Source: a virus
Direction: 5' to 3' (one strand)
Virus record (IMG/VR): IMGVR_UViG_3300042398_000969
Span: 96,001-160,000 of that record
DNA length: 64,000 nucleotides
The notes below the pieces were generated by a model, which ran no database searches, was not told the DNA's origin, and saw nothing but the letters and a program-made list of their open reading frames with translations. Below, piece after piece: positions 1 to 64,000 of the stretch. Both the position numbers and the translations under genes were made by a program. How positions within the stretch are numbered: position 1 is the stretch's first letter; each line of letters opens with the position of its first letter.

Positions 1-222
1 AGTATCATAGCCTTCTGCTGTTGCAAATGATACTAATGATACCAATTGGTACTTGTCATTCTTGTCCTGAACTTTTAATGACATTGATTTATATTGTGAA
101 ACTACTTGTTGCACATGCTCTAGTCGCCATGTTGTTGGTATCTTTAGATCCAAGCTAACGTTTTTTTCTATCTCCCTTAATGAGAAGAAATATGGTCTAA
201 GATTTGAAATTAGTTCGTACAC
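1..222 (-). CDS. Hypothetical protein, N-terminal part (runs off window start)
   Basis: Not in ORF track. Manual translation from GTG at 222-220, overlapping the upstream TAG, gives MYELISNLRPYFFSLREIEKNVSLDLKIPTTWRLEHV...EGYDT with no stop to position 1. Confidence 0.7.
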   Translation of the reverse strand, partial: MYELISNLRPYFFSLREIEKNVSLDLKIPTTWRLEHVQQVVSQYKSMSLKVQDKNDKYQLVSLVSFATAEGYDT

Positions 223-404
223 TATAATGTAATTAAAAATGTTATTATATAGGAAACTGCAAAATAAATAATAATTTCAGTTACCTTGTTTATTGTTATC
301 GGTTTTGGGTTTTCATCTCGCAGGGCGAGTAAAAACTCTGAAACATATCTTAGTAAAAAAATAATACTAAGTATGAAAAAAAATATACTAGCTATTTTCA
401 TCAT
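222..404 (-). CDS. Small membrane protein (2 TM)
   Basis: 60 aa with two hydrophobic segments; overlaps both neighbours. Confidence 0.7.
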   Translation of the reverse strand: MMKIASIFFFILSIIFLLRYVSEFLLALRDENPKPITINKVTEIIIYFAVSYIITFLITL

Positions 405-576
405 GTCTTTTTATTTCTTCTAAGATTTCTTTTCTGTAAACCCCAATCATAGCTTTAAGCTCCTGGGCGTGTTTTCTTGCTCGGATTGATGCGCTTCGAT
501 TACCCTTATCAAAAACTTTTTGAGTATCAACGGACATCTTCTCCACCAAATCTTTTATTTTCTTTAAAGTTTCCAT
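388..576 (-). CDS. Histone H1-like (Hc1-family) small DNA-binding protein
   Basis: KVFDKGNRSASIRARKHAQELK resembles the KF..KGN.AAGTR.RK..QELK core of Bacteroidota Hc1-like proteins. Confidence 0.7.
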   Translation of the reverse strand: METLKKIKDLVEKMSVDTQKVFDKGNRSASIRARKHAQELKAMIGVYRKEILEEIKRHDENS

Positions 577-649
577 TAAAAATATGTTTTTATTTAATAC
601 AATATAAATAAAAATATTGGTTTTTTAAAGTAAATAACAAGGTTTTTTT

Positions 650-1105
650 CTACTTTTTAATATTTGATTCTAAAATTTTGTAGATTTCGGTGAGCATGTC
701 TAACTCAGACCTAGTTTTTCGGTAATCAAACTTGAATAATTTTGTAAAATATTCTCTGATCCTGTTTTGAGTGGTATCATTCATATAATATGCTTCATTA
801 AAGAAATTCCACATATAATCATGATGTTGACCAGACTCCCTAAAGTGTATTGATTCTTTTTCGAAACTGTGTAAGACTTTTTTCCAACACCAATCAAAGT
901 GTTGTTTTTGTTGTGCTTCAGTGATCACAACATCCGGACCCAAATAAGTTTCGTCTATAACATCATATAATGAGATAACAAAATCATAGAACAATTCAGT
1001 TTTCTCGTGAATGATATTATAGGCTTTATACCAAACCTCTGCTTGATTACGAAAATTTTCGGATGCAATAAACTCTAAATAACCTTCATCTTTTCTCATA
1101 TCCAT
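650..1105 (-). CDS. Hypothetical protein
   Basis: 151-aa aromatic-rich helical ORF in the operon. Confidence 0.75.
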   Translation of the reverse strand: MDMRKDEGYLEFIASENFRNQAEVWYKAYNIIHEKTELFYDFVISLYDVIDETYLGPDVVITEAQQKQHFDWCWKKVLHSFEKESIHFRESGQHHDYMWNFFNEAYYMNDTTQNRIREYFTKLFKFDYRKTRSELDMLTEIYKILESNIKK

Positions 1106-1148
1106 AACATACCTTTAATATAAGGATAAAAGAATCGAAAAAAAAGCG

Positions 1149-2432
1149 TTACTGAGTTTTTTTGTTGTATGAAAACATCTCCTTCATTCTATTAACTTCT
1201 TCGGAAATTACTTTAGATTCGTTAACATTTATTGATGGGGATGGATCTTTCACGTACATTGGGGCCTCTTTTTTTGCCTCTTCCTTTCTTTTAACCTTCT
1301 TGATCATCTTTTCTCCTAACTTGCTAGGGATAACGTTCCCTATACCTTCTTGGGCATTACCCATTTTGGTGTGACCCTTAAGAGACATTTCTAATCTTTC
1401 TTTAAACTTATCAGATGGTTCAACGTCATAATCTAAATCTTCTAAACCTCCGCCTCTGTTGTCAGCAATCTCATCAGCTTCGTCGCCGGTTGATTGTCTT
1501 GCTTCAACATCACCTTCGTTGTGACCAGGAAATTCTGGATTATCGTTACCATCAAATGTCAAATATTGTTTTATTTTCTTTTCTACATCTGAAAGCGCTT
1601 GATCGTTTTGTGATCCACTTTCTTTGTGTGCTTTTTGGAAAGCTGTTAAACCAGGTACAGCTTCGTTAACCATTTGTGAAATTAAATTAACAAGTTCAGC
1701 TTCAGTTAATCTAACTGATTTTTTAGACTCATACATACCACTTCCACATTCACACATCTCTTTACCACATGTTTCACAAATTTCAACTTCTTCTTCCATT
1801 GAAGACATTCCACTACCACACTCATAACAATCTTTCTCTTCTTCAACATCAAATTCTTTACCGTCAACAGTAAAAGAATCGCCACCATCTTCTTTAGCTT
1901 TTGCTAAAGCACCAGTAAATGCGTTACCTTCTTTGGTTTCAACCTTTTTAATTTTAATTTTAGATTTTAACTCTGGCATATCATAATCATCTAAGATATC
2001 AAAAACTCTACCTGCTGGGATTTTATCACCATACATTTCACACAATTCCTTAAGATCATCTTCAGCATCAGGTACAACGTCACCAGCTTTTTTTGCTAGC
2101 TTCATTACTTGATCCATTGTAAAATGACCCTTATGTTCTTTTGATGTTTCTTTAATATTTTCCATGTTATCTAATTTTTCTGACATTGCGTCTAATTCGT
2201 CGAACGTTGGTTCTTGACCTGGTTCGATTATTAATTCTTGTTCTGGGTGTTTTTCTTCGTAACCTAATTTTTTTTCTTCAGCCTCTTCTTGAGTCTGACA
2301 AACTTCAATTGGTTCGCCCTTTTTATTTTTTATGATATAAACTTCTTTAGAGTCTGTATTCTCTAAAATAGCTCTTTTAACCTCTCTTCTTATGGTTTCT
2401 TCAATTATATCTTTTAATTTAATGTTTTCCAT
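1149..2432 (-). CDS. Acidic low-complexity protein, putative head-internal/scaffold-like
   Basis: 427 aa, very E/D-rich; CxECG repeats; RLTEAELVNLISQMVNE and C-terminal ISEEVNRMKEMF motifs; TATTTATC motif just upstream. Confidence 0.6.
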   Translation of the reverse strand: MENIKLKDIIEETIRREVKRAILENTDSKEVYIIKNKKGEPIEVCQTQEEAEEKKLGYEEKHPEQELIIEPGQEPTFDELDAMSEKLDNMENIKETSKEHKGHFTMDQVMKLAKKAGDVVPDAEDDLKELCEMYGDKIPAGRVFDILDDYDMPELKSKIKIKKVETKEGNAFTGALAKAKEDGGDSFTVDGKEFDVEEEKDCYECGSGMSSMEEEVEICETCGKEMCECGSGMYESKKSVRLTEAELVNLISQMVNEAVPGLTAFQKAHKESGSQNDQALSDVEKKIKQYLTFDGNDNPEFPGHNEGDVEARQSTGDEADEIADNRGGGLEDLDYDVEPSDKFKERLEMSLKGHTKMGNAQEGIGNVIPSKLGEKMIKKVKRKEEAKKEAPMYVKDPSPSINVNESKVISEEVNRMKEMFSYNKKTQ

Positions 2433-2433
2433 A

Positions 2434-3495
2434 CTAGATAAATATACCTTTAATCTGATTTAATACTAAATTGTTTACTTCTTTATGTGATAATCCGTAT
2501 TTTTTTGCTGTTTCTTTTATCGCTATTTTAATTTCTTCTGATTCTAGCAATTCAAGGGCACTCATATCACCCTGAGTACAATATGGATATTTTTTACACT
2601 TATCTTTTATCTTAACAAATTTACCACCTGGACCACCCCATTTAGGGAAATTCTTATCTTTAACCGCTCTACCCTTATAAATGGTATCTGGGCCACCAAT
2701 ACTTAATGGACTCTTACGTCCCTTGGTACCACCGAATAATGGTACATCATATGAACCGGAAGAACTAGCATCAGTTATCTCATCCAGTTCCTCTTCCTCA
2801 TTCATGTTATGTATTTTATTGACTACAGTTTTTTTACCTCCGAAAGCAGGGGCACTAAATGCACCGGCTGAATCAGCACCAGTCATTTCTTTAGTCTCCA
2901 TTTTTTTTAACTTAGTGTAGTATGTTGGATCTTCCCATAAATGATCCATTACAATTTCTTTGGCTTTATCCTTATCATCAGTATGTTCCATCTCAACTGG
3001 TATACCAATGGCTACTTGTCTTTTAAGAGATTGAACCATATTATCAATATGATAATAACCTTTAGCGTCATGCTTTTTTGCAATTTGGATTAAAGATTTA
3101 TTATCAGCATTACCACCTTTTAATAAATTAGAGCTATCCGATTCTTCATCTAATTTAACAACCCACAATTTGGGGTTTATTCCGTTTTTTACTAGGCCGG
3201 CCAATCTGGTGTTGCCACCTACCAAATCATAATCATCCTCATTAAACTTAACCACGATTGGTATTTCTACCACACCCTTTTCAAACGCCACCTCAAATCT
3301 TTCCTTTTTATCTTCTTCTAAGCTATCAAAATCTAAATTAACATTACCTAATACATCTTTAATTGCTTCGTAATTTGTTATTTCAAAATTATTTTGCGCA
3401 ATATCTAACCACCCCTTCTTACCCATCTCTTCGAATTCCGGGTAACGGATCGCTTCATTCCACTCTCGTTTAAAATTAGGTTTTGAATATTTCAT
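2434..3495 (-). CDS. Mosaic protein: ParB/Srx-like N-terminal domain + DUF5661-like domain + acidic tail
   Basis: IPIVVK..DYDLVGGNTRLAG is ParB-N-like; GIPVEMEHTDDKDKAKEIVMDHLWEDPTYYTKL is DUF5661-like. Confidence 0.55.
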   Translation of the reverse strand: MKYSKPNFKREWNEAIRYPEFEEMGKKGWLDIAQNNFEITNYEAIKDVLGNVNLDFDSLEEDKKERFEVAFEKGVVEIPIVVKFNEDDYDLVGGNTRLAGLVKNGINPKLWVVKLDEESDSSNLLKGGNADNKSLIQIAKKHDAKGYYHIDNMVQSLKRQVAIGIPVEMEHTDDKDKAKEIVMDHLWEDPTYYTKLKKMETKEMTGADSAGAFSAPAFGGKKTVVNKIHNMNEEEELDEITDASSSGSYDVPLFGGTKGRKSPLSIGGPDTIYKGRAVKDKNFPKWGGPGGKFVKIKDKCKKYPYCTQGDMSALELLESEEIKIAIKETAKKYGLSHKEVNNLVLNQIKGIFI

Positions 3496-3734
3496 TACTT
3501 AACACTCTTTAATGCAGATTCCCAGAAGCCTTTTCTTTGCCATAAGGTTTTAAAAAGTTCAACCACAACTTTGGTAGATAAATCTATAATCTTATCATCG
3601 ATTTTTCTAACCCCAAGTTCTTTCTGAATTATTTTAACAACAATATCATGAGCTTTAGTTGTATCTAAAAAGTTTGTGATCTCTTTCTTGACGATCTTTT
3701 CAATTTCTTTTTTGTCTTCGTTATTTAAAGCCAT
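3495..3734 (-). CDS. Hypothetical protein
   Basis: 79-aa helical ORF, translationally coupled to neighbours. Confidence 0.75.
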   Translation of the reverse strand: MALNNEDKKEIEKIVKKEITNFLDTTKAHDIVVKIIQKELGVRKIDDKIIDLSTKVVVELFKTLWQRKGFWESALKSVK

Positions 3735-3736
3735 TT

Positions 3737-4234
3737 TTAATTAGTTTTTCTAGTATTCATCATTTCATTAACCACATCTTCGAATGTGTGTTGAAACTTA
3801 TTTAACTTCTCAATTATTACCGTTGTTTCGTCATTTAACATTAACATGTCAGAATTGATATATATACCTCTATCTTCTCCAGCAATAAACACAAACCCTA
3901 AGTCTTCGCTTATTGATCCGTCTAATCTAATGCTGTTTGTGTATATATTAAATCCCTCCTCAAACGTAGCTATTTCACTAACCTGAGTTTTAAAGTTCTC
4001 AATTAATTGGTTTAGGGCATTCTTTTCCTCATCACTAATATTAAGATCTTCTTGATCAGCGCTGTGGACTTTGATTTCAACATTATTGTTTAGAACTAAA
4101 TTGTTTACTTTCTCTTCTTCTTCTTCTTTTAGGGTTGCTTTTGATGCTGTATTTTCGTTAAGGGTTCTCATTGTATTGAGCATCCTTTTTATACCATCAT
4201 ATCCTAGATTCTGCTTGTTTGACATTTTCTTCAA
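3737..4234 (-). CDS. Hypothetical acidic protein
   Basis: 165-aa ORF; TATTTATA motif at 4268-4275 upstream. Confidence 0.7.
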   Translation of the reverse strand: MKKMSNKQNLGYDGIKRMLNTMRTLNENTASKATLKEEEEEKVNNLVLNNNVEIKVHSADQEDLNISDEEKNALNQLIENFKTQVSEIATFEEGFNIYTNSIRLDGSISEDLGFVFIAGEDRGIYINSDMLMLNDETTVIIEKLNKFQHTFEDVVNEMMNTRKTN

Positions 4235-4811
4235 ATATATTAAAATTAAACGAAGGGTTTATATCTGTATAAATATCAAAGAAATTCGATTTACTGACTA
4301 TTCCATCAATGTTTTTTGCGTTTTCGATATACCCAGACGATGGTACGCAACGATATGTTATGCTGTAATTGATACATAATACGAAACAAAGCTCCGCTAA
4401 TGCGTTTAATTGGGCTTCTGTGTACACATCCCAGTAAAAGTAACCCCTCCATCCTCTGATGTGCGGGGTGCCCCTAAATGGATCGTTAATCCAATTATTG
4501 TATATTCCTGTGATTGTGTTTCTATTAAGCCATCCAAGGTTCTCGACGGCTATTTTGATTTGCTTTCGATCTATACTAGTGTTGTCAAAAGTAGTTGAAC
4601 TATATTCGGGCTCCAGTATTTTATAAATCTTACCAGCTTTTGTAATGCAAAAATGAGGGATGTCATCATAATTCCCATTTCTTCTATATTTTAACATTTT
4701 AATGAAATCATCATACTTTCTTTTAGTATCATATAAAAGGATCTGTGATTTCTTATATTTTTTTCTTTTTGTATTCGGTTTAAAAGCTTCTGCGTCTAGA
4801 ATTTCTAACAT
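4197..4811 (-). CDS. N-acetylmuramoyl-L-alanine amidase (Amidase_2)-like protein, probably catalytically degenerate
   Basis: [37 protein letters not shown] and GIVS..N..TDINP follow the Amidase_2 layout. Likely start is ATG 4811 (MLEILD), not 4865. Confidence 0.65.
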
Positions 4812-5019
4812 TTCTTTGTATTGTTTTGTAACCACCAATAATAATTCTTGGTGTGTCCCCAACAAAAGGTGTTGGTTCTGGCGTTTCAGTTAGTGTAGGC
4901 GTCGGTGAGGGTGTCTCGGTTGGTAATATTGTGCTTGTTGGCTCCGGAGTACTAGTTGGTGTACTTGTTGGAGTTTCCGTGGGTAAAGGAGTTTCTGTAG
5001 GTGTGGGACTCGTTATGAT
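4780..5019 (-). CDS. 79-aa Pro/Thr-rich -1-frame extension of the 5013..6257 protein (putative frameshift product)
   Basis: The -1 frame after GAT TTA AAA AAA AAA reads [20 protein letters not shown]...RNSRRRSF*; it has no ATG of its own. Confidence 0.6.
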
Positions 5020-6257
5020 TTTTTTTTTAAATCATCTTCTTCTTGATCTTGTTCTACTTCTTCATAAAGGTGGTCTCTCCAAAAACTATCGTCGGTATTT
5101 TCAGATACAGGTTCTTCAACCTTTTCATCAAAATACTCCTTAACTGATTCATCAATATTATATTTTTCTACTTCCTCTGGTGTTGCAAATGGTTCTGGAA
5201 CTACCCCATCAAACTCCTCATTCATATCTAAATCTCTTTCATATTCCTGTTGGTTCATTTCCATTATTTCTTCATCAGATAATGATGGAATATATTCTTC
5301 CTGGAAAATATTTGTTGGTTCGGGAGTTATAGTGGAAAAATTTTGTTGAATTTCTTCTTCTGTTGGTTCTTGTTGTAAAATATTTTCTATTTCTTCGTCA
5401 GTAAAAAATGGCGGTTCGTCTTCTAAACCATCCATGAGTGTAACGTCCCAATCAGAAACATCTTCTTTATCTTCTTTAATTAACGGATTATCAAATGGTT
5501 CATTATATAGACCTAGCTCTTCATCATTCTTCATCATCTCAGCCAATAGTTCACCACGTTTTTCACGTTCAGCATCAAAATCATTGATGTGGGTATGTTT
5601 CTCTCTTACTTCATCACTGTATCTTTGTGCAGCTTGTTTTAACGCTTCATTTGGTGGATTTGGATTCAACAAATGCTTTTCTAAAATCTCTAAATCGTTT
5701 TGTGATAATTTTAATCTATTAGTTTCATCAGCAATATCTGCAGATGGAACATTATCTTGAATCTTTTTATCTATATTATCTCCTTTAAGTCTGTCTTCTT
5801 CTGTAAACTGAACTAGCATGTGAAGAAAAGAAAGTGAAATTATTGGTAACATACCACCAGCAAAAAATGCTAGAAATCTTTTATGACCTACAAAATCAGT
5901 TGGATCAACTCCCATGAATTCAACAAATGGTGAAACTAATCCAACCCAATCTTTAAATGATTGAGCATTTATATCAATATATGAATAGGCAAAATATATA
6001 TTACCTATAAATTGAACAATGGTTACAATAGCAAACGGGAAATAAACTTTCTTACCCATATTTGCTGATATTGCAGCTAATGCTGATAATGCAGCTATCT
6101 CAATACCAATAGACAAATATATCGACCAGCTAACTGGATTAGATATACCATACCATTTAGTAACGTGCGAGATAGAAACAATTGCCACGGTAATGATCGG
6201 AACCAAGAACGCGGCAATTATTAATGTCTTATAATTTTTTTCTAACCAATTTTTCAT
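5013..6257 (-). CDS. Membrane protein (about 4 N-terminal TM helices) with long acidic C-terminal region
   Basis: Hydrophobic helices in about aa 10-150; E/D-rich tail; ends in an A10 run. Confidence 0.75.
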
Positions 6258-6547
6258 TTAGACTCTTGTTCTTTTTTTAGATTCTCTTTAACAATAAAAT
6301 GTAGTTCCATTAATTGCGGACCTCTATCTTTTTGTGTAATCCAATTATCATAAAAACTATGAATTGCTATCTTTTCGTTTTTATGTGCTATCTTAATACT
6401 ATCCATCATAGCAGTATTTTGTTTTTCAATTTTTTCTAACTTACTAATTTTACTTGAACTAGCACAAGATCTAAAAAAGAAAACAACTGTTAAAAATATC
6501 AGTATCTGTAGTTTATATGTTTTGATTAATTCTATTAACTTTTTCAT
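6254..6547 (-). CDS. Membrane-anchored or lipoprotein-like coiled-coil protein
   Basis: N-terminal TM followed by FFRSC, then a helical segment. Confidence 0.7.
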   Translation of the reverse strand: MKKLIELIKTYKLQILIFLTVVFFFRSCASSSKISKLEKIEKQNTAMMDSIKIAHKNEKIAIHSFYDNWITQKDRGPQLMELHFIVKENLKKEQESK

Positions 6548-6559
6548 AATGTTATATTG

Positions 6560-7372
6560 TTATAAATATTTTAGGAGAGAAAAGCTCTCGTTTCTTAATT
6601 TTTTTATTGCTTTATCTTTTAATTGACGAATCCTTTCTTTGGTGCAACCAAACTCTTCACCAAGATCCTCTAAGTTTTTTTCTGTACCCATCAATCCAAA
6701 GTAACCATCAATGATTGCTCTTTCTCTTTCATCTAGAAAAGACATCATGTAATTAATTCTGTGTTTAAGATCCTCCGCACTATTCGCTATTGTATCTGGT
6801 AATTCGGCGTTTGGATTTGCAATGATCTCAACCAAAGTATCACCATCCTCATTAATCTCTCTAAATAAATCAATTGTAGATGGTATACCTGTTAATGGAA
6901 CTTCAGAATATTCAATAAAATATTTGTCCTCATCTTTTGCAATTTCTTTCTTTGCCTTTTGTGCATCTTGAATAATGTTAGATGGAACTCTAATTGTTCT
7001 TGAGTATTCATTTAATGAATATAATATTTGTTGTTTTATCCACCACACAGCATATGAAATGAATTTAAAACCAGAAGTCACATCAAACCTTTCTATTGCT
7101 TTGATTAATCCAATATTTCCTTCGGATATTAAATCACTAATATCTAATCCTTGATTTTGATACGTTTTGGCAACCGAAATAACAAAACGTAAGTTTCCTT
7201 CTACAACCTCATCTGTTAACTTCTGTCGATCAGCTTTCGTCAGACTCTTGTTTTCTTTTAAACTTTTGAAAATTTCATACTCTCTTTCGTGAGTAATAAC
7301 AGGGATTTTCTTTAAATCCTTTAAGTAGTACTGAATTTCTTCAGTTTTAACGATGGGTGCAGTCTTCTTCAT
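6560..7372 (-). CDS. rpoD: RNA polymerase sigma-70 factor, RpoD/SigA (Bacteroidota-type)
   Basis: Region 1.2 (YYLKDLKKIPVIT), region 2 (NLRFVISVAKTYQNQGLDISDLISEGNIGLIKAIERFD..GFKFISYAVWWIKQ) and region 4 HTH (LEDLGEEFGCTKERIRQLKDKAIKKLR). Confidence 0.92.
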   Translation of the reverse strand: MKKTAPIVKTEEIQYYLKDLKKIPVITHEREYEIFKSLKENKSLTKADRQKLTDEVVEGNLRFVISVAKTYQNQGLDISDLISEGNIGLIKAIERFDVTSGFKFISYAVWWIKQQILYSLNEYSRTIRVPSNIIQDAQKAKKEIAKDEDKYFIEYSEVPLTGIPSTIDLFREINEDGDTLVEIIANPNAELPDTIANSAEDLKHRINYMMSFLDERERAIIDGYFGLMGTEKNLEDLGEEFGCTKERIRQLKDKAIKKLRNESFSLLKYL

Positions 7373-7410
7373 GTAAAGGTTATTATTATGCTAAAATAAG
7401 TAAAAAAAAT

Positions 7411-7866
7411 CTATTTTCCAAATTCATCCAGAAAATTCTTTTCTCCCTCTGTTAGACTTTCAATACCGCTAGCTTGGATCTTCTCTAAAATCTCATCTAG
7501 GTCATAGTTTGTGTCAAGATAGGTTATTCTGATTTTAATGGGTGTTTCGTCTTCCTTACTTGTTTCGGCTGGTTTGAAAATAAAATTACTCAAACTTTCT
7601 GGTAATTCAGCAAAAAATACTTTGTCTTTTTCAAACATTAAATAAAATTTAATATGCTCAATGGCTAAAGTTTCTTTAACGTCTTTTATTAGCTCTTTCC
7701 TATCCTTTTCAGAATCGAAAATAATAACACAATTACCGCCACTTTCAATAACGAATTTAATACCAGATTCTGATACCTTAGTAAAATGTTCTAGACAGAA
7801 GAATTCCAGATCTTCATGATCTTCAAACGCACCAAAAATGAAAAGAATGTATGAACCCATACCCAA
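7411..7866 (-). CDS. Hypothetical protein with C-terminal DUF6576-like motif
   Basis: C-terminal LDEILEKIQASGIESLTEGEKNFL; likely start ATG 7860. Confidence 0.6.
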   Translation of the reverse strand: MGMGSYILFIFGAFEDHEDLEFFCLEHFTKVSESGIKFVIESGGNCVIIFDSEKDRKELIKDVKETLAIEHIKFYLMFEKDKVFFAELPESLSNFIFKPAETSKEDETPIKIRITYLDTNYDLDEILEKIQASGIESLTEGEKNFLDEFGK

Positions 7867-7905
7867 ATATAGGTATTAAATTCATTTTAATACAGAGAAA
7901 TTGTA

Positions 7906-8550
7906 TTATTTTTTACTACCTATTTTCCAGTAGATACCGCCGCCAAGGTATGGTGTAAATGAGCCGCTTATTCTATCTGGGCCAACTGTGTTTTCAATAC
8001 CACCACTTATTCTATAAATTCTATCTCGTTTGTCTTTGATTATAAAGCCAAGACCAAGAAGTCTTACGTAGTTAGGGTCATCAAACTTAGAGTCAAAGCC
8101 AAAATAATAAGTTGTTTTACGTGGCTCCGGTGTATATACTGTATCTCTAACAGTTGTTTGTTTAACTTTTGCATCTATTTTCCTAGACACAATTTTGTTC
8201 TGTGAAATTTCATCAGTTACAGCAACAGTACCTTGATTATTCGGTAAAACCAATAAATCTTTATGTTCTGTTTTAGCTGTATATATTTTTAAAATTTCAG
8301 CAGTATCAACCTTCTGCATTACCGGTACTTCTACCAATTTTTCAACCTGAACCTCAACTTCGACTGGAACTTCAACCTCCACCTCAACCTCCATCTCTAC
8401 GGTATCGTGGACTGGATACGGAATTGAATCAATTCTGTGAAGGTATTCAACTCTGTTTGGCATTATTCCTTTTGGGTTAATAGCTACCAACGCTGTTGAT
8501 GCTGTTAATACCAAAATTATTATGTTTCGAATGTCTAGGTATTTCTTCAT
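7906..8550 (-). CDS. Exported envelope protein (N-terminal TM, VEV repeats, C-terminal amphipathic beta strands)
   Basis: N-terminal hydrophobic segment; ends YLGGGIYWKIGSKK; DSI/DTV/DTA sequons. Confidence 0.65.
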   Translation of the reverse strand: MKKYLDIRNIIILVLTASTALVAINPKGIMPNRVEYLHRIDSIPYPVHDTVEMEVEVEVEVPVEVEVQVEKLVEVPVMQKVDTAEILKIYTAKTEHKDLLVLPNNQGTVAVTDEISQNKIVSRKIDAKVKQTTVRDTVYTPEPRKTTYYFGFDSKFDDPNYVRLLGLGFIIKDKRDRIYRISGGIENTVGPDRISGSFTPYLGGGIYWKIGSKK

Positions 8551-8551
8551 T

Positions 8552-8971
8552 TTATTTAAGTAATAACATTGATGTTGCTATAACACCAACAAATGAACCA
8601 ATCTTATACAAAAAAGTCTTTCTTCTTTGCCCCTTCAACTCTTTTAATAAGCCGTCAGATTTAGCCCTTTCTAAAGAAAATTGTTCGTCTTTCTTTGAAA
8701 TGATAAGTTCTAGATTACTTATTTTTTGATCTTTTAAGGTGTCTTTTTGTTTAAATAGATTAATTTGATCGTCTTTTAAACTGATTACTTTTTTCAATTC
8801 AGCGATTTCTAGCTTAGCACCATCATAACGAAGTAGATCTTGGTATACTAATCTAGCAACTCTTGTTGATAAGACCACCTTAGTTGTATCTTGCTTATTT
8901 AGAGTATCTGTCTGTGAATAACTGCTCAAGCTCAGTGTTACCAATAGTGTTAACAATATTAACTTTTTCAT
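8552..8971 (-). CDS. Signal-peptide coiled-coil protein with C-terminal TM (spanin-like?)
   Basis: MKKLILLTLLVTLSLSSYSQ signal peptide, heptad region, C-terminal hydrophobic helix; overlaps next gene by 77 nt. Confidence 0.65.
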   Translation of the reverse strand: MKKLILLTLLVTLSLSSYSQTDTLNKQDTTKVVLSTRVARLVYQDLLRYDGAKLEIAELKKVISLKDDQINLFKQKDTLKDQKISNLELIISKKDEQFSLERAKSDGLLKELKGQRRKTFLYKIGSFVGVIATSMLLLK

Positions 8972-9233
8972 CTGTTTCGTTTTTAATTAAGGTTATGTTT
9001 TTAGTCACGTTATTGATGTTTGCATCAACTTTATTAATGTCTTTATCAATTGTAACAATTTGTTCGGTTAATTTTTCATTAATTACCTGAACAGAATCAA
9101 TCTCATTTTGGATTGAATCAATTTTAGCATTATAGCCGGCCACATCGGTTTTGATACCACTTCCTTGGAAAATGCTATAAGCCGCTAAACAAGCTATTAA
9201 AACTAGTAAAATGTTGGTTTTATTAATTTTCAT
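8895..9233 (-). CDS. N-terminally anchored coiled-coil protein (i-spanin-like?)
   Basis: TM at about aa 7-23, then a long coiled coil; DSI/DSV sequons. Confidence 0.65.
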   Translation of the reverse strand: MKINKTNILLVLIACLAAYSIFQGSGIKTDVAGYNAKIDSIQNEIDSVQVINEKLTEQIVTIDKDINKVDANINNVTKNITLIKNETDEKVNIVNTIGNTELEQLFTDRYSK

Positions 9234-9246
9234 CTTTATGTTTTAC

Positions 9247-9254
9247 TATAAATA
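9247..9254 (-). promoter_or_regulatory. TATTTATA putative late promoter (example copy)
   Basis: Same 8-mer lies 4-35 nt upstream of starts at 603, 4268, 6561, 21072, 23286, 23966, 35935, 43302, 45670 and 55682; variants at 2437 and 10252. Confidence 0.6.
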
Positions 9255-9258
9255 CAAA

Positions 9259-9279
9259 CGGGGTACAAAAAGTACCCCG
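9259..9279 (-). terminator. Intrinsic terminator hairpin
   Basis: CGGGGTAC-5nt-GTACCCCG followed by TTTGTATTT on the minus strand. Confidence 0.7.
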
Positions 9280-9307
9280 AATGCCTGACCTTGTGATTAG
9301 TTTATTG

Positions 9308-10153
9308 TTAAAATTTGGTTCCGCAATGTGGACAGAACTTATGTGTGTCTTTCTTTCTTTTGCTACCACACTCTGCGCAATATGTGACCAAATCCTCCCT
9401 AGTTTTCAATTTAGTTGATTCTGGCTTGATTTTCCACCAATTAGTGGTTGATGGCCAAGTATTAAATGAAGTGTTGTCATATGTAAAGGATTGACCAGAA
9501 ACCGAACCTTTTTCTACTCTACCAGTTTCGAGACTTTTTTTACCTATTGGTTCATTGTATAAACCTTTATTTTTAATATCCCTTAAGATTGAATTAGTAT
9601 TTATACCACTTGTATATGTTGCGTTATTGTAAAACGCGGTACCAGTACTTGTTGTGGTAAAAGTCCCGTGAGTTGGTATTGATGTACCGCCTAAGGTATT
9701 ATGCGTTGTGTATGTATATGGTGAACCTGTATTTATCCAAGCTGGATTACTAATTGTTAGTGTAGAACTACCGCTTAAATAAGTTGGTGTAACAATTTCA
9801 TTATAAAACTTTACTGTTACATCGCCATTATTGGCAATAGCTTGTTGTACTTCTTCAGTATCACCATTTACTGCGTATGTTTCAAACAAAAACTTCTTTG
9901 CCTCGTCAAGATACCTTTCGAGGAAAACACGTTCACCTGGACGAAGTATAATACCATTACCAATGGAATTACCATTCATCTCGATTTTTGCTAAAACTTT
10001 ATTTTGTGTGGGATTGTAAAGTTCGATTTCGAACTCATCACCGTTATTAAGATAAACGGTATCAACGTGCTGTTTTAATCTTTTTTTACTTTTAGTAATG
10101 AAAGATTGTGGTACAGCGAAACCAGTTGTGTTAACTGAAATTCTTCTGTTCAT
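9308..10153 (-). CDS. Hypothetical protein: beta-sandwich-like N-terminal domain, T/S-rich linker, C-terminal double zinc ribbon
   Basis: FEIELYNPTQNKVLAKIEMNG..GIILRPGERVFLERY; C-terminal CAECG..FCPHCG. Confidence 0.75.
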   Translation of the reverse strand: MNRRISVNTTGFAVPQSFITKSKKRLKQHVDTVYLNNGDEFEIELYNPTQNKVLAKIEMNGNSIGNGIILRPGERVFLERYLDEAKKFLFETYAVNGDTEEVQQAIANNGDVTVKFYNEIVTPTYLSGSSTLTISNPAWINTGSPYTYTTHNTLGGTSIPTHGTFTTTSTGTAFYNNATYTSGINTNSILRDIKNKGLYNEPIGKKSLETGRVEKGSVSGQSFTYDNTSFNTWPSTTNWWKIKPESTKLKTREDLVTYCAECGSKRKKDTHKFCPHCGTKF

Positions 10154-10159
10154 TTTTCC

Positions 10160-10248
10160 TTATATTTTTTTTGTATTTGAACCCGAATTCGTTGGTATCA
10201 ATTCCAACTCAAATGCCTCAAGGACACTTCGACTTCAACCACAAGGTC
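10160..10248 (-). promoter_or_regulatory. Structured 5' leader of the 9308..10153 gene
   Basis: About 95-nt leader, GC-richer than other intergenic DNA, with stems GTTGG/CCAAC, ATTTGA/TCAAAT and GTGTC/GGCAT; its first 13 nt are complementary to the 3' UTR. Confidence 0.5.
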
Positions 10249-10271
10249 TATTATAAGTATATGTAAATTAA

Positions 10272-10301
10272 TAAAAAAAGGGAAGCCTAAAAGACTTCCC
10301 T
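10272..10301 (-). terminator. Intrinsic terminator after clpP
   Basis: AGGGAAG-N9-CTTCCCT followed by a T run on the minus strand. Confidence 0.75.
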
Positions 10302-10327
10302 CCACACACAAAAATGGACACACAAAA

Positions 10328-11020
10328 CTATTTCTTTTTAACTATCTCATCAATGATACCATAAGCTAGAGCATCGTCTGCTGATAACCATAAGTCTCTA
10401 GATGCATCTTGTTTTACTTGTTCTCCAGATTTACCACAATATTCACCCAATAAGTCAAATAAAATATTATTTAACTTCTCCCACTCAATCATATCAATCT
10501 TAGCGTCTTGAATGTTACCTCTAAATCCACCAGAAGATTGGTGTAACATAGTTCTTGAGAATCTCAATGATCCACGTTTACCTTTCGTTCCTGCACCCAA
10601 CAAGATTGAACCCATAGATGCTGCCATACCTGTATTAATAGTTCTAATATCAGACTTAATATATGCCATAACATCAACCATAGATAAACCAGATTTAACT
10701 GATCCGCCAGGACTATCAATATGCATTGTAATATCATTATTATCTAAACTATCCAAGAACATTAACTGAGCTTGTACAACAGTTGACATGTGATCATTAA
10801 CTTCTCCAGCAACCCAAATGATTCTTTCCATCATTAATCTACTGAATACATCCATCACCGTTACATTTAAACTTCTTTCTTCAAGAATGTATGGTGTTAA
10901 ACTGCTTTCAATACTTTTATTGAAATTGTGGATGTTTAAGGAGCTTACTCCAAAGTCTTTTGCGTAAAGACCGAAATCTTTGTAATCTTTAGGTGTCATA
11001 TCTATTAATTGTTTAAGCAA
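10328..11020 (-). CDS. clpP: ATP-dependent Clp protease proteolytic subunit
   Basis: DVFSRLMMERII, IDSPGGSV, GMAASMG (catalytic Ser), MLHQ (His), RDLWLSADDALAYGIIDEI (Asp). Likely start ATG 10999. Confidence 0.95.
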   Translation of the reverse strand: MLKQLIDMTPKDYKDFGLYAKDFGVSSLNIHNFNKSIESSLTPYILEERSLNVTVMDVFSRLMMERIIWVAGEVNDHMSTVVQAQLMFLDSLDNNDITMHIDSPGGSVKSGLSMVDVMAYIKSDIRTINTGMAASMGSILLGAGTKGKRGSLRFSRTMLHQSSGGFRGNIQDAKIDMIEWEKLNNILFDLLGEYCGKSGEQVKQDASRDLWLSADDALAYGIIDEIVKKK

Positions 11021-11025
11021 ATATA
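11018..11025 (-). promoter_or_regulatory. Bacteroidota-type -7 promoter box (TAnnTTTG) upstream of clpP
   Basis: TATATTTG on the minus strand, 18 nt before ATG 10999; same box at 7864-7871. Confidence 0.45.
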
Positions 11026-11041
11026 ATTAATGTTTTCCAAA

Positions 11042-13378
11042 TTAAGAAATTTTGGTAGAAATGTAATCGATTGAAGACACGTTTTCCTCTTTTTTAATCA
11101 TGATAAGGTTATCGGACCAGTTCCTAATCAATGGGTTATGCGAAATTACGAAAATATGTTCAAAATAATTTTTAATTTTCTTAAAGAACTCACCAACCAT
11201 CTCTAGGTTCTCATCAGCAACTTTACCAAATACCTCGTCCATTACAACTATGTTTGGTTTAGGTAGTGAAGATACTTTTGTTAATACACTTCTCAATGCT
11301 AAAGATGAAATTGTTCTTTCATAACCAGATCCAGCATTTAATGGTTTAATAACTCTGGTTTCAGAATCAATCATGATAAATTCTAATTCGTTCTTATCAT
11401 TAATGTTTAATTCTAAAATAAAATAACAGCTTTCTGATAGTAATCGACTCAATTCCTGATTGATTAGTGGTATCATGTTTTTTAATATCGTTTTTGATAT
11501 ACCATTTTTACCATAAACCAATAGGTATGTTTTAAACACTCCCTGTAGTTCTTCCTCGGCTTTAATTTTAGAAATTAAATCATTAGCGGTACCAATCTTT
11601 TCTTCCATTGAGGTGATATTGTTTTTGTTTCTCTCAATAGTTGTGTCAGATATTCTAATGTCAGCGTTTATTGTTTCTATTTTTGTTTTTAAAGTAACCA
11701 TCTCATTGTGAATCTTTTGGTTATCTTCAAGTTTCTTTCTGTTAGCTTCGTAGTTGTCTAACTTTTGCTGCTTAGTGTTGATCTCAAGTTGTTTTTGTTC
11801 AACCTCCAACTCGTATCTTTCTTTACGAAGTTTGTTTCTCTCGTAATTATCAAATTCTGTCTTCAGGGCCTCAAAAGATTCGGACTCTTTTCTTAAAGTT
11901 TCCAATTCTTTATCACAATTTTCTCTATCTTTTTCAATTTGTTCAATTTCTTTCTTTGTCTCTTCAATCTCATCTGTATGATCAACCTCATCTAAGGGTC
12001 TATTACACTTAGGACATATCTTACCCTCTTCTAATAGCTTAATATGTTTTTCTTTTTCTGTTTTCTCTCTCTCACCTAAACGATTCTCCATAACCAACTG
12101 ATTGATTTTCTCTTTCAATTGTCCGTGTTCTTCTTCAAGATAATAACGTGATGGCTCTATAACTGAAATACCGTCAGCATTTTGTTGACTTGCTTGTTTT
12201 TGTAATTTTAAGCCAGCAATATCTTTTTCTAATGTTGTTGGATTAGTTCTTATTAGTTCTTGATCAATATCATTAGATCTTAAACCTAATATTAATTCTT
12301 TTCTATCCTCAAATTCTTTAAGTGAGATTTTATATTCACCTAATAACCTAGTATGATTTGTTATTTCACCCTTAGAGTTTGTAATTGCATTACCATAAGA
12401 CTCTATATCGATTTGTAGCTGTGCAATGTTGTGACTATTACTGATTAATTTCTTAGCCCAATCATTGTAGATGTTTCTACATACTTCTTCCTTTTGCTTT
12501 AATGATTCTAAGCCCAAAAATTTAGTCAATATTTGACCTCTAGCTGTTGGTTTAGATTCAATCAACTCTTCTAAGTTGTAACCTGTTGTAAGAATTGTTG
12601 ATAAGAAATCTTCTTCGGTACCAATAGCTGACGCAATAAAGGTTTCTGTTTCTCTTCTTTGTTCTCCAGTTAAATTTTCTAATTCCCCATCAGCTTTTTC
12701 TTTATAGAATTCTAATTCACTCTTAACTGTATAGTCACCAGATCTTCCTTTCTTTCTAGTTAATGTTCTTACAATAACATATTCTTCACCATCAATTGTG
12801 ATGTATCCTTTAACAGATACTGTATCAACATCAGTAAACTTGTTAAAGATTTCAGCATTTGTTTTTGTCTTTGTTGTTGAATTAAAAAACAAAAACATTA
12901 ATAGGTCAACACTAGATGTTGACTTACCACCAAAGTTTCTTGGATTGGATTCAATTACAGTAATCCCATCCAGACTTGTAAAATCAATAGTATTATTATC
13001 ACCAAATGAAAGAAAATTGGAGAATTCAACCTTCTTAATAAACCACTTATTATACCTGACTTTATTTTCATTTTCTTTATTGATTTCGGTGTTAACACGA
13101 TTGTCTAATCTATCAACTAATTCCCACTTAATTTGAACATCATTCTCTGTTAAGAAATCTTTCATTAATTTCTTTTGAAATTGATTGTCCAATATATTAT
13201 CACTAACCTCTAGAGTTTTAAGTCTAGTGTCCTGCTTTTGGCTTAACGTCTTGGTGATTACTTGAACATGTGTTGTGTTATACTTTGTTTGAAAGTATGT
13301 TTTAACACGTTTGATACGTTCTGGGGTAAAGTTTTCTGCAACGTCTTCCCACTCTACTTTTATAAAAGGATTGTTCAT
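11042..13378 (-). CDS. sbcC: SbcC/Rad50/gp46-like recombination nuclease ATPase subunit
   Basis: NFLSFG, Walker A GGKST, long coiled coil, zinc hook CPKC, signature GSGYE, Walker B VVMDEVFG, H-loop ISH. Confidence 0.9.
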   Translation of the reverse strand: MNNPFIKVEWEDVAENFTPERIKRVKTYFQTKYNTTHVQVITKTLSQKQDTRLKTLEVSDNILDNQFQKKLMKDFLTENDVQIKWELVDRLDNRVNTEINKENENKVRYNKWFIKKVEFSNFLSFGDNNTIDFTSLDGITVIESNPRNFGGKSTSSVDLLMFLFFNSTTKTKTNAEIFNKFTDVDTVSVKGYITIDGEEYVIVRTLTRKKGRSGDYTVKSELEFYKEKADGELENLTGEQRRETETFIASAIGTEEDFLSTILTTGYNLEELIESKPTARGQILTKFLGLESLKQKEEVCRNIYNDWAKKLISNSHNIAQLQIDIESYGNAITNSKGEITNHTRLLGEYKISLKEFEDRKELILGLRSNDIDQELIRTNPTTLEKDIAGLKLQKQASQQNADGISVIEPSRYYLEEEHGQLKEKINQLVMENRLGEREKTEKEKHIKLLEEGKICPKCNRPLDEVDHTDEIEETKKEIEQIEKDRENCDKELETLRKESESFEALKTEFDNYERNKLRKERYELEVEQKQLEINTKQQKLDNYEANRKKLEDNQKIHNEMVTLKTKIETINADIRISDTTIERNKNNITSMEEKIGTANDLISKIKAEEELQGVFKTYLLVYGKNGISKTILKNMIPLINQELSRLLSESCYFILELNINDKNELEFIMIDSETRVIKPLNAGSGYERTISSLALRSVLTKVSSLPKPNIVVMDEVFGKVADENLEMVGEFFKKIKNYFEHIFVISHNPLIRNWSDNLIMIKKEENVSSIDYISTKIS

Positions 13379-13415
13379 GTATTAAAATTACATTATTAAA
13401 ATTAAAAAACAAAAA

Positions 13416-13730
13416 TTACTTGATTCTGGATTCTTCAAAGAATTCCACGATACCATTAATAGCCCATACCATACCACAGGTTGCCATACCATCGAAAAAT
13501 ATCGAGAATAACCAGTTGGTATCTAATATTCTACTAGCTAGTCCACCCAAAACGATAGACATAAAAAAACCAACCCAAGTTGATGTACACATCATACATC
13601 CAATTAGATCACCGAAAAACTTTGAGTTTCTCTTTATCCAAGCTCTTGGCTTGTCAAAAATTGAACCGTAAACCAAAATGGTGGTCATACCGTATCCAAT
13701 AAACGCCCATAATACTACAATACTAATCAT
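13416..13730 (-). CDS. Small membrane protein (DUF1360-like)
   Basis: Three hydrophobic helices; IFDKPRAW..LIGCMMCTSTWVG pattern. Confidence 0.6.
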   Translation of the reverse strand: MISIVVLWAFIGYGMTTILVYGSIFDKPRAWIKRNSKFFGDLIGCMMCTSTWVGFFMSIVLGGLASRILDTNWLFSIFFDGMATCGMVWAINGIVEFFEESRIK

Positions 13731-13741
13731 ATATTTAATTT

Positions 13742-14236
13742 TTATTCTTCGTACAAATTATTGAGATCACTTCCTTTAAGATATCTTGCTTTATTCATTT
13801 TTTCAAGAGATTCTGTGATCTTGTTTAACTCGTCTTTTAATTTTTTATTTTCTTCTTTTAGTAATTTATTTTCAGCATCGTCGCTAACGATCTTTTCAAC
13901 TATAACCTCTTTTATAACTTCTTTTGTTATTACCTGAGTTTCGCCTTTTATCTCAACCGGTACCTCTTTTATTACTTCAACAATCTTTTCAACAGGAACT
14001 TCTTTTATTATTTCAACAATTTTCTCCACCTCGATAATTTTTTCAATTTCCTTGATGACTTCTTTTTCAATAATAGTTTCTTTCCCTTTTGATGCAACTG
14101 GTGTTTCACCAAATTTAAGAATTGTGAAACCTCGCTGAAATGTTTTTTTAGCTAGGCCCTCAATATCTACAATTTTATTTAATTCACAATATCTGGTGAA
14201 TTCATCATCCAGCATTAATGATTGTTTCTTTTTCAT
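13742..14236 (-). CDS. Hypothetical protein with EKIVEVIKEVP repeats and coiled coil
   Basis: Low-complexity V/I/E/K repeats. Confidence 0.7.
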   Translation of the reverse strand: MKKKQSLMLDDEFTRYCELNKIVDIEGLAKKTFQRGFTILKFGETPVASKGKETIIEKEVIKEIEKIIEVEKIVEIIKEVPVEKIVEVIKEVPVEIKGETQVITKEVIKEVIVEKIVSDDAENKLLKEENKKLKDELNKITESLEKMNKARYLKGSDLNNLYEE

Positions 14237-15023
14237 CTTCTATGTCTTTTATATCTGATATGCTAAAGTGCATAAAAGGTTTTTCATTTTGCAAATCAAA
14301 AAATTGATAATCATTATTATCAACGTCATATACACCGTACCCATGATGTTTTATTGTTTCACCAAAATTCTGTTGAATTAATGACCCAATCATTACAGCT
14401 AATCCACCGCCAGGTAATTTAAATGTTTGTCTCTTATGAATGTCACCACATAGTAATAAATCCAAACCAACAAAGTTTAAACGGTCATAACCATCTTCAA
14501 ATTTAAACCCAAGATCAGTTGACATTCCTTGAATTGCGCCATGGAATAAACCAACATTTAGTTTATCTTCTGTGTTCTTAAACTCTGGTCTCTGGTTATG
14601 TTGGTACAATGAATATACCACCCAATTAACGTTTTCATCCGGATACACACCCATATCTTTATAATAAACAATATTATCATTGTCTAGTAATTCAACAACA
14701 GGTGTGATACTATCTAGTCTTTGAGTATTATTCTCTAAGAAGTCATGATTACCAGGAATGATAACAACCTTACCATATGAAGTTAATTCTCTTAAGAACC
14801 AACTAGTTAAAAGAAGTTGTTCATTCGAGATATTAATCTTTTGATGTGCGATGTCACCCGCAATAACAATTCTAATTTCGTTGTGCGATATACCCTCATC
14901 TGTCCATTCTAAAAATTTAGCTCCAATTTCTTTTAACAATTTTTCAAACTGTTCTTTATACAAATCATGTAACTGAATTGTACGAATGTGGAGATCAGCA
15001 ATGTGTATTATTTTCTTTATCAT
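14205..15023 (-). CDS. sbcD: SbcD/Mre11/gp47-like metallophosphoesterase nuclease
   Basis: Motifs HIADLH, AGDIAH, PGNHD, FHG, GDIHKRQ, GSLIQQNFGE. Confidence 0.9.
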   Translation of the reverse strand: MIKKIIHIADLHIRTIQLHDLYKEQFEKLLKEIGAKFLEWTDEGISHNEIRIVIAGDIAHQKINISNEQLLLTSWFLRELTSYGKVVIIPGNHDFLENNTQRLDSITPVVELLDNDNIVYYKDMGVYPDENVNWVVYSLYQHNQRPEFKNTEDKLNVGLFHGAIQGMSTDLGFKFEDGYDRLNFVGLDLLLCGDIHKRQTFKLPGGGLAVMIGSLIQQNFGETIKHHGYGVYDVDNNDYQFFDLQNEKPFMHFSISDIKDIEDEKETIINAG

Positions 15024-15787
15024 TATGCACCATATTTAAACATGTCCTCAATTTCTTTACGCATATCTTGGCACTTGAATACCTTGTATGTATCGTTTCC
15101 TTCAAAGAACCAAACAAAATATAAGTCACCAACTTTAAGGTTAGTATTTTTTTCGATAATGTATTTGTAAAGACTTGTCTGTAAACTATACGAGTTAAAC
15201 TCACACTCTTCTAAATGTGAAATTGGTCTTTTAAATCTATTACCAAATGCACTCTTTGTGTTGATCGCTTTATTTGTTTTCCAATCCCATATCTGCAATT
15301 GATTTGTTTTCTTATTCCAGAATATTTGGTCAATCATTCCACAGATACCTAACTCAGCATCACCAATAACAAACTCATTTTTGATTGGTACTAAATTAGC
15401 TTTACTGTCATTATAGAACTGATCAAATAATTTAACACACTTATCATAAGCGGGTTTAACAATATCTTCACCAAATCTATTCAATGCTGGTGCCGAATCA
15501 TACGGGAATATTTTATTGTTCCAATGATTTTCAGCATAGTCATGCACTGCACTACCTTTAATAGTGCTGTAATCTCTTTTGTGATCCCATTCTGCTAACA
15601 CCTCTTCTTTGATAAGACCGTGTTTGTTTGCGTATTTTTCCGCTTGACCATCACTGTCGAATTTGTTTTTAAATTGTCCAATAAATGTTGTAGCTGATGT
15701 TAACAAACGATCACCAATATAATAGTGATGTGGTTCATCATGGTATTTGATGTGATCAAATTTGTTTAATTCTAATAGTAAATCCAT
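15023..15787 (-). CDS. PD-(D/E)XK exonuclease (Cas4-like/RecB-family)
   Basis: SATTFI, GSAVHDYAE, GMIDQIF, IWDWKT, YSLQTSLY. Confidence 0.85.
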   Translation of the reverse strand: MDLLLELNKFDHIKYHDEPHHYYIGDRLLTSATTFIGQFKNKFDSDGQAEKYANKHGLIKEEVLAEWDHKRDYSTIKGSAVHDYAENHWNNKIFPYDSAPALNRFGEDIVKPAYDKCVKLFDQFYNDSKANLVPIKNEFVIGDAELGICGMIDQIFWNKKTNQLQIWDWKTNKAINTKSAFGNRFKRPISHLEECEFNSYSLQTSLYKYIIEKNTNLKVGDLYFVWFFEGNDTYKVFKCQDMRKEIEDMFKYGA

Positions 15788-15788
15788 G

Positions 15789-16730
15789 TTAATCTAATTG
15801 TATTTTATTTAAGTTTTCAAAATTTCCTTGTAAGTCCGCAATATCTTTATCTTCTGGCATTTTAACAACCCATACTTTAAAAAACAGTTTTCCGTTGTTT
15901 AATTTATGAAATAGTTTTTCAGCATCATTCCACGCATCACCATCTAATACTATAATTAATTCCTTTGCTTTATCATATAACTTAGAATATAAAAATTCAC
16001 TCATTACTTTACCTAATAGTGGTATTGAGTTTGGAACGAATATACTATCAAATGCCCCTTCAACCAAATAGATTGGTTTATCCCAATCAATCAAATATTC
16101 GTTAAAGATAATAATTTCTTTTTGAACATCTGGGTTCTTGTACTTCATTTTAGTTCTAGGTAGATATGATCTAGCAATAAAGTAATTTAACTTGTTCTCG
16201 GCATCATATGATGGTATAATAATTCTATTAGCATAATCACCCTCATATGCAAATCCAATATTATATCTAGTAAGCATCTCGTCAGTTATGTTTCTACTTC
16301 TGATGTAGTTATATGCTTGTTTATAATAATGTGTTAGCTTTAACCCTAGTGATGCTGTTGTAAATGACACAAATTCTTTTGGTAACCCCTTGAGAATCTT
16401 TGGTTTAGGTAATGTTGTATCAACCTCTTCAGGTCTCATTAATTCATAAAAATGAATTTGTTTCTTATTACCATATTTTTTAATAAGTCTGTATAATGTC
16501 CCTCTTGTGTTATGTGTTTCGCTACAAGACCAACATTTGTATACCCCAAGTTTGTAATTAATTTCTAGATTACCCTTACCATCACCCTCGTCTAAACCCT
16601 TGATTTCATGGGAACATACGGGACAATCAAAGGATATTTGTCCCTTACCATCGTTGTGCAGTTTGTAGTCTCCAAGAATGTCTTCAAGGATCTCAATAAT
16701 AGGTTCGAATTCGGTGTCAATTGTTGCCAT
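15789..16730 (-). CDS. DNA primase (DnaG-like, Zn finger + TOPRIM)
   Basis: CPVC..CWSC zinc finger, RIIIP, YFIAR, KYKNP, LVEGAFD, LDGDA, KDIAD. Confidence 0.9.
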   Translation of the reverse strand: MATIDTEFEPIIEILEDILGDYKLHNDGKGQISFDCPVCSHEIKGLDEGDGKGNLEINYKLGVYKCWSCSETHNTRGTLYRLIKKYGNKKQIHFYELMRPEEVDTTLPKPKILKGLPKEFVSFTTASLGLKLTHYYKQAYNYIRSRNITDEMLTRYNIGFAYEGDYANRIIIPSYDAENKLNYFIARSYLPRTKMKYKNPDVQKEIIIFNEYLIDWDKPIYLVEGAFDSIFVPNSIPLLGKVMSEFLYSKLYDKAKELIIVLDGDAWNDAEKLFHKLNNGKLFFKVWVVKMPEDKDIADLQGNFENLNKIQLD

Positions 16731-16757
16731 GGTTTAAATATAGATAAAATATTTGAC

Positions 16758-16832
16758 AAAAAAAAATCCCCAGAGACACCACCCTCTGGGGAACCAACCA
16801 AAATGCAGTTTTTCGCTACATTCCCGCCTACT
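16758..16832 (-). ncRNA. Candidate small RNA (about 75 nt) ending in a strong intrinsic terminator
   Basis: Promoter-like TTTACTTATATTT at 16838-16850; hairpin AATGTAG/CTGCATT; terminator TCCCCAGAG/CTCTGGGGA + T9. Confidence 0.4.
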
Positions 16833-16860
16833 TACTTAAATATAAGTAAATTATTTTTGG

Positions 16861-17064
16861 TTACGAAACATTAGTTGCCATATTTTTTTTCTTTACCTGA
16901 CCAACCGGATAATATGTTGTTTCACCTATTCTAATTGAATCAATTCTGTTACCTGTTTGTGGATTTAATATAATTGATTTCTTATTCACACTAGTATCAT
17001 AGATCACATCTTCTAATACAATTTTACCATCAGTCATTCTTTTAAATGTTTTTTGCTCTGTCAT
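16861..17064 (-). CDS. Hypothetical protein
   Basis: 67-aa ORF with A-rich upstream region. Confidence 0.65.
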   Translation of the reverse strand: MTEQKTFKRMTDGKIVLEDVIYDTSVNKKSIILNPQTGNRIDSIRIGETTYYPVGQVKKKNMATNVS

Positions 17065-17084
17065 TTTTTGTTTTTTAAATAAAT

Positions 17085-17687
17085 TTATTCTGTTTCTTTT
17101 AACATATTAATGTAACCAATCACACAACATGCAGCATCTGCCATGTCATAATTTTCTTTTTTAAGGGCTCCGGTTTTGCCATATAACCAATTAACATCCG
17201 GACAAACCGCATTTACGTGTTCCCAAATAACATGTTTTTTATCTATGTCTTTTGGGTATCCACCAAATAGAACATTGCGTCCCTTGTCATTTGAACCCAC
17301 TAAATCGGGAAATGCATATTTTCTTGAATTATATGTTGAGATGAATGTAGGAACAATACCTAGAATATCATAGACAGCTTTGCAGATCATTGTATTGTAA
17401 CGCAATAATGTGCCAACCGTATAAACGTTATTAGAGTTCAATAATGGCTCTTCAATAATAACCTTAACGATACCCATATCTCTGTATCCTTCTAGTTGTT
17501 TTTGGAAAGCAATCGCTTTTTTGATTAACTCTTCTAGTTTGTCTTCTGGTTGTGGTTTAATCTTTGGTGAAAAATGTGTTAATTCTAACAATTTCTTACC
17601 AGTTAAATCAAATAGAGCCCACCCAATAGTTTTGGTTGAAATATCCAAGCCTAATATCTTGGATTTGTTTTTAAATTTTACATCCAT
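17085..17687 (-). CDS. RuvC-like Holliday junction resolvase
   Basis: ILGLDISTKTIGWA, VIIEEP, YDMADA. Confidence 0.85.
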   Translation of the reverse strand: MDVKFKNKSKILGLDISTKTIGWALFDLTGKKLLELTHFSPKIKPQPEDKLEELIKKAIAFQKQLEGYRDMGIVKVIIEEPLLNSNNVYTVGTLLRYNTMICKAVYDILGIVPTFISTYNSRKYAFPDLVGSNDKGRNVLFGGYPKDIDKKHVIWEHVNAVCPDVNWLYGKTGALKKENYDMADAACCVIGYINMLKETE

Positions 17688-17726
17688 AAATCAATTATAT
17701 GGAAAAATAAAATTATTGTAAAGTCT

Positions 17727-19865
17727 TTAGAAGTCTAATCTAACAGAAAATACCTGATTTCCAATTCTTTGGATTGGTTTAGGACATTTAGCCATTACTA
17801 TGGGTTCCTTATTGTCATTTAATAAAGCCACTTCGGTAATTCTTTTTTGTTGTCCTGTAACATAAGTAGGGTTCTGTGTTGTAATAAATTGTGAAGATGG
17901 TAAGTTTACCATGAAATTTAACACCTGAACATCCGTTGCTCTTGTTAGTTTAATGCTACCTGGGAATGGTTGTTGATCACCAAATTGTGGCGATGTTGTT
18001 TGTGTTTTATCTGGTAAAGAACCTAAATATGTTTCAAGATTATATGTTGACGCACCATTTACCATATCGCCGGTAACAACAAATTGGTAACCACACATAT
18101 TTGTGTTAGAAATAAGATTTCCAACAGTATGGCCAGATATTTGTGATGTTAAATCAATTCGCTTCCAGTTGTTTGGTGAAGGTTGTGATCCAGTTGTTGT
18201 TACTTGAACTAACGCAAAAAACTTATTAGCAGTAAATCCAGTAAATTGAGAAGATGAACTTAAAAATTTAAATTCACCAGTATTAAACTTGAAGCCAATA
18301 TTTGAATTGGTTGATCCTGTTATCTCACCATAATAGTTACAGTGCATGCCGGTGATACCAGTTGTTGATGTATTTTGGAACATATATGTTACCCAAGCTG
18401 TTTGTCCTGTTGTGATTACCGGATCTAAATCATAGAAAGTTGGTAAGTCCAAAGGTACAGTACTAAATCTTGGTGCAGGTAATGTCCATTTTCTATTTGT
18501 TTTATATTCTAATGCCGCAACTAATTCTTGATCATCAAAAACAATAATTTTTTTGTCAACAAAAACTTTACCGACATTAACGCCTTGTTGATCAACTAGG
18601 TATCTAAACTTAAGGTTGTTTGAGTTTGGTTTAACGTTTAAAGCGGATGATACATAATAATCAGTTGTCCCCATAGTAAATACTGCTCCAATTGTAGAGC
18701 CTGTGTTTCTATGATATAATAAAAATGGGATATAAACTTCGAAGTATTCCGAGTCAGAAATTGGTTCTCCATATAATGTTTCGTTATCAATTGTACCATG
18801 AGCAATATAGTCATCATACTTATAAAATCTTTCTGGATCATTTACAATATCACCTAATTCAGAATAATGAATAACAGCAATTGCTCTTTGGTTAGCTGGT
18901 TTAACATCAACTTTTTCACCAAATGTGTTTGTATATGATGTTGGGTTAGTTATTGTACCACCAGTTGTATTTGTAAATGTTTGGCCAGTATTTGATGTAT
19001 AACCAAGATATTCTTTTAATGATGCAAATTGAGATCCAGTATAACCTGAAATATATTCATCATCATCTGTTGTGTCTAAACCAGCTGGTTCTTGTGTCCA
19101 AACTAGTTCTAATTGCCAAGGATCATGTTGTGCTAAATTATCTGGTTGGAGTGGTGAACAAACATCAGCAACTTCGGTGTCTTGTGGGTAATCTAATTTA
19201 CATTTATTACATACCACACGAACAATTCCGGTATTTTGTGCAGAAAAATCTGGCATATTTCTATCTAAAGTGATTGTTTGCCCACTAATACTTACAATTT
19301 TATAAACTAAACTTTGTGAATTTCCGCTTATTGTCTTTTCTGAACCAACAAAATCTGATTTAAAAACTAAAGTAATATATTGACAATTTGAAAAATCATT
19401 TGTTGTTGCTCCCGTCATTAATGATGTTAATAAATCTTTACCACCATTAACTCTATTAAGAAGTATTGCACCAGATACACATTCAACTGTTGATCCAGTA
19501 CATGGATCAGCAACATATGGAATAAATTCTGAAACAAATCCCGCTGGTCCCATTGGGTTTTTTAATGTGTCAACATATGATTGTTGTGCAGCATTACCAA
19601 AATTAATTGTCTCATTAGCATTAATTAAATATGGGTACTTAACATGTTGATCACCATCAACAGGAGATAATACTCTTTGATGTGGTGCTCTCGTGCCACC
19701 CGTTATTGCTCCTGTAAATCCACTGAATTTTGTGTTATAGTCAAATTCAGAATCTCCGATCTGAAAATATTTTATAATAAAATTACCTTCAGCAATAGAT
19801 TGTCTACCTCTTCTTGTTATTCTTGCGGATAAAAACTCTGAATTATTACTATTTAAAAAGCTCAT
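17727..19865 (-). CDS. Baseplate/tail-fibre attachment structural protein
   Basis: N-terminal ARITRRGRQSIAEG..IKYFQIGDSEFDY and C-terminal ITEVALLNDNKEPIVMAKCPKPI match the two halves of the tail-collar-fibre N-terminal domain. Confidence 0.6.
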   Translation of the reverse strand: MSFLNSNNSEFLSARITRRGRQSIAEGNFIIKYFQIGDSEFDYNTKFSGFTGAITGGTRAPHQRVLSPVDGDQHVKYPYLINANETINFGNAAQQSYVDTLKNPMGPAGFVSEFIPYVADPCTGSTVECVSGAILLNRVNGGKDLLTSLMTGATTNDFSNCQYITLVFKSDFVGSEKTISGNSQSLVYKIVSISGQTITLDRNMPDFSAQNTGIVRVVCNKCKLDYPQDTEVADVCSPLQPDNLAQHDPWQLELVWTQEPAGLDTTDDDEYISGYTGSQFASLKEYLGYTSNTGQTFTNTTGGTITNPTSYTNTFGEKVDVKPANQRAIAVIHYSELGDIVNDPERFYKYDDYIAHGTIDNETLYGEPISDSEYFEVYIPFLLYHRNTGSTIGAVFTMGTTDYYVSSALNVKPNSNNLKFRYLVDQQGVNVGKVFVDKKIIVFDDQELVAALEYKTNRKWTLPAPRFSTVPLDLPTFYDLDPVITTGQTAWVTYMFQNTSTTGITGMHCNYYGEITGSTNSNIGFKFNTGEFKFLSSSSQFTGFTANKFFALVQVTTTGSQPSPNNWKRIDLTSQISGHTVGNLISNTNMCGYQFVVTGDMVNGASTYNLETYLGSLPDKTQTTSPQFGDQQPFPGSIKLTRATDVQVLNFMVNLPSSQFITTQNPTYVTGQQKRITEVALLNDNKEPIVMAKCPKPIQRIGNQVFSVRLDF

Positions 19866-19882
19866 ATTTTATATCATTAATT

Positions 19883-21067
19883 TTATGTTAAACCACCACT
19901 ACCACTACCACCGCCTCCGGCACAATTTCTTAATGCTGTTGATATTATATATCCATCGGTATCAATTTGTATTGCGTTAAATTGTCCATCATTTAGTGTG
20001 TTTATATTGTCTGTTGCTACAGCATACCATAAATTAAAACCATTAAATGGTTCATAATTTGTATTCGCATACACCCTAGTATATGAAATTGCAGCAGGTA
20101 GTGTTGCTCCAGTACTGAACCATCCTGCTGATGTCTGATAGCCAGGGCTAGAACAGAATGTATCTATAGATGATTGACCACCGCTCCTAAAATACCCATA
20201 AAGTGGTGGTGATGTTGGGGTTGGCGTTGGTGTAGCCGTTGGTGATGGAACCCCAAGACATTGAATACCAACCTCCCAGAAATCATTTACTTCATTAGGC
20301 GGAGCTAAGGCCGGAGCTGTTAATACATCAATATAATATGTTTTAGTATTATCATATGTGATTGATAATGTTATTGGCCCCATTGCTGTTGGATACCAAT
20401 AATCCTGTGAATTATATCCAGATGAATTACCAAACCATCCCGTACTTTCAAGAACTGTTAAAGATGTTCTAATTGAAATATTATTTGGTCTATCATTTGC
20501 AGTACATGTGAAATTAATTATTGAACCATTTGCTACTCCGGCAAAGTTTAATTGAATGTCATCATAGTTGTTCATTGTTGAGCCAGTGAACGTTCCCGAA
20601 ACTGTAGAACCACAACCAGGTAATGCTGTTGGTGTTGGTGTTGCTGTCGGTGTTATTGGTGTAGCAGTTGGTGTCACCGGTGTTGCTGTCGGTGTTACTG
20701 GTGTAGCAGTTGGTGGTACTGGTGTAGCAGTTGGTGGTACTGGTGTGGCAGTTGGACCAGGACCTGCTGTTGCTGTCGGTGCTGGAGTTGCTGTAGGTGC
20801 TGGTGTTGCTGTTGGACCAGGGAACCCAGTAACTTGTATATTTTGAGTGGTACCACTACAAGCCCCAACAGGTTCTACTTTAAGCCACGTTTTACCATCA
20901 GTTATTCCTGTTATTGTATAAGTTGGGTTAAATAATGACACTGCCACATTACCATAATTTGTTAAAGCAATGCAATTGGTATTGTTACCTTCACATTCAT
21001 AGAATTTAACAGATGTTATACCTAAACCTATTGTTGGACCTAATCTTACTGATGCTATATATGCCAT
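19883..21067 (-). CDS. Putative virion adhesin/decoration protein with Pro/Thr linkers
   Basis: Cys-containing beta-rich domains, (PTATPV)n repeats, C-terminal CAGGGGSGSGG. Confidence 0.65.
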   Translation of the reverse strand: MAYIASVRLGPTIGLGITSVKFYECEGNNTNCIALTNYGNVAVSLFNPTYTITGITDGKTWLKVEPVGACSGTTQNIQVTGFPGPTATPAPTATPAPTATAGPGPTATPVPPTATPVPPTATPVTPTATPVTPTATPITPTATPTPTALPGCGSTVSGTFTGSTMNNYDDIQLNFAGVANGSIINFTCTANDRPNNISIRTSLTVLESTGWFGNSSGYNSQDYWYPTAMGPITLSITYDNTKTYYIDVLTAPALAPPNEVNDFWEVGIQCLGVPSPTATPTPTPTSPPLYGYFRSGGQSSIDTFCSSPGYQTSAGWFSTGATLPAAISYTRVYANTNYEPFNGFNLWYAVATDNINTLNDGQFNAIQIDTDGYIISTALRNCAGGGGSGSGGLT

Positions 21068-21091
21068 ATGTTATAAATATTCTTATTTAAT

Positions 21092-21736
21092 TTAACGATT
21101 AGTGTTATTTAGAAAATAGTTCTTATCGTTTGACAAAAACTCATTAACGCTAAATGTTGTTATTGTTTCCGAGTTTGGGTTATTTTGAACTTTATTTATC
21201 ATTTTTTCGGTATGTCTACCGTTTATACCATAATTTCCTTGAACCAAGTAATCACCCAATAAAATAAAATTTGGATCATTTCTTAAATCCTTCTCTTCAA
21301 AATCATCATTAATTTGTTTTTTACTATAACCAATTTTTTTATGAATTATATTATCAGGTTTAAACTCGTTTTCAACCATTTCGTCATATATTAAATTTGA
21401 TGGCCTTTGTTCATACCACGTAACATCGACTAAAAGATTATATTCATTTAACCCCATATTCATTATAAAATTTAAATCATTTTCAATTTTTAAATCTGTA
21501 TGGTTTCCACCAACAATACACATATCCAAATCCCACGTGTTGTTAAAGTCAAATAAAACTCCACCCATTAAGTACATATCATATTCTTTTATAATCATTG
21601 ATTTAACATATAAATTAAATAAAAAATCATAAACTTTTTGATATGACGGTCTTGTCCAATGACTTGTTGTTGTTACAACCCCTCTTTGAAAAAAAATACT
21701 ATCTTTTAAATTTGCTACTTTATTAAATGTGCTCAT
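21092..21736 (-). CDS. Putative nucleotidyltransferase (Pol-beta fold)
   Basis: YLMGG-x8-WDLDMCIVG and a later LLVDVTW fit hG[G/S]..DxD..D. Confidence 0.5.
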   Translation of the reverse strand: MSTFNKVANLKDSIFFQRGVVTTTSHWTRPSYQKVYDFLFNLYVKSMIIKEYDMYLMGGVLFDFNNTWDLDMCIVGGNHTDLKIENDLNFIMNMGLNEYNLLVDVTWYEQRPSNLIYDEMVENEFKPDNIIHKKIGYSKKQINDDFEEKDLRNDPNFILLGDYLVQGNYGINGRHTEKMINKVQNNPNSETITTFSVNEFLSNDKNYFLNNTNR

Positions 21737-21747
21737 AATTTATATTT

Positions 21748-23280
21748 TTAACCACTATATCCTCCGGAACCTCCTCCAGAACCTCCTCCAGAACCTCCAC
21801 TGTCTGGAACTGGTGTTGCAGTTGGACTCGGTGTTGATCCATCGCAAGGTGAACATCCTGTATCTAATATAGTAAATACCGGTGTACTATAAACAACCGA
21901 TTTATAGTTATCTTTTGCAATTACCTTCCAACAGAATGTGTTTAAGAACGAATCGTTAACTCTAAACGTACCATTAATTCCAATTGTTGGTAATGTATCG
22001 GACCATACTGTTACACTATAGGATGCATTATCACATCTCACACCATCCATTTTATATTTTTTTGGCGTTGCATTACAACTTGAACAATCACCATATCCTT
22101 GGAACATTGGTTGACCTAAAACAAACGGTCCAGAATCTGTAATTTGATATCCATCAAAACCTTCACTTGGGTCTGTAATTACAAATTGTGGTCCTAGATT
22201 TTTATTAATGGTCATACATCTTGGATTCCCAGCAACAACGCCGTTTTCATATAATTGTATTCCATATGTTCTACCGGTGGTCATACCTAATAGCGAATAT
22301 GCTATAATATTTTCACCCGTATCACAAGTTACACCGCTATATCCAGTTATTGTGAAACCAGTAAATGGCGGGTCACAAGCAGCACAAGGATTTGCACCAG
22401 CTACTGGTGAAACACCATCTAAATTATATGTATAACCCGTAACATATTGTGTTTGGACTGCAATGATAGATAAACATGAATTACCAACTTGATATACCGT
22501 TCCTTCTGTTAACTGTGTTGAACTTCTTGCTATTGCCACGCCACCATAATTTTGACCAAAACCACAAGGATCTAGTGGATTTGAAAGTACGTATGATGTC
22601 GATGCTGGATTTTGCATTGATAATGTTCCAATATTTGCTAAAGTATCACAACCAGGTATTTGTATTGGTGCACTAAATCCAGTTGCAGTTATTGCTGTAT
22701 ATGAATATCTCATATCATTACAGTCGCCCATTGCGTAATAATAATATGATGGATCAATAACAACATTTGTTGTTGGTGTTGGTGTTGGTGTTGATGTTGG
22801 TATCACTGTCGTTGCTGTTGGTGTAGGAGTTGCTGTTGGGTTAGGTGTTGGCGTTGGGCCAATAACAACAGTCGCTGAACCACCAGAGAAATCGCAATTA
22901 GGTGTAGGGCTAGGTGTTGGACTAGGTGTTGGTGTTGGTGCAATATATACTGCGCTACCAACATTAGGAAAATAACAATAATTTATACAGTTATCATAAA
23001 CTTCAGCCTCATTCGTATATATATTTTCTATAACGTAATTAACATCACCGGTATCTCCAGTATATGTTAATTTAAACCAATATTGTGTATCAAAAGATGC
23101 GTCTGTAAAAATAATAGGATTTGTGTTATAGTCTCTACTTGAACTATTAGGATACAAAGAACCATAAGACGTGTATCCTGTTGCTATAACAGAGTCATCA
23201 CCAGCAGTTTTACCTGTTTTATATGATAAGGTAAAAGCTTTAGGTGAATTAATTCCATATAATCTTATGTTTAATCCCAT
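21748..23280 (-). CDS. Cys-rich, Pro/Thr-linker virion adhesin-like protein
   Basis: PT linkers, NCDFSGGSA motif, Cys-rich modules ending in CxxC, (GGSG)n C-terminus. Confidence 0.65.
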   Translation of the reverse strand: MGLNIRLYGINSPKAFTLSYKTGKTAGDDSVIATGYTSYGSLYPNSSSRDYNTNPIIFTDASFDTQYWFKLTYTGDTGDVNYVIENIYTNEAEVYDNCINYCYFPNVGSAVYIAPTPTPSPTPSPTPNCDFSGGSATVVIGPTPTPNPTATPTPTATTVIPTSTPTPTPTTNVVIDPSYYYYAMGDCNDMRYSYTAITATGFSAPIQIPGCDTLANIGTLSMQNPASTSYVLSNPLDPCGFGQNYGGVAIARSSTQLTEGTVYQVGNSCLSIIAVQTQYVTGYTYNLDGVSPVAGANPCAACDPPFTGFTITGYSGVTCDTGENIIAYSLLGMTTGRTYGIQLYENGVVAGNPRCMTINKNLGPQFVITDPSEGFDGYQITDSGPFVLGQPMFQGYGDCSSCNATPKKYKMDGVRCDNASYSVTVWSDTLPTIGINGTFRVNDSFLNTFCWKVIAKDNYKSVVYSTPVFTILDTGCSPCDGSTPSPTATPVPDSGGSGGGSGGGSGGYSG

Positions 23281-23315
23281 ATTACTATAAATACAATAAT
23301 TAAAAATTTAAATAA

Positions 23316-23341
23316 AAAACCCCTTTAAATAAAGGGGTTTT
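23316..23341. terminator. Bidirectional-type terminator hairpin
   Basis: AAAACCCCTTT-AAAT-AAAGGGGTTTT. Confidence 0.7.
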
Positions 23342-23373
23342 AATAATATTAAATTTAACCTTTTTTTAATTTA

Positions 23374-23949
23374 TTAGACTATCACACCGCCACCACAAGT
23401 GTTATCTACATTACATTGGTTCATTACTGACTGAGCAACACCATTTAAACCTATTTGGAACATATATCCAGAAGTGTGATAATACCAACCAGCACTTGCA
23501 TAATTTGAAGGTGATGCTATATTTTGTGTATACATAGTACCCTGTAATGATGTTAGATTATTTAAATTAGCTTCAGTTATATAGAATGTAGTATATGATT
23601 GTAAGTTATTGTAACCTGAACACGCATTAGTACAGTCTTGGTATGGACCTTGTGCTTGCATTCCCGTTAATGCTACACCAGACTCTGTTGCTGTTGGCGT
23701 AGGTGTTGGTGTCGGAGGAGCCACAGACCAAGACTGAGTTGTTGAGCATGTTCCAGTACTAGCTATTGTACCACCCGTTAATGTTTCAAGCGTTGTGTTT
23801 ATTGTATAACCTGTTGTTAATTGTGATTTGGTAACACCAGTGGCCAACCAGTGTGCTGCTCCAGCGCTAGTTGTACCTGAAATATTAAAAGGACCAGCAA
23901 CAAATGTTGCGCCTGTATAACTTGGACTTAGTGTGAATGTAATTTGCAT
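23374..23949 (-). CDS. Small two-domain virion decoration-like protein
   Basis: AGPFNI..ATGVTKSQL N-terminal domain shared with 23995..28122, PT linker, Cys-containing C-terminal domain, CGGG end. Confidence 0.65.
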   Translation of the reverse strand: MQITFTLSPSYTGATFVAGPFNISGTTSAGAAHWLATGVTKSQLTTGYTINTTLETLTGGTIASTGTCSTTQSWSVAPPTPTPTPTATESGVALTGMQAQGPYQDCTNACSGYNNLQSYTTFYITEANLNNLTSLQGTMYTQNIASPSNYASAGWYYHTSGYMFQIGLNGVAQSVMNQCNVDNTCGGGVIV

Positions 23950-23994
23950 TGTTCTTCTTTTTTAATATAAATATCTGTTTATTTTGTTTTTTTT

Positions 23995-26900
23995 TTATAC
24001 TTGTGCACCACCGCCGCCACCAAGACAATCATTACATGATGTCCATACACTTGAATATGATCCATCCGTTAAATGTGTCGCCTCTTGATCACATGTAGTA
24101 CCAACATAATAATCTACTTGTAAGCACACATTATTTACTTTAACAGCTTTAGTTCCACCTAAGAATGCACTAACCAATAAATCTGGTGATGTCATATATC
24201 CAACTAGATTATTTGAACAATTAATTACTTGATATTTGTAATATGATGCTGGTTCAGGTATCGCTGTTATACCACTGTTTACCACACAACCATTTGCGTC
24301 TGTAACCTCTAAACAATACCCATATGTTGTTAAATTATCTACATTGAATGTTGTACCAAAAGTTGATGTGCTATATGTTCCAACTAAAGTTCCACCACAT
24401 GTTGTATATGGTGAACTTGTGTCAGCATATAATCTATATGTTTTAGGGAATACACCACCACTTGATGTTAATTCTAAAACACCTGAGCTTGGTGAAGCAC
24501 ATGTTGGGTATGTAATAATTGTTAACGACGCAGATTGTGCCGTTGGTTGGCTAATTCCTTGACCATATGATGCCACACAATTATTACCATCTTTAACAGA
24601 TATTGTATACGTATCTGATATTAAATTATTAAATATCTTTGGAGGATAATAATAATTGTAACCATCAATTGAAACTTGTCTAGGTGATGTTCCGCCAACT
24701 AATGTTGTCACTTCAATAAAACCATTTGAACCACCATAACAAGAAACATTACCAACATCCACTATTCCAAGCGCTGGTGTAGATACTGTTAAGTTATATG
24801 ATACAATTGCAAAACAACTATTATTATCTAAAACTTGTATTGAATGATTACCACTTGGTAAGTTATTAAAAGTATGTGAAAATTTAAATGCTGTTAACGC
24901 TGAATATGAACCACCATTACTACTAATACAAAATTTATATCCTGAAGCATTTGGTGTTCCACCGCTACCCTGAATTGTTAATGATCCATTTGTTGAATTG
25001 TAACAAGTTGGAAAAGATGCACTAGTAATAGTGCCAGCCACCGCTGACGGTATAGTTACGGTTGCTGAATATGATTGTTCACAACCGGCACCATCTTTAA
25101 TAAAAATACTATATGTACCGCCACCTAATGATGAATAAGTTACTGGTAAGTTTGCATATGTTCCACCAGAGCCAAGTTTTGCTTGATAACCAGACCCAGA
25201 TCCTCCAGATCCACTAGAAACACCAATGGTGCCTGTTCCCGCATTACAATCTGGATTTGTAACAGATATTGTTGCATTCGGAGCTGATTTGGATAATAAC
25301 ACATAATCTATGGCCACACAACCATTACTGTCTTTAGCATATAAAGTATATAATCCTGTACCTAAACTACTAAAAGTTCCGCTGGCTTGATAATTTGAAC
25401 CATCTCTTGAATATGTAAAACCACCCACACCGCCTGAACCTGAAGCTGTTATTGAACCATTTGTACCATTCCAACATGTTGGATTTGTACCAGATACTGA
25501 TATAGATACCGCACTTGGTTGTGTTACTGTTTGATTATATGTTTGAACACAACCCGCGCCGTCTTTAATATATATTGTGTATGTTCCCGCAGATAATGGG
25601 TTGGAGTATGTAACTGGTAAATTTGCATAAGTTCCACCTACTCCGTTTTTAGCTTGGTATCCTGAACCACTTCCTCCAGTTCCATCACTAACCGTGATTG
25701 CACCTGTTCCACCACCATTACAAGCTACATTTGTAATTGAAAAAGTTGCATTAGGTGCTGATTTAGATAAAGTTGTTGCCGCTGAAGTTACACAGTCATT
25801 TGCATCCTTAATATAAATTGTTTTAGTCCCAACGGTTTGCCCAGTAAATGTTGCACTAGATTGATATGTTAAACCATCTGAAGAATATGTGTATGGTGAT
25901 GTACCACCTGTAGGAGATGCTGTAACGCTACCATCACTACCATTATAACATGTTGGATTTGTTGATGAAGATATTGAACCAAAAAGTTGTGTTGGCTCTG
26001 TTATTGTTACAGAATATGTTCTAGAACAAGCAGATTGATCAATAACAGTTACTGTGTATGTTCCAGCAGTTGGTACACCAAACGTTGCTGGTAAATTCTG
26101 ATATTGAAATGCACCATAATTTACTTTTGCTTGATATGTTCCACCGTTACCACCACTACCATTTGAAATTGTTATTGAACCGCCTCCATTTTGATAACAT
26201 GGTAAATTTGTTTGTGAAATAGTTGCACTTACTTGTGTTTTATTTAAACCGGTTGTATTTGTTCTAATACATCCACTAGCATCTTTAACATATGTGGTAT
26301 ATGTACCATTTGTTAAACCTGTAAATGTTAAACCAGATTGATAATTTGAACCATCTATTGAATATGTATATGGCGAAACACCACCACTTACACTAGATAA
26401 TGTTATTGAACCGTTTGAATTACCATTACAAGTTGGTTCTGTACCTGTAGCAGTGAAACTAATAATTGCAGGTTCTGTTATCGTTAATGATGTTAATTGA
26501 CCAACTTCATTATTTGAATCTTTAACATATAATGAATATGTTTGTGCTGTTAAACCTGTAAATACGTTACTTGATTGATAGGTAGTACCATTTATTGAAT
26601 ATGTATAACTACCTGAACCACCACTTGGACTAGTTATTGTTATTGTACCATTAGATCCTCCATTACATGTAACATTTGTTGAAGATCTAGATGCTGTTAT
26701 AACAACATTGGTTATATTGATAGTTATAACCACATCAAAATATAAACCTAAAGCATCAGTTGATCTAACTTTAATTAGATATGTACTTTTTGTTTCATAA
26801 TCAAATACTACTTTAGATTTTAAAACATTTCCAGCAATAGTAAAACTAGTATAATCTGGATATGATGAAGTATCTACAAATGAATATGTAAAAGTATCAC

Positions 26901-28122
26901 CCGCATCAGGATCTGCTGTTGAAAAAGTACCAATTGTTGTACCAGTTGCAACATTTTCAGATATTGAAGATGATGATAAATCAATTCCTGTTGGAGCCTC
27001 ATTAACACTAGTTACGGTAACTGAAACAAGACCATCATATGTTAATCCACCAGCATCTGTTGTTCTTATATTTAATAGATACGAACTTTTTGTTTCAACA
27101 TCGAAAACTTCTTTTGATGTTAATTGACCGCCAGAACTTAAATTAAAACTATTATTGTCTGGATATGAACCAGTATTAACAAATGAATATGTAAATGTAT
27201 CACCGGCATCTGGATCTAACGTTGATAGTGTACCAGCGTTTGTACCAATTCCACTATTCTCAGGTATTGTGCCAGATATGCTAATACCAAATGGTGCTTC
27301 ATTTACGTTATCAATATAAATTGTAAATTGTTTATCAAAGAATTGACCAACACTATCGGTAGTACGAATTGCCACTGTATATGAAGTTCCTGTTTCATAG
27401 TTAAATAATATTGAGTTAACTAAAGTATTACCACTAGTAGTGAAAGGTGCAGAATTTACTATAGAATATGTATGGGCATCATTACTATCACTTGACGCTG
27501 TTGCTAAATAACCAATCACCGTACCAATAGCTGAATTTTCGTTTATTCTATCATAACTTAATGAAAGATCTGTTGGTGCATAATTAACTGTTGTATCAAT
27601 TAAAAATAAACAATTAGGTGTTGAAGTTGGACTCGGTGTTGGCGTCGCTGTTGATGTCGGTGATGGTGTTGGTGTAGGTGTGGCGGTTGAACTCGGTGTT
27701 GGAGTTGGTGTTGCTGTTATAATATTTGTATCTATTCCAAAATCACAATTAGGTGTTGGAGTAGGACTAGGTGTAGGACTAGGACTTGGAGTTGGACTTG
27801 GAGTTGGACTTGGTGATGGACTTGGAGTTGGTGTTGGACTCGTTGTTGGAGTTGGTGTAGGTAATATAGTTTCATCAATATTTGATTGACATTCTGCAAT
27901 AACCCTAGCATTTGTATTGTATACAATTATTTTAGTTGCACTATCTGGTACACTAACGTGTAAACCTAAATTTGATATTAATTCAGTGCGTGTAACACCA
28001 CTAGCAAGAAATGATGTATCAAAATTGGTTGCAAGATTTGCAGCGTTAACTTGGTCATAATAAACATTATAAGGACCCGCGTCAGTACCAGAAACAATCT
28101 TTACATAAAACTTCTTTGCCAT
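23995..28122 (-). CDS. Large adhesin-like protein: PT linkers + 3 cadherin-like domains + about 10 SprB-like repeats
   Basis: Cadherin motifs ([25 protein letters not shown]) at about 26710-27580; SprB repeats (TC.G.SNGSIT..GG.SPYTYS.DG..YQ..TF.GL..G.YT.YVKDA.GC) at about 24260-26700. Confidence 0.85.
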
Positions 28123-28129
28123 CTATAAT

Positions 28130-28408
28130 TTATTTTCCGCAACCACAATCTGATTCATTATTTGTTGTGATTAACGATTTTGTTACACTATTAAAATAGT
28201 TTTTATTATTTTCAATGAAATCATTCGCTTTCTCCATTAATAACTCATTTACTTGATCATTGATATAGCTAATGTACATCTCATCATTTAAAGTAAATAG
28301 TTCTCTAACCATAACTTTAACACCATTAATTGTAAATAAATCATTTATATCAATGGTATAACCGTCATTTGTGTATGTTAAAATTTTATTTGTTATTATT
28401 ACTTCCAT
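28130..28408 (-). CDS. Hypothetical protein ending in DCGCGK
   Basis: 92-aa ORF tightly packed in the adhesin operon. Confidence 0.65.
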   Translation of the reverse strand: MEVIITNKILTYTNDGYTIDINDLFTINGVKVMVRELFTLNDEMYISYINDQVNELLMEKANDFIENNKNYFNSVTKSLITTNNESDCGCGK

Positions 28409-28409
28409 A

Positions 28410-30134
28410 TTAAACTACTTGACCTGTACAAGGATTTATTGTTAAGAAATTATTGTTTGGACAACCACTATAAATTGTTTCATTATTAAGTTTTAACGTA
28501 ACCCAGGTTACGTTAGTGTGACATTGTCCATTTCCAAAACCAAGATTTACATTTATTGGTGTTGCACAAACTAATGCAAAACTTATATTACCACCAGTTG
28601 ATGATGCTGCAATATCTTGTGCTTGTTGCGTTGTTAGTGTTAATGAGTTATATCTAGCATTACCACTAGTAACCCCAGGAGGATAATTAAATTGATCATT
28701 TGACCCACCAGTGTTACTTAAATAAACTGTACCTATATTAATATTATTACCTCTTAAATAAAAAGTTGCAGCATTACATGTGTGTCCACCAGGACAAGGT
28801 CCTAATGTTGGGCTATATTGAACAATAAATTCCATATTAGCCAAACAGTTTACTACTTCAGTTAATTCAGGTGTAATTGTTGTATCTAAAGCGCAATCAA
28901 TAGTTGCTGTAGGTGTTGGACTTGGAGTTGGTGTTGGACTCGTTGTTGGAGTCGGTGACGGTGATGGGCTAGGACTAGGCGTTGGCGTTGGTGTAGCCGT
29001 TATAATATTAGTATCAACACCAAAATCACAATTCTCGGTAGGAGATGGTGTTGGTGTTGGTGTCGCTGTTGCTGTTGGGCTCGGCGTTGGGCTAGGAGTT
29101 GGTGTTGGGCTTGTTGTTGGAGTTGGCGTTGCTGTTATTATATTAGTATCAATACCAAAGTCACAATTAGGTGTTGGGCTAGGTGTTGGAGTTGGTGTAC
29201 TAGTTGGTGTTGAGCTTGGTGTTGGTGTTGGACTAGGACTTGGGCTAGGTGTTGGGGTTGGTGTGGCAGTAATAATATTTGTATCAATACCGAAATCGCA
29301 ATTAGGTGTTGGACTCGGTGTTGGAGTTGGTGTACTAGTTGGTGTTGAGCTTGGTGTTGGACTCGGTGTTGGTGTAGGTGTAGCTGTAATAATATTTACA
29401 CCAACGTTAATATCACAATTAGGGGTTGGACTTGGGCTCGGAGTTGGACTAGGACTAGGTGTTGGGCTCGTTGTTGGTGTTGGTGTTGCTGTAATAACAT
29501 TAACTCCCATTCCAAAGTCACAATTAGGTGTAGGGCTTGGAGTTGGTGTAGGACTAGTTGTTGGTGTTGGCGTTGCTGTTATAATAATAACACCAACGTT
29601 AATATCACAATTAGGGGTTGGGCTTGGAGTCGGTGTTGGTGTAGCTGTAATAATATTTACACCCACACCAAATGTACAATCATTGGTCGGTGTAGGAGTT
29701 GGTGTTGGTGTGGCAGTAATAACATTTGATGTTACTTGAAAAGTACAATCAGATGTTGGCGTTGGTGTTGGGGTTGGCGTTGCTGTAACAACATTAGTAT
29801 TAACACCAAAATTACAATTTGCTGTTGGACTTGGTGTTGGTGTAGGTGTGGCAGTTGGACTTGTTGTTGGTGTTGGGGTTGGTGTTGCGGTTGGTAATGG
29901 ACAGCTACCCAAATTAAGATTTATTGATGTAACACTACTTGTCCCATTAATTGTCCATCCAGTATTTGGTGAATCACTTGTTGTTGTATTTCTAGGTTCT
30001 CCACCATATGGCCATGGATTTATTGTCCAATAGTCACTACCATTCCATCTAACATTACATGTAATGCCACTAAGACTACCTTGCCAAGAAGGTTTTCCGT
30101 TATAGTGCCCGTTATATGTAAAGGTTGTTAACAT
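28410..30134 (-). CDS. Pro/Thr-rich repeat protein (putative scaffoldin-like virion appendage)
   Basis: Trp-rich N-terminal domain, 9 full + 1 degenerate (N/D)C(D/T/N)(F/I)x(V/I/M)xxN(I/V)ITA motifs on PT linkers, Cys-rich C-terminal domain. Confidence 0.75.
28880..29819 (-). repeat. Intragenic repeat array of 13-aa Cys strand motif + PT linker
   Basis: Visible as GGTGTT-type repeats on the plus strand and in the translation. Confidence 0.9.
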
Positions 30135-30155
30135 TTTTTTATTTTATTTTTAAGT

Positions 30156-33100
30156 TTAAGGACACGCACCAAGATAACATGCAACACTTAGAGTTATTGT
30201 ATCACCACTATTAATTACCACTCCAGTTATTTGTGGGAATGGATTAGATGTGAAATATGATGTATATGATGGACTTGTTGATCCATTTTTATATATGAAA
30301 ATCACACCACAATTTCCGTTACCTGGTAAATTGGTTGTAACATTACATTGGATTGTATTTGTTGATCCATAATTAATACCACCAGGATTTGTTTTACCAC
30401 CAGCTAGTGTTGATGTTAATGGGAATGTAGATGGCCCATTTAATGTGTTCATAAATGTACCATTAATACCAACATCATTTAACGTCCCATTACCACAATC
30501 ATTGTTTCTAACCGTCCAAATTGATGTTGGTGGATTAGTTGCTGTTGGTGTTGGTGTTGGTGTTGAAAACGAAATATCAACACAGAAATCATCAGCTGCT
30601 GTTGGTGTAGGTGTTGCTGTTGGCGTTTGAGTAGGTGTTGCTGTTGGTGGCACCGGAGTCGCTGTTGGACTTGGGGTTGGTGTTGGAGTCCTAGTAGGTG
30701 TTGGTGTAGGAGTTCTAGTTGGTGTAGGTGTAGGTGTTTGTGTAGGAGTTGGTGGCGGTGTTACTATTGGATATGACCCCACACAAGTATATGCCGCAGC
30801 ACCGGTACAAACATTTGAATAATTTCTTAGTAAAGATCCTATTGATGGTACTGTTGTACAAGCAATATTATCAGTGTAATATTGTTGCATTGATGAACCA
30901 ATAACCTCAAAACCAACATATTCATGTTCTACTAAAGCTAAATAATTAGAATTACCATTAAAGGTTATTAAATTTGTTGGTTTAGTTCCTGCTACATTTA
31001 TGTTATAATACATATTAATGTTACAGTAATTTAAATCAACGGCGGTTACTTCAATTAGTTCTCCTTTCTCTGTTATAATATAATCACCAGTGTCATAATA
31101 ATCAGATGGATAATCACAACATGGCTCTATTGGTGTTTCTGGTTTTATTTGTAAAAATTCTGGTGATCTTGTATCAAAAACATAACCACTTCTTTTTGTG
31201 ACCTTGCCCGTATTTTCGTTAACATCTTTATTTGTATAGATTCTAAATTTAGTTGTTGGTAAAACATCAAAAACAACTGTTGTACCACTATTTGTAACAC
31301 CACTAATTACACTAGTTTTAACGGAACCTAGTGAATCCATATCATGTATTGTGTATGTTGTATATGTGTATGAAAAAGAATAATTGTTTGTTGATTCAGC
31401 AAAATCAAACGCACTACTTGATAGTGATGAGCATGAAAGATAATTTGCGGATACAACTACATTTCCATTAGAAAGATCTTTAACAGATCTCTTTACTAAA
31501 GTACCTGCAGTAATATAATTTTGTATATCAGCCGATGTTGTTGAACTATTAATTGTTGCGCCGCTTACTACTAAAACTTTGGTATCATGTTTTAAACCAT
31601 AATTGTATGAATTTCTATATTGAACCCTTGGATGTATAGTAAAACCAGTATTAACAACAATTGGTTGATCCGGTACTTCTGTTGGAAATTCAACATATTG
31701 TAAATTCAAACCATCAATTCTCACTTTTTTATCACAGTTAGCCGCATCAGTAAATAATAAATCTATAACCTCATCTTCATACACGTTTGATATTTTAAAT
31801 TGACATGTATTCCCGCTAACTTGTGCAAAGGTTGTATCGGTGTATACTGGGTTATATCCAGAAAATGCATTTATAACCGGTATTGAGTTTCTTTGTACAT
31901 AAATTCCCCAACCATATGTTTCACCAGATTGGACAGTAGCACCAGTAATATTAACAATAATATCAGATTTTAATTTACATGCGGTAGATCCAGTATAAAC
32001 TGGGTGTAAAACACCATCTGGACAAACTGTTGTGAATTCTAAATCTAAACTACATTTTGGTAATGAATAGTTATAATCAGCATCAAAATAAAAATCTAAA
32101 TATCTTTTTTCTGAACAGTCTGAATTGCTATGTGCAATAAATTTAACCTTTTCAATACCATCATTATCAGTAAAAAATTCATAAGATATTAATTGTGTAT
32201 AACCAGAACAGTTAACGCCACAACCGTATGTTACACCACTATATGGTGATACACTTGGTAAGTGACCAGCAACCGGATCGTTATATGTTGAATTAATTTT
32301 ATTAACTAAGTTAATAACAGCTGTTCTCCAAAGCGTTTTTGTTGTTGAAGTATTTAATTTAATCCAATTTTTATAATCACAAATTAAAGGTATGCTTGTC
32401 GATGAACTACTTAAAACACTGCAACTATTTGTTGCGGTATAACCAGTATCAAATAATGTACTCCCAGTTATTTTAACTTGTGATGTTGTTCCACTATATT
32501 CAACACCGTCAACATCCATCTTTAATGTGAATGTTACACCAGTAAGATACATTAAACCCCTAAGATGATCTGGTTCACCAACAATGGTTTCCACATCTTC
32601 TTCAATAAAGGTTTCAAAGTCTGGATAAAGATTTTCAACTATCTCAATTGGTTTACATGGTTTTCTGTATGCATATTTAGGTCTTGCAAATATATTATTT
32701 TCAATTAAGTTACCACCCATCCATAATGTTGTTGATGGAATAACTTGTTCTAACACATTTGACCAATATGGGCTCATTTGATTTACGAAATCAGTTGAGT
32801 CAATCATATCATATGGTGTATATCCTGAAGATATTAATTGATTAATATAATCTTGATAAACATCTTCTAGATGAATATAATTTTTTTTGTATTTTACTAC
32901 ATTTGAATTTATAACTTGTTTAGAAAACGTCATCTCAAGGTACTCAGCAAAACTGGTTTGATCTTGAACCTCTAAACTATTTTTTCCGAAAACAACTTCT
33001 AGCTCTCTAGATTTTCTCCAAATATCATAGTTACTTGCATTAGCTGGGCTAACAAAGACGCTAATATTTTTTCTATTTAATATTAAACCGGTACCAGTTA

Positions 33101-35009
33101 GATCATCAACAACTTGACTTTTGACATTATCAATTTTACTTTCTAATGTATAGCCATAATCTAATCCTGGGAATGTTCTGTATATGTCAAAAAACTCTTC
33201 ACCATATGAATATGGTTTTGATTTTGTTAATATTGTTTTTGTTCTACCTGTTAAAATAAACTCACCATCAACAAATGTACCACTAGAATTATCTGTATCA
33301 ATCATATCTGAAGATCTATGATCTAAAGTAACATCGTGCCAACCAGATCCCATTTGGAAAAATATATTATCCTGATTTGTTGTTGGTGTTTTAGGTAAAT
33401 AAGTGTCAGTATCAATTGGGTAGTCAGTAGTATTACTGAACGTTGTTAATCCTGTTACAGCAGATAAACTATATGTGTAAGTTGATGGATTAAATGTTAC
33501 TTTATTATTGAATGAAACATTATTAATGACCTTAAATAAATCATCCTCAACTGATGTTTTTGGAATGGCGGTTTTTACACTATAAACATATTCGTTTATT
33601 TTAACCATTGGATCTGGAGCACCAATAAATTTTAAGTAAAATTCAATACAGCTTCTAGTTCCTTTTGATTTATATATAAATGCTAGGTTAACTAATAATC
33701 TTCTATAAAATTCCAACTCAGCATCAACTAAATTTTTACCAATGGATGAACCATTATAAACCGATTTAGATGCTTTATATAATTCTTCTTCTAATGATTT
33801 TTGATCAAATAATTTAATGGTATTTAAACCTAAAGTATTTGCTAAGTTTTTAAGAAAAACATCAGGTATATTATTAATAGCATCATAAGAAACATTTCTC
33901 ATGTGTGCTATGTTATCAATATATGATTTTACCTTATCAAAACTTTGACCATATAGTTGAAATATTTTATCAATTTTTTGATCTTCAGTATCAAACTCAA
34001 ATAATTGTGGTGCAACTAAAAACCTTGTAACTAAGTTTGATTTATAATTGTCAATTTCTGTTGCTAAATCATTTAATTTAGTTAAATAGTCATCAAAATT
34101 TAAACCTGTTGTTTGTGGATTCCAACCATCTTTAGAAACAGGCCATTCAGCTGTTACATAAATTAAATCTGTTCTTGTTTCATCTAAGCTTGTTCTTGGA
34201 ACCTTAAATGATGATTGAAATATTGGATATGTATCTCTGTTTAATAGGGTTTGTTCCAATTCATCTAAACCTAGATAAAATTCTTCAACAACAGAGTCGT
34301 TTGGTCTAATAATATAACTTGTAGAATATGTTACCCCAGTAAACGGTTTGCCATAAACTTCTAATGAAATTGTACTATCTGTGTTTGGTTGAGTATATTT
34401 TGAAATATTGTACGTTTTGTTATCAATAACGATTGAATATTTGCTATATGATGAATATAAATTTCTAATTTTATTTTCAACTGGTAATAAATTATTTCCA
34501 GTCAATTCAGATAAAACTATATCAAATGGATTAAAGAACTTACTTGCTTTGGTTGTAAATGTTGTTTTATCACTTGTAGCACTGTAAACAATATTCTCGG
34601 CTGTATAATTTGTTGTTGAGGATAAACCTTCAGAATCAACATAAATGGCAGCAGGGTAGTTTTTAACAATTCTACCAATAGAAACTCTAATACGTTCTCT
34701 AAGAGATCCAAATAAAGATTTAGAACCCTCTGTTTTATCAGAGTTAAATCTTATTGGTCTTTTTTCACCAGTAGATTGCTTAACTGTTGTTGGAACATCA
34801 TTTTCTATTTTAAGATCTTCTAATGTTAGAAAATCAGAAAATGGTGCTGTTTTGAAGCTTTTTGCGTCTTGCTCAGGTATAACTCTATCAAGAGCAAAAT
34901 TGGTATTAGTTAATTGACTAGTACCGTCAGTAATTTGTCTTCCAACAATACTGTCGCTAAAAGTTTCATATCCACTAGCAGCCTGACTTGGTACTTTTCT
35001 TGTTGCCAT
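30156..35009 (-). CDS. Large baseplate wedge protein (P2 gpI/T4 gp7-like core) with C-terminal PT-linked module
   Basis: IPDVFLKNLANTLG..FYRRLLVNLAFIYKSKGTRSCIEFYL resembles the Tail_P2_I core; PT linker near the C-terminus. Confidence 0.65.
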   Translation of the reverse strand: MATRKVPSQAASGYETFSDSIVGRQITDGTSQLTNTNFALDRVIPEQDAKSFKTAPFSDFLTLEDLKIENDVPTTVKQSTGEKRPIRFNSDKTEGSKSLFGSLRERIRVSIGRIVKNYPAAIYVDSEGLSSTTNYTAENIVYSATSDKTTFTTKASKFFNPFDIVLSELTGNNLLPVENKIRNLYSSYSKYSIVIDNKTYNISKYTQPNTDSTISLEVYGKPFTGVTYSTSYIIRPNDSVVEEFYLGLDELEQTLLNRDTYPIFQSSFKVPRTSLDETRTDLIYVTAEWPVSKDGWNPQTTGLNFDDYLTKLNDLATEIDNYKSNLVTRFLVAPQLFEFDTEDQKIDKIFQLYGQSFDKVKSYIDNIAHMRNVSYDAINNIPDVFLKNLANTLGLNTIKLFDQKSLEEELYKASKSVYNGSSIGKNLVDAELEFYRRLLVNLAFIYKSKGTRSCIEFYLKFIGAPDPMVKINEYVYSVKTAIPKTSVEDDLFKVINNVSFNNKVTFNPSTYTYSLSAVTGLTTFSNTTDYPIDTDTYLPKTPTTNQDNIFFQMGSGWHDVTLDHRSSDMIDTDNSSGTFVDGEFILTGRTKTILTKSKPYSYGEEFFDIYRTFPGLDYGYTLESKIDNVKSQVVDDLTGTGLILNRKNISVFVSPANASNYDIWRKSRELEVVFGKNSLEVQDQTSFAEYLEMTFSKQVINSNVVKYKKNYIHLEDVYQDYINQLISSGYTPYDMIDSTDFVNQMSPYWSNVLEQVIPSTTLWMGGNLIENNIFARPKYAYRKPCKPIEIVENLYPDFETFIEEDVETIVGEPDHLRGLMYLTGVTFTLKMDVDGVEYSGTTSQVKITGSTLFDTGYTATNSCSVLSSSSTSIPLICDYKNWIKLNTSTTKTLWRTAVINLVNKINSTYNDPVAGHLPSVSPYSGVTYGCGVNCSGYTQLISYEFFTDNDGIEKVKFIAHSNSDCSEKRYLDFYFDADYNYSLPKCSLDLEFTTVCPDGVLHPVYTGSTACKLKSDIIVNITGATVQSGETYGWGIYVQRNSIPVINAFSGYNPVYTDTTFAQVSGNTCQFKISNVYEDEVIDLLFTDAANCDKKVRIDGLNLQYVEFPTEVPDQPIVVNTGFTIHPRVQYRNSYNYGLKHDTKVLVVSGATINSSTTSADIQNYITAGTLVKRSVKDLSNGNVVVSANYLSCSSLSSSAFDFAESTNNYSFSYTYTTYTIHDMDSLGSVKTSVISGVTNSGTTVVFDVLPTTKFRIYTNKDVNENTGKVTKRSGYVFDTRSPEFLQIKPETPIEPCCDYPSDYYDTGDYIITEKGELIEVTAVDLNYCNINMYYNINVAGTKPTNLITFNGNSNYLALVEHEYVGFEVIGSSMQQYYTDNIACTTVPSIGSLLRNYSNVCTGAAAYTCVGSYPIVTPPPTPTQTPTPTPTRTPTPTPTRTPTPTPSPTATPVPPTATPTQTPTATPTPTAADDFCVDISFSTPTPTPTATNPPTSIWTVRNNDCGNGTLNDVGINGTFMNTLNGPSTFPLTSTLAGGKTNPGGINYGSTNTIQCNVTTNLPGNGNCGVIFIYKNGSTSPSYTSYFTSNPFPQITGVVINSGDTITLSVACYLGACP

Positions 35010-35923
35010 TATTCGGTAATATCGTCAAAGTTTAATGTTTGGTCTATATCAGTTTTTTCCTCACGAATCTCATATAATGTTTCGTTAAGATCATCTTTAA
35101 CCTCATAAAGATTGAACTGTTTATAAATCGCGTTATTGTTGTTCTTGTCATAAATTGTGTAAATACCAGAATTTAACGCCTTACTTTGATTACCATAAAG
35201 TGCATGTGCAAGTGTTGATGCATCATGTTCAACCATTTCAACCTCAACTGTAGTTGGGTTAAAGTAACTATTGGTTAAAATAATGTTTTGAGATGGTTGG
35301 CCAATAAATGGTACTACATTGGGTCTATTGCTAGGTGCAGAAGACGGTGTAACTGTTAAGAATACCAAATTGGTTGGTGCATCTGAATATCTATATCGAA
35401 TTGCTTTTTGTGTTGTATTTGTTAAGTTTGTTGTTACTGGTTCACAATAAAAAGAAGATGTTACTATTCTGTAAAAATTAGGTACTTTTTTATTGTTTAA
35501 GGAATCAATATATTCAACCCTATAACCCACCAAACCTTGTGGAACAAATTTATTTGTATCTTCTGTTGAAACATTTCCCAAATCAATAACTAATCCTCTA
35601 ACTGAAGGTAATGAAGCTAAAACACCACAATCTGTGATTTCAGTTCTAACCTGTTTTGGTCTAAGATGTAATGTGTAGATACCTAAATCACTAAAAACAT
35701 CACTATTTAGTCTAAGATTGTATAATCCACCTAAAATTTCAGTACCTGAAGTACCGCCAGTTTCTGAGTTATGAAAAACAGGTGTCAAAATATCAGCAGA
35801 ATCCAACTTTGTTAGTGTTGGTTCTGTTGTTGACGCTCTATTAGCCACATAGTGAAGTAGAATTTCTACATCTTCTGGGGACACATCTGCTGGTCTTATT
35901 GTTCCGTAACTTCCTACTGCCAT
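35009..35923 (-). CDS. Putative baseplate structural protein
   Basis: 304-aa beta-rich ORF in the structural operon; TATTTATA upstream. Confidence 0.6.
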   Translation of the reverse strand: MAVGSYGTIRPADVSPEDVEILLHYVANRASTTEPTLTKLDSADILTPVFHNSETGGTSGTEILGGLYNLRLNSDVFSDLGIYTLHLRPKQVRTEITDCGVLASLPSVRGLVIDLGNVSTEDTNKFVPQGLVGYRVEYIDSLNNKKVPNFYRIVTSSFYCEPVTTNLTNTTQKAIRYRYSDAPTNLVFLTVTPSSAPSNRPNVVPFIGQPSQNIILTNSYFNPTTVEVEMVEHDASTLAHALYGNQSKALNSGIYTIYDKNNNNAIYKQFNLYEVKDDLNETLYEIREEKTDIDQTLNFDDITE

Positions 35924-35947
35924 GTTCTTTTAATTATAAATATAATT

Positions 35948-36889
35948 TTATTGTTTTTTCACCAAGAAAAATCCATTTCCGTAGATATCTAATTCACCTA
36001 TATTATCAATTTCACCTAATCTTAGGTTAAATTCTGCTACACCCAATTTTCCTCTTTCAACAAAAATATCAGAATACACCAACGGTTCAGAAACAAAACC
36101 AAGATAATGTTCATTTCTGGTTAATTTTTTAGTGAATTGACTTTCAGATGCAAAAGTTGCTGTGTTGCCAGTAATATAGGTAGTTCCATCTGATAAATCA
36201 AGGTAAGTTAGTCCATCAATTTCGTATTTATCACAATTGTATGATGTTCCCTCAATTGTGATTGTTGTTCCAGTAACACCACTATATGTGCTACCACCAT
36301 ATAATTTTTTTTCAATTTTTCTACTTTTACCTAAAGCTAAAAATGTTGTTGTTCCAGTAAAAGAATTTCCAGAATAATCATAATTGTTATTATAATTCTG
36401 AGTTCTACCAGATTGTAGATAGGTTTCACCACTAACATTAAAATATGGTAATGTTGTACCTGTATATGTGAAAGTCGCTAAATTAGTGGGATTGTTGGTG
36501 GTTAACGGTAATTTAATTTGTTTTGTCACCGTTTCTGTTTTCCATGATGCTACCATGGTGATAGAAACATTTTTAAAACCTGGTGTTGAATATGTTTTTG
36601 TTTTTCCACTCAATATACTAATAGCTTCTGCTGGTGATCCATCACCCCAATTAATTGTGAATGTGGCGTCAATAATTCTTTTTAATTTTATATTACTAGC
36701 TGAGTTATATACTGTAAGGGTGTTTCCAGTATTGGCGGAATAAACAAAATTGCATAATTGTTCTGCTTGTTCAATATCACCATCAAAACCAACCATAACA
36801 CCCAACTCATCAGCTTTTGCTTCTAAAAATAATGGTAGGTTATATGTTAAACCGGTTTTTCTTAATATTTCGTATTTTAACTTTTTCAT
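35948..36889 (-). CDS. Structural protein with PKD-like domain
   Basis: TINWGDGS..KTYSTPGFKNVSIT. Confidence 0.6.
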   Translation of the reverse strand: MKKLKYEILRKTGLTYNLPLFLEAKADELGVMVGFDGDIEQAEQLCNFVYSANTGNTLTVYNSASNIKLKRIIDATFTINWGDGSPAEAISILSGKTKTYSTPGFKNVSITMVASWKTETVTKQIKLPLTTNNPTNLATFTYTGTTLPYFNVSGETYLQSGRTQNYNNNYDYSGNSFTGTTTFLALGKSRKIEKKLYGGSTYSGVTGTTITIEGTSYNCDKYEIDGLTYLDLSDGTTYITGNTATFASESQFTKKLTRNEHYLGFVSEPLVYSDIFVERGKLGVAEFNLRLGEIDNIGELDIYGNGFFLVKKQ

Positions 36890-36890
36890 T

Positions 36891-37718
36891 TTATAGTTTT
36901 ATTGCACTTCCTCCTCCGAAATCACAATTACCTCCAAGCCCTCTTATTATTGTATATGTATGTTCAGGTCTTTTAAATAAAACCCTGTAGTAAACATTTT
37001 CCTCTGGATTTGTATTAACGTTGGGATTCATTTCATAAAACATAACTGGATTTGACGTTGTACCAACTCTTGTTCCATCAACTAATCCAGAATTATTTAC
37101 TGTTAAATCTCTATTTAAAAATCTAAGAATTGATCCATCTTCAGCATTGAAAAATCTAGCTGTCATATAAAATGTGGTACCCGTATAAACTGTATTATCT
37201 GGAAACCAGAACAAATACATATTTTCCGTATTTCTATAATTGTTTCCGTTGAATACTGGAATAAAAATATCATCCCTCAAATTCATATCAAAAACTTTCT
37301 GACCTAACGGAATTGATAAATTTTTTGCAAAAACTAATTTTTGTGTTTCTCTATATGGTGTTGTATAAAATTCTAACCTAAAAAAACTATTAACAGTATG
37401 TTTTAATAGTTTAACGTTTTCTTTTGGACTAATCCCTATTAAATTATAATCCAAGCCATTTGAATACGTGTTACCACTATTAAGAAAGTTAAAATAAAAC
37501 CAGATATCACATTGTAGTGTTTGAACACTAGATATTGTAACATTATATGGCTCATGAATATATCTTGTTGTCTCGTAGTTTTCAATAGGGTTTATAATAC
37601 TTTTTAAAATATTATCTTGCTGTTCTAAAAAATTCTCCTCCCAACCAGCATTTGTTCTAAATTCTGTTTCTGGATTGAATACCAAAGATTGATCAATATT
37701 TTTATATAATATTTTCAT
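36891..37718 (-). CDS. Putative structural protein
   Basis: 275 aa; C-terminal GGNCDFGGGSAIKL. Confidence 0.6.
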   Translation of the reverse strand: MKILYKNIDQSLVFNPETEFRTNAGWEENFLEQQDNILKSIINPIENYETTRYIHEPYNVTISSVQTLQCDIWFYFNFLNSGNTYSNGLDYNLIGISPKENVKLLKHTVNSFFRLEFYTTPYRETQKLVFAKNLSIPLGQKVFDMNLRDDIFIPVFNGNNYRNTENMYLFWFPDNTVYTGTTFYMTARFFNAEDGSILRFLNRDLTVNNSGLVDGTRVGTTSNPVMFYEMNPNVNTNPEENVYYRVLFKRPEHTYTIIRGLGGNCDFGGGSAIKL

Positions 37719-37719
37719 T

Positions 37720-39471
37720 TTAACAATTTATATTACCAAACCCTTTAAATCCATTAGATTTATTATTGTATTCTCTTTCATTTAAAAAATAAAAATTTAT
37801 ATCCGTTTTTACATAATGCTGACCATTAATAAATGGGTAATCTGTTCCGTTACCATTTTCGTCAATATATCCATGGTCAAAAACATCTCTCCATTTCCAT
37901 AGCCCCTGATCTGGAAAATACTTAGCATTATCCGGTAGATCAAGAATATTATTTGTATTAGATGTTTCCACATAATCAGATAATTGTCTCAACTTAACCC
38001 TATAATGTGGTTGATATAATAATCCCATTTTATTGTTTGCTGTTGCACCACTAAATTCAACAACAGTTTGATCTTGATCATGATCAAAAATTGTTAAAGG
38101 GTTAACTATCTTATGTAATGATTCTGAAATTATTCTTTCTTTTAAATCTACATCATTGTATTCAACAAATGCGCCAGTTGATATTGTACCGACAGATAAT
38201 GGTAATCCAGCAGTAAATCCTGTAATACCGGTATTACCAGTGATGCCTGTTGATGGGAATGTTGTTTCTAATGATGTTGATCCGCTGAAATGATTGTCAA
38301 TCCAATCATTATGTAAGTTAAATTTATATCCAACCTTGGGCGGGTACTCAAAATAACCAGAACCATTTCTGAAAACAACACTAATGTAAACTTCACTAGG
38401 TGTATAACCTAAATTATTTGTTAAACCAGTTAATACAAATGGTTCTCTAAAATCATATATTAATGATTCACCCCTATTTCTTTCAACCAAAACATCGTTA
38501 ACCCCGGCACTATTCTCAAATAATAATTTTTTTTCATCTTCAAATATTGAGGACTCAAAACCAGCTTTATCTAAAATATAATCTTTTTCTTTTGTTAATA
38601 TTTTGTGTTTGTGTACATAATATGATGAAGTAGTTCCACTTACATTTTTATCATCAACACATCTTTTTATCGTTATAATTCCAGGTAGTGTTGTTGACCC
38701 ACTAAATTGTTGTTTATTTAAATTGATAACATAATTTTGAGAATCATACTTATCATCACCTAAACTTGAAATAGAATATGTTTTACCACTAATAAGAACA
38801 AATTCATTATCATTAATTCCGTGCTTAACTGGAGACGTTAATTTATAGTAACCCGTTTTACTTTCTACTCTACATGGAATACCATCACCACTAACAAAAG
38901 TTTTAATATTTGTTCCCTCAACTTTGGTTGTACCACTCAATGTATATTTCATTGGGAAGTTTGAATCACTAGAATAAACATAACTTAAATATAAATTCCA
39001 ATTATGATATGGCGCATTCATGTTTGATATATTCTGATGCCTATTTCTAGGATTTGTTGGTAAAGAAAATGTTGGTGTATATGTACCATAAGTTGCACCA
39101 CTAACAGACGGAACACTTATATCTTGTCTATATGTATCTTTTCTGATAAACGCAAATTCGTCATATGGTAAATAACCGGTATTATCACCAGAAGAACCAT
39201 CACCACTTAAATAAAGATATTCAGCTAAGTTTGCATAGCTAGTATTACCGCTATACATATTTCTGAAAACCATTCTTATTTTACCATATATCTTATAGTT
39301 TTTTATTTCGTTTCTTTCGTCACTAAATTGTTGTTCTAAATCTAATATAATAGATCTATCACCTTCTCTTAAAAGTTCCTCATTAGTTTCTAGTGCAACC
39401 CTTGTTGTTAAATCAACAGAAGGTGCTTTGTAATATTCTAGCCCTGGTAATATGATTGTTTTCTTTTCCAT
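37720..39471 (-). CDS. Putative baseplate/tail structural protein
   Basis: 583-aa S/G/T-rich beta protein in the structural operon. Confidence 0.6.
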   Translation of the reverse strand: MEKKTIILPGLEYYKAPSVDLTTRVALETNEELLREGDRSIILDLEQQFSDERNEIKNYKIYGKIRMVFRNMYSGNTSYANLAEYLYLSGDGSSGDNTGYLPYDEFAFIRKDTYRQDISVPSVSGATYGTYTPTFSLPTNPRNRHQNISNMNAPYHNWNLYLSYVYSSDSNFPMKYTLSGTTKVEGTNIKTFVSGDGIPCRVESKTGYYKLTSPVKHGINDNEFVLISGKTYSISSLGDDKYDSQNYVINLNKQQFSGSTTLPGIITIKRCVDDKNVSGTTSSYYVHKHKILTKEKDYILDKAGFESSIFEDEKKLLFENSAGVNDVLVERNRGESLIYDFREPFVLTGLTNNLGYTPSEVYISVVFRNGSGYFEYPPKVGYKFNLHNDWIDNHFSGSTSLETTFPSTGITGNTGITGFTAGLPLSVGTISTGAFVEYNDVDLKERIISESLHKIVNPLTIFDHDQDQTVVEFSGATANNKMGLLYQPHYRVKLRQLSDYVETSNTNNILDLPDNAKYFPDQGLWKWRDVFDHGYIDENGNGTDYPFINGQHYVKTDINFYFLNEREYNNKSNGFKGFGNINC

Positions 39472-42400
39472 TATTCAGCAGAAGGGAACGCACCTTTATC
39501 CCCAAAGTATTCTATAAATTTATCCACACCTGTTTTACCGACCCTTAAGCCAAAATAAAACATAAATGGTGTTGATAGTATTTGTTTATTTCCAGTATAA
39601 TAATCTTGCGTTTTTCTTATTATAAAGTCATCAGTATAATCCCATGATTGTGAATGCCAAGTTCCGCCATTACCATATCTAGTATACAAAGTTCCTGTTG
39701 TTGGATTATCAACATTATTAGTTGAAGATTTTAATACTGTAAATCCAGGGTATTCTGAATCATAAATTGTATGTGTAGACCCTGATGGTATTATCGCGTC
39801 GAATTCAAGATCATTAGTTGTATTACCAGTTGTATTAATACTAAGACCGCTAAATGTATATGTCATAGGTAATAACAAATACTTGTCTGATGGATCACTG
39901 GTTGTTCCAGTCAAATTGTACCCATAAGTCATACCCTGTAATGGTTGAACTTGTACTCCACTATAATCCCACGATTGATTATCTAAAGTGGTTGCATTGT
40001 ATGGGCCAAAACCTGTTCCTTTTTTATCCCATAAAAAGAATGGTACTTTTTGTGACGATTCTGTTAATCTACCTGGTTCATTTAAACAAGCCCTAACTCT
40101 TTCACCATCTTCATTAAGAAACATTGTAACTGGTAGTGGGCCATAAACTGAAGTTCCGTTTTTAAACACATTTGGATAAACTTCAGGGTCTAAAATTTGA
40201 TATGAATAACCCAAGTATCTTGGATTTTGTAGATCAAATTCTTCAATACCAGCCTCATTATTAATTGAAATTAATTGTAAAATATCTCCATCTAGAACTT
40301 CGTTTGTGTAGGCAAACCCTTCATTATCAAAAAACTTTTCTAATTCAAAGTCATTATTACTAACATCCATTCTATAGTTTATTGCTAAACCTAAAATTTC
40401 ACCAAAATTTTGATAAGATGTTGAGCCAATCGATCTAGTAACAGAACAATTAGGATCTAATGATGGATCAGTGCAAATTTCTTTTATAAATTCATCTCTT
40501 GGCCCTAAATCAACCATTGTAGTTGGTCTACCAATTCTTTTTGAGTTTGTTTTATTTTCACCCCAACTGCTTTCAGAAACATATGGCGCCGATCTATAAT
40601 AGAATTTATCTTGTGATTGAACATATCTAACAACATCTTCGCAATATTTTCCTTTTTTACCTTTAAATTGGAAAAAATATAACGAACCAGATAACCAATT
40701 ATCAATAAATGAATAATTTACTATTCCACCACAAAAAAGTTTACCAACTCTTTTTCTTCTATAATATTCTCTCAATATTCCCCAAACTCTTGTTGTTTTT
40801 TGTGTACCTGGAACTATTGTGAATACACCATTTTGAAACTCAGACATACCACTTCTGGTAAATTTATCATATTGTTCGCCTTCCCAAAATGGTATTAATG
40901 GTACCCCACTACTATTATAATATTTAATATCATCAGATAGTGTTGAACCGTATGTCCTAAGCCCTTCACCATATAATGTACCGCTAATATTTGTTGCAAC
41001 AACCGATGTTGAACCCGGCACATAACTTGTTGGTGCTATAGTACCAGTCCACCCATAACTTGTATAACCAGTATTAGGATAATACCAGCTAACTAAAGCT
41101 TCATCATATGGTGTATCATATATATCACAACCTTCTTCAACCGGATCAGTTATTGGTAAGTCGATAGATTCTTTATCCGTTGTACTTCTTATTGTTAATG
41201 TATATGAACCGGGTTCACTAAAAAGAACACCGTCATCTTGAAATTTAACAGATGTGTAACTTATGGTATTACCACTACCATTTAAAACGGGTGTTCCAGA
41301 AAATTGTGTACTTAAAGATGTGTTACCATATGTGTCACTACTTAATTGATAATCTGATTGGTTATTAATAAAATACAGTATACCATCACCGCCTGATATT
41401 AAAGCTGCACCTAACGCATCTAAATCTTCACCTGGACAATCGCCGGTTGTGTCTGGAGTAAATGTTAATGATGTTACTGATAATGTTCTACTATTTTCTA
41501 AGTAATCACCAGTAATAGTCACACTACCAACAGAACAAAAAGCACTAGAATTACCACTATCCTGTTGAAGGAAAGAACCTAAAGTGTTATTACCATTACA
41601 TTCTTCACATTCCGGATAATTTATTAAATATAATCTTCTTTGGCCATTTTCTTGTGCTCTGAATGCTGCTCTTTTTATACTTCTTGCTAATTGTCTAATA
41701 GGTCTAAAATCCGCAGCATCACCAATTGTAAACAATAAACGCACTAAAGAATTTGTAAACGTTAATGTTAATAGATTTATTAAATGTTCAATAAATAATA
41801 ATACTGTTGCTATTAATAAATTAAAAGTAAAATTTCTTTTTGCAAAATTAACGGGTGGTGTTACAATATCATTAGAACAATCTTCTTCTTCTGGTGGCGC
41901 AATTTCTTTAATGCCAACATATTTATCATTTGTAAATGTCGATCCATTATAATGGATATTTTGAAAAGAAGAAATTGTATAAACTTTATTATATGATACT
42001 CTATAAAAATAATCTCTAGGATAATATTGTCCATAAACATCATATAAAATACCTCTATTTGAATCCATAGAAACTGCTGCTGTTGGATAATCAGACCAAT
42101 TTACCGAGAAAGTATATGATTCATTTTTTTGAGTTGAATATTCTCTAATATTTGGCACAAGATAACTTGCGGTTTTTCTTGTCCTTTCATTACCGGCGTC
42201 ATCTAAACTAAATCTAAATCTATAACACGCTGCTGTTGCAACACCTTTATTTGGATCGTTTGTTATTTCATTTTCACCAAATTCATTTGTATACACATAT
42301 TCCATATTCATTGGGACTGGTAACACAAAAGAACCATCATCTGGTATGTCTTCATCTATTTCATATATTTCTAATATTGGTCTATTTTGACTATCTTTTT

Positions 42401-43295
42401 CTGAAGTAAATCTAATTGCCTCAATCCTACCAGTTTTTGTTGTTAGATCACATTTTCTACCCATTTTTCTTCTGGGTTGACAATTTTTGTTAAGGGAATT
42501 ACTTCCTTTATCAGTATATGTTCCACCAATAATAAATGCCTTTGGTTCTATTTTAATTCCTTGATCTGATAAATCAAAATCTGTTCTAGATATACCTATT
42601 TGACATAAATCAACGTTACCCCAAAATGGACTCACTTCAATTGTTCTATCAAATGAAACTATTTGTGGTAATGCATCTAAATCTGTAGAAGATTTAAAGC
42701 TATATGTATTTTTAAATGAATCAACACCGAAACCTTGTCTAGAAAAATCATAAGGTCTTAAAGAAAAACAACCAACATCTGACAAATCAACATCTACGTG
42801 TATTGTTTGTTCACCTAAAGGAACACCCCAGATCATGAAGTCCCCAGAACTGTTGGTTTTTACTGTATACTTGTAATATTTTTCAAAAACTTCAAGATAT
42901 TCTTCTCTAGATATAATATCTAGTTGGTCAGGGAACGTGCCGGTTGGTTCATGTCCACCGTGTTGTTTTCTTGATGGTAAAAGATTATATCTAATACCTT
43001 GTTCATTTTTATCTTGTGCAACTTTGTAGGGGTATAATGCGGAGATTACTGGATCATTTTCATCTTCCTCTCTTAATGGTACAAATATTGAAACTCTGGC
43101 ATTTGGAACACCTAGTCCGTTATTTACTGTGATTCTACCGCACACAACGCCATAATCAGCACATAAAGACGTGTACGCGTCTTGTTGAGTAAACTTTAAA
43201 GAAAGGATCTCTAATAGATCATAATCCTGTTTAAGTTCAACAACAACCTTCTTGTCCGTTTGTAATTGGGTATTAATTCTGTGCTTCTGAATCAT
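39471..43295 (-). CDS. Large baseplate/tail protein with carboxypeptidase-regulatory-like beta-sandwich
   Basis: GVVCGRITVNNGLGVPNARVSIF..TNSSGDFMIWGVPLGEQTIHVD; central hydrophobic segment. Confidence 0.6.
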   Translation of the reverse strand: MIQKHRINTQLQTDKKVVVELKQDYDLLEILSLKFTQQDAYTSLCADYGVVCGRITVNNGLGVPNARVSIFVPLREEDENDPVISALYPYKVAQDKNEQGIRYNLLPSRKQHGGHEPTGTFPDQLDIISREEYLEVFEKYYKYTVKTNSSGDFMIWGVPLGEQTIHVDVDLSDVGCFSLRPYDFSRQGFGVDSFKNTYSFKSSTDLDALPQIVSFDRTIEVSPFWGNVDLCQIGISRTDFDLSDQGIKIEPKAFIIGGTYTDKGSNSLNKNCQPRRKMGRKCDLTTKTGRIEAIRFTSEKDSQNRPILEIYEIDEDIPDDGSFVLPVPMNMEYVYTNEFGENEITNDPNKGVATAACYRFRFSLDDAGNERTRKTASYLVPNIREYSTQKNESYTFSVNWSDYPTAAVSMDSNRGILYDVYGQYYPRDYFYRVSYNKVYTISSFQNIHYNGSTFTNDKYVGIKEIAPPEEEDCSNDIVTPPVNFAKRNFTFNLLIATVLLFIEHLINLLTLTFTNSLVRLLFTIGDAADFRPIRQLARSIKRAAFRAQENGQRRLYLINYPECEECNGNNTLGSFLQQDSGNSSAFCSVGSVTITGDYLENSRTLSVTSLTFTPDTTGDCPGEDLDALGAALISGGDGILYFINNQSDYQLSSDTYGNTSLSTQFSGTPVLNGSGNTISYTSVKFQDDGVLFSEPGSYTLTIRSTTDKESIDLPITDPVEEGCDIYDTPYDEALVSWYYPNTGYTSYGWTGTIAPTSYVPGSTSVVATNISGTLYGEGLRTYGSTLSDDIKYYNSSGVPLIPFWEGEQYDKFTRSGMSEFQNGVFTIVPGTQKTTRVWGILREYYRRKRVGKLFCGGIVNYSFIDNWLSGSLYFFQFKGKKGKYCEDVVRYVQSQDKFYYRSAPYVSESSWGENKTNSKRIGRPTTMVDLGPRDEFIKEICTDPSLDPNCSVTRSIGSTSYQNFGEILGLAINYRMDVSNNDFELEKFFDNEGFAYTNEVLDGDILQLISINNEAGIEEFDLQNPRYLGYSYQILDPEVYPNVFKNGTSVYGPLPVTMFLNEDGERVRACLNEPGRLTESSQKVPFFLWDKKGTGFGPYNATTLDNQSWDYSGVQVQPLQGMTYGYNLTGTTSDPSDKYLLLPMTYTFSGLSINTTGNTTNDLEFDAIIPSGSTHTIYDSEYPGFTVLKSSTNNVDNPTTGTLYTRYGNGGTWHSQSWDYTDDFIIRKTQDYYTGNKQILSTPFMFYFGLRVGKTGVDKFIEYFGDKGAFPSAE

Positions 43296-43301
43296 ATTAA
43301 C

Positions 43302-43309
43302 TATAAATA
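43302..43309 (-). promoter_or_regulatory. TATTTATA putative late promoter (example copy)
   Basis: 6 nt upstream of the 39471..43295 start. Confidence 0.6.
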
Positions 43310-43355
43310 GAAACTCATACGTTTTCCATTAAGAAAAAGATAAGTAAAATATCTG

Positions 43356-45185
43356 TTAATATGTAGTCGTTCCTAAGGTTTTAACTCTAATTTGAATGTC
43401 TTTATTAGGGAATCTAATTTGAAATATTTGATTTGATTTCATAAACACCGTCATATCTGATTGTGTGATTAGTCCACTTGTTGCGTCTAGTGTTTGTGAA
43501 ACCTTAGCTGATGAATACTCACCGCCGGTTTTATTGTACACCCTAACATCAATAACGTTAACGACACCTGGAACATCATTTACTTCTTTCATTAATTCCC
43601 CAACAAACAATGGGTCGCCCATTTTTCTTTTATCAATTGAGAAATAAGCTGTTGTTGCACTAATAATTTCACGAAGAACTTCTGTTTGGTTTTGATTTTT
43701 GTCTAAAAGTATGTCTATCTGTAATCCAAGATCAATTACCTCACCGCTAACTATATCAATATAGTCATTTACCATTCTGTATTCAGAAAGATAAGAAACT
43801 ATATTTTGTTTTAATGTGTTAGATACAACATCTGTTAAATTACCATTTTCATCATATGATAATAGTTTGATTCTCACTTTATTGTCTTCCTCCATTACAT
43901 TAACTTTAGCTGGAGCACCATACGTTGATGGCATGGTTTCAATCATAGACTTATAATCATTTAATGTTACCGCTCTATTTTGTGCAGCAAAATTATATGC
44001 TATCATACCTCTTAATTCTTCCAAAACTGGTTGATCTGATCCACCAACAGCCGGTGTAATATTTGTAACAACTAAAGATTGTAATGTCTGGTCATTAAAA
44101 GATTGGTTTGGTCCGTTTATACTAAAATCAATATTTTCAATATTATTTATAACACCAACACCCAAATTACTTTCTTTACCTCCACCAATTCTATATTTGA
44201 TGAACAATGTACTATCTTGTTTAGGTATTGCACCTAATGACATATTGTTTAGATATGTTGATAAATTAACTTTTAAATTATTTGTAATGTAATTATCTAA
44301 GTTGTCTAATGGATCTACGTTACCAGAACCGAATGTAACAAAGAAGTATCCTTCTGGTGTATATTCGGTAATAAACTTATTATTCACTCTAATGTATTCA
44401 CCGGCCTTAAAATTCTTTCTATCAGAATTAGCTGTTTTACTAGGTACGAAAACTTTATCTTGAACTAACGATTGAACTTCATACCATTTATTAGCCTCTG
44501 TAATAAATTCACTATTTGTTGGGTTTCCGGCAAAAGAAGTACCATCTTTATGTATTATTGTTGTAACACCAAGTATATTTCTTTCTGGTAGGTATATTTT
44601 CATAAATGGTTTTTGGTCTCTTTGACTTATAACCTTTCTGAATATTTTTGTTACCCCATTCACTACTGGCTCTCTCTTTGTGATTGTATATGATATTATC
44701 TTGTTGTTTCCATCGCGATTAGGTATTTTCAATCTATTTGATTCTCCCTTTTCATTAAATGGATTAGAGAAATCAATATCAGATATTGTTTCAAATATTT
44801 GTCCACCACCAGATACTTGTGCTCCAGCTCTTAATATACCTTCATATCTATCATCATCTTTATCACCCTTTACTGGCACATTAATACTAAAATCACATAA
44901 TGCAACCGAAGGTCTAGACCCAGGTATTCTAATACCATATGTTTTAGCAATATGAAATAAAGATTGCTTTTGTTGTGCAAAATCAAGCATAGTTTCTTGC
45001 CAAACTCTATCAATATGAAAATGTAGATTATCTGCAATCGCAGCGTTTAAGTCTAACAATACTGAATATATTGAAGCGTCGTTAGTATTCTGAATTAATT
45101 CAGGATAATATTCTTTAGTAAAGTTTACTAGGTCCTGTCTTAAACCAGCAAAGTCTCTGTTGGTATATGCTATTTTTTTGCTCAT
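43356..45185 (-). CDS. Baseplate wedge subunit (T4 gp6/baseplate J-like)
   Basis: YTNRDFAGLRQDL, AKTYG, AVGGSDQ..LEELR, AQNRAVTLNDY. Confidence 0.88.
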   Translation of the reverse strand: MSKKIAYTNRDFAGLRQDLVNFTKEYYPELIQNTNDASIYSVLLDLNAAIADNLHFHIDRVWQETMLDFAQQKQSLFHIAKTYGIRIPGSRPSVALCDFSINVPVKGDKDDDRYEGILRAGAQVSGGGQIFETISDIDFSNPFNEKGESNRLKIPNRDGNNKIISYTITKREPVVNGVTKIFRKVISQRDQKPFMKIYLPERNILGVTTIIHKDGTSFAGNPTNSEFITEANKWYEVQSLVQDKVFVPSKTANSDRKNFKAGEYIRVNNKFITEYTPEGYFFVTFGSGNVDPLDNLDNYITNNLKVNLSTYLNNMSLGAIPKQDSTLFIKYRIGGGKESNLGVGVINNIENIDFSINGPNQSFNDQTLQSLVVTNITPAVGGSDQPVLEELRGMIAYNFAAQNRAVTLNDYKSMIETMPSTYGAPAKVNVMEEDNKVRIKLLSYDENGNLTDVVSNTLKQNIVSYLSEYRMVNDYIDIVSGEVIDLGLQIDILLDKNQNQTEVLREIISATTAYFSIDKRKMGDPLFVGELMKEVNDVPGVVNVIDVRVYNKTGGEYSSAKVSQTLDATSGLITQSDMTVFMKSNQIFQIRFPNKDIQIRVKTLGTTTY

Positions 45186-45186
45186 A

Positions 45187-45657
45187 TTAGATATTAATAA
45201 TTACGAAGTCTGAACTAGAAAAAGCTCCGTTATTTGTTGTGTAATCGATTCTTATTTTAGCTGTATATGGTTTTGAGGCTGAATCGCTAACTCTAAACAG
45301 TCTAATATCCTCATCTTCACTAATACTAGACCCTTCTGATGGATCTAATTCTGGGTTTGTTATTTTTATTGAGTTTATCTCTAAATTAGGAATATATGTT
45401 CTAATACTTTCTCTAATCTCATCTTCAATACTATTATATGTAACAACATCATTCATATCAAAAATGTACTCATACAATCTAGTACCAAAATCAGGTAAAA
45501 AATACCTGCTACCCTTTCTTGTCAATAACAAATGAATCAAGTTAGCACGAATCTCTTCGTCTCTTGTTAGGGTCATTCTGGTGTAGTCACCTATTGTACT
45601 GTCTCTAAACGGAAAGTCTAATCCATACTTTGTAGCCATACCAATAAATATAAACAA
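45187..45657 (-). CDS. Baseplate wedge protein gp25/GPW-like
   Basis: GLDFPF, IRANLIHLLLTRKGSRYFLPDFGTRLYEYIF. Likely start ATG about 45639 (MATKY). Confidence 0.9.
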   Translation of the reverse strand: MFIFIGMATKYGLDFPFRDSTIGDYTRMTLTRDEEIRANLIHLLLTRKGSRYFLPDFGTRLYEYIFDMNDVVTYNSIEDEIRESIRTYIPNLEINSIKITNPELDPSEGSSISEDEDIRLFRVSDSASKPYTAKIRIDYTTNNGAFSSSDFVIINI

Positions 45658-45674
45658 TACTAAAATGGATATAA

Positions 45675-45712
45675 ATAAAAAATCGCGACACCTTCATAAA
45701 AAAGAGTCGCGA
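45675..45712 (-). terminator. Terminator hairpin after nrdA
   Basis: TCGCGAC..GTCGCGA followed by a T run on the minus strand. Confidence 0.65.
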
Positions 45713-45721
45713 AATTTAAAT

Positions 45722-45812
45722 AGTGACTTGACATTTACACCCTTCATTAAATCAAGTCCTGGATGCTCAAGGTACGCCTTGACGACAGTTAGACTTTGAG
45801 GGTGCCACCCAT
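45722..45812. ncRNA. Candidate structured RNA downstream of nrdA
   Basis: Stems GACTTGA/TCAAGTC, TCAAGG-TACG-CCTTGA, AAGTC/GACTT and CACCCT/AGGGTG in a GC-rich island. Confidence 0.4.
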
Positions 45813-45816
45813 TATC

Positions 45817-48261
45817 TTAAGATCCACACCCCTCACATTCAAATGGGGAATCCGTTGGTCTTTCTGTTGTCATAACAACCTCCGGAGTTTCTTCACTTAT
45901 AATAGATTTTTGTGTTGTCTGATATGTAACCGATTGTAACGGTGATTCAACTGGTTTGTTGGTTGAAGTATCGACACCTAATCCTTTTATTGGATCTACT
46001 GCAGAACGAGTTCTTAGGTAGTACATACCGGTTTTTAAACCAAGTTTCCAACCAAATAAGTGTGCTGCTAATAATTTTGGTTTTGTTGCATTATCAATGA
46101 ATAAATTCAAAGATTGTGACTGATCGATAAACACACTCCTATTTGCAGCCATTTGTAAAATTCTCTTCTGAGACATTTCCCAAACAGTCTTATACACTTC
46201 TTTGATTTCAACCGGTATTTCTGGGATATTTTGAATTGAACCATTTTCCATGATTAACTTCTTTTTAAGATCATCATTCCATAAGTTCAATTTTAATAAC
46301 TCATTAACCAGGTGTTTGTTAACAACAACGAATTCACCACCTAATGTTCTTCTTGAATACATGTTAGTTGTAAATGGTTCAAACGCTTCGTTGTTACCAA
46401 GGATTTGTGCTGTTGATGCTGTTGGCATAGGAGCAATTAACAAAGAATTTCTAACACCATTGTTAACAACCTCTTTTCTTAATTTTTTCCAATTCCATCT
46501 ACCAGATAAATCTTTATCTTTTAATCCCCACATTTCAAATTGGAATATACCCTTTTCAATAGGTGAACCAACAATAGATTCATAAGGACCATATTCTTTT
46601 GCTAAATCATTTGATGATGTCATAGCAGCAAAATAAATCGTTTCGAAAATATCCGTTTGTAATTTATCAGCTTCTTCTGATTCAAATGGTAGTCCTAACA
46701 TACAGAATACATCAGCTAAACCTTGAACACCTAAACCAATTGGTCTGTGTTTAAAATTAGAATTTTTAGTTTCTTCTGTTGGATAGAAATTTAAATTAAT
46801 TACATTATTCAAGTTCTTTACAACTTGATATGTGTACTCATATAACATATTGTGACTGAATTCACCATCAACAATATATTTCGGTAACGCGATAGATGCT
46901 AAATTACAAACAGCTTGTTCAGTTGGTGAACTATATTCAATAATCTCAGTACATAAATTTGAAGATTTAATAGTGCCTAAATTCTTTTGATTTGATTTGT
47001 AGTTAGCTGGATCTTTATATAACATATAAGGTGTTCCAGTTTCTATTTGTGCAGTTAAAATTGCGTCCATTAACTTTCTAGCCTTAATTGTTTTTCTAGC
47101 TAAACCTTGTTGTTCGTAAGATTCATATAATCTAGTGAATGCTTTATCTTCTGGACTATCATATGCATCAGATAAACCTGGGGCTTCGTCTGGAGAGAAT
47201 AACGACCAATCACCATCTTGCTCAACACGTTGCATAAACAAATCTGGTGTCCACATAGCTAAGAATAAATCTCTTGCACGCATTTCTTCTTTACCATGAT
47301 TTTTTCTTAAATCAATAAATTCAAAAACATCTGCATGCCATGGTTCTAGATAGATAGCAAAAGATCCTTTTCTTTTACCACCTTGATTAATCCAACGAGC
47401 AACTTCATTATAAGTCTTCATCATCGGTAGAAGTCCATCGGACATACCACCGGTTCCTTTAATATACGCACCTTTAGCTCTTACATCATGAACGTGAAGA
47501 CCAATACCGCCAGCCCATTTAGAAATCTTTGCAACGTCTTTAATTGTATCAAACAATCCATCAATATCATCACCCTTGTTTCCAATTAAGAAACAAGATG
47601 ACATTTGTGCTCTACGTGTACCAGCATTAAATAATGTTGGTGTTGCGTGAGTATAAAAATGTTGTGATAAATCATCATAAATTCTAAGTGCCATTTGTAC
47701 ATCACCACCACAAATACCAACGGCAACTCTCATATACATATACTGTGGTCTTTCAACAACTCTTTCACTAATCTTTAATAGGTATGATCTTTCTAATGTT
47801 TTAAATCCAAAATACTCAAAATCAAAATCTCTATTAAAAACAATTGCACCATCAATCACCTCCTTATTTTCCATAACAAACTTGTAAACACTATCATCAA
47901 TTAGCGATGATTCCTTACCAGTTTTTGGTTCAACAAATGAATGTAGTTCTTTAATTGCTTGAGAGAATTTCTTTGGTGTTGTTTTATGTAAATTAGTAAC
48001 CGCCAATCTCCCCGCTAACTTTGCATAATCTGGATGTGTTGTTGTCATAGAAGCTGCTGTCTCTGCTGCTAATGTATCCAACTCTGTTGTAGTGATCCCA
48101 TTATAAATTCCTTGAGTTACTTTTAATGTAATAAAAGTTGGATCAACATAATCCATGTTTAAATCTTCACAAAGAGCACTAATTCTTTTAGTGATCTTGT
48201 CATATCTCATTTCTTCTAACGTACCGTCTCTCTTTAATACTTTCATTTTTCTCTTATTCAA
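45817..48261 (-). CDS. nrdA: Ribonucleoside-diphosphate reductase alpha subunit (class Ia, ATP cone)
   Basis: ATP cone VLKRDG, THATPTLFNAG, SSCFL, NQGGKRKG, SNLCTEI, MPTASTAQ, GMYYLR, C-terminal CEGC. Confidence 0.97.
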   Translation of the reverse strand: MNKRKMKVLKRDGTLEEMRYDKITKRISALCEDLNMDYVDPTFITLKVTQGIYNGITTTELDTLAAETAASMTTTHPDYAKLAGRLAVTNLHKTTPKKFSQAIKELHSFVEPKTGKESSLIDDSVYKFVMENKEVIDGAIVFNRDFDFEYFGFKTLERSYLLKISERVVERPQYMYMRVAVGICGGDVQMALRIYDDLSQHFYTHATPTLFNAGTRRAQMSSCFLIGNKGDDIDGLFDTIKDVAKISKWAGGIGLHVHDVRAKGAYIKGTGGMSDGLLPMMKTYNEVARWINQGGKRKGSFAIYLEPWHADVFEFIDLRKNHGKEEMRARDLFLAMWTPDLFMQRVEQDGDWSLFSPDEAPGLSDAYDSPEDKAFTRLYESYEQQGLARKTIKARKLMDAILTAQIETGTPYMLYKDPANYKSNQKNLGTIKSSNLCTEIIEYSSPTEQAVCNLASIALPKYIVDGEFSHNMLYEYTYQVVKNLNNVINLNFYPTEETKNSNFKHRPIGLGVQGLADVFCMLGLPFESEEADKLQTDIFETIYFAAMTSSNDLAKEYGPYESIVGSPIEKGIFQFEMWGLKDKDLSGRWNWKKLRKEVVNNGVRNSLLIAPMPTASTAQILGNNEAFEPFTTNMYSRRTLGGEFVVVNKHLVNELLKLNLWNDDLKKKLIMENGSIQNIPEIPVEIKEVYKTVWEMSQKRILQMAANRSVFIDQSQSLNLFIDNATKPKLLAAHLFGWKLGLKTGMYYLRTRSAVDPIKGLGVDTSTNKPVESPLQSVTYQTTQKSIISEETPEVVMTTERPTDSPFECEGCGS

Positions 48262-48269
48262 TTGTTTTT

Positions 48270-49247
48270 TTAGAAATCAACATCACCGAATGCAGAATTT
48301 AAATCTTCTGACTCTGTTGTTTTATTTACACCCGCTTTTTGATATTCAGCAACTCTTTTCTCAAAGAAATTTGTTTTACCTTGTAATGCAATATTTTGCA
48401 TAAAATCAAATGGGTTTTCTGCATTATAAACTTTAGAGCAACCTAATGCAACTAATAATCTATCTGTTACAAATTCCAAATATTGTGCCATTAAATCTGA
48501 ATTCATACCAATCAAACGAACTGGTAATGCTTCAAGAATAAATTCCTTTTCGATTTCTAGTGCACCACAGATAATTTCTTTAACTCTTTTTTCAGAAATT
48601 TTATTTTCAATATGGTTATTGAATAAGTGACAAGCATAATCGCAGTGCATACCTTCATCACGAGAAATTAATTCATTCGAGAAAGTTAAACCTGGCATTA
48701 ATCCTCTTTTCTTTAACCAGAAAATAGAACAGAATGAACCAGAAAAGAAAATACCTTCAACAGCAGCAAATGCAACTAATCTATCAACAAAAGATTCAGA
48801 ATTAATCCATTTAATTGCCCAATCAGCTTTCTTCTTGATTGCTGGGATGGTTTCAATAGCATTAAATAATTTATGTTGTTCTTCTTTATCTTTAATGTAT
48901 GTGTCAATTAATAACGAATATGTTTCGCTATGGATGTTTTCCATCATAATCTGGAAACCATAGAAAAATTTAGCTTCAGTATATTGAACCTCATTAACAA
49001 AGTTCATTGCTAAGTTTTCATTGACAATACCATCCGACGCAGCAAAAAATGCTAGAACGTGTTTAACAAAATGTTGTTCATCTGCATTTAACTTATTATC
49101 CCAATCATAAACATCTTGTCCAAGATCAATCTCTTCAGCAGTCCAAAAACACGCTTCTTGTTGTTTAAATAATCTCCATAAATCATGATGCTGAATTGGA
49201 AAAAGCACAAAGCGACCTGGATTGTCAATTAAAATTTTTTCTGTCAT
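48270..49247 (-). CDS. nrdB: Ribonucleoside-diphosphate reductase beta subunit
   Basis: [56 protein letters not shown]. Confidence 0.97.
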
Positions 49248-49259
49248 TTTTTTTATTTT

Positions 49260-50651
49260 TTATTTTGTTGTTGTATTTTTTTCTAAGAATTCTTGATAAA
49301 CAGTATTTTTTCTGTTTCTTTTTTGTTCTTCTTTTTCTTCTTTGTAACCAAGAAGTGTGTTTTGATATTCTGTATCAATAGTTAAGAACTCGTTATTGAA
49401 TTTACAATTGTTAAAGATAACACCATCTTTACCAATTCTAGATTTTAATAGTGTTAATGTTGCTAGGTTTTGTTCTTTTTGCTCAATCGTTTTACCGATA
49501 GATAGAACTACGTGACCAATTTGTGCTTTCTTAATTGATCCACCCATTTGATCTGTTGTTACAACTTCACTCTTAATAGATTCTCTATTACCTTGTGTTG
49601 CTGTCCATATAGCCACATCAAATTCAGATGTCATAGATTCTAATTGTCTCATAATTGCACCATCACCTTTCCATTCTTCGTTATAATTCGTTTTCTCTGG
49701 TGTGATACAATCAACATAATCCAAAGTTACTAAATCTATTCTAAATCCATCTGCCTGAAGCTTTCTTAATTTAGATTTTATTTCGGAAATGGTAACAGAG
49801 TCACTAGGTAACTTTAATAATCTAAGTTCACCTTGTGATTGTTTTCTTCTTTCTGCAACAATTTCTTCAATTTTATCAGCCTCTAATGGTTGATCTTTAG
49901 GTGAAATACCTGTCCAAATGGTAAAGTGCTTTCTTTTGATATTATTAATGTTATCTTCAAAAAAGATCTGTACAACATTATACCCAGAATTGTATGCCTC
50001 GTTAGAGAACTTGGTTAATAATGTAGTTTTACCAGTTCCTGTTGGCGCCAAAACAACGCCAAGTTCACCTCTACCTAAACCACCGTCTAATAGCCCATCA
50101 ATTCCAACAATACCGGTAGGTATTGGTCTTCTGTTGTCAGCCTGTAACGCCATCATGATATTGTCGAATACATCTTCAACCTCATGACCCATTACACCAA
50201 CCTGAAGAGCGTCTTGTATAATTTTTTCAATAGTATTATACTGTTCAAAATCACCCTTCTTAGTAATCTCTTCGATTTTCTTAATTGCCTTTTTTACTAC
50301 CTGTTGTTTACAAAACTTAATTGCCCTGTCCTTAGTTCCCGGAACGCTTCCAGGCTCTATTACGTGGTTTTTAACATTTGATAACATATCAAGGTTAGAT
50401 TTTCTGTTTGTATCAGAAATACTTTCAGCCTTTATCTGCTCTTCAATAGCGTTGTATTGTGGTACGGTTTTCCCGTATGTCTCAAAATATTCTTTAATAT
50501 TTTGAACGATAAATTTCATACCGCTATTATCAAAATAATCAGGTTCAATAACCTCAATTATTGTTTCAGAAAATTTCCTGTCTTCTATGATCAATTTAAG
50601 GAGAGATAACTGATAGTTGCTCCCTAAATGACCAAAATTTATGTCATTCAT
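49260..50651 (-). CDS. dnaB: Replicative DNA helicase (DnaB/gp41-like)
   Basis: Walker A APTGTGKTT, FFED, LDYVD, WTATQGNR, LKSRIG. Confidence 0.9.
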   Translation of the reverse strand: MNDINFGHLGSNYQLSLLKLIIEDRKFSETIIEVIEPDYFDNSGMKFIVQNIKEYFETYGKTVPQYNAIEEQIKAESISDTNRKSNLDMLSNVKNHVIEPGSVPGTKDRAIKFCKQQVVKKAIKKIEEITKKGDFEQYNTIEKIIQDALQVGVMGHEVEDVFDNIMMALQADNRRPIPTGIVGIDGLLDGGLGRGELGVVLAPTGTGKTTLLTKFSNEAYNSGYNVVQIFFEDNINNIKRKHFTIWTGISPKDQPLEADKIEEIVAERRKQSQGELRLLKLPSDSVTISEIKSKLRKLQADGFRIDLVTLDYVDCITPEKTNYNEEWKGDGAIMRQLESMTSEFDVAIWTATQGNRESIKSEVVTTDQMGGSIKKAQIGHVVLSIGKTIEQKEQNLATLTLLKSRIGKDGVIFNNCKFNNEFLTIDTEYQNTLLGYKEEKEEQKRNRKNTVYQEFLEKNTTTK

Positions 50652-50680
50652 ATGTCTATTGTTTCAAATAATAAAAAAAA

Positions 50681-51139
50681 TTAAAGTTCGTACTGAAGGT
50701 AAGTTGTCTCAGGATCACTAAGTGACAAAACTTCAGTCAAATCTGCCAAAATCTTCCTCAGCTTTGGTCTGATGTCTACAGCATATCTAACCTTTGGATG
50801 ATAGTAATGCGCAGGGAAAATTCTTTCAATAAATACCTCGTCAAGTTGCTTAATTTGCAACAAAAAATACTGTTCATCCAATTCTTTAGGGTCTTCCACA
50901 ATCTCGCTATTCATGAAAAATGCTTGATTTTCGGATAGATAATCAGAACTTTTTATTTTCAAATCTTCAGAAATTTCAGCACAAATATATTTTACTTCTT
51001 CGTGTAAATTCATAGATTTTTTTGTCTTTGGATTGAAATCCCTTACGTTGAAATATCTTTGACAAATAATATTTCCGTCTAATGTTAGTAAAAACTCAAA
51101 TTTGTTTGGGTCTTGCATGTTACTATTCATAAATCTCAC
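50681..51139 (-). CDS. Hypothetical protein in replication block
   Basis: 152-aa ORF between the exonuclease and helicase. Confidence 0.7.
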   Translation of the reverse strand: MRFMNSNMQDPNKFEFLLTLDGNIICQRYFNVRDFNPKTKKSMNLHEEVKYICAEISEDLKIKSSDYLSENQAFFMNSEIVEDPKELDEQYFLLQIKQLDEVFIERIFPAHYYHPKVRYAVDIRPKLRKILADLTEVLSLSDPETTYLQYEL

Positions 51140-52158
51140 TTTTTAATATTAAATTTTATTATTTTTTTATTTTTTTCTTTTCTTGTTAATCTTAAGAATG
51201 GGTTTAGAAAATTTACCAAGCCGTCGTCTGATTTAGGTATTAAGCTGAATATCCCATCTTCCTGCATCAATCTCATCATATTCTTATATGACCGACCTTC
51301 TGAGTCTAAATTCTCCTTTATCAATGAAATGATCCCAATTTTAGCATCGTCTGTTAATATGGGGTCATCTAGGCATACCATTTTATTATTTATCTCGAAG
51401 AATTCATCTCCAAAGACTCCTAATTTAGTAACGCCTGTTAGAAAATTTTGAATGAGTCTATTATGTCTATCAGATTCAAATAATATATCACCCTGATTTC
51501 TTACTTCTTGTAAAGTTAATTGTTTTGTTTTAATTTCTGGGAACATACTGATAAGTCTTTTTATCCCCAAGTTTTTGATACCAAATATATTGTCAGATGG
51601 ATCACCACATAAGATCTTTATGAGCTTTACGTTTTCAATTAAAACGTCTTCGTGGTCATATTGTATAATATCATTTCTAGAATATAATTTTCTATGAGAT
51701 GGATTATATAAAACAACGTCATCATTAATTAATTGTACTAAATCTCTATCAGATGAATAGATGATCTTTTTCTCAGATGTTGAGGATTGTGTATAAAAAG
51801 CTATACAATCGTCAGCTTCGCAGTATTCAAACTCTGCCTGTCTAACATATAACTCTTCCAGATATTGTTTGATTCTGTTTCTTTGGTATTGATACGAATT
51901 GATCTCCTCCTCAGTTCTGTTTCTTTGTTTTCTATTTTCTTTGTATTGATGGTATATTTTCTTTCTTGATAAAGAGCCTTCTCTACCATCCCAAAATACA
52001 CAGATTTTGTCTAACTGATATGTTTCGAAAGATCTTCTAAGGGTGTCGATAAAGTGGAATAAACCCCCAATATGTTGACCCTTATAAAATCTATTCTTCT
52101 GACCGTAAAAACCTATGGTTAACAAATTATCACCGTCAACCAACAATGTTTTAGACAT
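51136..52158 (-). CDS. 5'-3' exonuclease / flap endonuclease (PolA N-terminal, T4 RNase H-like)
   Basis: LLVDGDNL, VFWDG, YKENR, EADD, SSDRDL, CGDPSDNIFGIKNLG. Confidence 0.92.
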   Translation of the reverse strand: MSKTLLVDGDNLLTIGFYGQKNRFYKGQHIGGLFHFIDTLRRSFETYQLDKICVFWDGREGSLSRKKIYHQYKENRKQRNRTEEEINSYQYQRNRIKQYLEELYVRQAEFEYCEADDCIAFYTQSSTSEKKIIYSSDRDLVQLINDDVVLYNPSHRKLYSRNDIIQYDHEDVLIENVKLIKILCGDPSDNIFGIKNLGIKRLISMFPEIKTKQLTLQEVRNQGDILFESDRHNRLIQNFLTGVTKLGVFGDEFFEINNKMVCLDDPILTDDAKIGIISLIKENLDSEGRSYKNMMRLMQEDGIFSLIPKSDDGLVNFLNPFLRLTRKEKNKKIIKFNIKK

Positions 52159-52194
52159 TTCGTCTATTGTATTAAAAGTTAAAAAATAAAAACA

Positions 52195-53208
52195 CTATTC
52201 TCCACCAATTTCTTCATCCTCAGATTCAGAAAATTCAATATCACCATCACCAAATCCACCTAGTACTTGATTCCAATAATCAGAATAATCTTTCTTATAT
52301 GTATCTAATGCTTCTTTCGTATCGTGGATGTATCCTTGTGGTACTGCAATAATTTTTCCATCTCTATATGCTAAACCATTTACGTGGTTCTTAAGGATTG
52401 AGATTTTAGTTCTAATTGCATATGTAACTTTTCTGCCACCCTTAACTGCATCAATGTGATTGATACCAGCTTTCTTTTGGTTACCGAATAAGAATACAAT
52501 TGATGATGCTAACCATAATGCTTCACCACCTTTTGCTTTGATTTCTGGTTGTCCAAATGGATTATCAGGAAGCTCAACCCATGGTTGGTTAACAACAATC
52601 ATTGTAACGTATAACGGATTCTCTTTAGTTGGATAATCTTCTTTTTTAGATTTAGAAATTCTTGAGTGAATACCCATACCAATTTTATCTGCTAAAGCTG
52701 ATGCATTATGTTGCTTACCACCTTTACCTTCAAAGGTCATTTTACATGGAACAGATCCAACAGAATCCCAACAAATCAATAAGTTTTTACTTAATTTACC
52801 AGATGCCTGCGCATCAATTAATTTGTTAATAAAATCTGTAATTTCTTCAATGTAATCAAATCCATCATTAAAGATAAAATTACCATGCCATTCTCCATCT
52901 TCATCTTGTTCAGCTTGAAGACCTAATTGAACAGCGTGCTCCCAGTTCCATTTCTTTTCTGTAATAATGAAAACAGGTAAGTGTCCTTTCTTTTGTGCAT
53001 CTACAGCAGCTAAAATCATTGCTGTTGTCTTAGATGAGTTAGAGTGACCTAGAAACATGTTAATACCACCCATAACCGGACCAGGCATACCACAAGCATC
53101 TAAAAATGCTTGACCACAATAATAGTAGTTGGTTTCTTTATATTTTGTCTTCGTTGAAAACTCCTTCAGGATGTCTTCGTCGTTAAATTGTTTTTTCTTA
53201 ATAGCCAT
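52195..53208 (-). CDS. recA: RecA/UvsX-like recombinase
   Basis: P-loop GHSNSSKTT, IITEKKW, WDSVGS, VVNQPW, KAKGGEAL, ILKNH. Confidence 0.8.
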   Translation of the reverse strand: MAIKKKQFNDEDILKEFSTKTKYKETNYYYCGQAFLDACGMPGPVMGGINMFLGHSNSSKTTAMILAAVDAQKKGHLPVFIITEKKWNWEHAVQLGLQAEQDEDGEWHGNFIFNDGFDYIEEITDFINKLIDAQASGKLSKNLLICWDSVGSVPCKMTFEGKGGKQHNASALADKIGMGIHSRISKSKKEDYPTKENPLYVTMIVVNQPWVELPDNPFGQPEIKAKGGEALWLASSIVFLFGNQKKAGINHIDAVKGGRKVTYAIRTKISILKNHVNGLAYRDGKIIAVPQGYIHDTKEALDTYKKDYSDYWNQVLGGFGDGDIEFSESEDEEIGGE

Positions 53209-53262
53209 GTTATAGTTTTTTTAAAAATGGGGCTTGTGACGTTATCTCCGCCCCTTGTATAA

Positions 53263-54099
53263 TTAGAACGGTAAGTTCTCGTCCGCATCATCTTCCTCCT
53301 GTGGATCTTCGATTGGTGCAGAAGGTGCTTTGAAAACCTCTTCACCTTGTGAGTTAGACACCCACTTCTTAGTATCACTATCCCAACGTGGAGTTTCACC
53401 CTTAGCAACCATTTCAAGATACTCCTCTGGTTTCTTAGAATAAACGTCAGACCATACTGTTTCTTCATTAACCCACGCACTAGCTGTTGCTCCGTCTGTG
53501 TGTAATGGAGATGGATCCTCAGGCATTACTGAACTGATTGAAGTATATTCTTTACCGTTACCAGACTTGGTTAATGTTAAGAAAATTGTTAAATCTCTAC
53601 CAGTTTCAACATCGGTAATATCACCTTTCTTTTGGAAAATCGGGAAGATCTTATCAATGATACCATCACCCTTAGCGTTGTGCTTAAATCTCCAGAATTT
53701 AGGTCCGTCTTGTTCGTTATCTCTATCAATAACTTTAACGATGTAGAACTTACGTGAACGGTACTGACGAGCTAATTCAGCATCAGATTGAACTTTAGTA
53801 GCATATAATGCATCCTTAACCTCATTTAATGGTGAACGTTTACCTTCTTGAGCTGGATCATATAATTTAGTCCAATTACCATCAATTTGAATCTCGTGGA
53901 AGTAACCTTCTTTAAATGGTGTTTCACCATCTTTAGTTGGTAGGATTCTAATACGTCTTTCACCAGACTTAGAACCTTTAGGAAGAACAGTTGTAAAATA
54001 CTTTTTCATTCTGTCTTCTTGTGAAATCTTGTTCGCGTTGCTACTTGTAGCGTTTTTGTTTTTTTCGTACTGTGCTAGTACTGAATCTACTGTTGCCAT
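53263..54099 (-). CDS. Single-stranded DNA-binding protein (gp32-like)
   Basis: RIRILP, PFKEGYFH, VIDRDNEQDGPKFW, DITDVETGRDL, acidic tail ending DENLPF. Confidence 0.8.
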   Translation of the reverse strand: MATVDSVLAQYEKNKNATSSNANKISQEDRMKKYFTTVLPKGSKSGERRIRILPTKDGETPFKEGYFHEIQIDGNWTKLYDPAQEGKRSPLNEVKDALYATKVQSDAELARQYRSRKFYIVKVIDRDNEQDGPKFWRFKHNAKGDGIIDKIFPIFQKKGDITDVETGRDLTIFLTLTKSGNGKEYTSISSVMPEDPSPLHTDGATASAWVNEETVWSDVYSKKPEEYLEMVAKGETPRWDSDTKKWVSNSQGEEVFKAPSAPIEDPQEEDDADENLPF

Positions 54100-54143
54100 A
54101 ATAGTTTTTTTTAATTGTTAATAATCTTATGATAAAAGATACA

Positions 54144-54171
54144 TAAAAAAACCCAGATTAAAAAATCTGGG
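54144..54171 (-). terminator. Intrinsic terminator
   Basis: CCCAGATT-N4-AATCTGGG followed by a T run on the minus strand. Confidence 0.7.
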
Positions 54172-54199
54172 CTTAATATTTTTTTAAATTTTTTATTTG

Positions 54200-54445
54200 T
54201 TAGCTATCAATATCACCCCAACTTACAATATAATCATCATAAGTACCCATAAAAGAATTTTTAGCGGTAACGGTATAACCATATGTATTTCTTAATTCAT
54301 CCGCCATTGACTCGTTCATATGGTTATTACCAACAAGAATTCTATATAGACCTTGTGAAGTAGCACCGGTAACTAACGAGTTAATATACGAAAGAGATCC
54401 GGTTGTTGTATTTGATGCTGTTAATGCTGCTGATCCTGATATCAT
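54200..54445 (-). CDS. Hypothetical protein
   Basis: 81-aa ORF. Confidence 0.7.
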   Translation of the reverse strand: MISGSAALTASNTTTGSLSYINSLVTGATSQGLYRILVGNNHMNESMADELRNTYGYTVTAKNSFMGTYDDYIVSWGDIDS

Positions 54446-54458
54446 TTTTTAAATAGTT

Positions 54459-54845
54459 TTATTCTAAAGTTAGAAGGTAGGCTAATTTATTAACCTCGCC
54501 AAGCATTTCATCTCTTAAGTTTAATAAGTCTGTATCACTTTCTGGTGATAATTCTGAGCTTAAGCCGATTAAAAATTCTTTTATTTTTTGTAAAAATTTA
54601 ACAATTTCAATGTCTAATAAATTAAAAATTTCAATTGTTCTATTTGATTCATCAATTGTAAATCTTCCAAACTTACCCATCGATATTTCTACATATTGGT
54701 CAATAAGACCATCTAGTGTGTCATATATGTTACCAAAAGCCATGTGTCTAGCATAACCCTTTGTCTGCCAATGCATTATCTTAAATTGACATTGTAGACC
54801 TAAAAATAGGTTAACATTAGAACCTAGATTGTTGTTCGTCTTCAT
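54459..54845 (-). CDS. Ferritin/Dps-like four-helix protein (DUF5856-like)
   Basis: HWQTKGYARHMAFGNIYDTLDGLIDQYVE..LNLRDEMLGEVNKLAYLLTL. Confidence 0.7.
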   Translation of the reverse strand: MKTNNNLGSNVNLFLGLQCQFKIMHWQTKGYARHMAFGNIYDTLDGLIDQYVEISMGKFGRFTIDESNRTIEIFNLLDIEIVKFLQKIKEFLIGLSSELSPESDTDLLNLRDEMLGEVNKLAYLLTLE

Positions 54846-55461
54846 AAGGGTTAAATGACTGACTTAAGTCTTCTTTAGAATAATTTTCAATGTCGCTCTT
54901 AGTTAAAACATATTCGTTTTTACCACTAGCTCTCATTTCTTGTTGTTTATGTGCGAAAAATTCTTGAGGTTTTTCATTAAAAGGATATGAATCCAATGAA
55001 CGCATCTCTAATTTTTCTTGAGGTGTTTGTGGTTTAACGTCATCTATCTTTGCCCCTAATTGGTCAATTTTAGCAATAACCGCATCCATGTTGCTTAATT
55101 TAGCTTCAAGATCATCTAGTTTGCTGAATACCGCATCCATTTGTTGCATAACACCACTTTGTTCACCTTTAGAAGCTTCTAATTCGTTTTTGATGTTCTT
55201 GGTCATATTAACCAAATCTGTAACGTCCACTTCTTCAGTATTTTCCGCACCTTCTGGTGAATCTGGTAATGCTGGAGCGTCTGCTGGCATTCCTGCTGGA
55301 TCAGCTGGTGGCATATCTAAAGCCGCACCAGGTTCTGCTGGGGCGTCAGTAGGTGCTGGAGCTGCTGGTAATTCTTGCTCAGTAATCACATAAAGTGATT
55401 TTGCATTTTTATTAATAGATTTATATCTATTGATTTCTTCTAAAAGTTTTTGCTCTAACAT
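54817..55461 (-). CDS. Acidic Pro/Ala-rich protein with coiled coil (putative head/scaffold-related)
   Basis: LLEEINRYKSI N-terminus, PA-rich linker, heptad region. Confidence 0.65.
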   Translation of the reverse strand: MLEQKLLEEINRYKSINKNAKSLYVITEQELPAAPAPTDAPAEPGAALDMPPADPAGMPADAPALPDSPEGAENTEEVDVTDLVNMTKNIKNELEASKGEQSGVMQQMDAVFSKLDDLEAKLSNMDAVIAKIDQLGAKIDDVKPQTPQEKLEMRSLDSYPFNEKPQEFFAHKQQEMRASGKNEYVLTKSDIENYSKEDLSQSFNPYEDEQQSRF

Positions 55462-55465
55462 AGTA

Positions 55466-55663
55466 TTAGTCTTGTAATAATTGTCTACCGTCTTCGGTAA
55501 TGTATTTTTTATTTATTCTTTCAACGATACCGTCTTTTGATCTAATAACATAGCATTCGCCAGTTTGTAAATCGCACTCCTCTCTTTCCATTGAGTCATT
55601 TGATACTTGTCTAGAAACCTTTGGGTTTAAGAACTGATCTACTGATTTATTTAATTTTTCCAT
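55466..55663 (-). CDS. Hypothetical protein
   Basis: 65 aa with CDLQTGEC; TATTTATA upstream. Confidence 0.7.
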   Translation of the reverse strand: MEKLNKSVDQFLNPKVSRQVSNDSMEREECDLQTGECYVIRSKDGIVERINKKYITEDGRQLLQD

Positions 55664-55701
55664 AATGTTAAAATATATACCTATAAATACTTTAATAATT
55701 A

Positions 55702-58700
55702 CTATTTTCTAATGTTTAGTCTAAAATAGACCACATCTCCTTCATTTAGTTTTAATTTTTTCATAAGCTTAGCAGACATTGCTATTCCGTATTGACTAGC
55801 TTTACTGTCTGTTATTGATGGGCCATTGTGTACGGGGCCGTCAAATCTTCCAGTTGATGGGTTAACATCTGTTGTTAACTTGTAAGTCAAACGTAAGCTA
55901 GGGTTATAAAACTCAGTATCATATTTGAAAATTTCTTCTTTGTTGTTATTCAAAACCATTCTAACTGCATAATAATCATAAAGACTATCTTTAATGTCGG
56001 TATATTTCTTAATGACATTTGGATATGCTTTCCATCCGCTAACTAACTCTAATTCACCTGTTGGATCATACTTTGATCCGCCAAATAAAACTACTCTAGT
56101 TCTAAGCCAGAATTCACCCTTAGCTGGTTCAATATATTGAATATACTTTTCTGTTCCGCTGCCCACCTTGGCACCATTATATGGAATCATATCATATAAC
56201 AATCCAGATTGATTAACTATGATTTTTGATAAATCTTCATTACCTACAGCAGATCCTGGATCAATACTAAAGCTTTGTTTATCTTTTGTTGTTATTGTTC
56301 TTTCCGTTGTAACACCTGGGTTAGTTTGTTGTTTCTTCTTAACCGCCGATGATAGTAATCTACTAAACAATGGTCTATAGCTAGACATAAATGTGCTGTC
56401 TAATGAAGGTAAGCTACTGTTTGAAATTCTGACGCCAGTAAATGATGTTTCAAACTGTCCAGCTTTTATAGAATGACTAACATCAAATATTAAGTATGTA
56501 CCATTAAACATGGGGACATTAGCTAGATAGAAGTACATTGTTGGTTGTAACATAACATTACCCATACAAGTTACACTACATTGATATGACGCAGTTTTGT
56601 AAATGTCAAATAAACCAATATCAACAGAATGTGATCCACCACCACCTTGTGATCTGGCTAATCTTTCTTGTGCAAGTGCACTTTCTGTTGTATTTTTATA
56701 AGTGCTTTGATCTAATGATATACTTTTAAAAACTCCTTGTGCTTGATCACCAAAATTAACTTCAAATGAAACAACCCTATTTGAATTAGCAGTATCGGTT
56801 TCCATGAATATTCTTGGTTCAACAATTAAAGGATTGTTATTTGTGTCTTTAATATCAAAGCTATCGCTTTTAAATTTATATTCTTTGTTAACTCTAGACA
56901 TATCCAAATATTGTGATGTCTTGTTAATGTATTGTAAAATAATTTTTGGTGAAGATTCTTGATAATCCACATCTAAAAATGTACCAAATAAATTTCTGGC
57001 TAAATTCTTAGACGGTATTATTCTTTTCTTGTTACTTGTATTTGTTCCGTAAAAATTAATGTAAGCCGGTAAAGGTCTCATATCAAAATTAGTACCTTGA
57101 ATTAAAGTTGATATTGCGCTATATAAATCTATCTTGGCGTTTCTTTCGTTACCCAATGAAATAAGTCTCTCTAAACTAATATAAGACGTTTTACCAATAT
57201 CTCTATTTGCTCTATCTAAAAATAAAAACTCATCCATTAAATGTCTTTGACCAATAGCATTACCTGCTATCCATTTGTCATTAAATGATTTAAAGTATTG
57301 ATATAAATCTAGCTTTGTTGTCTTCGCCTCATTATAACCATGATATATGGTGATTTTTTCTTTCTTTTTTTCTTGTGCTAAATTTTTAAATTTCTTTATA
57401 AAATTTTGTAAAAAAATTGAAAGCCTATTGTCTTGTGGATCAAATATATTTGTTTTTACATATAATTTAAATTCATTATAATTTGGAACAAATAAGTTAT
57501 CTTTTGTTTTATTATCTTTAACCCAACCAGCATATATTCTAGCCAATTCTCTGTGCGAGTATATATTTTCTTCAGTTACCTCAATGTTACTTACTTGGAA
57601 AAAGTTTTCATATAGGTTTGTTATACCACTATATGTTGTACCAGTTATATTTTGACCAATATATAATTTTATTAAGTCTTTTGTTCCTGGAGTGTACACA
57701 CCGCCAATTGTTGAGCCAGTTGTTAGTTGTGAAACATCATATTTGTTTGGTAAATATGATTTTGAATTACCAACAAACCCATTAATTATATAATCATCAA
57801 TTTGTTTTGGGTTACCAATAACTAATTTTCTTAAATTTTTATTATCTAACATGCTTTTTGTCAAAGCTTCTAGTTTTGTTTTTTGTGCATCAATAACCTT
57901 TTCTCTGGCACCATCAACTGCTAGGTTAATACCCGTTTTTTCTATACTACATATTTCTTTTAATATTTCTTGAAAAGAAGTATAATCGTGGGTACTACCT
58001 TTTAAGGAGTCAACATCTAAATCTAAAGATGAGTACTCTAAAAACATAGACTCGAACTCATCCAATAATTTTGGACTGAAAGTGGCAATTAAATCAATTA
58101 CTTTTTTCTTATTACCTGTTAATGAAAATAAGTTTCTAGTTGTTTTGAACATTTCATCAGGTCCTGGGAAGTATAAAACATTATATGTTGGATGTTTAGT
58201 TAAATCGCTATCGTCCAATATAATTCTAAAAGAATCCTGTAATAGACTTGGAAAACTATCAACTATATTGCTAATTTTTGATGCGCCATTAGATGGTAAA
58301 ATTGTATACCTATTATCTGTAGCTTTAAACCTTGAATTATCCACTAAAGATGTTAATGTGAATCCACTTTTGCTTGTTGGTTTCTCTAAAATATATTTTG
58401 TAATTCCAGTTGCAACTGCACTATTATATTGTGAACTTGCGTTAACAGCTGTTGCACTTGTTTTTGTAAATCCAGATGGGTTATAAAAACTATACCCATT
58501 TACTATTTGATGGAATATACCATGATAATATGGATAAACCCCAACATAAGAATTTGATGAATATGTGACAGCACTCATTGATGGGGTAACGGCACTAAGA
58601 TTAAACGGTACGTTTGTCCCGTTGTCAAAAAACGTTGATCCATTTATTGAAACAGTAACCCCACTTAAAATGTCAACACCTTCTTTAAGGTATTTTTTAT

Positions 58701-61491
58701 ATCTATGATATATCGCACCCCATTTTAACATTAAGTAATATGGAACATAGTGTGTTGCTGCAACCTCTTTAAATAAAGATGACATAAGAACCTTATTACC
58801 ATCAAATTCAATAACATCGTCCAGATCTTTATATGGCAAAGAATTTAATAAAATGTAAGCAGAACCAACATATCTTTCAGAAACACCTCCCTTGAAGAAG
58901 TCATTAAATAATTGTTTGTGAAAGTATGGTGTGTTTAATAAGTTTCTTGTTTGGCCACTAAGTGTTATTTTTTGACTAAATATATTTTTAGTATATGCAC
59001 TTAATATCCAGGATTCTGAATTAATAGGTGAACTAATGAAATTGTCATTCTGATTTACCTTAAAGATATTCGTGAACTTATAATCATTAGTATTTAAAAC
59101 CTTATTACCAAGATATGATTGATATAACTCTGAATTAAATGGAAACTCTTTTAATCTATATGGATCAATTTTATAATCGTCAAGAGCAGCTTGTAATTTT
59201 GTATATGTTGTATCGGTAGTGCTACCTGAAACAACATTATTATATTCTACAATATCAAAATCTCTATCAACAAATTCTTTTATATACTCAACTGTTGGTA
59301 ACCTATCTTGATAATATGGATACCTTTCTCTCTGTGAATATGAATACATAAAATTAACTAAAGTTTGTGTACTCTTAACTTGTTGATTTAACACCTCTCT
59401 AACATCAATATCACTTTCAATTGCGCTATCTAATGTTTCAAATTCTTTAGCGCAAATTTCATCTAATCCTTTATCATATATAAAATTACTATATGATGTT
59501 ATATATTGTGCTCTTTCAAATATTTCATAAAATATAGATGCTAATGATTTATCAGTATATGGATATTTTTCACCAATTTTAAATAAAGTACTTACATTTC
59601 TAACTTCTCTTTTTTCGTCCTTACCATCAAATACAAACATTAAATCTGATGGGAATATTTCTTTACCGCTTTCAGCATCAACTCGTTTGGTTGCTACACT
59701 GTTATATGTTTCAATAAACTCAACTTCTGGCCAAAGTGAAAAATTATTACCTTGCGTTGTTTTTATAACTTCAGTATCTGCTGGATAATAGTGTGTATAT
59801 GATTCTTTGTTACCCTTTTTCTTAACTTCTGGCCAAGGATATATAACTTCATTTTTATTATTGCTGATTTCGCCAACGATTGCTTCTTTTCTAAAATTAG
59901 ATCTTTGAATTGCTTTTCTATGCACATCCTGCATTAATCTAATATAAGTGTCAGCATTGGCCAAAATAACAGCAAAAATGTTTCTTATTGTTGGGTCAAA
60001 ACCAAATCCATTGTCATTATTTCTAATAACCTCATTCATTTTAGCTTCAACAGCTTTTTCAACATTGTCTCTACTTTTAATGAATGCGTTTTGTATATCT
60101 TTAATTCTTTGTATTAATTTTTCATTAGCAACACCAAACTTACCACCTTCTGTTGTATAAAAATCTTTTATATTTCTTATTGAATCTAATGATATTGTTT
60201 TTGTTTTAATTTCTTTTTTGTTTTCAATTTTTTTACCAAACGCCAAATTGTTTTCTAAATCAGCAATACCTTTATCTATAATACTTTTTAATGAAAGGTT
60301 ATTTGTTGTTCCAGTAATAATATCCGCGCTTGCAGCTCCGTTTGATGTTTGTGTTCTATCATTTGTTACTTTATTTAAAGCATAATAAATAACATCACCA
60401 TCTTCTTTAACAGTATCAGTGGAATTTAAATATCTATTACCCCATGATATAATTCTTTTTTCTAGGTTATCTAACACTTTATCATATTCTGCCACATCAC
60501 TTAAAACATTTGGATTAACAGTTTCTGAAAACAATGTTGATTCAATTATACTTTCTAAGCCGCTGGCTGTCATTAAAAGTTCTCTAAGTGTTTTAACCGG
60601 AAAATCTTTGTCGATATATCCCTTTGCTTTATAATCAGAATAAACCGATTTTAAAATAGAATAACCCTTTGTAGTTTTAGATATTTTCTTTTCTACAAAT
60701 CCTGTCTTGGGATTTGTTTTATATGGCTCAGTTGATTCAACCATATACATATATGGTGCATTAACAATGTTCTGAAGTAATATGTCATTTAGAAAAGCGT
60801 ATGTTGAACCAACAAATTTTGTTGATATTTCAAAGTTACCGGTGTTACCATTAAATCTGGTTTTAAAATCAACAAGTTGTATTCTATATCTAATAGCTTT
60901 ACCATAATACCCTTTAACCGTTAAATAAAATATTGGCCAAGGTTGGTGAAAAAACGCTTTATATGGAGAATTCTCTGGTGAGTCAAATAATGTTTTACCT
61001 CTTACATCAATAAAGTTAATTGATACTTGCGGTATATTACTAGCACCCTTAACAACAATATTAATACTTTCAATTCCAAATGTCTGAGCAGTTGGATCGT
61101 AGCTTTTTGCTCTATTTAAATTAGTTCCCGCAAATGCATTTACCACAGCATTTATTGCATCTTGCTTTGATGATATTGGAACAAACGTTTCGGTCCAGTT
61201 TGTATCAAAGTTGTTTTGAAACTCATCTTTATCACCCTGGTTTCTCATCATATTAAATGTACCAGATGCTAATGATGTTAATGTACTTTTTTCGGATTCA
61301 GAATAAAGAACACTTCTGGGAACTAAATCAGCTTCCAAATTAACATACATAACTAGATTCTCATGATCAACCAATCTACTTTGTAACTGACCATCTTGAT
61401 CCAATACTGTATTAGGGTCAACGTGAACTACATTCTGTTGATCGACTACTACAAGTATGTTTTCATTCTGACTTATTTTATTATTCCCCAT
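55702..61491 (-). CDS. Very large baseplate hub protein (gp27/VgrG-like elements)
   Basis: FGIESINI..VSINFIDVRG near the N-terminus; YQCSVTCMGNVMLQPTMYFYL..FNGTYLIFDVSHSI..FETSFTGVR hub motif. Confidence 0.6.
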   Translation of the reverse strand: MGNNKISQNENILVVVDQQNVVHVDPNTVLDQDGQLQSRLVDHENLVMYVNLEADLVPRSVLYSESEKSTLTSLASGTFNMMRNQGDKDEFQNNFDTNWTETFVPISSKQDAINAVVNAFAGTNLNRAKSYDPTAQTFGIESINIVVKGASNIPQVSINFIDVRGKTLFDSPENSPYKAFFHQPWPIFYLTVKGYYGKAIRYRIQLVDFKTRFNGNTGNFEISTKFVGSTYAFLNDILLQNIVNAPYMYMVESTEPYKTNPKTGFVEKKISKTTKGYSILKSVYSDYKAKGYIDKDFPVKTLRELLMTASGLESIIESTLFSETVNPNVLSDVAEYDKVLDNLEKRIISWGNRYLNSTDTVKEDGDVIYYALNKVTNDRTQTSNGAASADIITGTTNNLSLKSIIDKGIADLENNLAFGKKIENKKEIKTKTISLDSIRNIKDFYTTEGGKFGVANEKLIQRIKDIQNAFIKSRDNVEKAVEAKMNEVIRNNDNGFGFDPTIRNIFAVILANADTYIRLMQDVHRKAIQRSNFRKEAIVGEISNNKNEVIYPWPEVKKKGNKESYTHYYPADTEVIKTTQGNNFSLWPEVEFIETYNSVATKRVDAESGKEIFPSDLMFVFDGKDEKREVRNVSTLFKIGEKYPYTDKSLASIFYEIFERAQYITSYSNFIYDKGLDEICAKEFETLDSAIESDIDVREVLNQQVKSTQTLVNFMYSYSQRERYPYYQDRLPTVEYIKEFVDRDFDIVEYNNVVSGSTTDTTYTKLQAALDDYKIDPYRLKEFPFNSELYQSYLGNKVLNTNDYKFTNIFKVNQNDNFISSPINSESWILSAYTKNIFSQKITLSGQTRNLLNTPYFHKQLFNDFFKGGVSERYVGSAYILLNSLPYKDLDDVIEFDGNKVLMSSLFKEVAATHYVPYYLMLKWGAIYHRYKKYLKEGVDILSGVTVSINGSTFFDNGTNVPFNLSAVTPSMSAVTYSSNSYVGVYPYYHGIFHQIVNGYSFYNPSGFTKTSATAVNASSQYNSAVATGITKYILEKPTSKSGFTLTSLVDNSRFKATDNRYTILPSNGASKISNIVDSFPSLLQDSFRIILDDSDLTKHPTYNVLYFPGPDEMFKTTRNLFSLTGNKKKVIDLIATFSPKLLDEFESMFLEYSSLDLDVDSLKGSTHDYTSFQEILKEICSIEKTGINLAVDGAREKVIDAQKTKLEALTKSMLDNKNLRKLVIGNPKQIDDYIINGFVGNSKSYLPNKYDVSQLTTGSTIGGVYTPGTKDLIKLYIGQNITGTTYSGITNLYENFFQVSNIEVTEENIYSHRELARIYAGWVKDNKTKDNLFVPNYNEFKLYVKTNIFDPQDNRLSIFLQNFIKKFKNLAQEKKKEKITIYHGYNEAKTTKLDLYQYFKSFNDKWIAGNAIGQRHLMDEFLFLDRANRDIGKTSYISLERLISLGNERNAKIDLYSAISTLIQGTNFDMRPLPAYINFYGTNTSNKKRIIPSKNLARNLFGTFLDVDYQESSPKIILQYINKTSQYLDMSRVNKEYKFKSDSFDIKDTNNNPLIVEPRIFMETDTANSNRVVSFEVNFGDQAQGVFKSISLDQSTYKNTTESALAQERLARSQGGGGSHSVDIGLFDIYKTASYQCSVTCMGNVMLQPTMYFYLANVPMFNGTYLIFDVSHSIKAGQFETSFTGVRISNSSLPSLDSTFMSSYRPLFSRLLSSAVKKKQQTNPGVTTERTITTKDKQSFSIDPGSAVGNEDLSKIIVNQSGLLYDMIPYNGAKVGSGTEKYIQYIEPAKGEFWLRTRVVLFGGSKYDPTGELELVSGWKAYPNVIKKYTDIKDSLYDYYAVRMVLNNNKEEIFKYDTEFYNPSLRLTYKLTTDVNPSTGRFDGPVHNGPSITDSKASQYGIAMSAKLMKKLKLNEGDVVYFRLNIRK

Positions 61492-61801
61492 AATATAGTT
61501 TATACAATTCTACGTTCTTTTTGTATTCTTGTAAAGAATTAATAAGAGGAAACGGAATTCTGATTATTGAATTATCTGGGATGTCAAACTCAATAGACCC
61601 AACCTTTGGATTGGCTAGCATAATTAACCAACCAAAAAGTGGTGTATTATAGTATTCTTGAGACATCTTATCTAATCTATCTTTACCCTTTATATACTTT
61701 ACGTACTTATCGGTTGATTTTGCTGATATTTCAATTCCTGGTACAATTTTAAATTCACCGTCCTCTAAGAAATACTCATATCTGTTAAAATATTGATTCA
61801 T
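61481..61801 (-). CDS. LysM-like baseplate protein (gp53/tail X-like)
   Basis: KGKDRLDKMSQEYYNTPLFGWLIMLANP..IIRIP. Confidence 0.75.
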   Translation of the reverse strand: MNQYFNRYEYFLEDGEFKIVPGIEISAKSTDKYVKYIKGKDRLDKMSQEYYNTPLFGWLIMLANPKVGSIEFDIPDNSIIRIPFPLINSLQEYKKNVELYKLYYGE

Positions 61802-64000
61802 TACTTAATAACTTTAGAAAAGTTTAACTTTGATTCTGTTGAATTATCTTTTAAACCATGTACGTTGTTCAGTTTTTCTTGTTGTGGACCTGTTATTGAT
61901 CCAGTAATTGTAACTGCGTATGGTTTAAAATCCTTTTTATTCTGTACCTTTTTATATTTAAATTTCTTCTCGTCAATATCTAATGCTTTTTTAATAAATT
62001 TATTTAATCTTCTTTCTATTTTGTTAATAGCATTTTTATCAAATAATTTATTATCTGGTGAATTCTCGTATTCTTTTAAAATTTTATCAACGTTGTTTTT
62101 AATTATGAACGCCAATAGTTGTTTATAAAGGTCGTCTGTAAATGATGGGTCAGCAAAATCAATTGATGTATTTAATTCAGCGGTAAACATTGAATGTTTA
62201 TCTTTTACAAGTTTAATTGCTTCATCATACTGTTCATAGAATTTTTGAACGTTAAAATCTGTTAAGCTAACAATAGTTGGTGTTTCTCCGTCTATTCTTG
62301 CATCTTTACCATTTGTTTCCATAATAAAATTAAAACCATCAACTAATTCAATGAATTTGTTTCTATTAGTTTCAAGTTCTTTTATCATTTGTTCATCCTT
62401 AATACTGTTTAAGAATTCAGTTACCGTTTTTTTAATATATGGGTCAATAATCGCTCTTGATCTTTCGTATTTTGTAGAACCAGAATCCATATCCAAGTCT
62501 AAAATAATATTATGATCAGATGCTGAAACTTTTTCTAAAAGCTTTGTTTCTAATCTACCATATAAGTTTATAAAATCTCTTGTCTTCTTATAGTTTCCTA
62601 ATAAGGTTATTTGTGTTGTTGTGTTAAGAGTATCCTGAACATCTAATTGATTTGTTGTTCTATATGTTGGTGAAATAAATAAAGGTAGAATTTCATTACC
62701 ATATGTTTTTAATAACTTATTATACGTTTCTTTAAATTTATCAAAATACTCATTTGTTGCAGCTAATAAATTGTCTCTATTTTGCTGGTAACTCATTTGC
62801 GCTGCTGATAAAGTACCAATATATTTTCCTTCTTTTTTAGGGTTTTGTGATGTATTGATTCCAGGTATTTTTGGTGTTTCAACTTTACCTATTAATTTTT
62901 CTAAGAAGTCTATATTGAATGCTTGTAGATCTTTTTGATTTACTGTTGAATCTGCTCTATAGTCATATATTTCAGTATTAGCATAGAAGTTAGAACTTAA
63001 TGCATTTTGTAATTTTGCAACTGGTTCTTTAATACCTTGACCACCAATAAAGTTTATTTGTAATGTCACATCCGCAATCATTGGTTGAACACCAATACCT
63101 TCAGGATTTAAATCCCAGGTAGAGTTTTCAAATGTAATGTTTAGGTTTGTTATTACAATTTTTGAATGATAAAAATCACCAATTCTTAAAACACATACTG
63201 GTGGTGGTCCAAATGTTGTATTTCTAGCATCAAGAGATCCACCATTACCTTCAGCGCTTAACCCTTTAATTGGTATTGTGTCACCCGGTCTAATACATTG
63301 TTGTAAGAATGTTAATCTAGTATTTAAACCTTCAGGTGTCATTGAGTGAAATGCTGGATGAAAGTATCTAAACTTTTGTTTAAGTGAATTAAAAACAACA
63401 GGATCTGTTTCTTCTAATTTCTTAAAGTAAAAACATTCAGATAATGTTTTCATTATTAATTTCTTAACAATATCTAAAGGTGGTTTTCTATTTTTTGGTA
63501 CCTTGTTAACGGTTATATCAATTGTTTCTGAACCAACAGATGTTGTACCTGGGGTTTCAGTTCCTGGTTTAGCTGGAATTTGTGTTGGTTTAGTATACGC
63601 ATTAATTTTAACATCAACCGATCTACAATAAAATGTTACTGGTGCATATTTTTTTAACCCTCCAGTATTTTTTATTTCTTGTTTGTGACAATCATAACCT
63701 TCCGGTCCTGTTCTTGTTGCATTTTCTCCTTTGTTTGTGAAATTAATAATAATATCACCATTCATATCTTCACCATAACCCAAATCTTTTAAATTTAATA
63801 TTTTCTTTTCTTTAGTTTGTGCTGGATTTGAGTTTAATTCACTTATAGTTTTTGTCCAATATTTGGAAAGAGTTGATGGTACATCATTATTTTTTGATAA
63901 TGTTTTTAAAATGTGTTTAACAATACTATCTGATCTTCTGTATGATAATTTAATATTATACTTATCATCAGCAACAAATGATGTTGATGATTCCAAATCA
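61801..64000 (-). CDS. Baseplate/tube-initiator-like protein with OmpA-like domain (5' end outside window)
   Basis: YNIKLSYRRSDSIVKHI..GYGE..CRSVDVKI is OmpA-C-like; PPVCVLRIGDFYHSKIVITNLNITFE..WDL..PMIADVTL is a tube-like fold. Confidence 0.6.
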   Translation of the reverse strand, partial: DLESSTSFVADDKYNIKLSYRRSDSIVKHILKTLSKNNDVPSTLSKYWTKTISELNSNPAQTKEKKILNLKDLGYGEDMNGDIIINFTNKGENATRTGPEGYDCHKQEIKNTGGLKKYAPVTFYCRSVDVKINAYTKPTQIPAKPGTETPGTTSVGSETIDITVNKVPKNRKPPLDIVKKLIMKTLSECFYFKKLEETDPVVFNSLKQKFRYFHPAFHSMTPEGLNTRLTFLQQCIRPGDTIPIKGLSAEGNGGSLDARNTTFGPPPVCVLRIGDFYHSKIVITNLNITFENSTWDLNPEGIGVQPMIADVTLQINFIGGQGIKEPVAKLQNALSSNFYANTEIYDYRADSTVNQKDLQAFNIDFLEKLIGKVETPKIPGINTSQNPKKEGKYIGTLSAAQMSYQQNRDNLLAATNEYFDKFKETYNKLLKTYGNEILPLFISPTYRTTNQLDVQDTLNTTTQITLLGNYKKTRDFINLYGRLETKLLEKVSASDHNIILDLDMDSGSTKYERSRAIIDPYIKKTVTEFLNSIKDEQMIKELETNRNKFIELVDGFNFIMETNGKDARIDGETPTIVSLTDFNVQKFYEQYDEAIKLVKDKHSMFTAELNTSIDFADPSFTDDLYKQLLAFIIKNNVDKILKEYENSPDNKLFDKNAINKIERRLNKFIKKALDIDEKKFKYKKVQNKKDFKPYAVTITGSITGPQQEKLNNVHGLKDNSTESKLNFSKVIK

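Follow-up and report, generated by a model that had tools for sequence, protein, structure and literature searches.

Predicted pairing between the two ends of a phage mRNA persists across a large gene family through complete sequence turnover

In the hok/Sok system, the 5' end of a type I toxin mRNA pairs with its 3' end, an interaction known as the fold-back (fbi-tac). The product is a small toxin, and the closed mRNA stays translationally inert until it is activated by trimming at the 3' end. Pairing between UTRs is also described outside toxin systems. The Bacillus subtilis hbs mRNA is protected by a 14-bp helix between its 5' and 3' UTRs, which keeps nucleases from attacking the leader (Braun, Durand & Condon 2017, PMC5737220), and this pairing is not conserved among close relatives (reviewed in PMC7821165). 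In the icaR mRNA of Staphylococcus aureus, pairing by the 3' UTR both covers the ribosome-binding site and generates a site for RNase III, turning the mRNA off (Ruiz de los Mozos 2013, PMC3868564). More generally, RppH and RNase E require single-stranded 5' ends, and 5' structures stabilise mRNAs (PMC3997798). Our literature search found no described end-paired phage mRNA.

We analysed a 64,000-nucleotide stretch of DNA (the window) that is part of a 169-kb IMG/VR virus record. It comes from a very large freshwater phage and contains a gene on the minus strand in which, as in hbs and icaR, complementary segments are present in the two UTRs. In the phage gene, the pairing between them bears the marks of selection. 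The segments GACCUUGUGGUUG (10248-10236) and UAAUCACAAGGUC (9299-9287) form 13 contiguous pairs, a helix that we call P1, and its two non-Watson-Crick pairs are both G-U on the mRNA strand. A first-pass annotation, made from the sequence alone, had proposed this end-to-end helix, and recomputation returned the same 13 contiguous pairs at the same coordinates. The partner strands lie ~940 nt apart, the 3' arm being located in the 3' UTR. The features of the unit, all on the minus strand, are as follows:

10277-10303, minus strand: intrinsic terminator of the upstream ClpP-like gene, a 12-pair stem followed by a U-tract
10254-10261, minus strand: TATACTTA box, a putative -7/-10 promoter element
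10236-10248, minus strand: 5' arm of P1, GACCUUGUGGUUG, located where the mRNA is predicted to begin
10228-10237, minus strand: 5' strand of helix P2, adjacent to P1 (coaxial position) with a 2-base overlap
10213-10227, minus strand: hairpin P3 (GUGUC, loop, GGCAU), 10227-10223 pairing with 10217-10213
10209-10212, minus strand: junction UUGA between P3 and P4 (UUGAG with the next G)
10191-10208, minus strand: hairpin P4 (GUUGG, 8-nt loop, CCAAC), 10208-10204 pairing with 10195-10191
10178-10190, minus strand: junction GAA (10190-10188) and 3' strand of P2 (10187-10178)
10154-10177, minus strand: A-rich unpaired linker with an invariant, Shine-Dalgarno-like UAAGGA (10161-10157)
9308-10153, minus strand: ORF of 281 aa (Ig-like beta-sandwich, linker, zinc ribbon)
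9287-9299, minus strand: 3' arm of P1, UAAUCACAAGGUC, starting 8 nt past the stop codon
9250-9279, minus strand: the gene's own intrinsic terminator (CGGGGUAC, loop, GUACCCCG, U-rich tail), stem 9279-9259

The box, the flanking terminators and their spacings fit a single transcript that would carry both P1 arms. The upstream terminator leaves only 28 nt for the transcript start, and the TATACTTA box ends 5 nt ahead of the first paired base of P1. The predicted 5' end was placed from that terminator and from the conservation of the box, a TATAyTTA-type element being found 5-7 nt upstream of P1 in 54 of the 62 unique relatives. A sigma-70 scan at the gene returned no consensus promoter. At the other end, the gene's own terminator begins 7 nt past the 3' arm in the window, and the corresponding gap is 0-8 nt in all unique relatives of the window's class (59/59). 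Among the relatives examined for the box, P1 is 12-16 bp long, and the spacer between the stop codon (9310-9308 in the window) and P1 is mostly 4-15 nt. Both elements that the first-pass annotation had placed around the helix, a promoter-like box before the 5' arm and a terminator after the 3' arm, were located, the box at 10261-10254. With a box before P1 and a terminator after it, the predicted 5' terminus would adjoin the terminator stem, and the anatomy of the unit implies that the stop codon and the start-codon linker would both exit at the P1/P2 junction. When full-length mRNAs are folded, the Shine-Dalgarno stretch is entirely free of pairs in the minimum-energy structure of the window's mRNA and in most of the 66 folds.

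Within the window alone, the length of P1 is at chance level, as 13 bp is reached in 24 of 1000 shuffles. Its duplex energy is unremarkable (86/1000), and P1 is not exceptional among the window's ORFs, 6 of 61 having a 5'/3' helix of at least 13 bp. The region has 25 inverted repeats of P1-like size, and the window's further near-matches to the motif of the P1 arms (among them 23646 and 49829) are inside coding sequence and at chance level. Since the window-only statistics are at chance level, the reality of P1 rests on its relatives. The motif AGGCAUUYGRG, which the annotation had noted as following in both UTRs, turned out to be a chance recurrence (2 matches found versus 2.0 expected): the 5' copy consists of the P3 3' strand plus the junction, and the 3' copy of spacer and terminator stem, the latter lacking conservation in relatives. 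Other complementarities were noted around this and neighbouring genes. A 16-nt, 94% complementary AT-rich inverted repeat (9218-9233/10261-10276) links the promoter region of the P1 gene to the start of the downstream gene and is likely a composition effect. Other window genes, too, have 5'/3' flank complementarities of 14-16 bp (13829-13844/13398-13413 and 15107-15120/14172-14185), which are AT-rich and weak (-9.6 to -11.4 kcal/mol).

Across 66 loci of the window's class, with protein identities of 57-80%, the ~95-nt leader is much better conserved than the protein and the 3' arm follows the stop codon, with neighbouring genes, promoter-proximal DNA and terminator sequences all differing. In most of 67 unique loci, the best 5'/3' helix takes up one and the same register. 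The majority of positions between x=-2 and x=+10 show 84-100% pairing, with lower values of 63-65% for x=+8 and x=+10. Outside x=-3..+10 there is a sharp drop, to 11% at x=+11 and, on the upstream side, to background. Altogether, 90.7% of P1 cells are paired, compared with 84.6% after shuffling, a value that none of 500 shuffles raised to the observed one, and with 27-45% when the strands are slid. Double changes are found at x=-2 (G-C 32, A-U 29) and at x=+6 (G-C 39, U-A 17, G-U 3). One locus, sister to the window on the protein tree (L010), has A-U where the window has G-C, which we read as a recent compensatory change within the window's own clade. In unconstrained folding with RNAfold, P1 (at least 8 of 14 pairs) belongs to the minimum-energy structure of 64 of the 66 full-length mRNAs (880-1217 nt).

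Mismatches of the two strands are asymmetric: P1 shows 86 G-U versus 25 A-C across relatives. Together with the adjoining helices P2-P4, which are 98.4% paired (~40% when slid), this asymmetry argues that selection on P1 acts at the RNA level, as the first-pass annotation had supposed from the two G-U wobbles in the window. The closing of the mRNA around a structured leader, also proposed there, is likewise borne out by the pairing in relatives and by the full-length folds.

The annotation had suggested looking for flank complementarity and covariation in homologues, and the outcome was positive well beyond the window's class. A strong helix (-12 kcal/mol or stronger) is present at the same two places in 85 of 116 distinct homologous loci, which fall in separate clades. 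In distant homologues, these places are 87-109 nt ahead of the AUG and 5-23 nt past the stop codon. The arms of the end-to-end helix come in at least seven versions with no sequence relation to one another, including GGUGCCCACC, GCCUCGUGUGG, UGCCUUUUACCG, UCUCACUUUGUU, UAUAGCUGUUC and UUAUGAUUUUAGUG, with energies of -13 to -30 kcal/mol. The GCCUCGUGUGG type measures 11-19 bp, the version formed by AUUGGGUGCCCACC and GGUGGGCACCUAAU reaches -25.7 kcal/mol (-29.6 in a 16-bp relative), and two huge phages, LR756500 and LR756502, carry the UCUCACUUUGUU and the UUUAUAGCUGUUCG helix, respectively. Across loci, the length of the long-range helix ranges from 9 to 20 bp. P1 and the leader structure are, thus, well supported by their relatives at the level of comparative sequence analysis, and an end pairing kept through complete sequence replacement points to a real and rare closed mRNA of bacterial type.

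The same comparison bears on whether the arms could be a DNA-level inverted repeat, such as the ends of a mobile cassette or a recombination site, or else a chance match. The gene's neighbourhood differs between phages, conservation begins and ends near the repeats, and the window-only helix, being at chance level, would suit a coincidence. However, the promoter box and the terminator lie outside the repeats and yet always accompany them, no transposase or recombinase is present, and the arrangement is single-copy in the window and in the examined part of the genome. A repeat acting as DNA would not account for the excess of G-U over A-C, for adjacent helices that are clearly RNA, or for a complementarity that survives total sequence turnover, the repeat having been fully replaced in other clades. 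We therefore consider this explanation extremely improbable.

Some clades, including the Lak phages, yielded no long-range helix, the start codons of the latter being uncertain owing to recoding. Clades without P1 have a local hairpin of 7-8 bp at the same 5' position, followed by the same leader, or, as with the Lak phages, nothing clear. A paired 5' terminus beside a Y-shaped domain is the common denominator of the clades.

Several loci depart from the window's arrangement in other ways. The LR756500 locus (L164) has two 5'/3' complementarities, UGUUAAGGU/GCCUUAACA and UCUCACUUUGUU/AACAAAGUGAGA, which follow the same order on both sides, so that they either cross in a pseudoknot-like manner or are mutually exclusive. 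In three loci (L140, L142 and L154), the GC-rich 3' arm runs directly into a U-run (UAAUUUUU or UUCUUUUU) with no separate hairpin, and the next gene begins within tens of bases of the arm. The long-range helix with its U-run might itself act there as the terminator hairpin, or the transcript might continue, in which case P1 may be away from the RNA 3' end. The 5' arm of L140, L151 and L154 can form a 5-bp local hairpin (e.g. AUUGG...CCAAU), apparently as a metastable alternative to long-range pairing. Finally, ~10-45 nt upstream of the 5' arm of L151 there is a sequence resembling the T-arm/acceptor end of a tRNA (GGTTCGAATCC...), and the 5' end of that mRNA may be made by tRNA processing.

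The further stems that the first-pass annotation had seen in the ~95-nt leader are present as P2-P4. RNAalifold and pair counts agree on a Y-shaped domain in which P2 encloses the hairpins P3 and P4. Both-sided changes affect 14 pairs of this domain, among them seven of the nine pairs of P2 and all five of P3, and P4 is mostly invariant, with two double changes. Hardly any variation is seen in the junction bases UUGAG and GAA; the UUGA columns are invariant or nearly so, and U(U/A)GAG is found in distant classes. A search of the leader (10154-10248) against Rfam 15 returned no match even at E-values up to 10. A covariance model of P2-P4 has one match in the window and detects the domain upstream of distant homologues (L140, 5e-7; L164, 7e-7; L151, L165, L154, L162 and L150, all below 1e-3), with a weak match in Lak phages (E 0.09). 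A resemblance to a hammerhead-like three-way junction was considered and dropped, as the core bases differ and no Rfam ribozyme matched. Elsewhere in the window, an intergenic element of higher GC content that lies downstream of coding sequence (45700-45830, minus strand) gave no match to the leader model at E<=1 and is probably a different RNA.

The 281-aa protein has the architecture that had been anticipated from its sequence, a beta-domain joined to a zinc ribbon. The AlphaFold2 model (pLDDT 81) assembles an Ig-like sandwich from residues 10-125 and 205-250. The linker is disordered, variable and S/T/N-rich, and the basic C-terminal ribbon is of the Cys4 type, its four cysteines being invariant in 64 sequences. 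Pfam searches returned sub-threshold zinc ribbons only, among them Zn_Ribbon_1 (PF13240) at the C-terminus (20.8 bits versus a cutoff of 25). No PHROG family was found for the protein, Foldseek against the PDB gave nothing at E 0.001 or better, a VIA-wide structure search retrieved generic Ig/MSP-like sandwiches only (Z 6.5 or less), the ESM Atlas gave unnamed viral clusters only, and a DNA search of the phage collection with the region gave low-complexity matches only.

The family itself is large: the protein has more than 2700 close homologues, and at 50% identity there are 2492 clusters. Uncultured phage contigs, up to ~400 kb long, are the source of most of them, and homologues are also present in Lak megaphages and in phages of 460-735 kb. 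At 32-37% identity, it includes Prevotella Lak phages (L167-L169) and LR7565xx huge phages (L164-L166, L170), extending to the largest known phages. In L039/L160 and L170, the protein continues beyond its ribbon into a C-terminal extension. This extension is SHOCT-like in L170, as it is in the best viral structure match, and the 3' arm is still close to the new stop codon. Among predicted structures, Foldseek matched uncharacterised proteins of giant eukaryotic viruses (E 1e-8 to 1e-9), namely pithovirus, marseillevirus, mimivirids, iridovirus ICP-18, nudiviruses and WSSV wsv390. On these models, the fold family may be common to huge phages and large eukaryotic DNA viruses.

The contrast between invariant junctions and covarying helices raises the possibility of an autoregulatory operator. 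The Y-shaped leader, with or without P1, would bind a protein, the simplest candidate being the zinc-ribbon product of the gene itself; this would repress or tune translation, and P1 would hold the platform in shape. Translation is repressed or tuned by protein binding in T4 gp32, RegA and ribosomal-protein leaders. Covariation is seen in the helices and near-invariance in UUGAG, GAA and the P4 stem, the leader lies upstream of one gene family across very distant phages and occurs once in the window, and the protein has a basic Cys4 zinc ribbon. However, the sandwich is of a generic Ig/MSP-like kind, structure searches found no nucleic-acid-binding relative, and the association between RNA and protein could reflect inheritance as one unit. 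Regulation of this kind, which is plausible and compatible with a stabilising role of P1, seems unlikely to us as the explanation of the architecture.

A translational switch was considered from the complementarity between the 5' arm and the ribosome-binding site. In nascent or 3'-truncated RNA, the 5' arm would act as an anti-ribosome-binding site (CCUUGUG with UAUAAGG) and prevent initiation, until it is displaced by the arm in the 3' UTR, whose Shine-Dalgarno-like sequence would be the stronger decoy, such that only complete transcripts would be translated. RNAalifold predicts this pairing when given the leader alone, alignment column 9/98 is occupied by G-U 28, U-A 14 and G-C 7, and addition of the 3' arm raises the modelled unpaired probability of AAGG from 0.57, 0.48 and 0.18 to 0.83, 0.81 and 0.87. 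Some complementarity of the same kind appears in sequence-unrelated classes too, albeit with empirical p-values per class of 0.04-0.26 (Fisher's combined p 0.02-0.03 over four independent classes) and of 0.12-0.44 in the local-hairpin class. Against the switch, one pair covaries and five never vary, the minimum-energy fold of the window-class leader alone uses another weak partner, and the accessibility of -12..+3 in the window hardly shifts (0.86 to 0.87). We hold such a switch to be quite unlikely.

The adjacency of P1 (12-16 bp) and P2 (9 pairs) could alternatively indicate a processing site. Stacked on each other (~23 bp), the two helices would be cut by RNase III or another double-strand nuclease, and cleavage would excise or inactivate the mRNA, as with the icaR 5'/3' UTR duplexes, which are RNase III substrates (PMC3868564). 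RNase III takes about two turns of nearly continuous double-stranded RNA, and P1 alone offers 12-16 bp, ~23 bp being reached only if stacking on P2 is assumed. Against cleavage, helix length is not constant (9 to 20 bp), clades with only the 7-8-bp local hairpin retain the same leader, and a gene with its own promoter-like box and terminator has no need of excision. We found no pointer to either processing or circularisation, and a cleavage site is, in our judgement, very unlikely.

We favour an end-protected mRNA, because the paired 5' terminus is common to the clades and because the 5'-end requirements of RppH and RNase E, together with hbs, provide precedents. P1 would join the 5'-most nucleotides of a single-gene mRNA to its short 3' UTR, in the interval that separates stop codon and terminator hairpin, which would place the entire ORF in the loop of an end-paired RNA. 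The 5' terminus would be buried beside the terminator stem, leaving nucleases and pyrophosphohydrolases that need a single-stranded 5' end without an entry point, and 3' exonucleases would likewise be denied entry. The A-rich linker and its Shine-Dalgarno stretch would remain single-stranded for translation, and protection would be limited to complete transcripts. We give even chances to this reading, that of a monocistronic, end-paired mRNA stabilised by its buried 5' terminus with an open ribosome-binding site. From these observations, we infer the transcript ends, the stabilising effect and a factor binding the Y-shaped leader. A stabiliser alone leaves the near-invariance of the junction bases across deep divergence unexplained, and this near-invariance suggests that a further factor is bound, perhaps the zinc-ribbon protein that the gene encodes. 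The 281-aa protein is, in this respect, a good candidate for the partner of the leader RNA.

The geometry would also permit a functional bacterial analogue of the eukaryotic closed loop. The stop codon is 4-15 nt away from P1, and ~25 nt separate the start region from P2, such that the P1/P2 junction beside the terminator would hold the two regions. Closure could then work in one of two modes: either only complete transcripts would be licensed, the 5' arm otherwise masking the start region, or terminating ribosomes would be returned to the same start site. We regard this analogy as distinctly doubtful.

The gene family in which the end-paired architecture persists numbers more than 2400 protein clusters from large and huge phages. 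The comparison also brings to light a new structured leader RNA, absent from Rfam and tied to a widespread phage protein. The turnover of the paired sequence amounts to a natural series of compensatory mutants, and the end-protected mRNA that we favour would offer a clean system for the effect of mRNA closure in a cell without caps or poly(A) tails.

Compared with the known systems, the phage mRNA shares with hok the 5'-3' pairing and a 5' element that may have an alternative internal partner. It differs in encoding a 281-aa widespread phage protein, in that no antisense RNA was seen and in a closed form that looks translatable. The analogy with hok and aapA drawn in the first-pass annotation consequently fails, the product being no small toxin and the Shine-Dalgarno stretch being predicted open in the closed state. 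icaR resembles it in UTR-UTR pairing within one mRNA that involves Shine-Dalgarno-like and anti-Shine-Dalgarno-like sequences (PMC3868564), but in the phage mRNA the partner of the 3' arm is the 5' terminus, and the predicted folds show an open ribosome-binding site. In stabilisers of the ompA-leader type, a 5' stem-loop lies at or within a few nt of the 5' terminus (PMC3997798); the clades without P1 have exactly such a local hairpin, whereas in the window the partner is ~940 nt downstream. There is also a likeness in form to hbs, a short, highly expressed mRNA with a structured leader, a strong Shine-Dalgarno sequence and a ~14-bp helix between its UTRs (PMC5737220). Unlike that helix, the phage helix starts at the predicted first nucleotide, lies by the terminator and adjoins a conserved three-helix junction, and its pairing has withstood full turnover of the sequence across a huge phage gene family.

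Follow-up and report, generated by a model that had tools for sequence, protein, structure and literature searches.

A Cys-strand/Pro-Thr repeat in adhesin genes beside the baseplate genes of an uncultured freshwater jumbo phage

Adhesin genes and their baseplate context

The window analysed here is a stretch of 64,000 nucleotides from a 169,422-base IMG/VR phage record (IMGVR_UViG_3300042398_000969), and the source phage is an uncultured freshwater jumbo phage. Positions are those of the window. A short Cys-bearing strand, hereafter the unit, recurs in several of its genes, mostly on Pro/Thr (PT) linkers, and the features bearing on it are the following.

19883-21067, minus strand: 394-aa protein with a type-E N-domain, long PT linkers and distal domains
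21748-23280, minus strand: 510-aa protein with an X-type N-domain, PT linker, GGSA-type unit, PT linker and Cys-rich distal domain
22861-22899, minus strand: GGSA-type unit of 21748, NCDFSGGSATVVIG
23374-23949, minus strand: 191-aa protein with a type A-related N-domain, one PT linker and a small distal domain (BLASTP, PT census)
23995-28122, minus strand: 1375-aa adhesin with a type-A N-domain, stalk, and cadherin and SprB repeats (Pfam, PHROG, AF2)
aa 1-77 of 23995, minus strand: N-domain type A
27574-27891 (aa 78-183 of 23995), minus strand: stalk with one 10-aa unit-like strand and two units
28130-28408, minus strand: 92-aa ORF between array protein and adhesin (position kept in the relative G001)
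28410-30134, minus strand: 574-aa array protein (translation, motif scan)
aa 1-73 of 28410, minus strand: N-domain type B (AF2 pLDDT 77-86)
28902-29894 (aa 81-411 of 28410), minus strand: array of nine canonical and one degenerate units on PT linkers (AF2 pLDDT about 30)
aa about 420-574 of 28410, minus strand: Cys-rich distal domain
30156-35009, minus strand: large fibre or baseplate protein, 1617 aa (translation)
30522-30764 (aa 1416-1496 of 30156), minus strand: C-terminal PT region with only degenerate units
36891-37718, minus strand: 275-aa baseplate-operon protein with a single terminal GGSA-type unit
36894-36929, minus strand: this terminal unit, the stub, NCDFGGGSAIKL
43356-45185, minus strand: gp6/Baseplate_J-like gene (Pfam, PHROG)
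45187-45657, minus strand: gp25-like gene (Pfam, PHROG)

The gp25-like and gp6/J-like genes head a co-oriented block (PF04965, E 2.2e-12; PF04865, E 8.4e-5), in which a PHROG baseplate wedge match was also obtained (6.7e-18, block 43356-45657), indicating a contractile-tail baseplate module. Their presence supports the original prediction of a modular adhesin set adjoining baseplate genes.

In the adhesin 23995, a cadherin domain (PF00028) was recognised by sequence (Pfam E 6.1e-17) and by fold: residues 181-275 were modelled by AF2 with pLDDT 82-95, and residues 179-273 superimposed on 7n4p_A with a VIA Z of 12.8 and an rmsd of 1.6 A over 92 residues. The SprB repeat (PF13573) scored above the gathering threshold (E 3.3e-40; 135.8 bits vs a cut-off of 28), and the SprB region matched a PHROG virion structural protein (1.8e-39). 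The modelled cadherin fold begins at residue 178-179, directly after the motif strand, and the strand resembles the inter-cadherin junctions of the same protein; the earlier placement of the motif at the position of a cadherin terminal strand holds.

Each N-domain is closed, immediately before the PT linker, by a unit-like strand, whose first residue is the conserved Cys of the N-domain motif GP[FY]N[IV]..A[ST]GVT[RK].[EQ]L..G..C. Such strands are CYFPNVGSAVYIA at the end of the X-type N-domain of 21748 and CSGTTQNIQVTGF in the type-E N-domain of 19883. The proposed kinship of the N-domains of 23374 and 23995 was recovered by BLASTP (E 7e-5, 25% identity); that of 19883 is marginal (E 0.06), as its last strand and linker match and nothing beyond these does. 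The PT census found no canonical unit in 23374, just the domain-terminal Cys strand; this gene has a syntenic homologue in G001. A homologue of 19883 (P0006) carries two canonical units, and homologues of 30156 carry arrays of 5-14 units at the C-terminal site where the window protein has the degenerate TCVGSYPI and FCVDISFS. No signal peptides are evident at the N-termini of the phage proteins.

Sequence and spread of the unit

A six-frame scan of the whole 169-kb record with the 5-residue core [ND]C[DNTL][FI][GSNQL] returned 13 matches in four real, co-oriented minus-strand genes beside the baseplate genes and only 5 others, scattered in unrelated or spurious frames. The scan confirmed that one short Cys plus beta-strand motif recurs across several genes, with two copies in the cadherin/SprB adhesin, NCDFSGGSA in 21748, and NCDFGGGSAIKL as the true, free C-terminus of 36891. 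The ten copies claimed for 28410 are nine canonical and one degenerate (IDCALDTT). Every copy lies between Pro/Thr runs, as had been described, save the one in 36891.

The grammar of unit plus PT linker was found again across the 243 loci of relatives examined, and is common across the lineage. An unbiased census of the islands of 8-16 non-PT residues between PT runs in relatives found exactly one Cys in 279 of 302. The unit profile in relatives reads C100-[DNE]-F97-[DGEN]-[VI]93-[DEN]-[VLI]-x-[VI]-[VI]94, Cys and Phe being kept throughout 244 distinct units at the profile figures C100 and F97. From this pattern the unit is predicted to form an amphipathic beta-strand of 10-13 aa that starts with Cys-x-Phe, in summary C-x-F-x-V-x-V-x-V-V. 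Asp occurs at positions +3 and +5 in only about half of the units, with Gly there in several window copies. A glycine-turn variant, C-x-F-x-G-G-T-A, directly adjoins globular domains and forms the free C-terminus of 36891; such GGSA-type units may also follow one another without a linker, at a period of 14 aa. Homologues of 36891 keep the stub pattern C-x-F-x-G-G-[ST]-A down to about 45% identity.

Three identical 13-aa copies, two in 28410 and one in 23995, have 31-34 of 39 bases in common. Because the 5-8 remaining differences are synonymous without exception, the unit peptide appears to be under strong purifying selection. In most of 15 relatives, the synonymous share of differences is 0.4-0.8, both within and between genes. 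A neutral origin, in which the strands would be functionless relics of slippage and recombination in PT-coding repeats, would fit the tandem repetition of the array DNA (periods of 69 and 135 bases) and the arrays of one relative (L023) that seem split or rejoined between genes. This explanation appears already contradicted by the substitution pattern, the peptides being identical despite near-saturated synonymous sites, and the retention of Cys and Phe and the conservation of the stub also speak against it; we consider it extremely improbable.

Units are more alike within genomes (identity 7.1 of 10) than between them (4.2 of 10). Between close relatives the variant changes in concert: NIITA in the window is replaced by I[IL]VLTA in G001, in both 28410-type and 23995-type genes, and matching copies show several base differences, mostly synonymous. 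Of 1.84 billion representatives, a profile of four units matched no more than 35 proteins, and all matches that bear units carried N-terminal domains of this lineage, to which the Cys-strand/PT module appears restricted. No isolates carrying these genes were found; the group is known from uncultured phages. The repeat is real and apparently not described before, and we know of no description of it as an adhesin connector.

Architecture of the arrays and exchange of distal domains

As read from the protein sequences, the adhesins follow one plan, in which an anchor domain leads into 1-14 repeats of unit plus PT linker and then into a variable distal adhesin domain. Either an N-terminal domain, of which there are at least six types, or a 36891-type baseplate core serves as the anchor, and the distal domains of relatives include cadherin/SprB, VWA-like and others. 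The number of units per array, 1-14, varies even among close relatives (4-10 units in 28410 homologues), and the first and last array units are position-specific. Exactly 23 aa separate 106 of 269 pairs of successive units and just 2 spacings are shorter, implying that 23 aa is both the canonical period and a hard minimum. The PT spacer after a unit has at least 10 aa. In the 28410 array the spacings run 23, 23, 23, 29, 35, 39, 45 and 45, and in all 20 non-constant arrays (20/20, sign test 2e-6) spacing increases from N to C, that is from the anchor towards the tip; some arrays have spacings of 45-117 aa. The 45-aa spacing is common to 23995 and 28410 in the window; G001 has 49 vs 43 instead.

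These regularities could reflect an intramolecular ladder, in which successive units within a chain form a parallel, in-register beta-sheet by stacking and each PT linker returns along the strand as a polyproline-II (PPII) crossover, so that the array would be a compact beta/PPII solenoid-like domain and not an extended stalk. By our own estimate, the shortest PT linker, 10 residues behind a 13-aa unit, is about long enough to span a 10-residue strand in PPII geometry; the conserved Cys, Phe, aliphatic and Asn positions would give ladders of the beta-solenoid type, and the first and last units are cap-like. Stacking is impossible, however, for single units, for terminal stubs and at spacings of 45-117 aa. 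Selection on linker length would be unexpected if extra length just looped out, and stacked Asp/Glu faces would need counter-ions. AF2 gave no sheet (array pLDDT about 30), a weak point, the alignment being shallow. Overall, we regard a ladder as very unlikely.

In relatives, N-domains A, B and X recur with differing C-terminal domains, the combination of conserved N-domain and variable distal domain that marks modular receptor-binding proteins. Some 36891 homologues lack the stub, and others join the core to a PT linker and distal domain. The latter arrangement, a 36891-type core joined via PT linkers to other domains, is present in ten relatives besides L081, where a 36891-type core runs straight into the distal domain of 21748 (E 6e-31). 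Distal-domain exchange thus appears to occur by genetic fusion at PT linkers. The idea of interchangeable adhesin subunits stands as far as conserved N-domains, PT stalks and swapped distal domains are concerned, but the swapping is by gene fusion and not by docking.

Units lie in cis and are unlikely to dock into N-domains

The original prediction had the strands serve as docking sites for sockets in the N-domains, in a cellulosome-like arrangement. We found no support for either. The N-domain proteins all carry units in cis, with the N-domain on one side of them and the distal domain on the other; the N-domains that stand before like units are of at least six types, which show no evident similarity in sequence. 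The Cys of the supposed socket motif is that of the stalk's first unit. In AF2 models, N-domains A and B are folded beta domains without an added unit (pLDDT 75-92), and all units of the monomers are coil (pLDDT about 30-48), although long linkers would permit cis docking. Arrays also occur without the baseplate stub: 4 of the 11 loci lacking a stub have them, as do 6 of the 7 fused ones. When the ten proteins encoded in 19883-37718 were scanned against Pfam (E 0.01 or better), the domains listed were Cadherin and SprB alone, with no cohesin or dockerin; in the large neighbours, too, Pfam listed neither cohesin nor dockerin.

Docking could instead take place between units. Units of different virion proteins (the 36891 stub, headless adaptors and fibre arrays) would then pair by beta-strands, perhaps locked by disulfides, into a branched, re-combinable adhesin tree, and a 10-13 aa peptide code would co-evolve across the genes of each phage genome. 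The single variant per genome, changing in concert between the window and G001, is consistent with such pairing. So are the headless proteins, which end in a unit without a distal domain: the 36891 stub, a PT-tethered stub in L047 and X-domain proteins of 125-146 aa. An X-domain protein with GGSA-like units is encoded in each of the 7 stub genomes examined, and in G009 stub and X-protein units share a Leu-for-Phe change and a one-residue deletion. The L081 fusion provides a Rosetta-stone hint, weakened by the wide shuffling of distal domains. However, stub-less genomes still have arrays, X-domain proteins are found in no-stub genomes too, stub and array units differ in subtype with no general co-variation, and the shared 45-aa spacing of 23995 and 28410 is lost in G001. 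AF2 folds the N-domains alone and docks no unit in cis. We judge both the pairing between proteins and its co-evolving code to be rather unlikely.

The disorder of the arrays in AF2 would also suit an absence of ordered association, with the arrays as mucin-like flexible tethers. The islands might then be recognised by a virion-tailoring enzyme whose gene lies elsewhere in the genome, or might stick to the host surface. One variant per genome would be explained if the genes had an enzyme or partner in common. The units have no fixed acceptor residue beside the Cys, however, Asp at +3 and +5 being inconstant, and their hydrophobic residues alternate as in a strand with a buried face. This possibility seems quite unlikely.

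A stalk with strand-association nodes

Our best reading, to which we give an even chance, is a stalk in which the units act as nodes of beta-strand self-association. A strand with one wholly hydrophobic face should not stand alone, and the units would pair with equivalent units of other chains in the same fibre, making periodic zipper or registration nodes that would be foldon-like at the C-terminus. The unit Cys might be oxidised or bind metal after lysis. PT segments would serve as semi-rigid spacers, and nodes dense near the baseplate and sparse near the tip could provide a stiff base and a flexible reach, while the number of units would adjust how long the stalk is, up to roughly 100 nm at full extension. 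Unstructured units between folded flanking domains in AF2 monomers are as expected if a partner strand is required. Proteins that terminate in a unit (the 36891 stub, the L047 stub, X-domain proteins) indicate that the unit has a role of its own.

Several observations count against self-association. Specific homo-oligomerisation predicts distinct variants for each co-expressed fibre, and the genes of one genome share one variant instead, a pattern that hetero-association or a common partner would explain no less well. With a single Cys per unit, a trimer could not have all its cysteines in disulfides, and the model gives no reason for the hard 23-aa minimum. Since adhesins of the cadherin/SprB kind are mostly monomeric filaments, homo-oligomerisation of the 23995 stalk has to be assumed.

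Comparison with known systems

The range of hosts open to a phage depends on its receptor-binding appendages, of which few builds are known: coiled coils, beta-helices, Ig-like strings and collagen-like repeats. The Cys-strand/PT stalk would be a different and very regular build, so far only in widespread uncultured freshwater jumbo phages, and it overturns no established view at present. The unit would offer a simple handle to recognise adhesin genes in such phages, and the loci would illustrate clearly how distal domains are exchanged at repeats that encode linkers. Should units pair between chains or proteins, they would also be a compact peptide zipper of natural origin that protein engineering might put to use.

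Modular phage receptor-binding proteins have conserved N-terminal anchors and exchangeable distal domains, and some, among them CBA120 TSP1-4 and G7C gp63.1/gp66, form branched sets with several spikes. The present system likewise has several adhesins beside baseplate genes, with conserved N-domains, swapped C-terminal domains, and anchor and head both fused and split. It differs in that no sequence or fold match to the anchor domains of CBA120 TSP1-4 or G7C gp63.1/gp66 was obtained, the connector is a Cys-strand/PT repeat, and the N-domains are only presumed to be the attachment.

Repeated modules separated by PT-rich linkers, with variable displayed domains, recall a cellulosome scaffoldin; the repeat here is a strand of 10-13 aa, whereas cohesin and dockerin are domains of 140 and 70 aa, and the units sit in the adhesins themselves, with exchange via gene fusion. 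The short, amphipathic strand with alternating hydrophobic residues, unstable alone, resembles a chaperone-usher donor strand, but in the AF2 predictions the N-domains fold with no strand supplied, there is no sign of an incomplete Ig fold, and a chain has up to 14 strands. Bacterial fibrillar adhesins share the logic of anchor, stalk and tip, and 23995 has true cadherin and SprB repeats; their stalks are folded Ig-like strings, in contrast to single strands on PT spacers that are probably virion-attached.

Mucin PTS regions are interrupted by CysD domains of about 110 aa with many disulfides, thought to cross-link chains. Both systems have long Pro/Thr stretches punctuated by Cys-bearing hydrophobic elements; here the units are short with a single Cys, organisms and biogenesis differ, and glycosylation is hypothetical. 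Registration elements of viral fibres, short beta-hairpin or strand motifs that keep the chains in register, include the T4 fibritin foldon, the adenovirus triple beta-spiral and the metal-binding repeats of T4 gp37 and gp12. Like these, the units are short strand motifs, sometimes C-terminal, and the GGSA type repeats at a 14-aa period; unlike the contiguous repeats of such shafts, they are separated by PT spacers of 10-100 aa and share no sequence similarity with them, and a trimer is hypothetical here.

Genomic setting and recurrence of the motif

The phage record, an IMG/VR entry of which the window covers positions 96001-160000, comprises 169,422 bases, with an estimated completeness of ~50% (CheckV), and all genes of the region are carried on the minus strand. 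The baseplate block begins with a gp25-like gene, followed by a gp6/Baseplate_J-like gene, large unassigned proteins, the gene at 36891-37718, a gene for a 1617-aa protein (30156-35009) and the genes rich in Pro/Thr (PT) runs. Upstream of the gp25/gp6 baseplate genes lie adjoining, co-oriented genes for the large and small subunits of ribonucleotide reductase and a DnaB-like helicase (45817-50651, minus strand). No DNA or protein match to this phage was found among isolate phages (50,697 phage records), and a PDB sequence search with the 36891 protein gave no match; relatives of 36891-37718 are encoded at 243 metagenomic viral loci, the longest contig measuring 333 kb.

Features of the baseplate and fibre region (genes are referred to by start coordinate)
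45187-45657, minus strand: gp25-like gene, heading the block
43356-45185, minus strand: gp6/Baseplate_J-like gene, second in the block, after the gp25-like gene
36891-37718, minus strand: baseplate-operon gene, C-terminal end NCDFGGGSAIKL
28410-30134, minus strand: nine canonical motif copies and one degenerate copy
23995-28122, minus strand: two motif copies
21748-23280, minus strand: motif as NCDFSGGSA

The original prediction held that a short Cys-led beta-strand motif recurs across several genes, and scanning the complete record in all six frames confirmed this: the 5-residue core matches 13 times in four fibre-region genes and just 5 times, scattered, elsewhere. Pro/Thr runs flank every copy except that at the C-terminus of 36891-37718. 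A motif copy had also been placed at a cadherin-strand position in 23995; indeed, the second copy mimics the inter-cadherin junctions of the same protein, and the modelled cadherin fold starts right after it (Z 12.8 to cadherin-23 EC1). Of the N-terminal domains proposed to be related, those of 23374 and 23995 are so (weak but significant, E 7e-5), while 19883 is marginal. Two plus-strand ORFs with GVGVG-type repeats, 20568-20846 (92 aa) and 29263-29739 (158 aa), are mirror-frame artefacts of PT-coding repeats and not genes.

Unit profile and protein architecture in relatives

To define the repeating unit, we took a census of all short non-PT islands flanked on both sides by PT runs in the retrieved locus and protein sequences. 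Exactly one Cys, near the island start, is present in 279 of 302 islands, and the resulting profile is C(100%)-[DNE]-F(97%)-[DGEN]-[VI]-[DEN]-[VLI]-x-[VI]-[VI]. Arrays of 1-14 units are found mainly in the C-terminal third of the 1617-aa protein homologues and in the 500-700 aa proteins that follow. Unit-bearing proteins begin with at least six types of N-terminal domain, with no evident sequence similarity among types, and end in very diverse distal domains (cadherin plus SprB, VWA-like with a DSSGSM motif, Cys-rich lectin-like and others), a layout from which we derive a grammar of anchor domain, unit-plus-linker repeats and head. Every N-domain closes with a Cys-led strand of its own directly before the linker, and the Cys of the motif originally assigned to a docking socket is the Cys of this terminal strand. 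VWA-like heads following an array, recognized by eye from the MIDAS-like DSSGSM motif, occur in the protein P0026 and at L012:18716-20830 and L019:19785-20648.

A search with a four-unit profile gave 35 matches among 1.84 billion representative proteins; all unit-bearing matches have the N-domains of this lineage, the remainder reflecting plain PT composition. Among the papers listed by the literature searches, in one case 12 of 395 hits, none describes such a Cys-strand/PT repeat.

A second subtype, C-x-F-x-G-G-[ST]-A, directly adjoins the C-terminal side of globular domains. In 36891 homologues it comes right after the core, being kept down to ~45% identity and absent in others; it also follows the X-type N-domain in 21748 homologues and the globular part of the large 1617-aa-type protein. 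At two loci (L049 and L050) the 36891-type core and its GGSA-type unit are continued by a PT linker and a further domain, and GGSA-type units are sometimes in tandem with a period of 14 aa and without linker.

Selection on the unit

The array DNA is tandemly repeated at 69- and 135-base periods. Three identical 13-aa copies have 31-34 of 39 bases in common, all differences being silent, and the serine codon families differ between the two NCDF-x-GGSA copies. Codons for the same residue differ silently in a proportion of 0.4-0.8 in most of the 15 relatives compared, whether the copies come from one gene or from different genes. The silent divergence of copies and relatives therefore indicates that the copies are old and the peptide is under purifying selection; recent gene conversion as the origin of the identical copies is ruled out by the synonymous differences. 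As judged from these coding sequences, the unit is selected and not an accident of repeats. The arrays might act as flexible tethers whose islands serve another use, a reading we regard as quite unlikely.

Array spacing and copy number

The unit-to-unit spacing is exactly 23 aa (13-aa unit plus 10-aa linker) in 106 of 269 distinct cases and shorter in only two. In all 20 non-constant arrays, which come from both protein families and distant genomes, the spacing grows from the anchor end towards the head end (Kendall tau >0 in all; sign test 2e-6, with arrays that are not all phylogenetically independent). The rise is monotonic or nearly so in the window (28902-29894) and at L008, L017, L026, L042, L049, L075, L080 and L090, among others. 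Because the short-spaced proximal units of the window array are the most diverged from one another, the gradient does not fit the simple notion that young copies are short.

Copy number differs between close relatives (4, 6, 8 or 10 units). At locus L023 the 28410 homologue (L023:17824-18843) has only 4 units, with spacings of 23, 33 and 33 and a different head, and the gene after it (~L023:20090) has spacings of 43, 43 and 43; the two combined correspond to the single array of G001, the closest long syntenic relative, and so point to a recombination breakpoint within an array.

Two chemical linkages were considered. Intrachain disulfides between neighbouring units were rejected, given that arrays with an odd number of units (5, 7, 9, 11) occur as often as those with an even number; for a radical-SAM-type Cys thioether cross-link within the unit, the profile shows no conserved acceptor position.

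Exchange of heads and small proteins of the region

Behind the X-type N-domain of 21748, other heads are found in G001, in a second relative (G002) and in others. The 21748 head has a homologue at L081 (E 6e-31 over 358 residues), where it forms the extension of an 843-aa protein whose N-terminal part is a 36891-type baseplate core; in ten relatives this core is joined through PT linkers to various heads. From these shared N-domains and cores with differing heads it follows that adhesin heads are exchanged by recombination at linker-coding repeats. The modularity of the adhesins is thus genetic.

Headless proteins consisting only of the X-domain and one or two Cys units, the last of them C-terminal, are encoded on several independent contigs: L107 and L112 (137-138 aa), L119 and L121-L123 (125 aa) and L109 (146 aa). 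A 92-aa ORF (28130-28408, minus strand; also L090:1775-2050) that separates the gene of the array protein from that of the cadherin/SprB adhesin ends in CGCGK and has no family match; its position is conserved in G001, and its product could be a fibre assembly factor. A 214-aa ORF (21092-21736, minus strand) between 21748 and 19883 has neither PT linkers nor family matches; since nothing corresponds to it in the syntenic part of G001, it looks like an insertion.

Possible association between units and proteins

The original prediction had the strands docking into sockets in the N-terminal domains. The architecture argues against this, as every adhesin carries its units in cis, behind many N-domain types that have no evident sequence similarity. 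Structure prediction agrees: AF2 folds N-domains A (of 23995) and B (of 28410) with pLDDT 75-92 and leaves the units as coil (~30-48), despite linkers that would allow docking in cis. Fold searches gave only weak small-barrel matches for N-domain B (best Z 5.4) and were masked by the cadherin domain for N-domain A (PDB and viral libraries). The AF2 models, which cover full-length 28410 and residues 1-290 of 23995, gave the units no structure. An intramolecular ladder of strands and polyproline would be another arrangement within one chain; we hold it to be very unlikely. A complex prediction for three chains spanning residues 100-200 of 28410, with four units each, scored 0.01, which says nothing either way.

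The single unit at the C-terminus of 36891, here called the stub, was likewise proposed as a docking site. Arrays lie downstream in 10 of 10 distinct stub loci, and also in 4 of 11 loci that lack a stub and in 6 of 7 whose baseplate protein is fused; the stub is thus dispensable for arrays, and its role as an obligatory docking site was dismissed. Nor is the 45-aa spacing shared by 23995 and 28410 in the window, a candidate for register matching, kept in G001 (49 and 43).

Several observations are compatible with an association role of the units. Different genes of a genome use one common unit variant, identity averaging 7.1/10 within a genome vs 4.2/10 between genomes. The 23995 homologue of G001 has a single free unit, which matches that genome's own 28410-type variant (13/14 residues, 35/42 bases) and not that of the window. 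This likeness could stem from old gene conversion plus selection, from a shared partner or from unit-to-unit pairing; as the closest relative is already saturated at silent sites, old conversion followed by purifying selection is indistinguishable from co-evolution. Proteins that end in a unit without a head comprise 36891, a PT-tethered stub in L047 and the 125-146 aa proteins built on the X-domain. Each of the 7 stub genomes analysed encodes an X-domain protein bearing GGSA-like units, and in one (G009) these units and the stub have a deletion and a Leu-for-Phe change in common, the one clear case of co-variation beside otherwise generic similarity; five further contigs were too short to contribute. 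Pairing of units between different proteins is, in our assessment, unlikely.

The most economical reading, to which we assign roughly even chances, is a stalk module in which the units would serve as strand-pairing nodes between fibre chains. In such a stalk, the PT spacers would set the reach and the gradient of node density the stiffness, and a unit in terminal position would act in the manner of a foldon.
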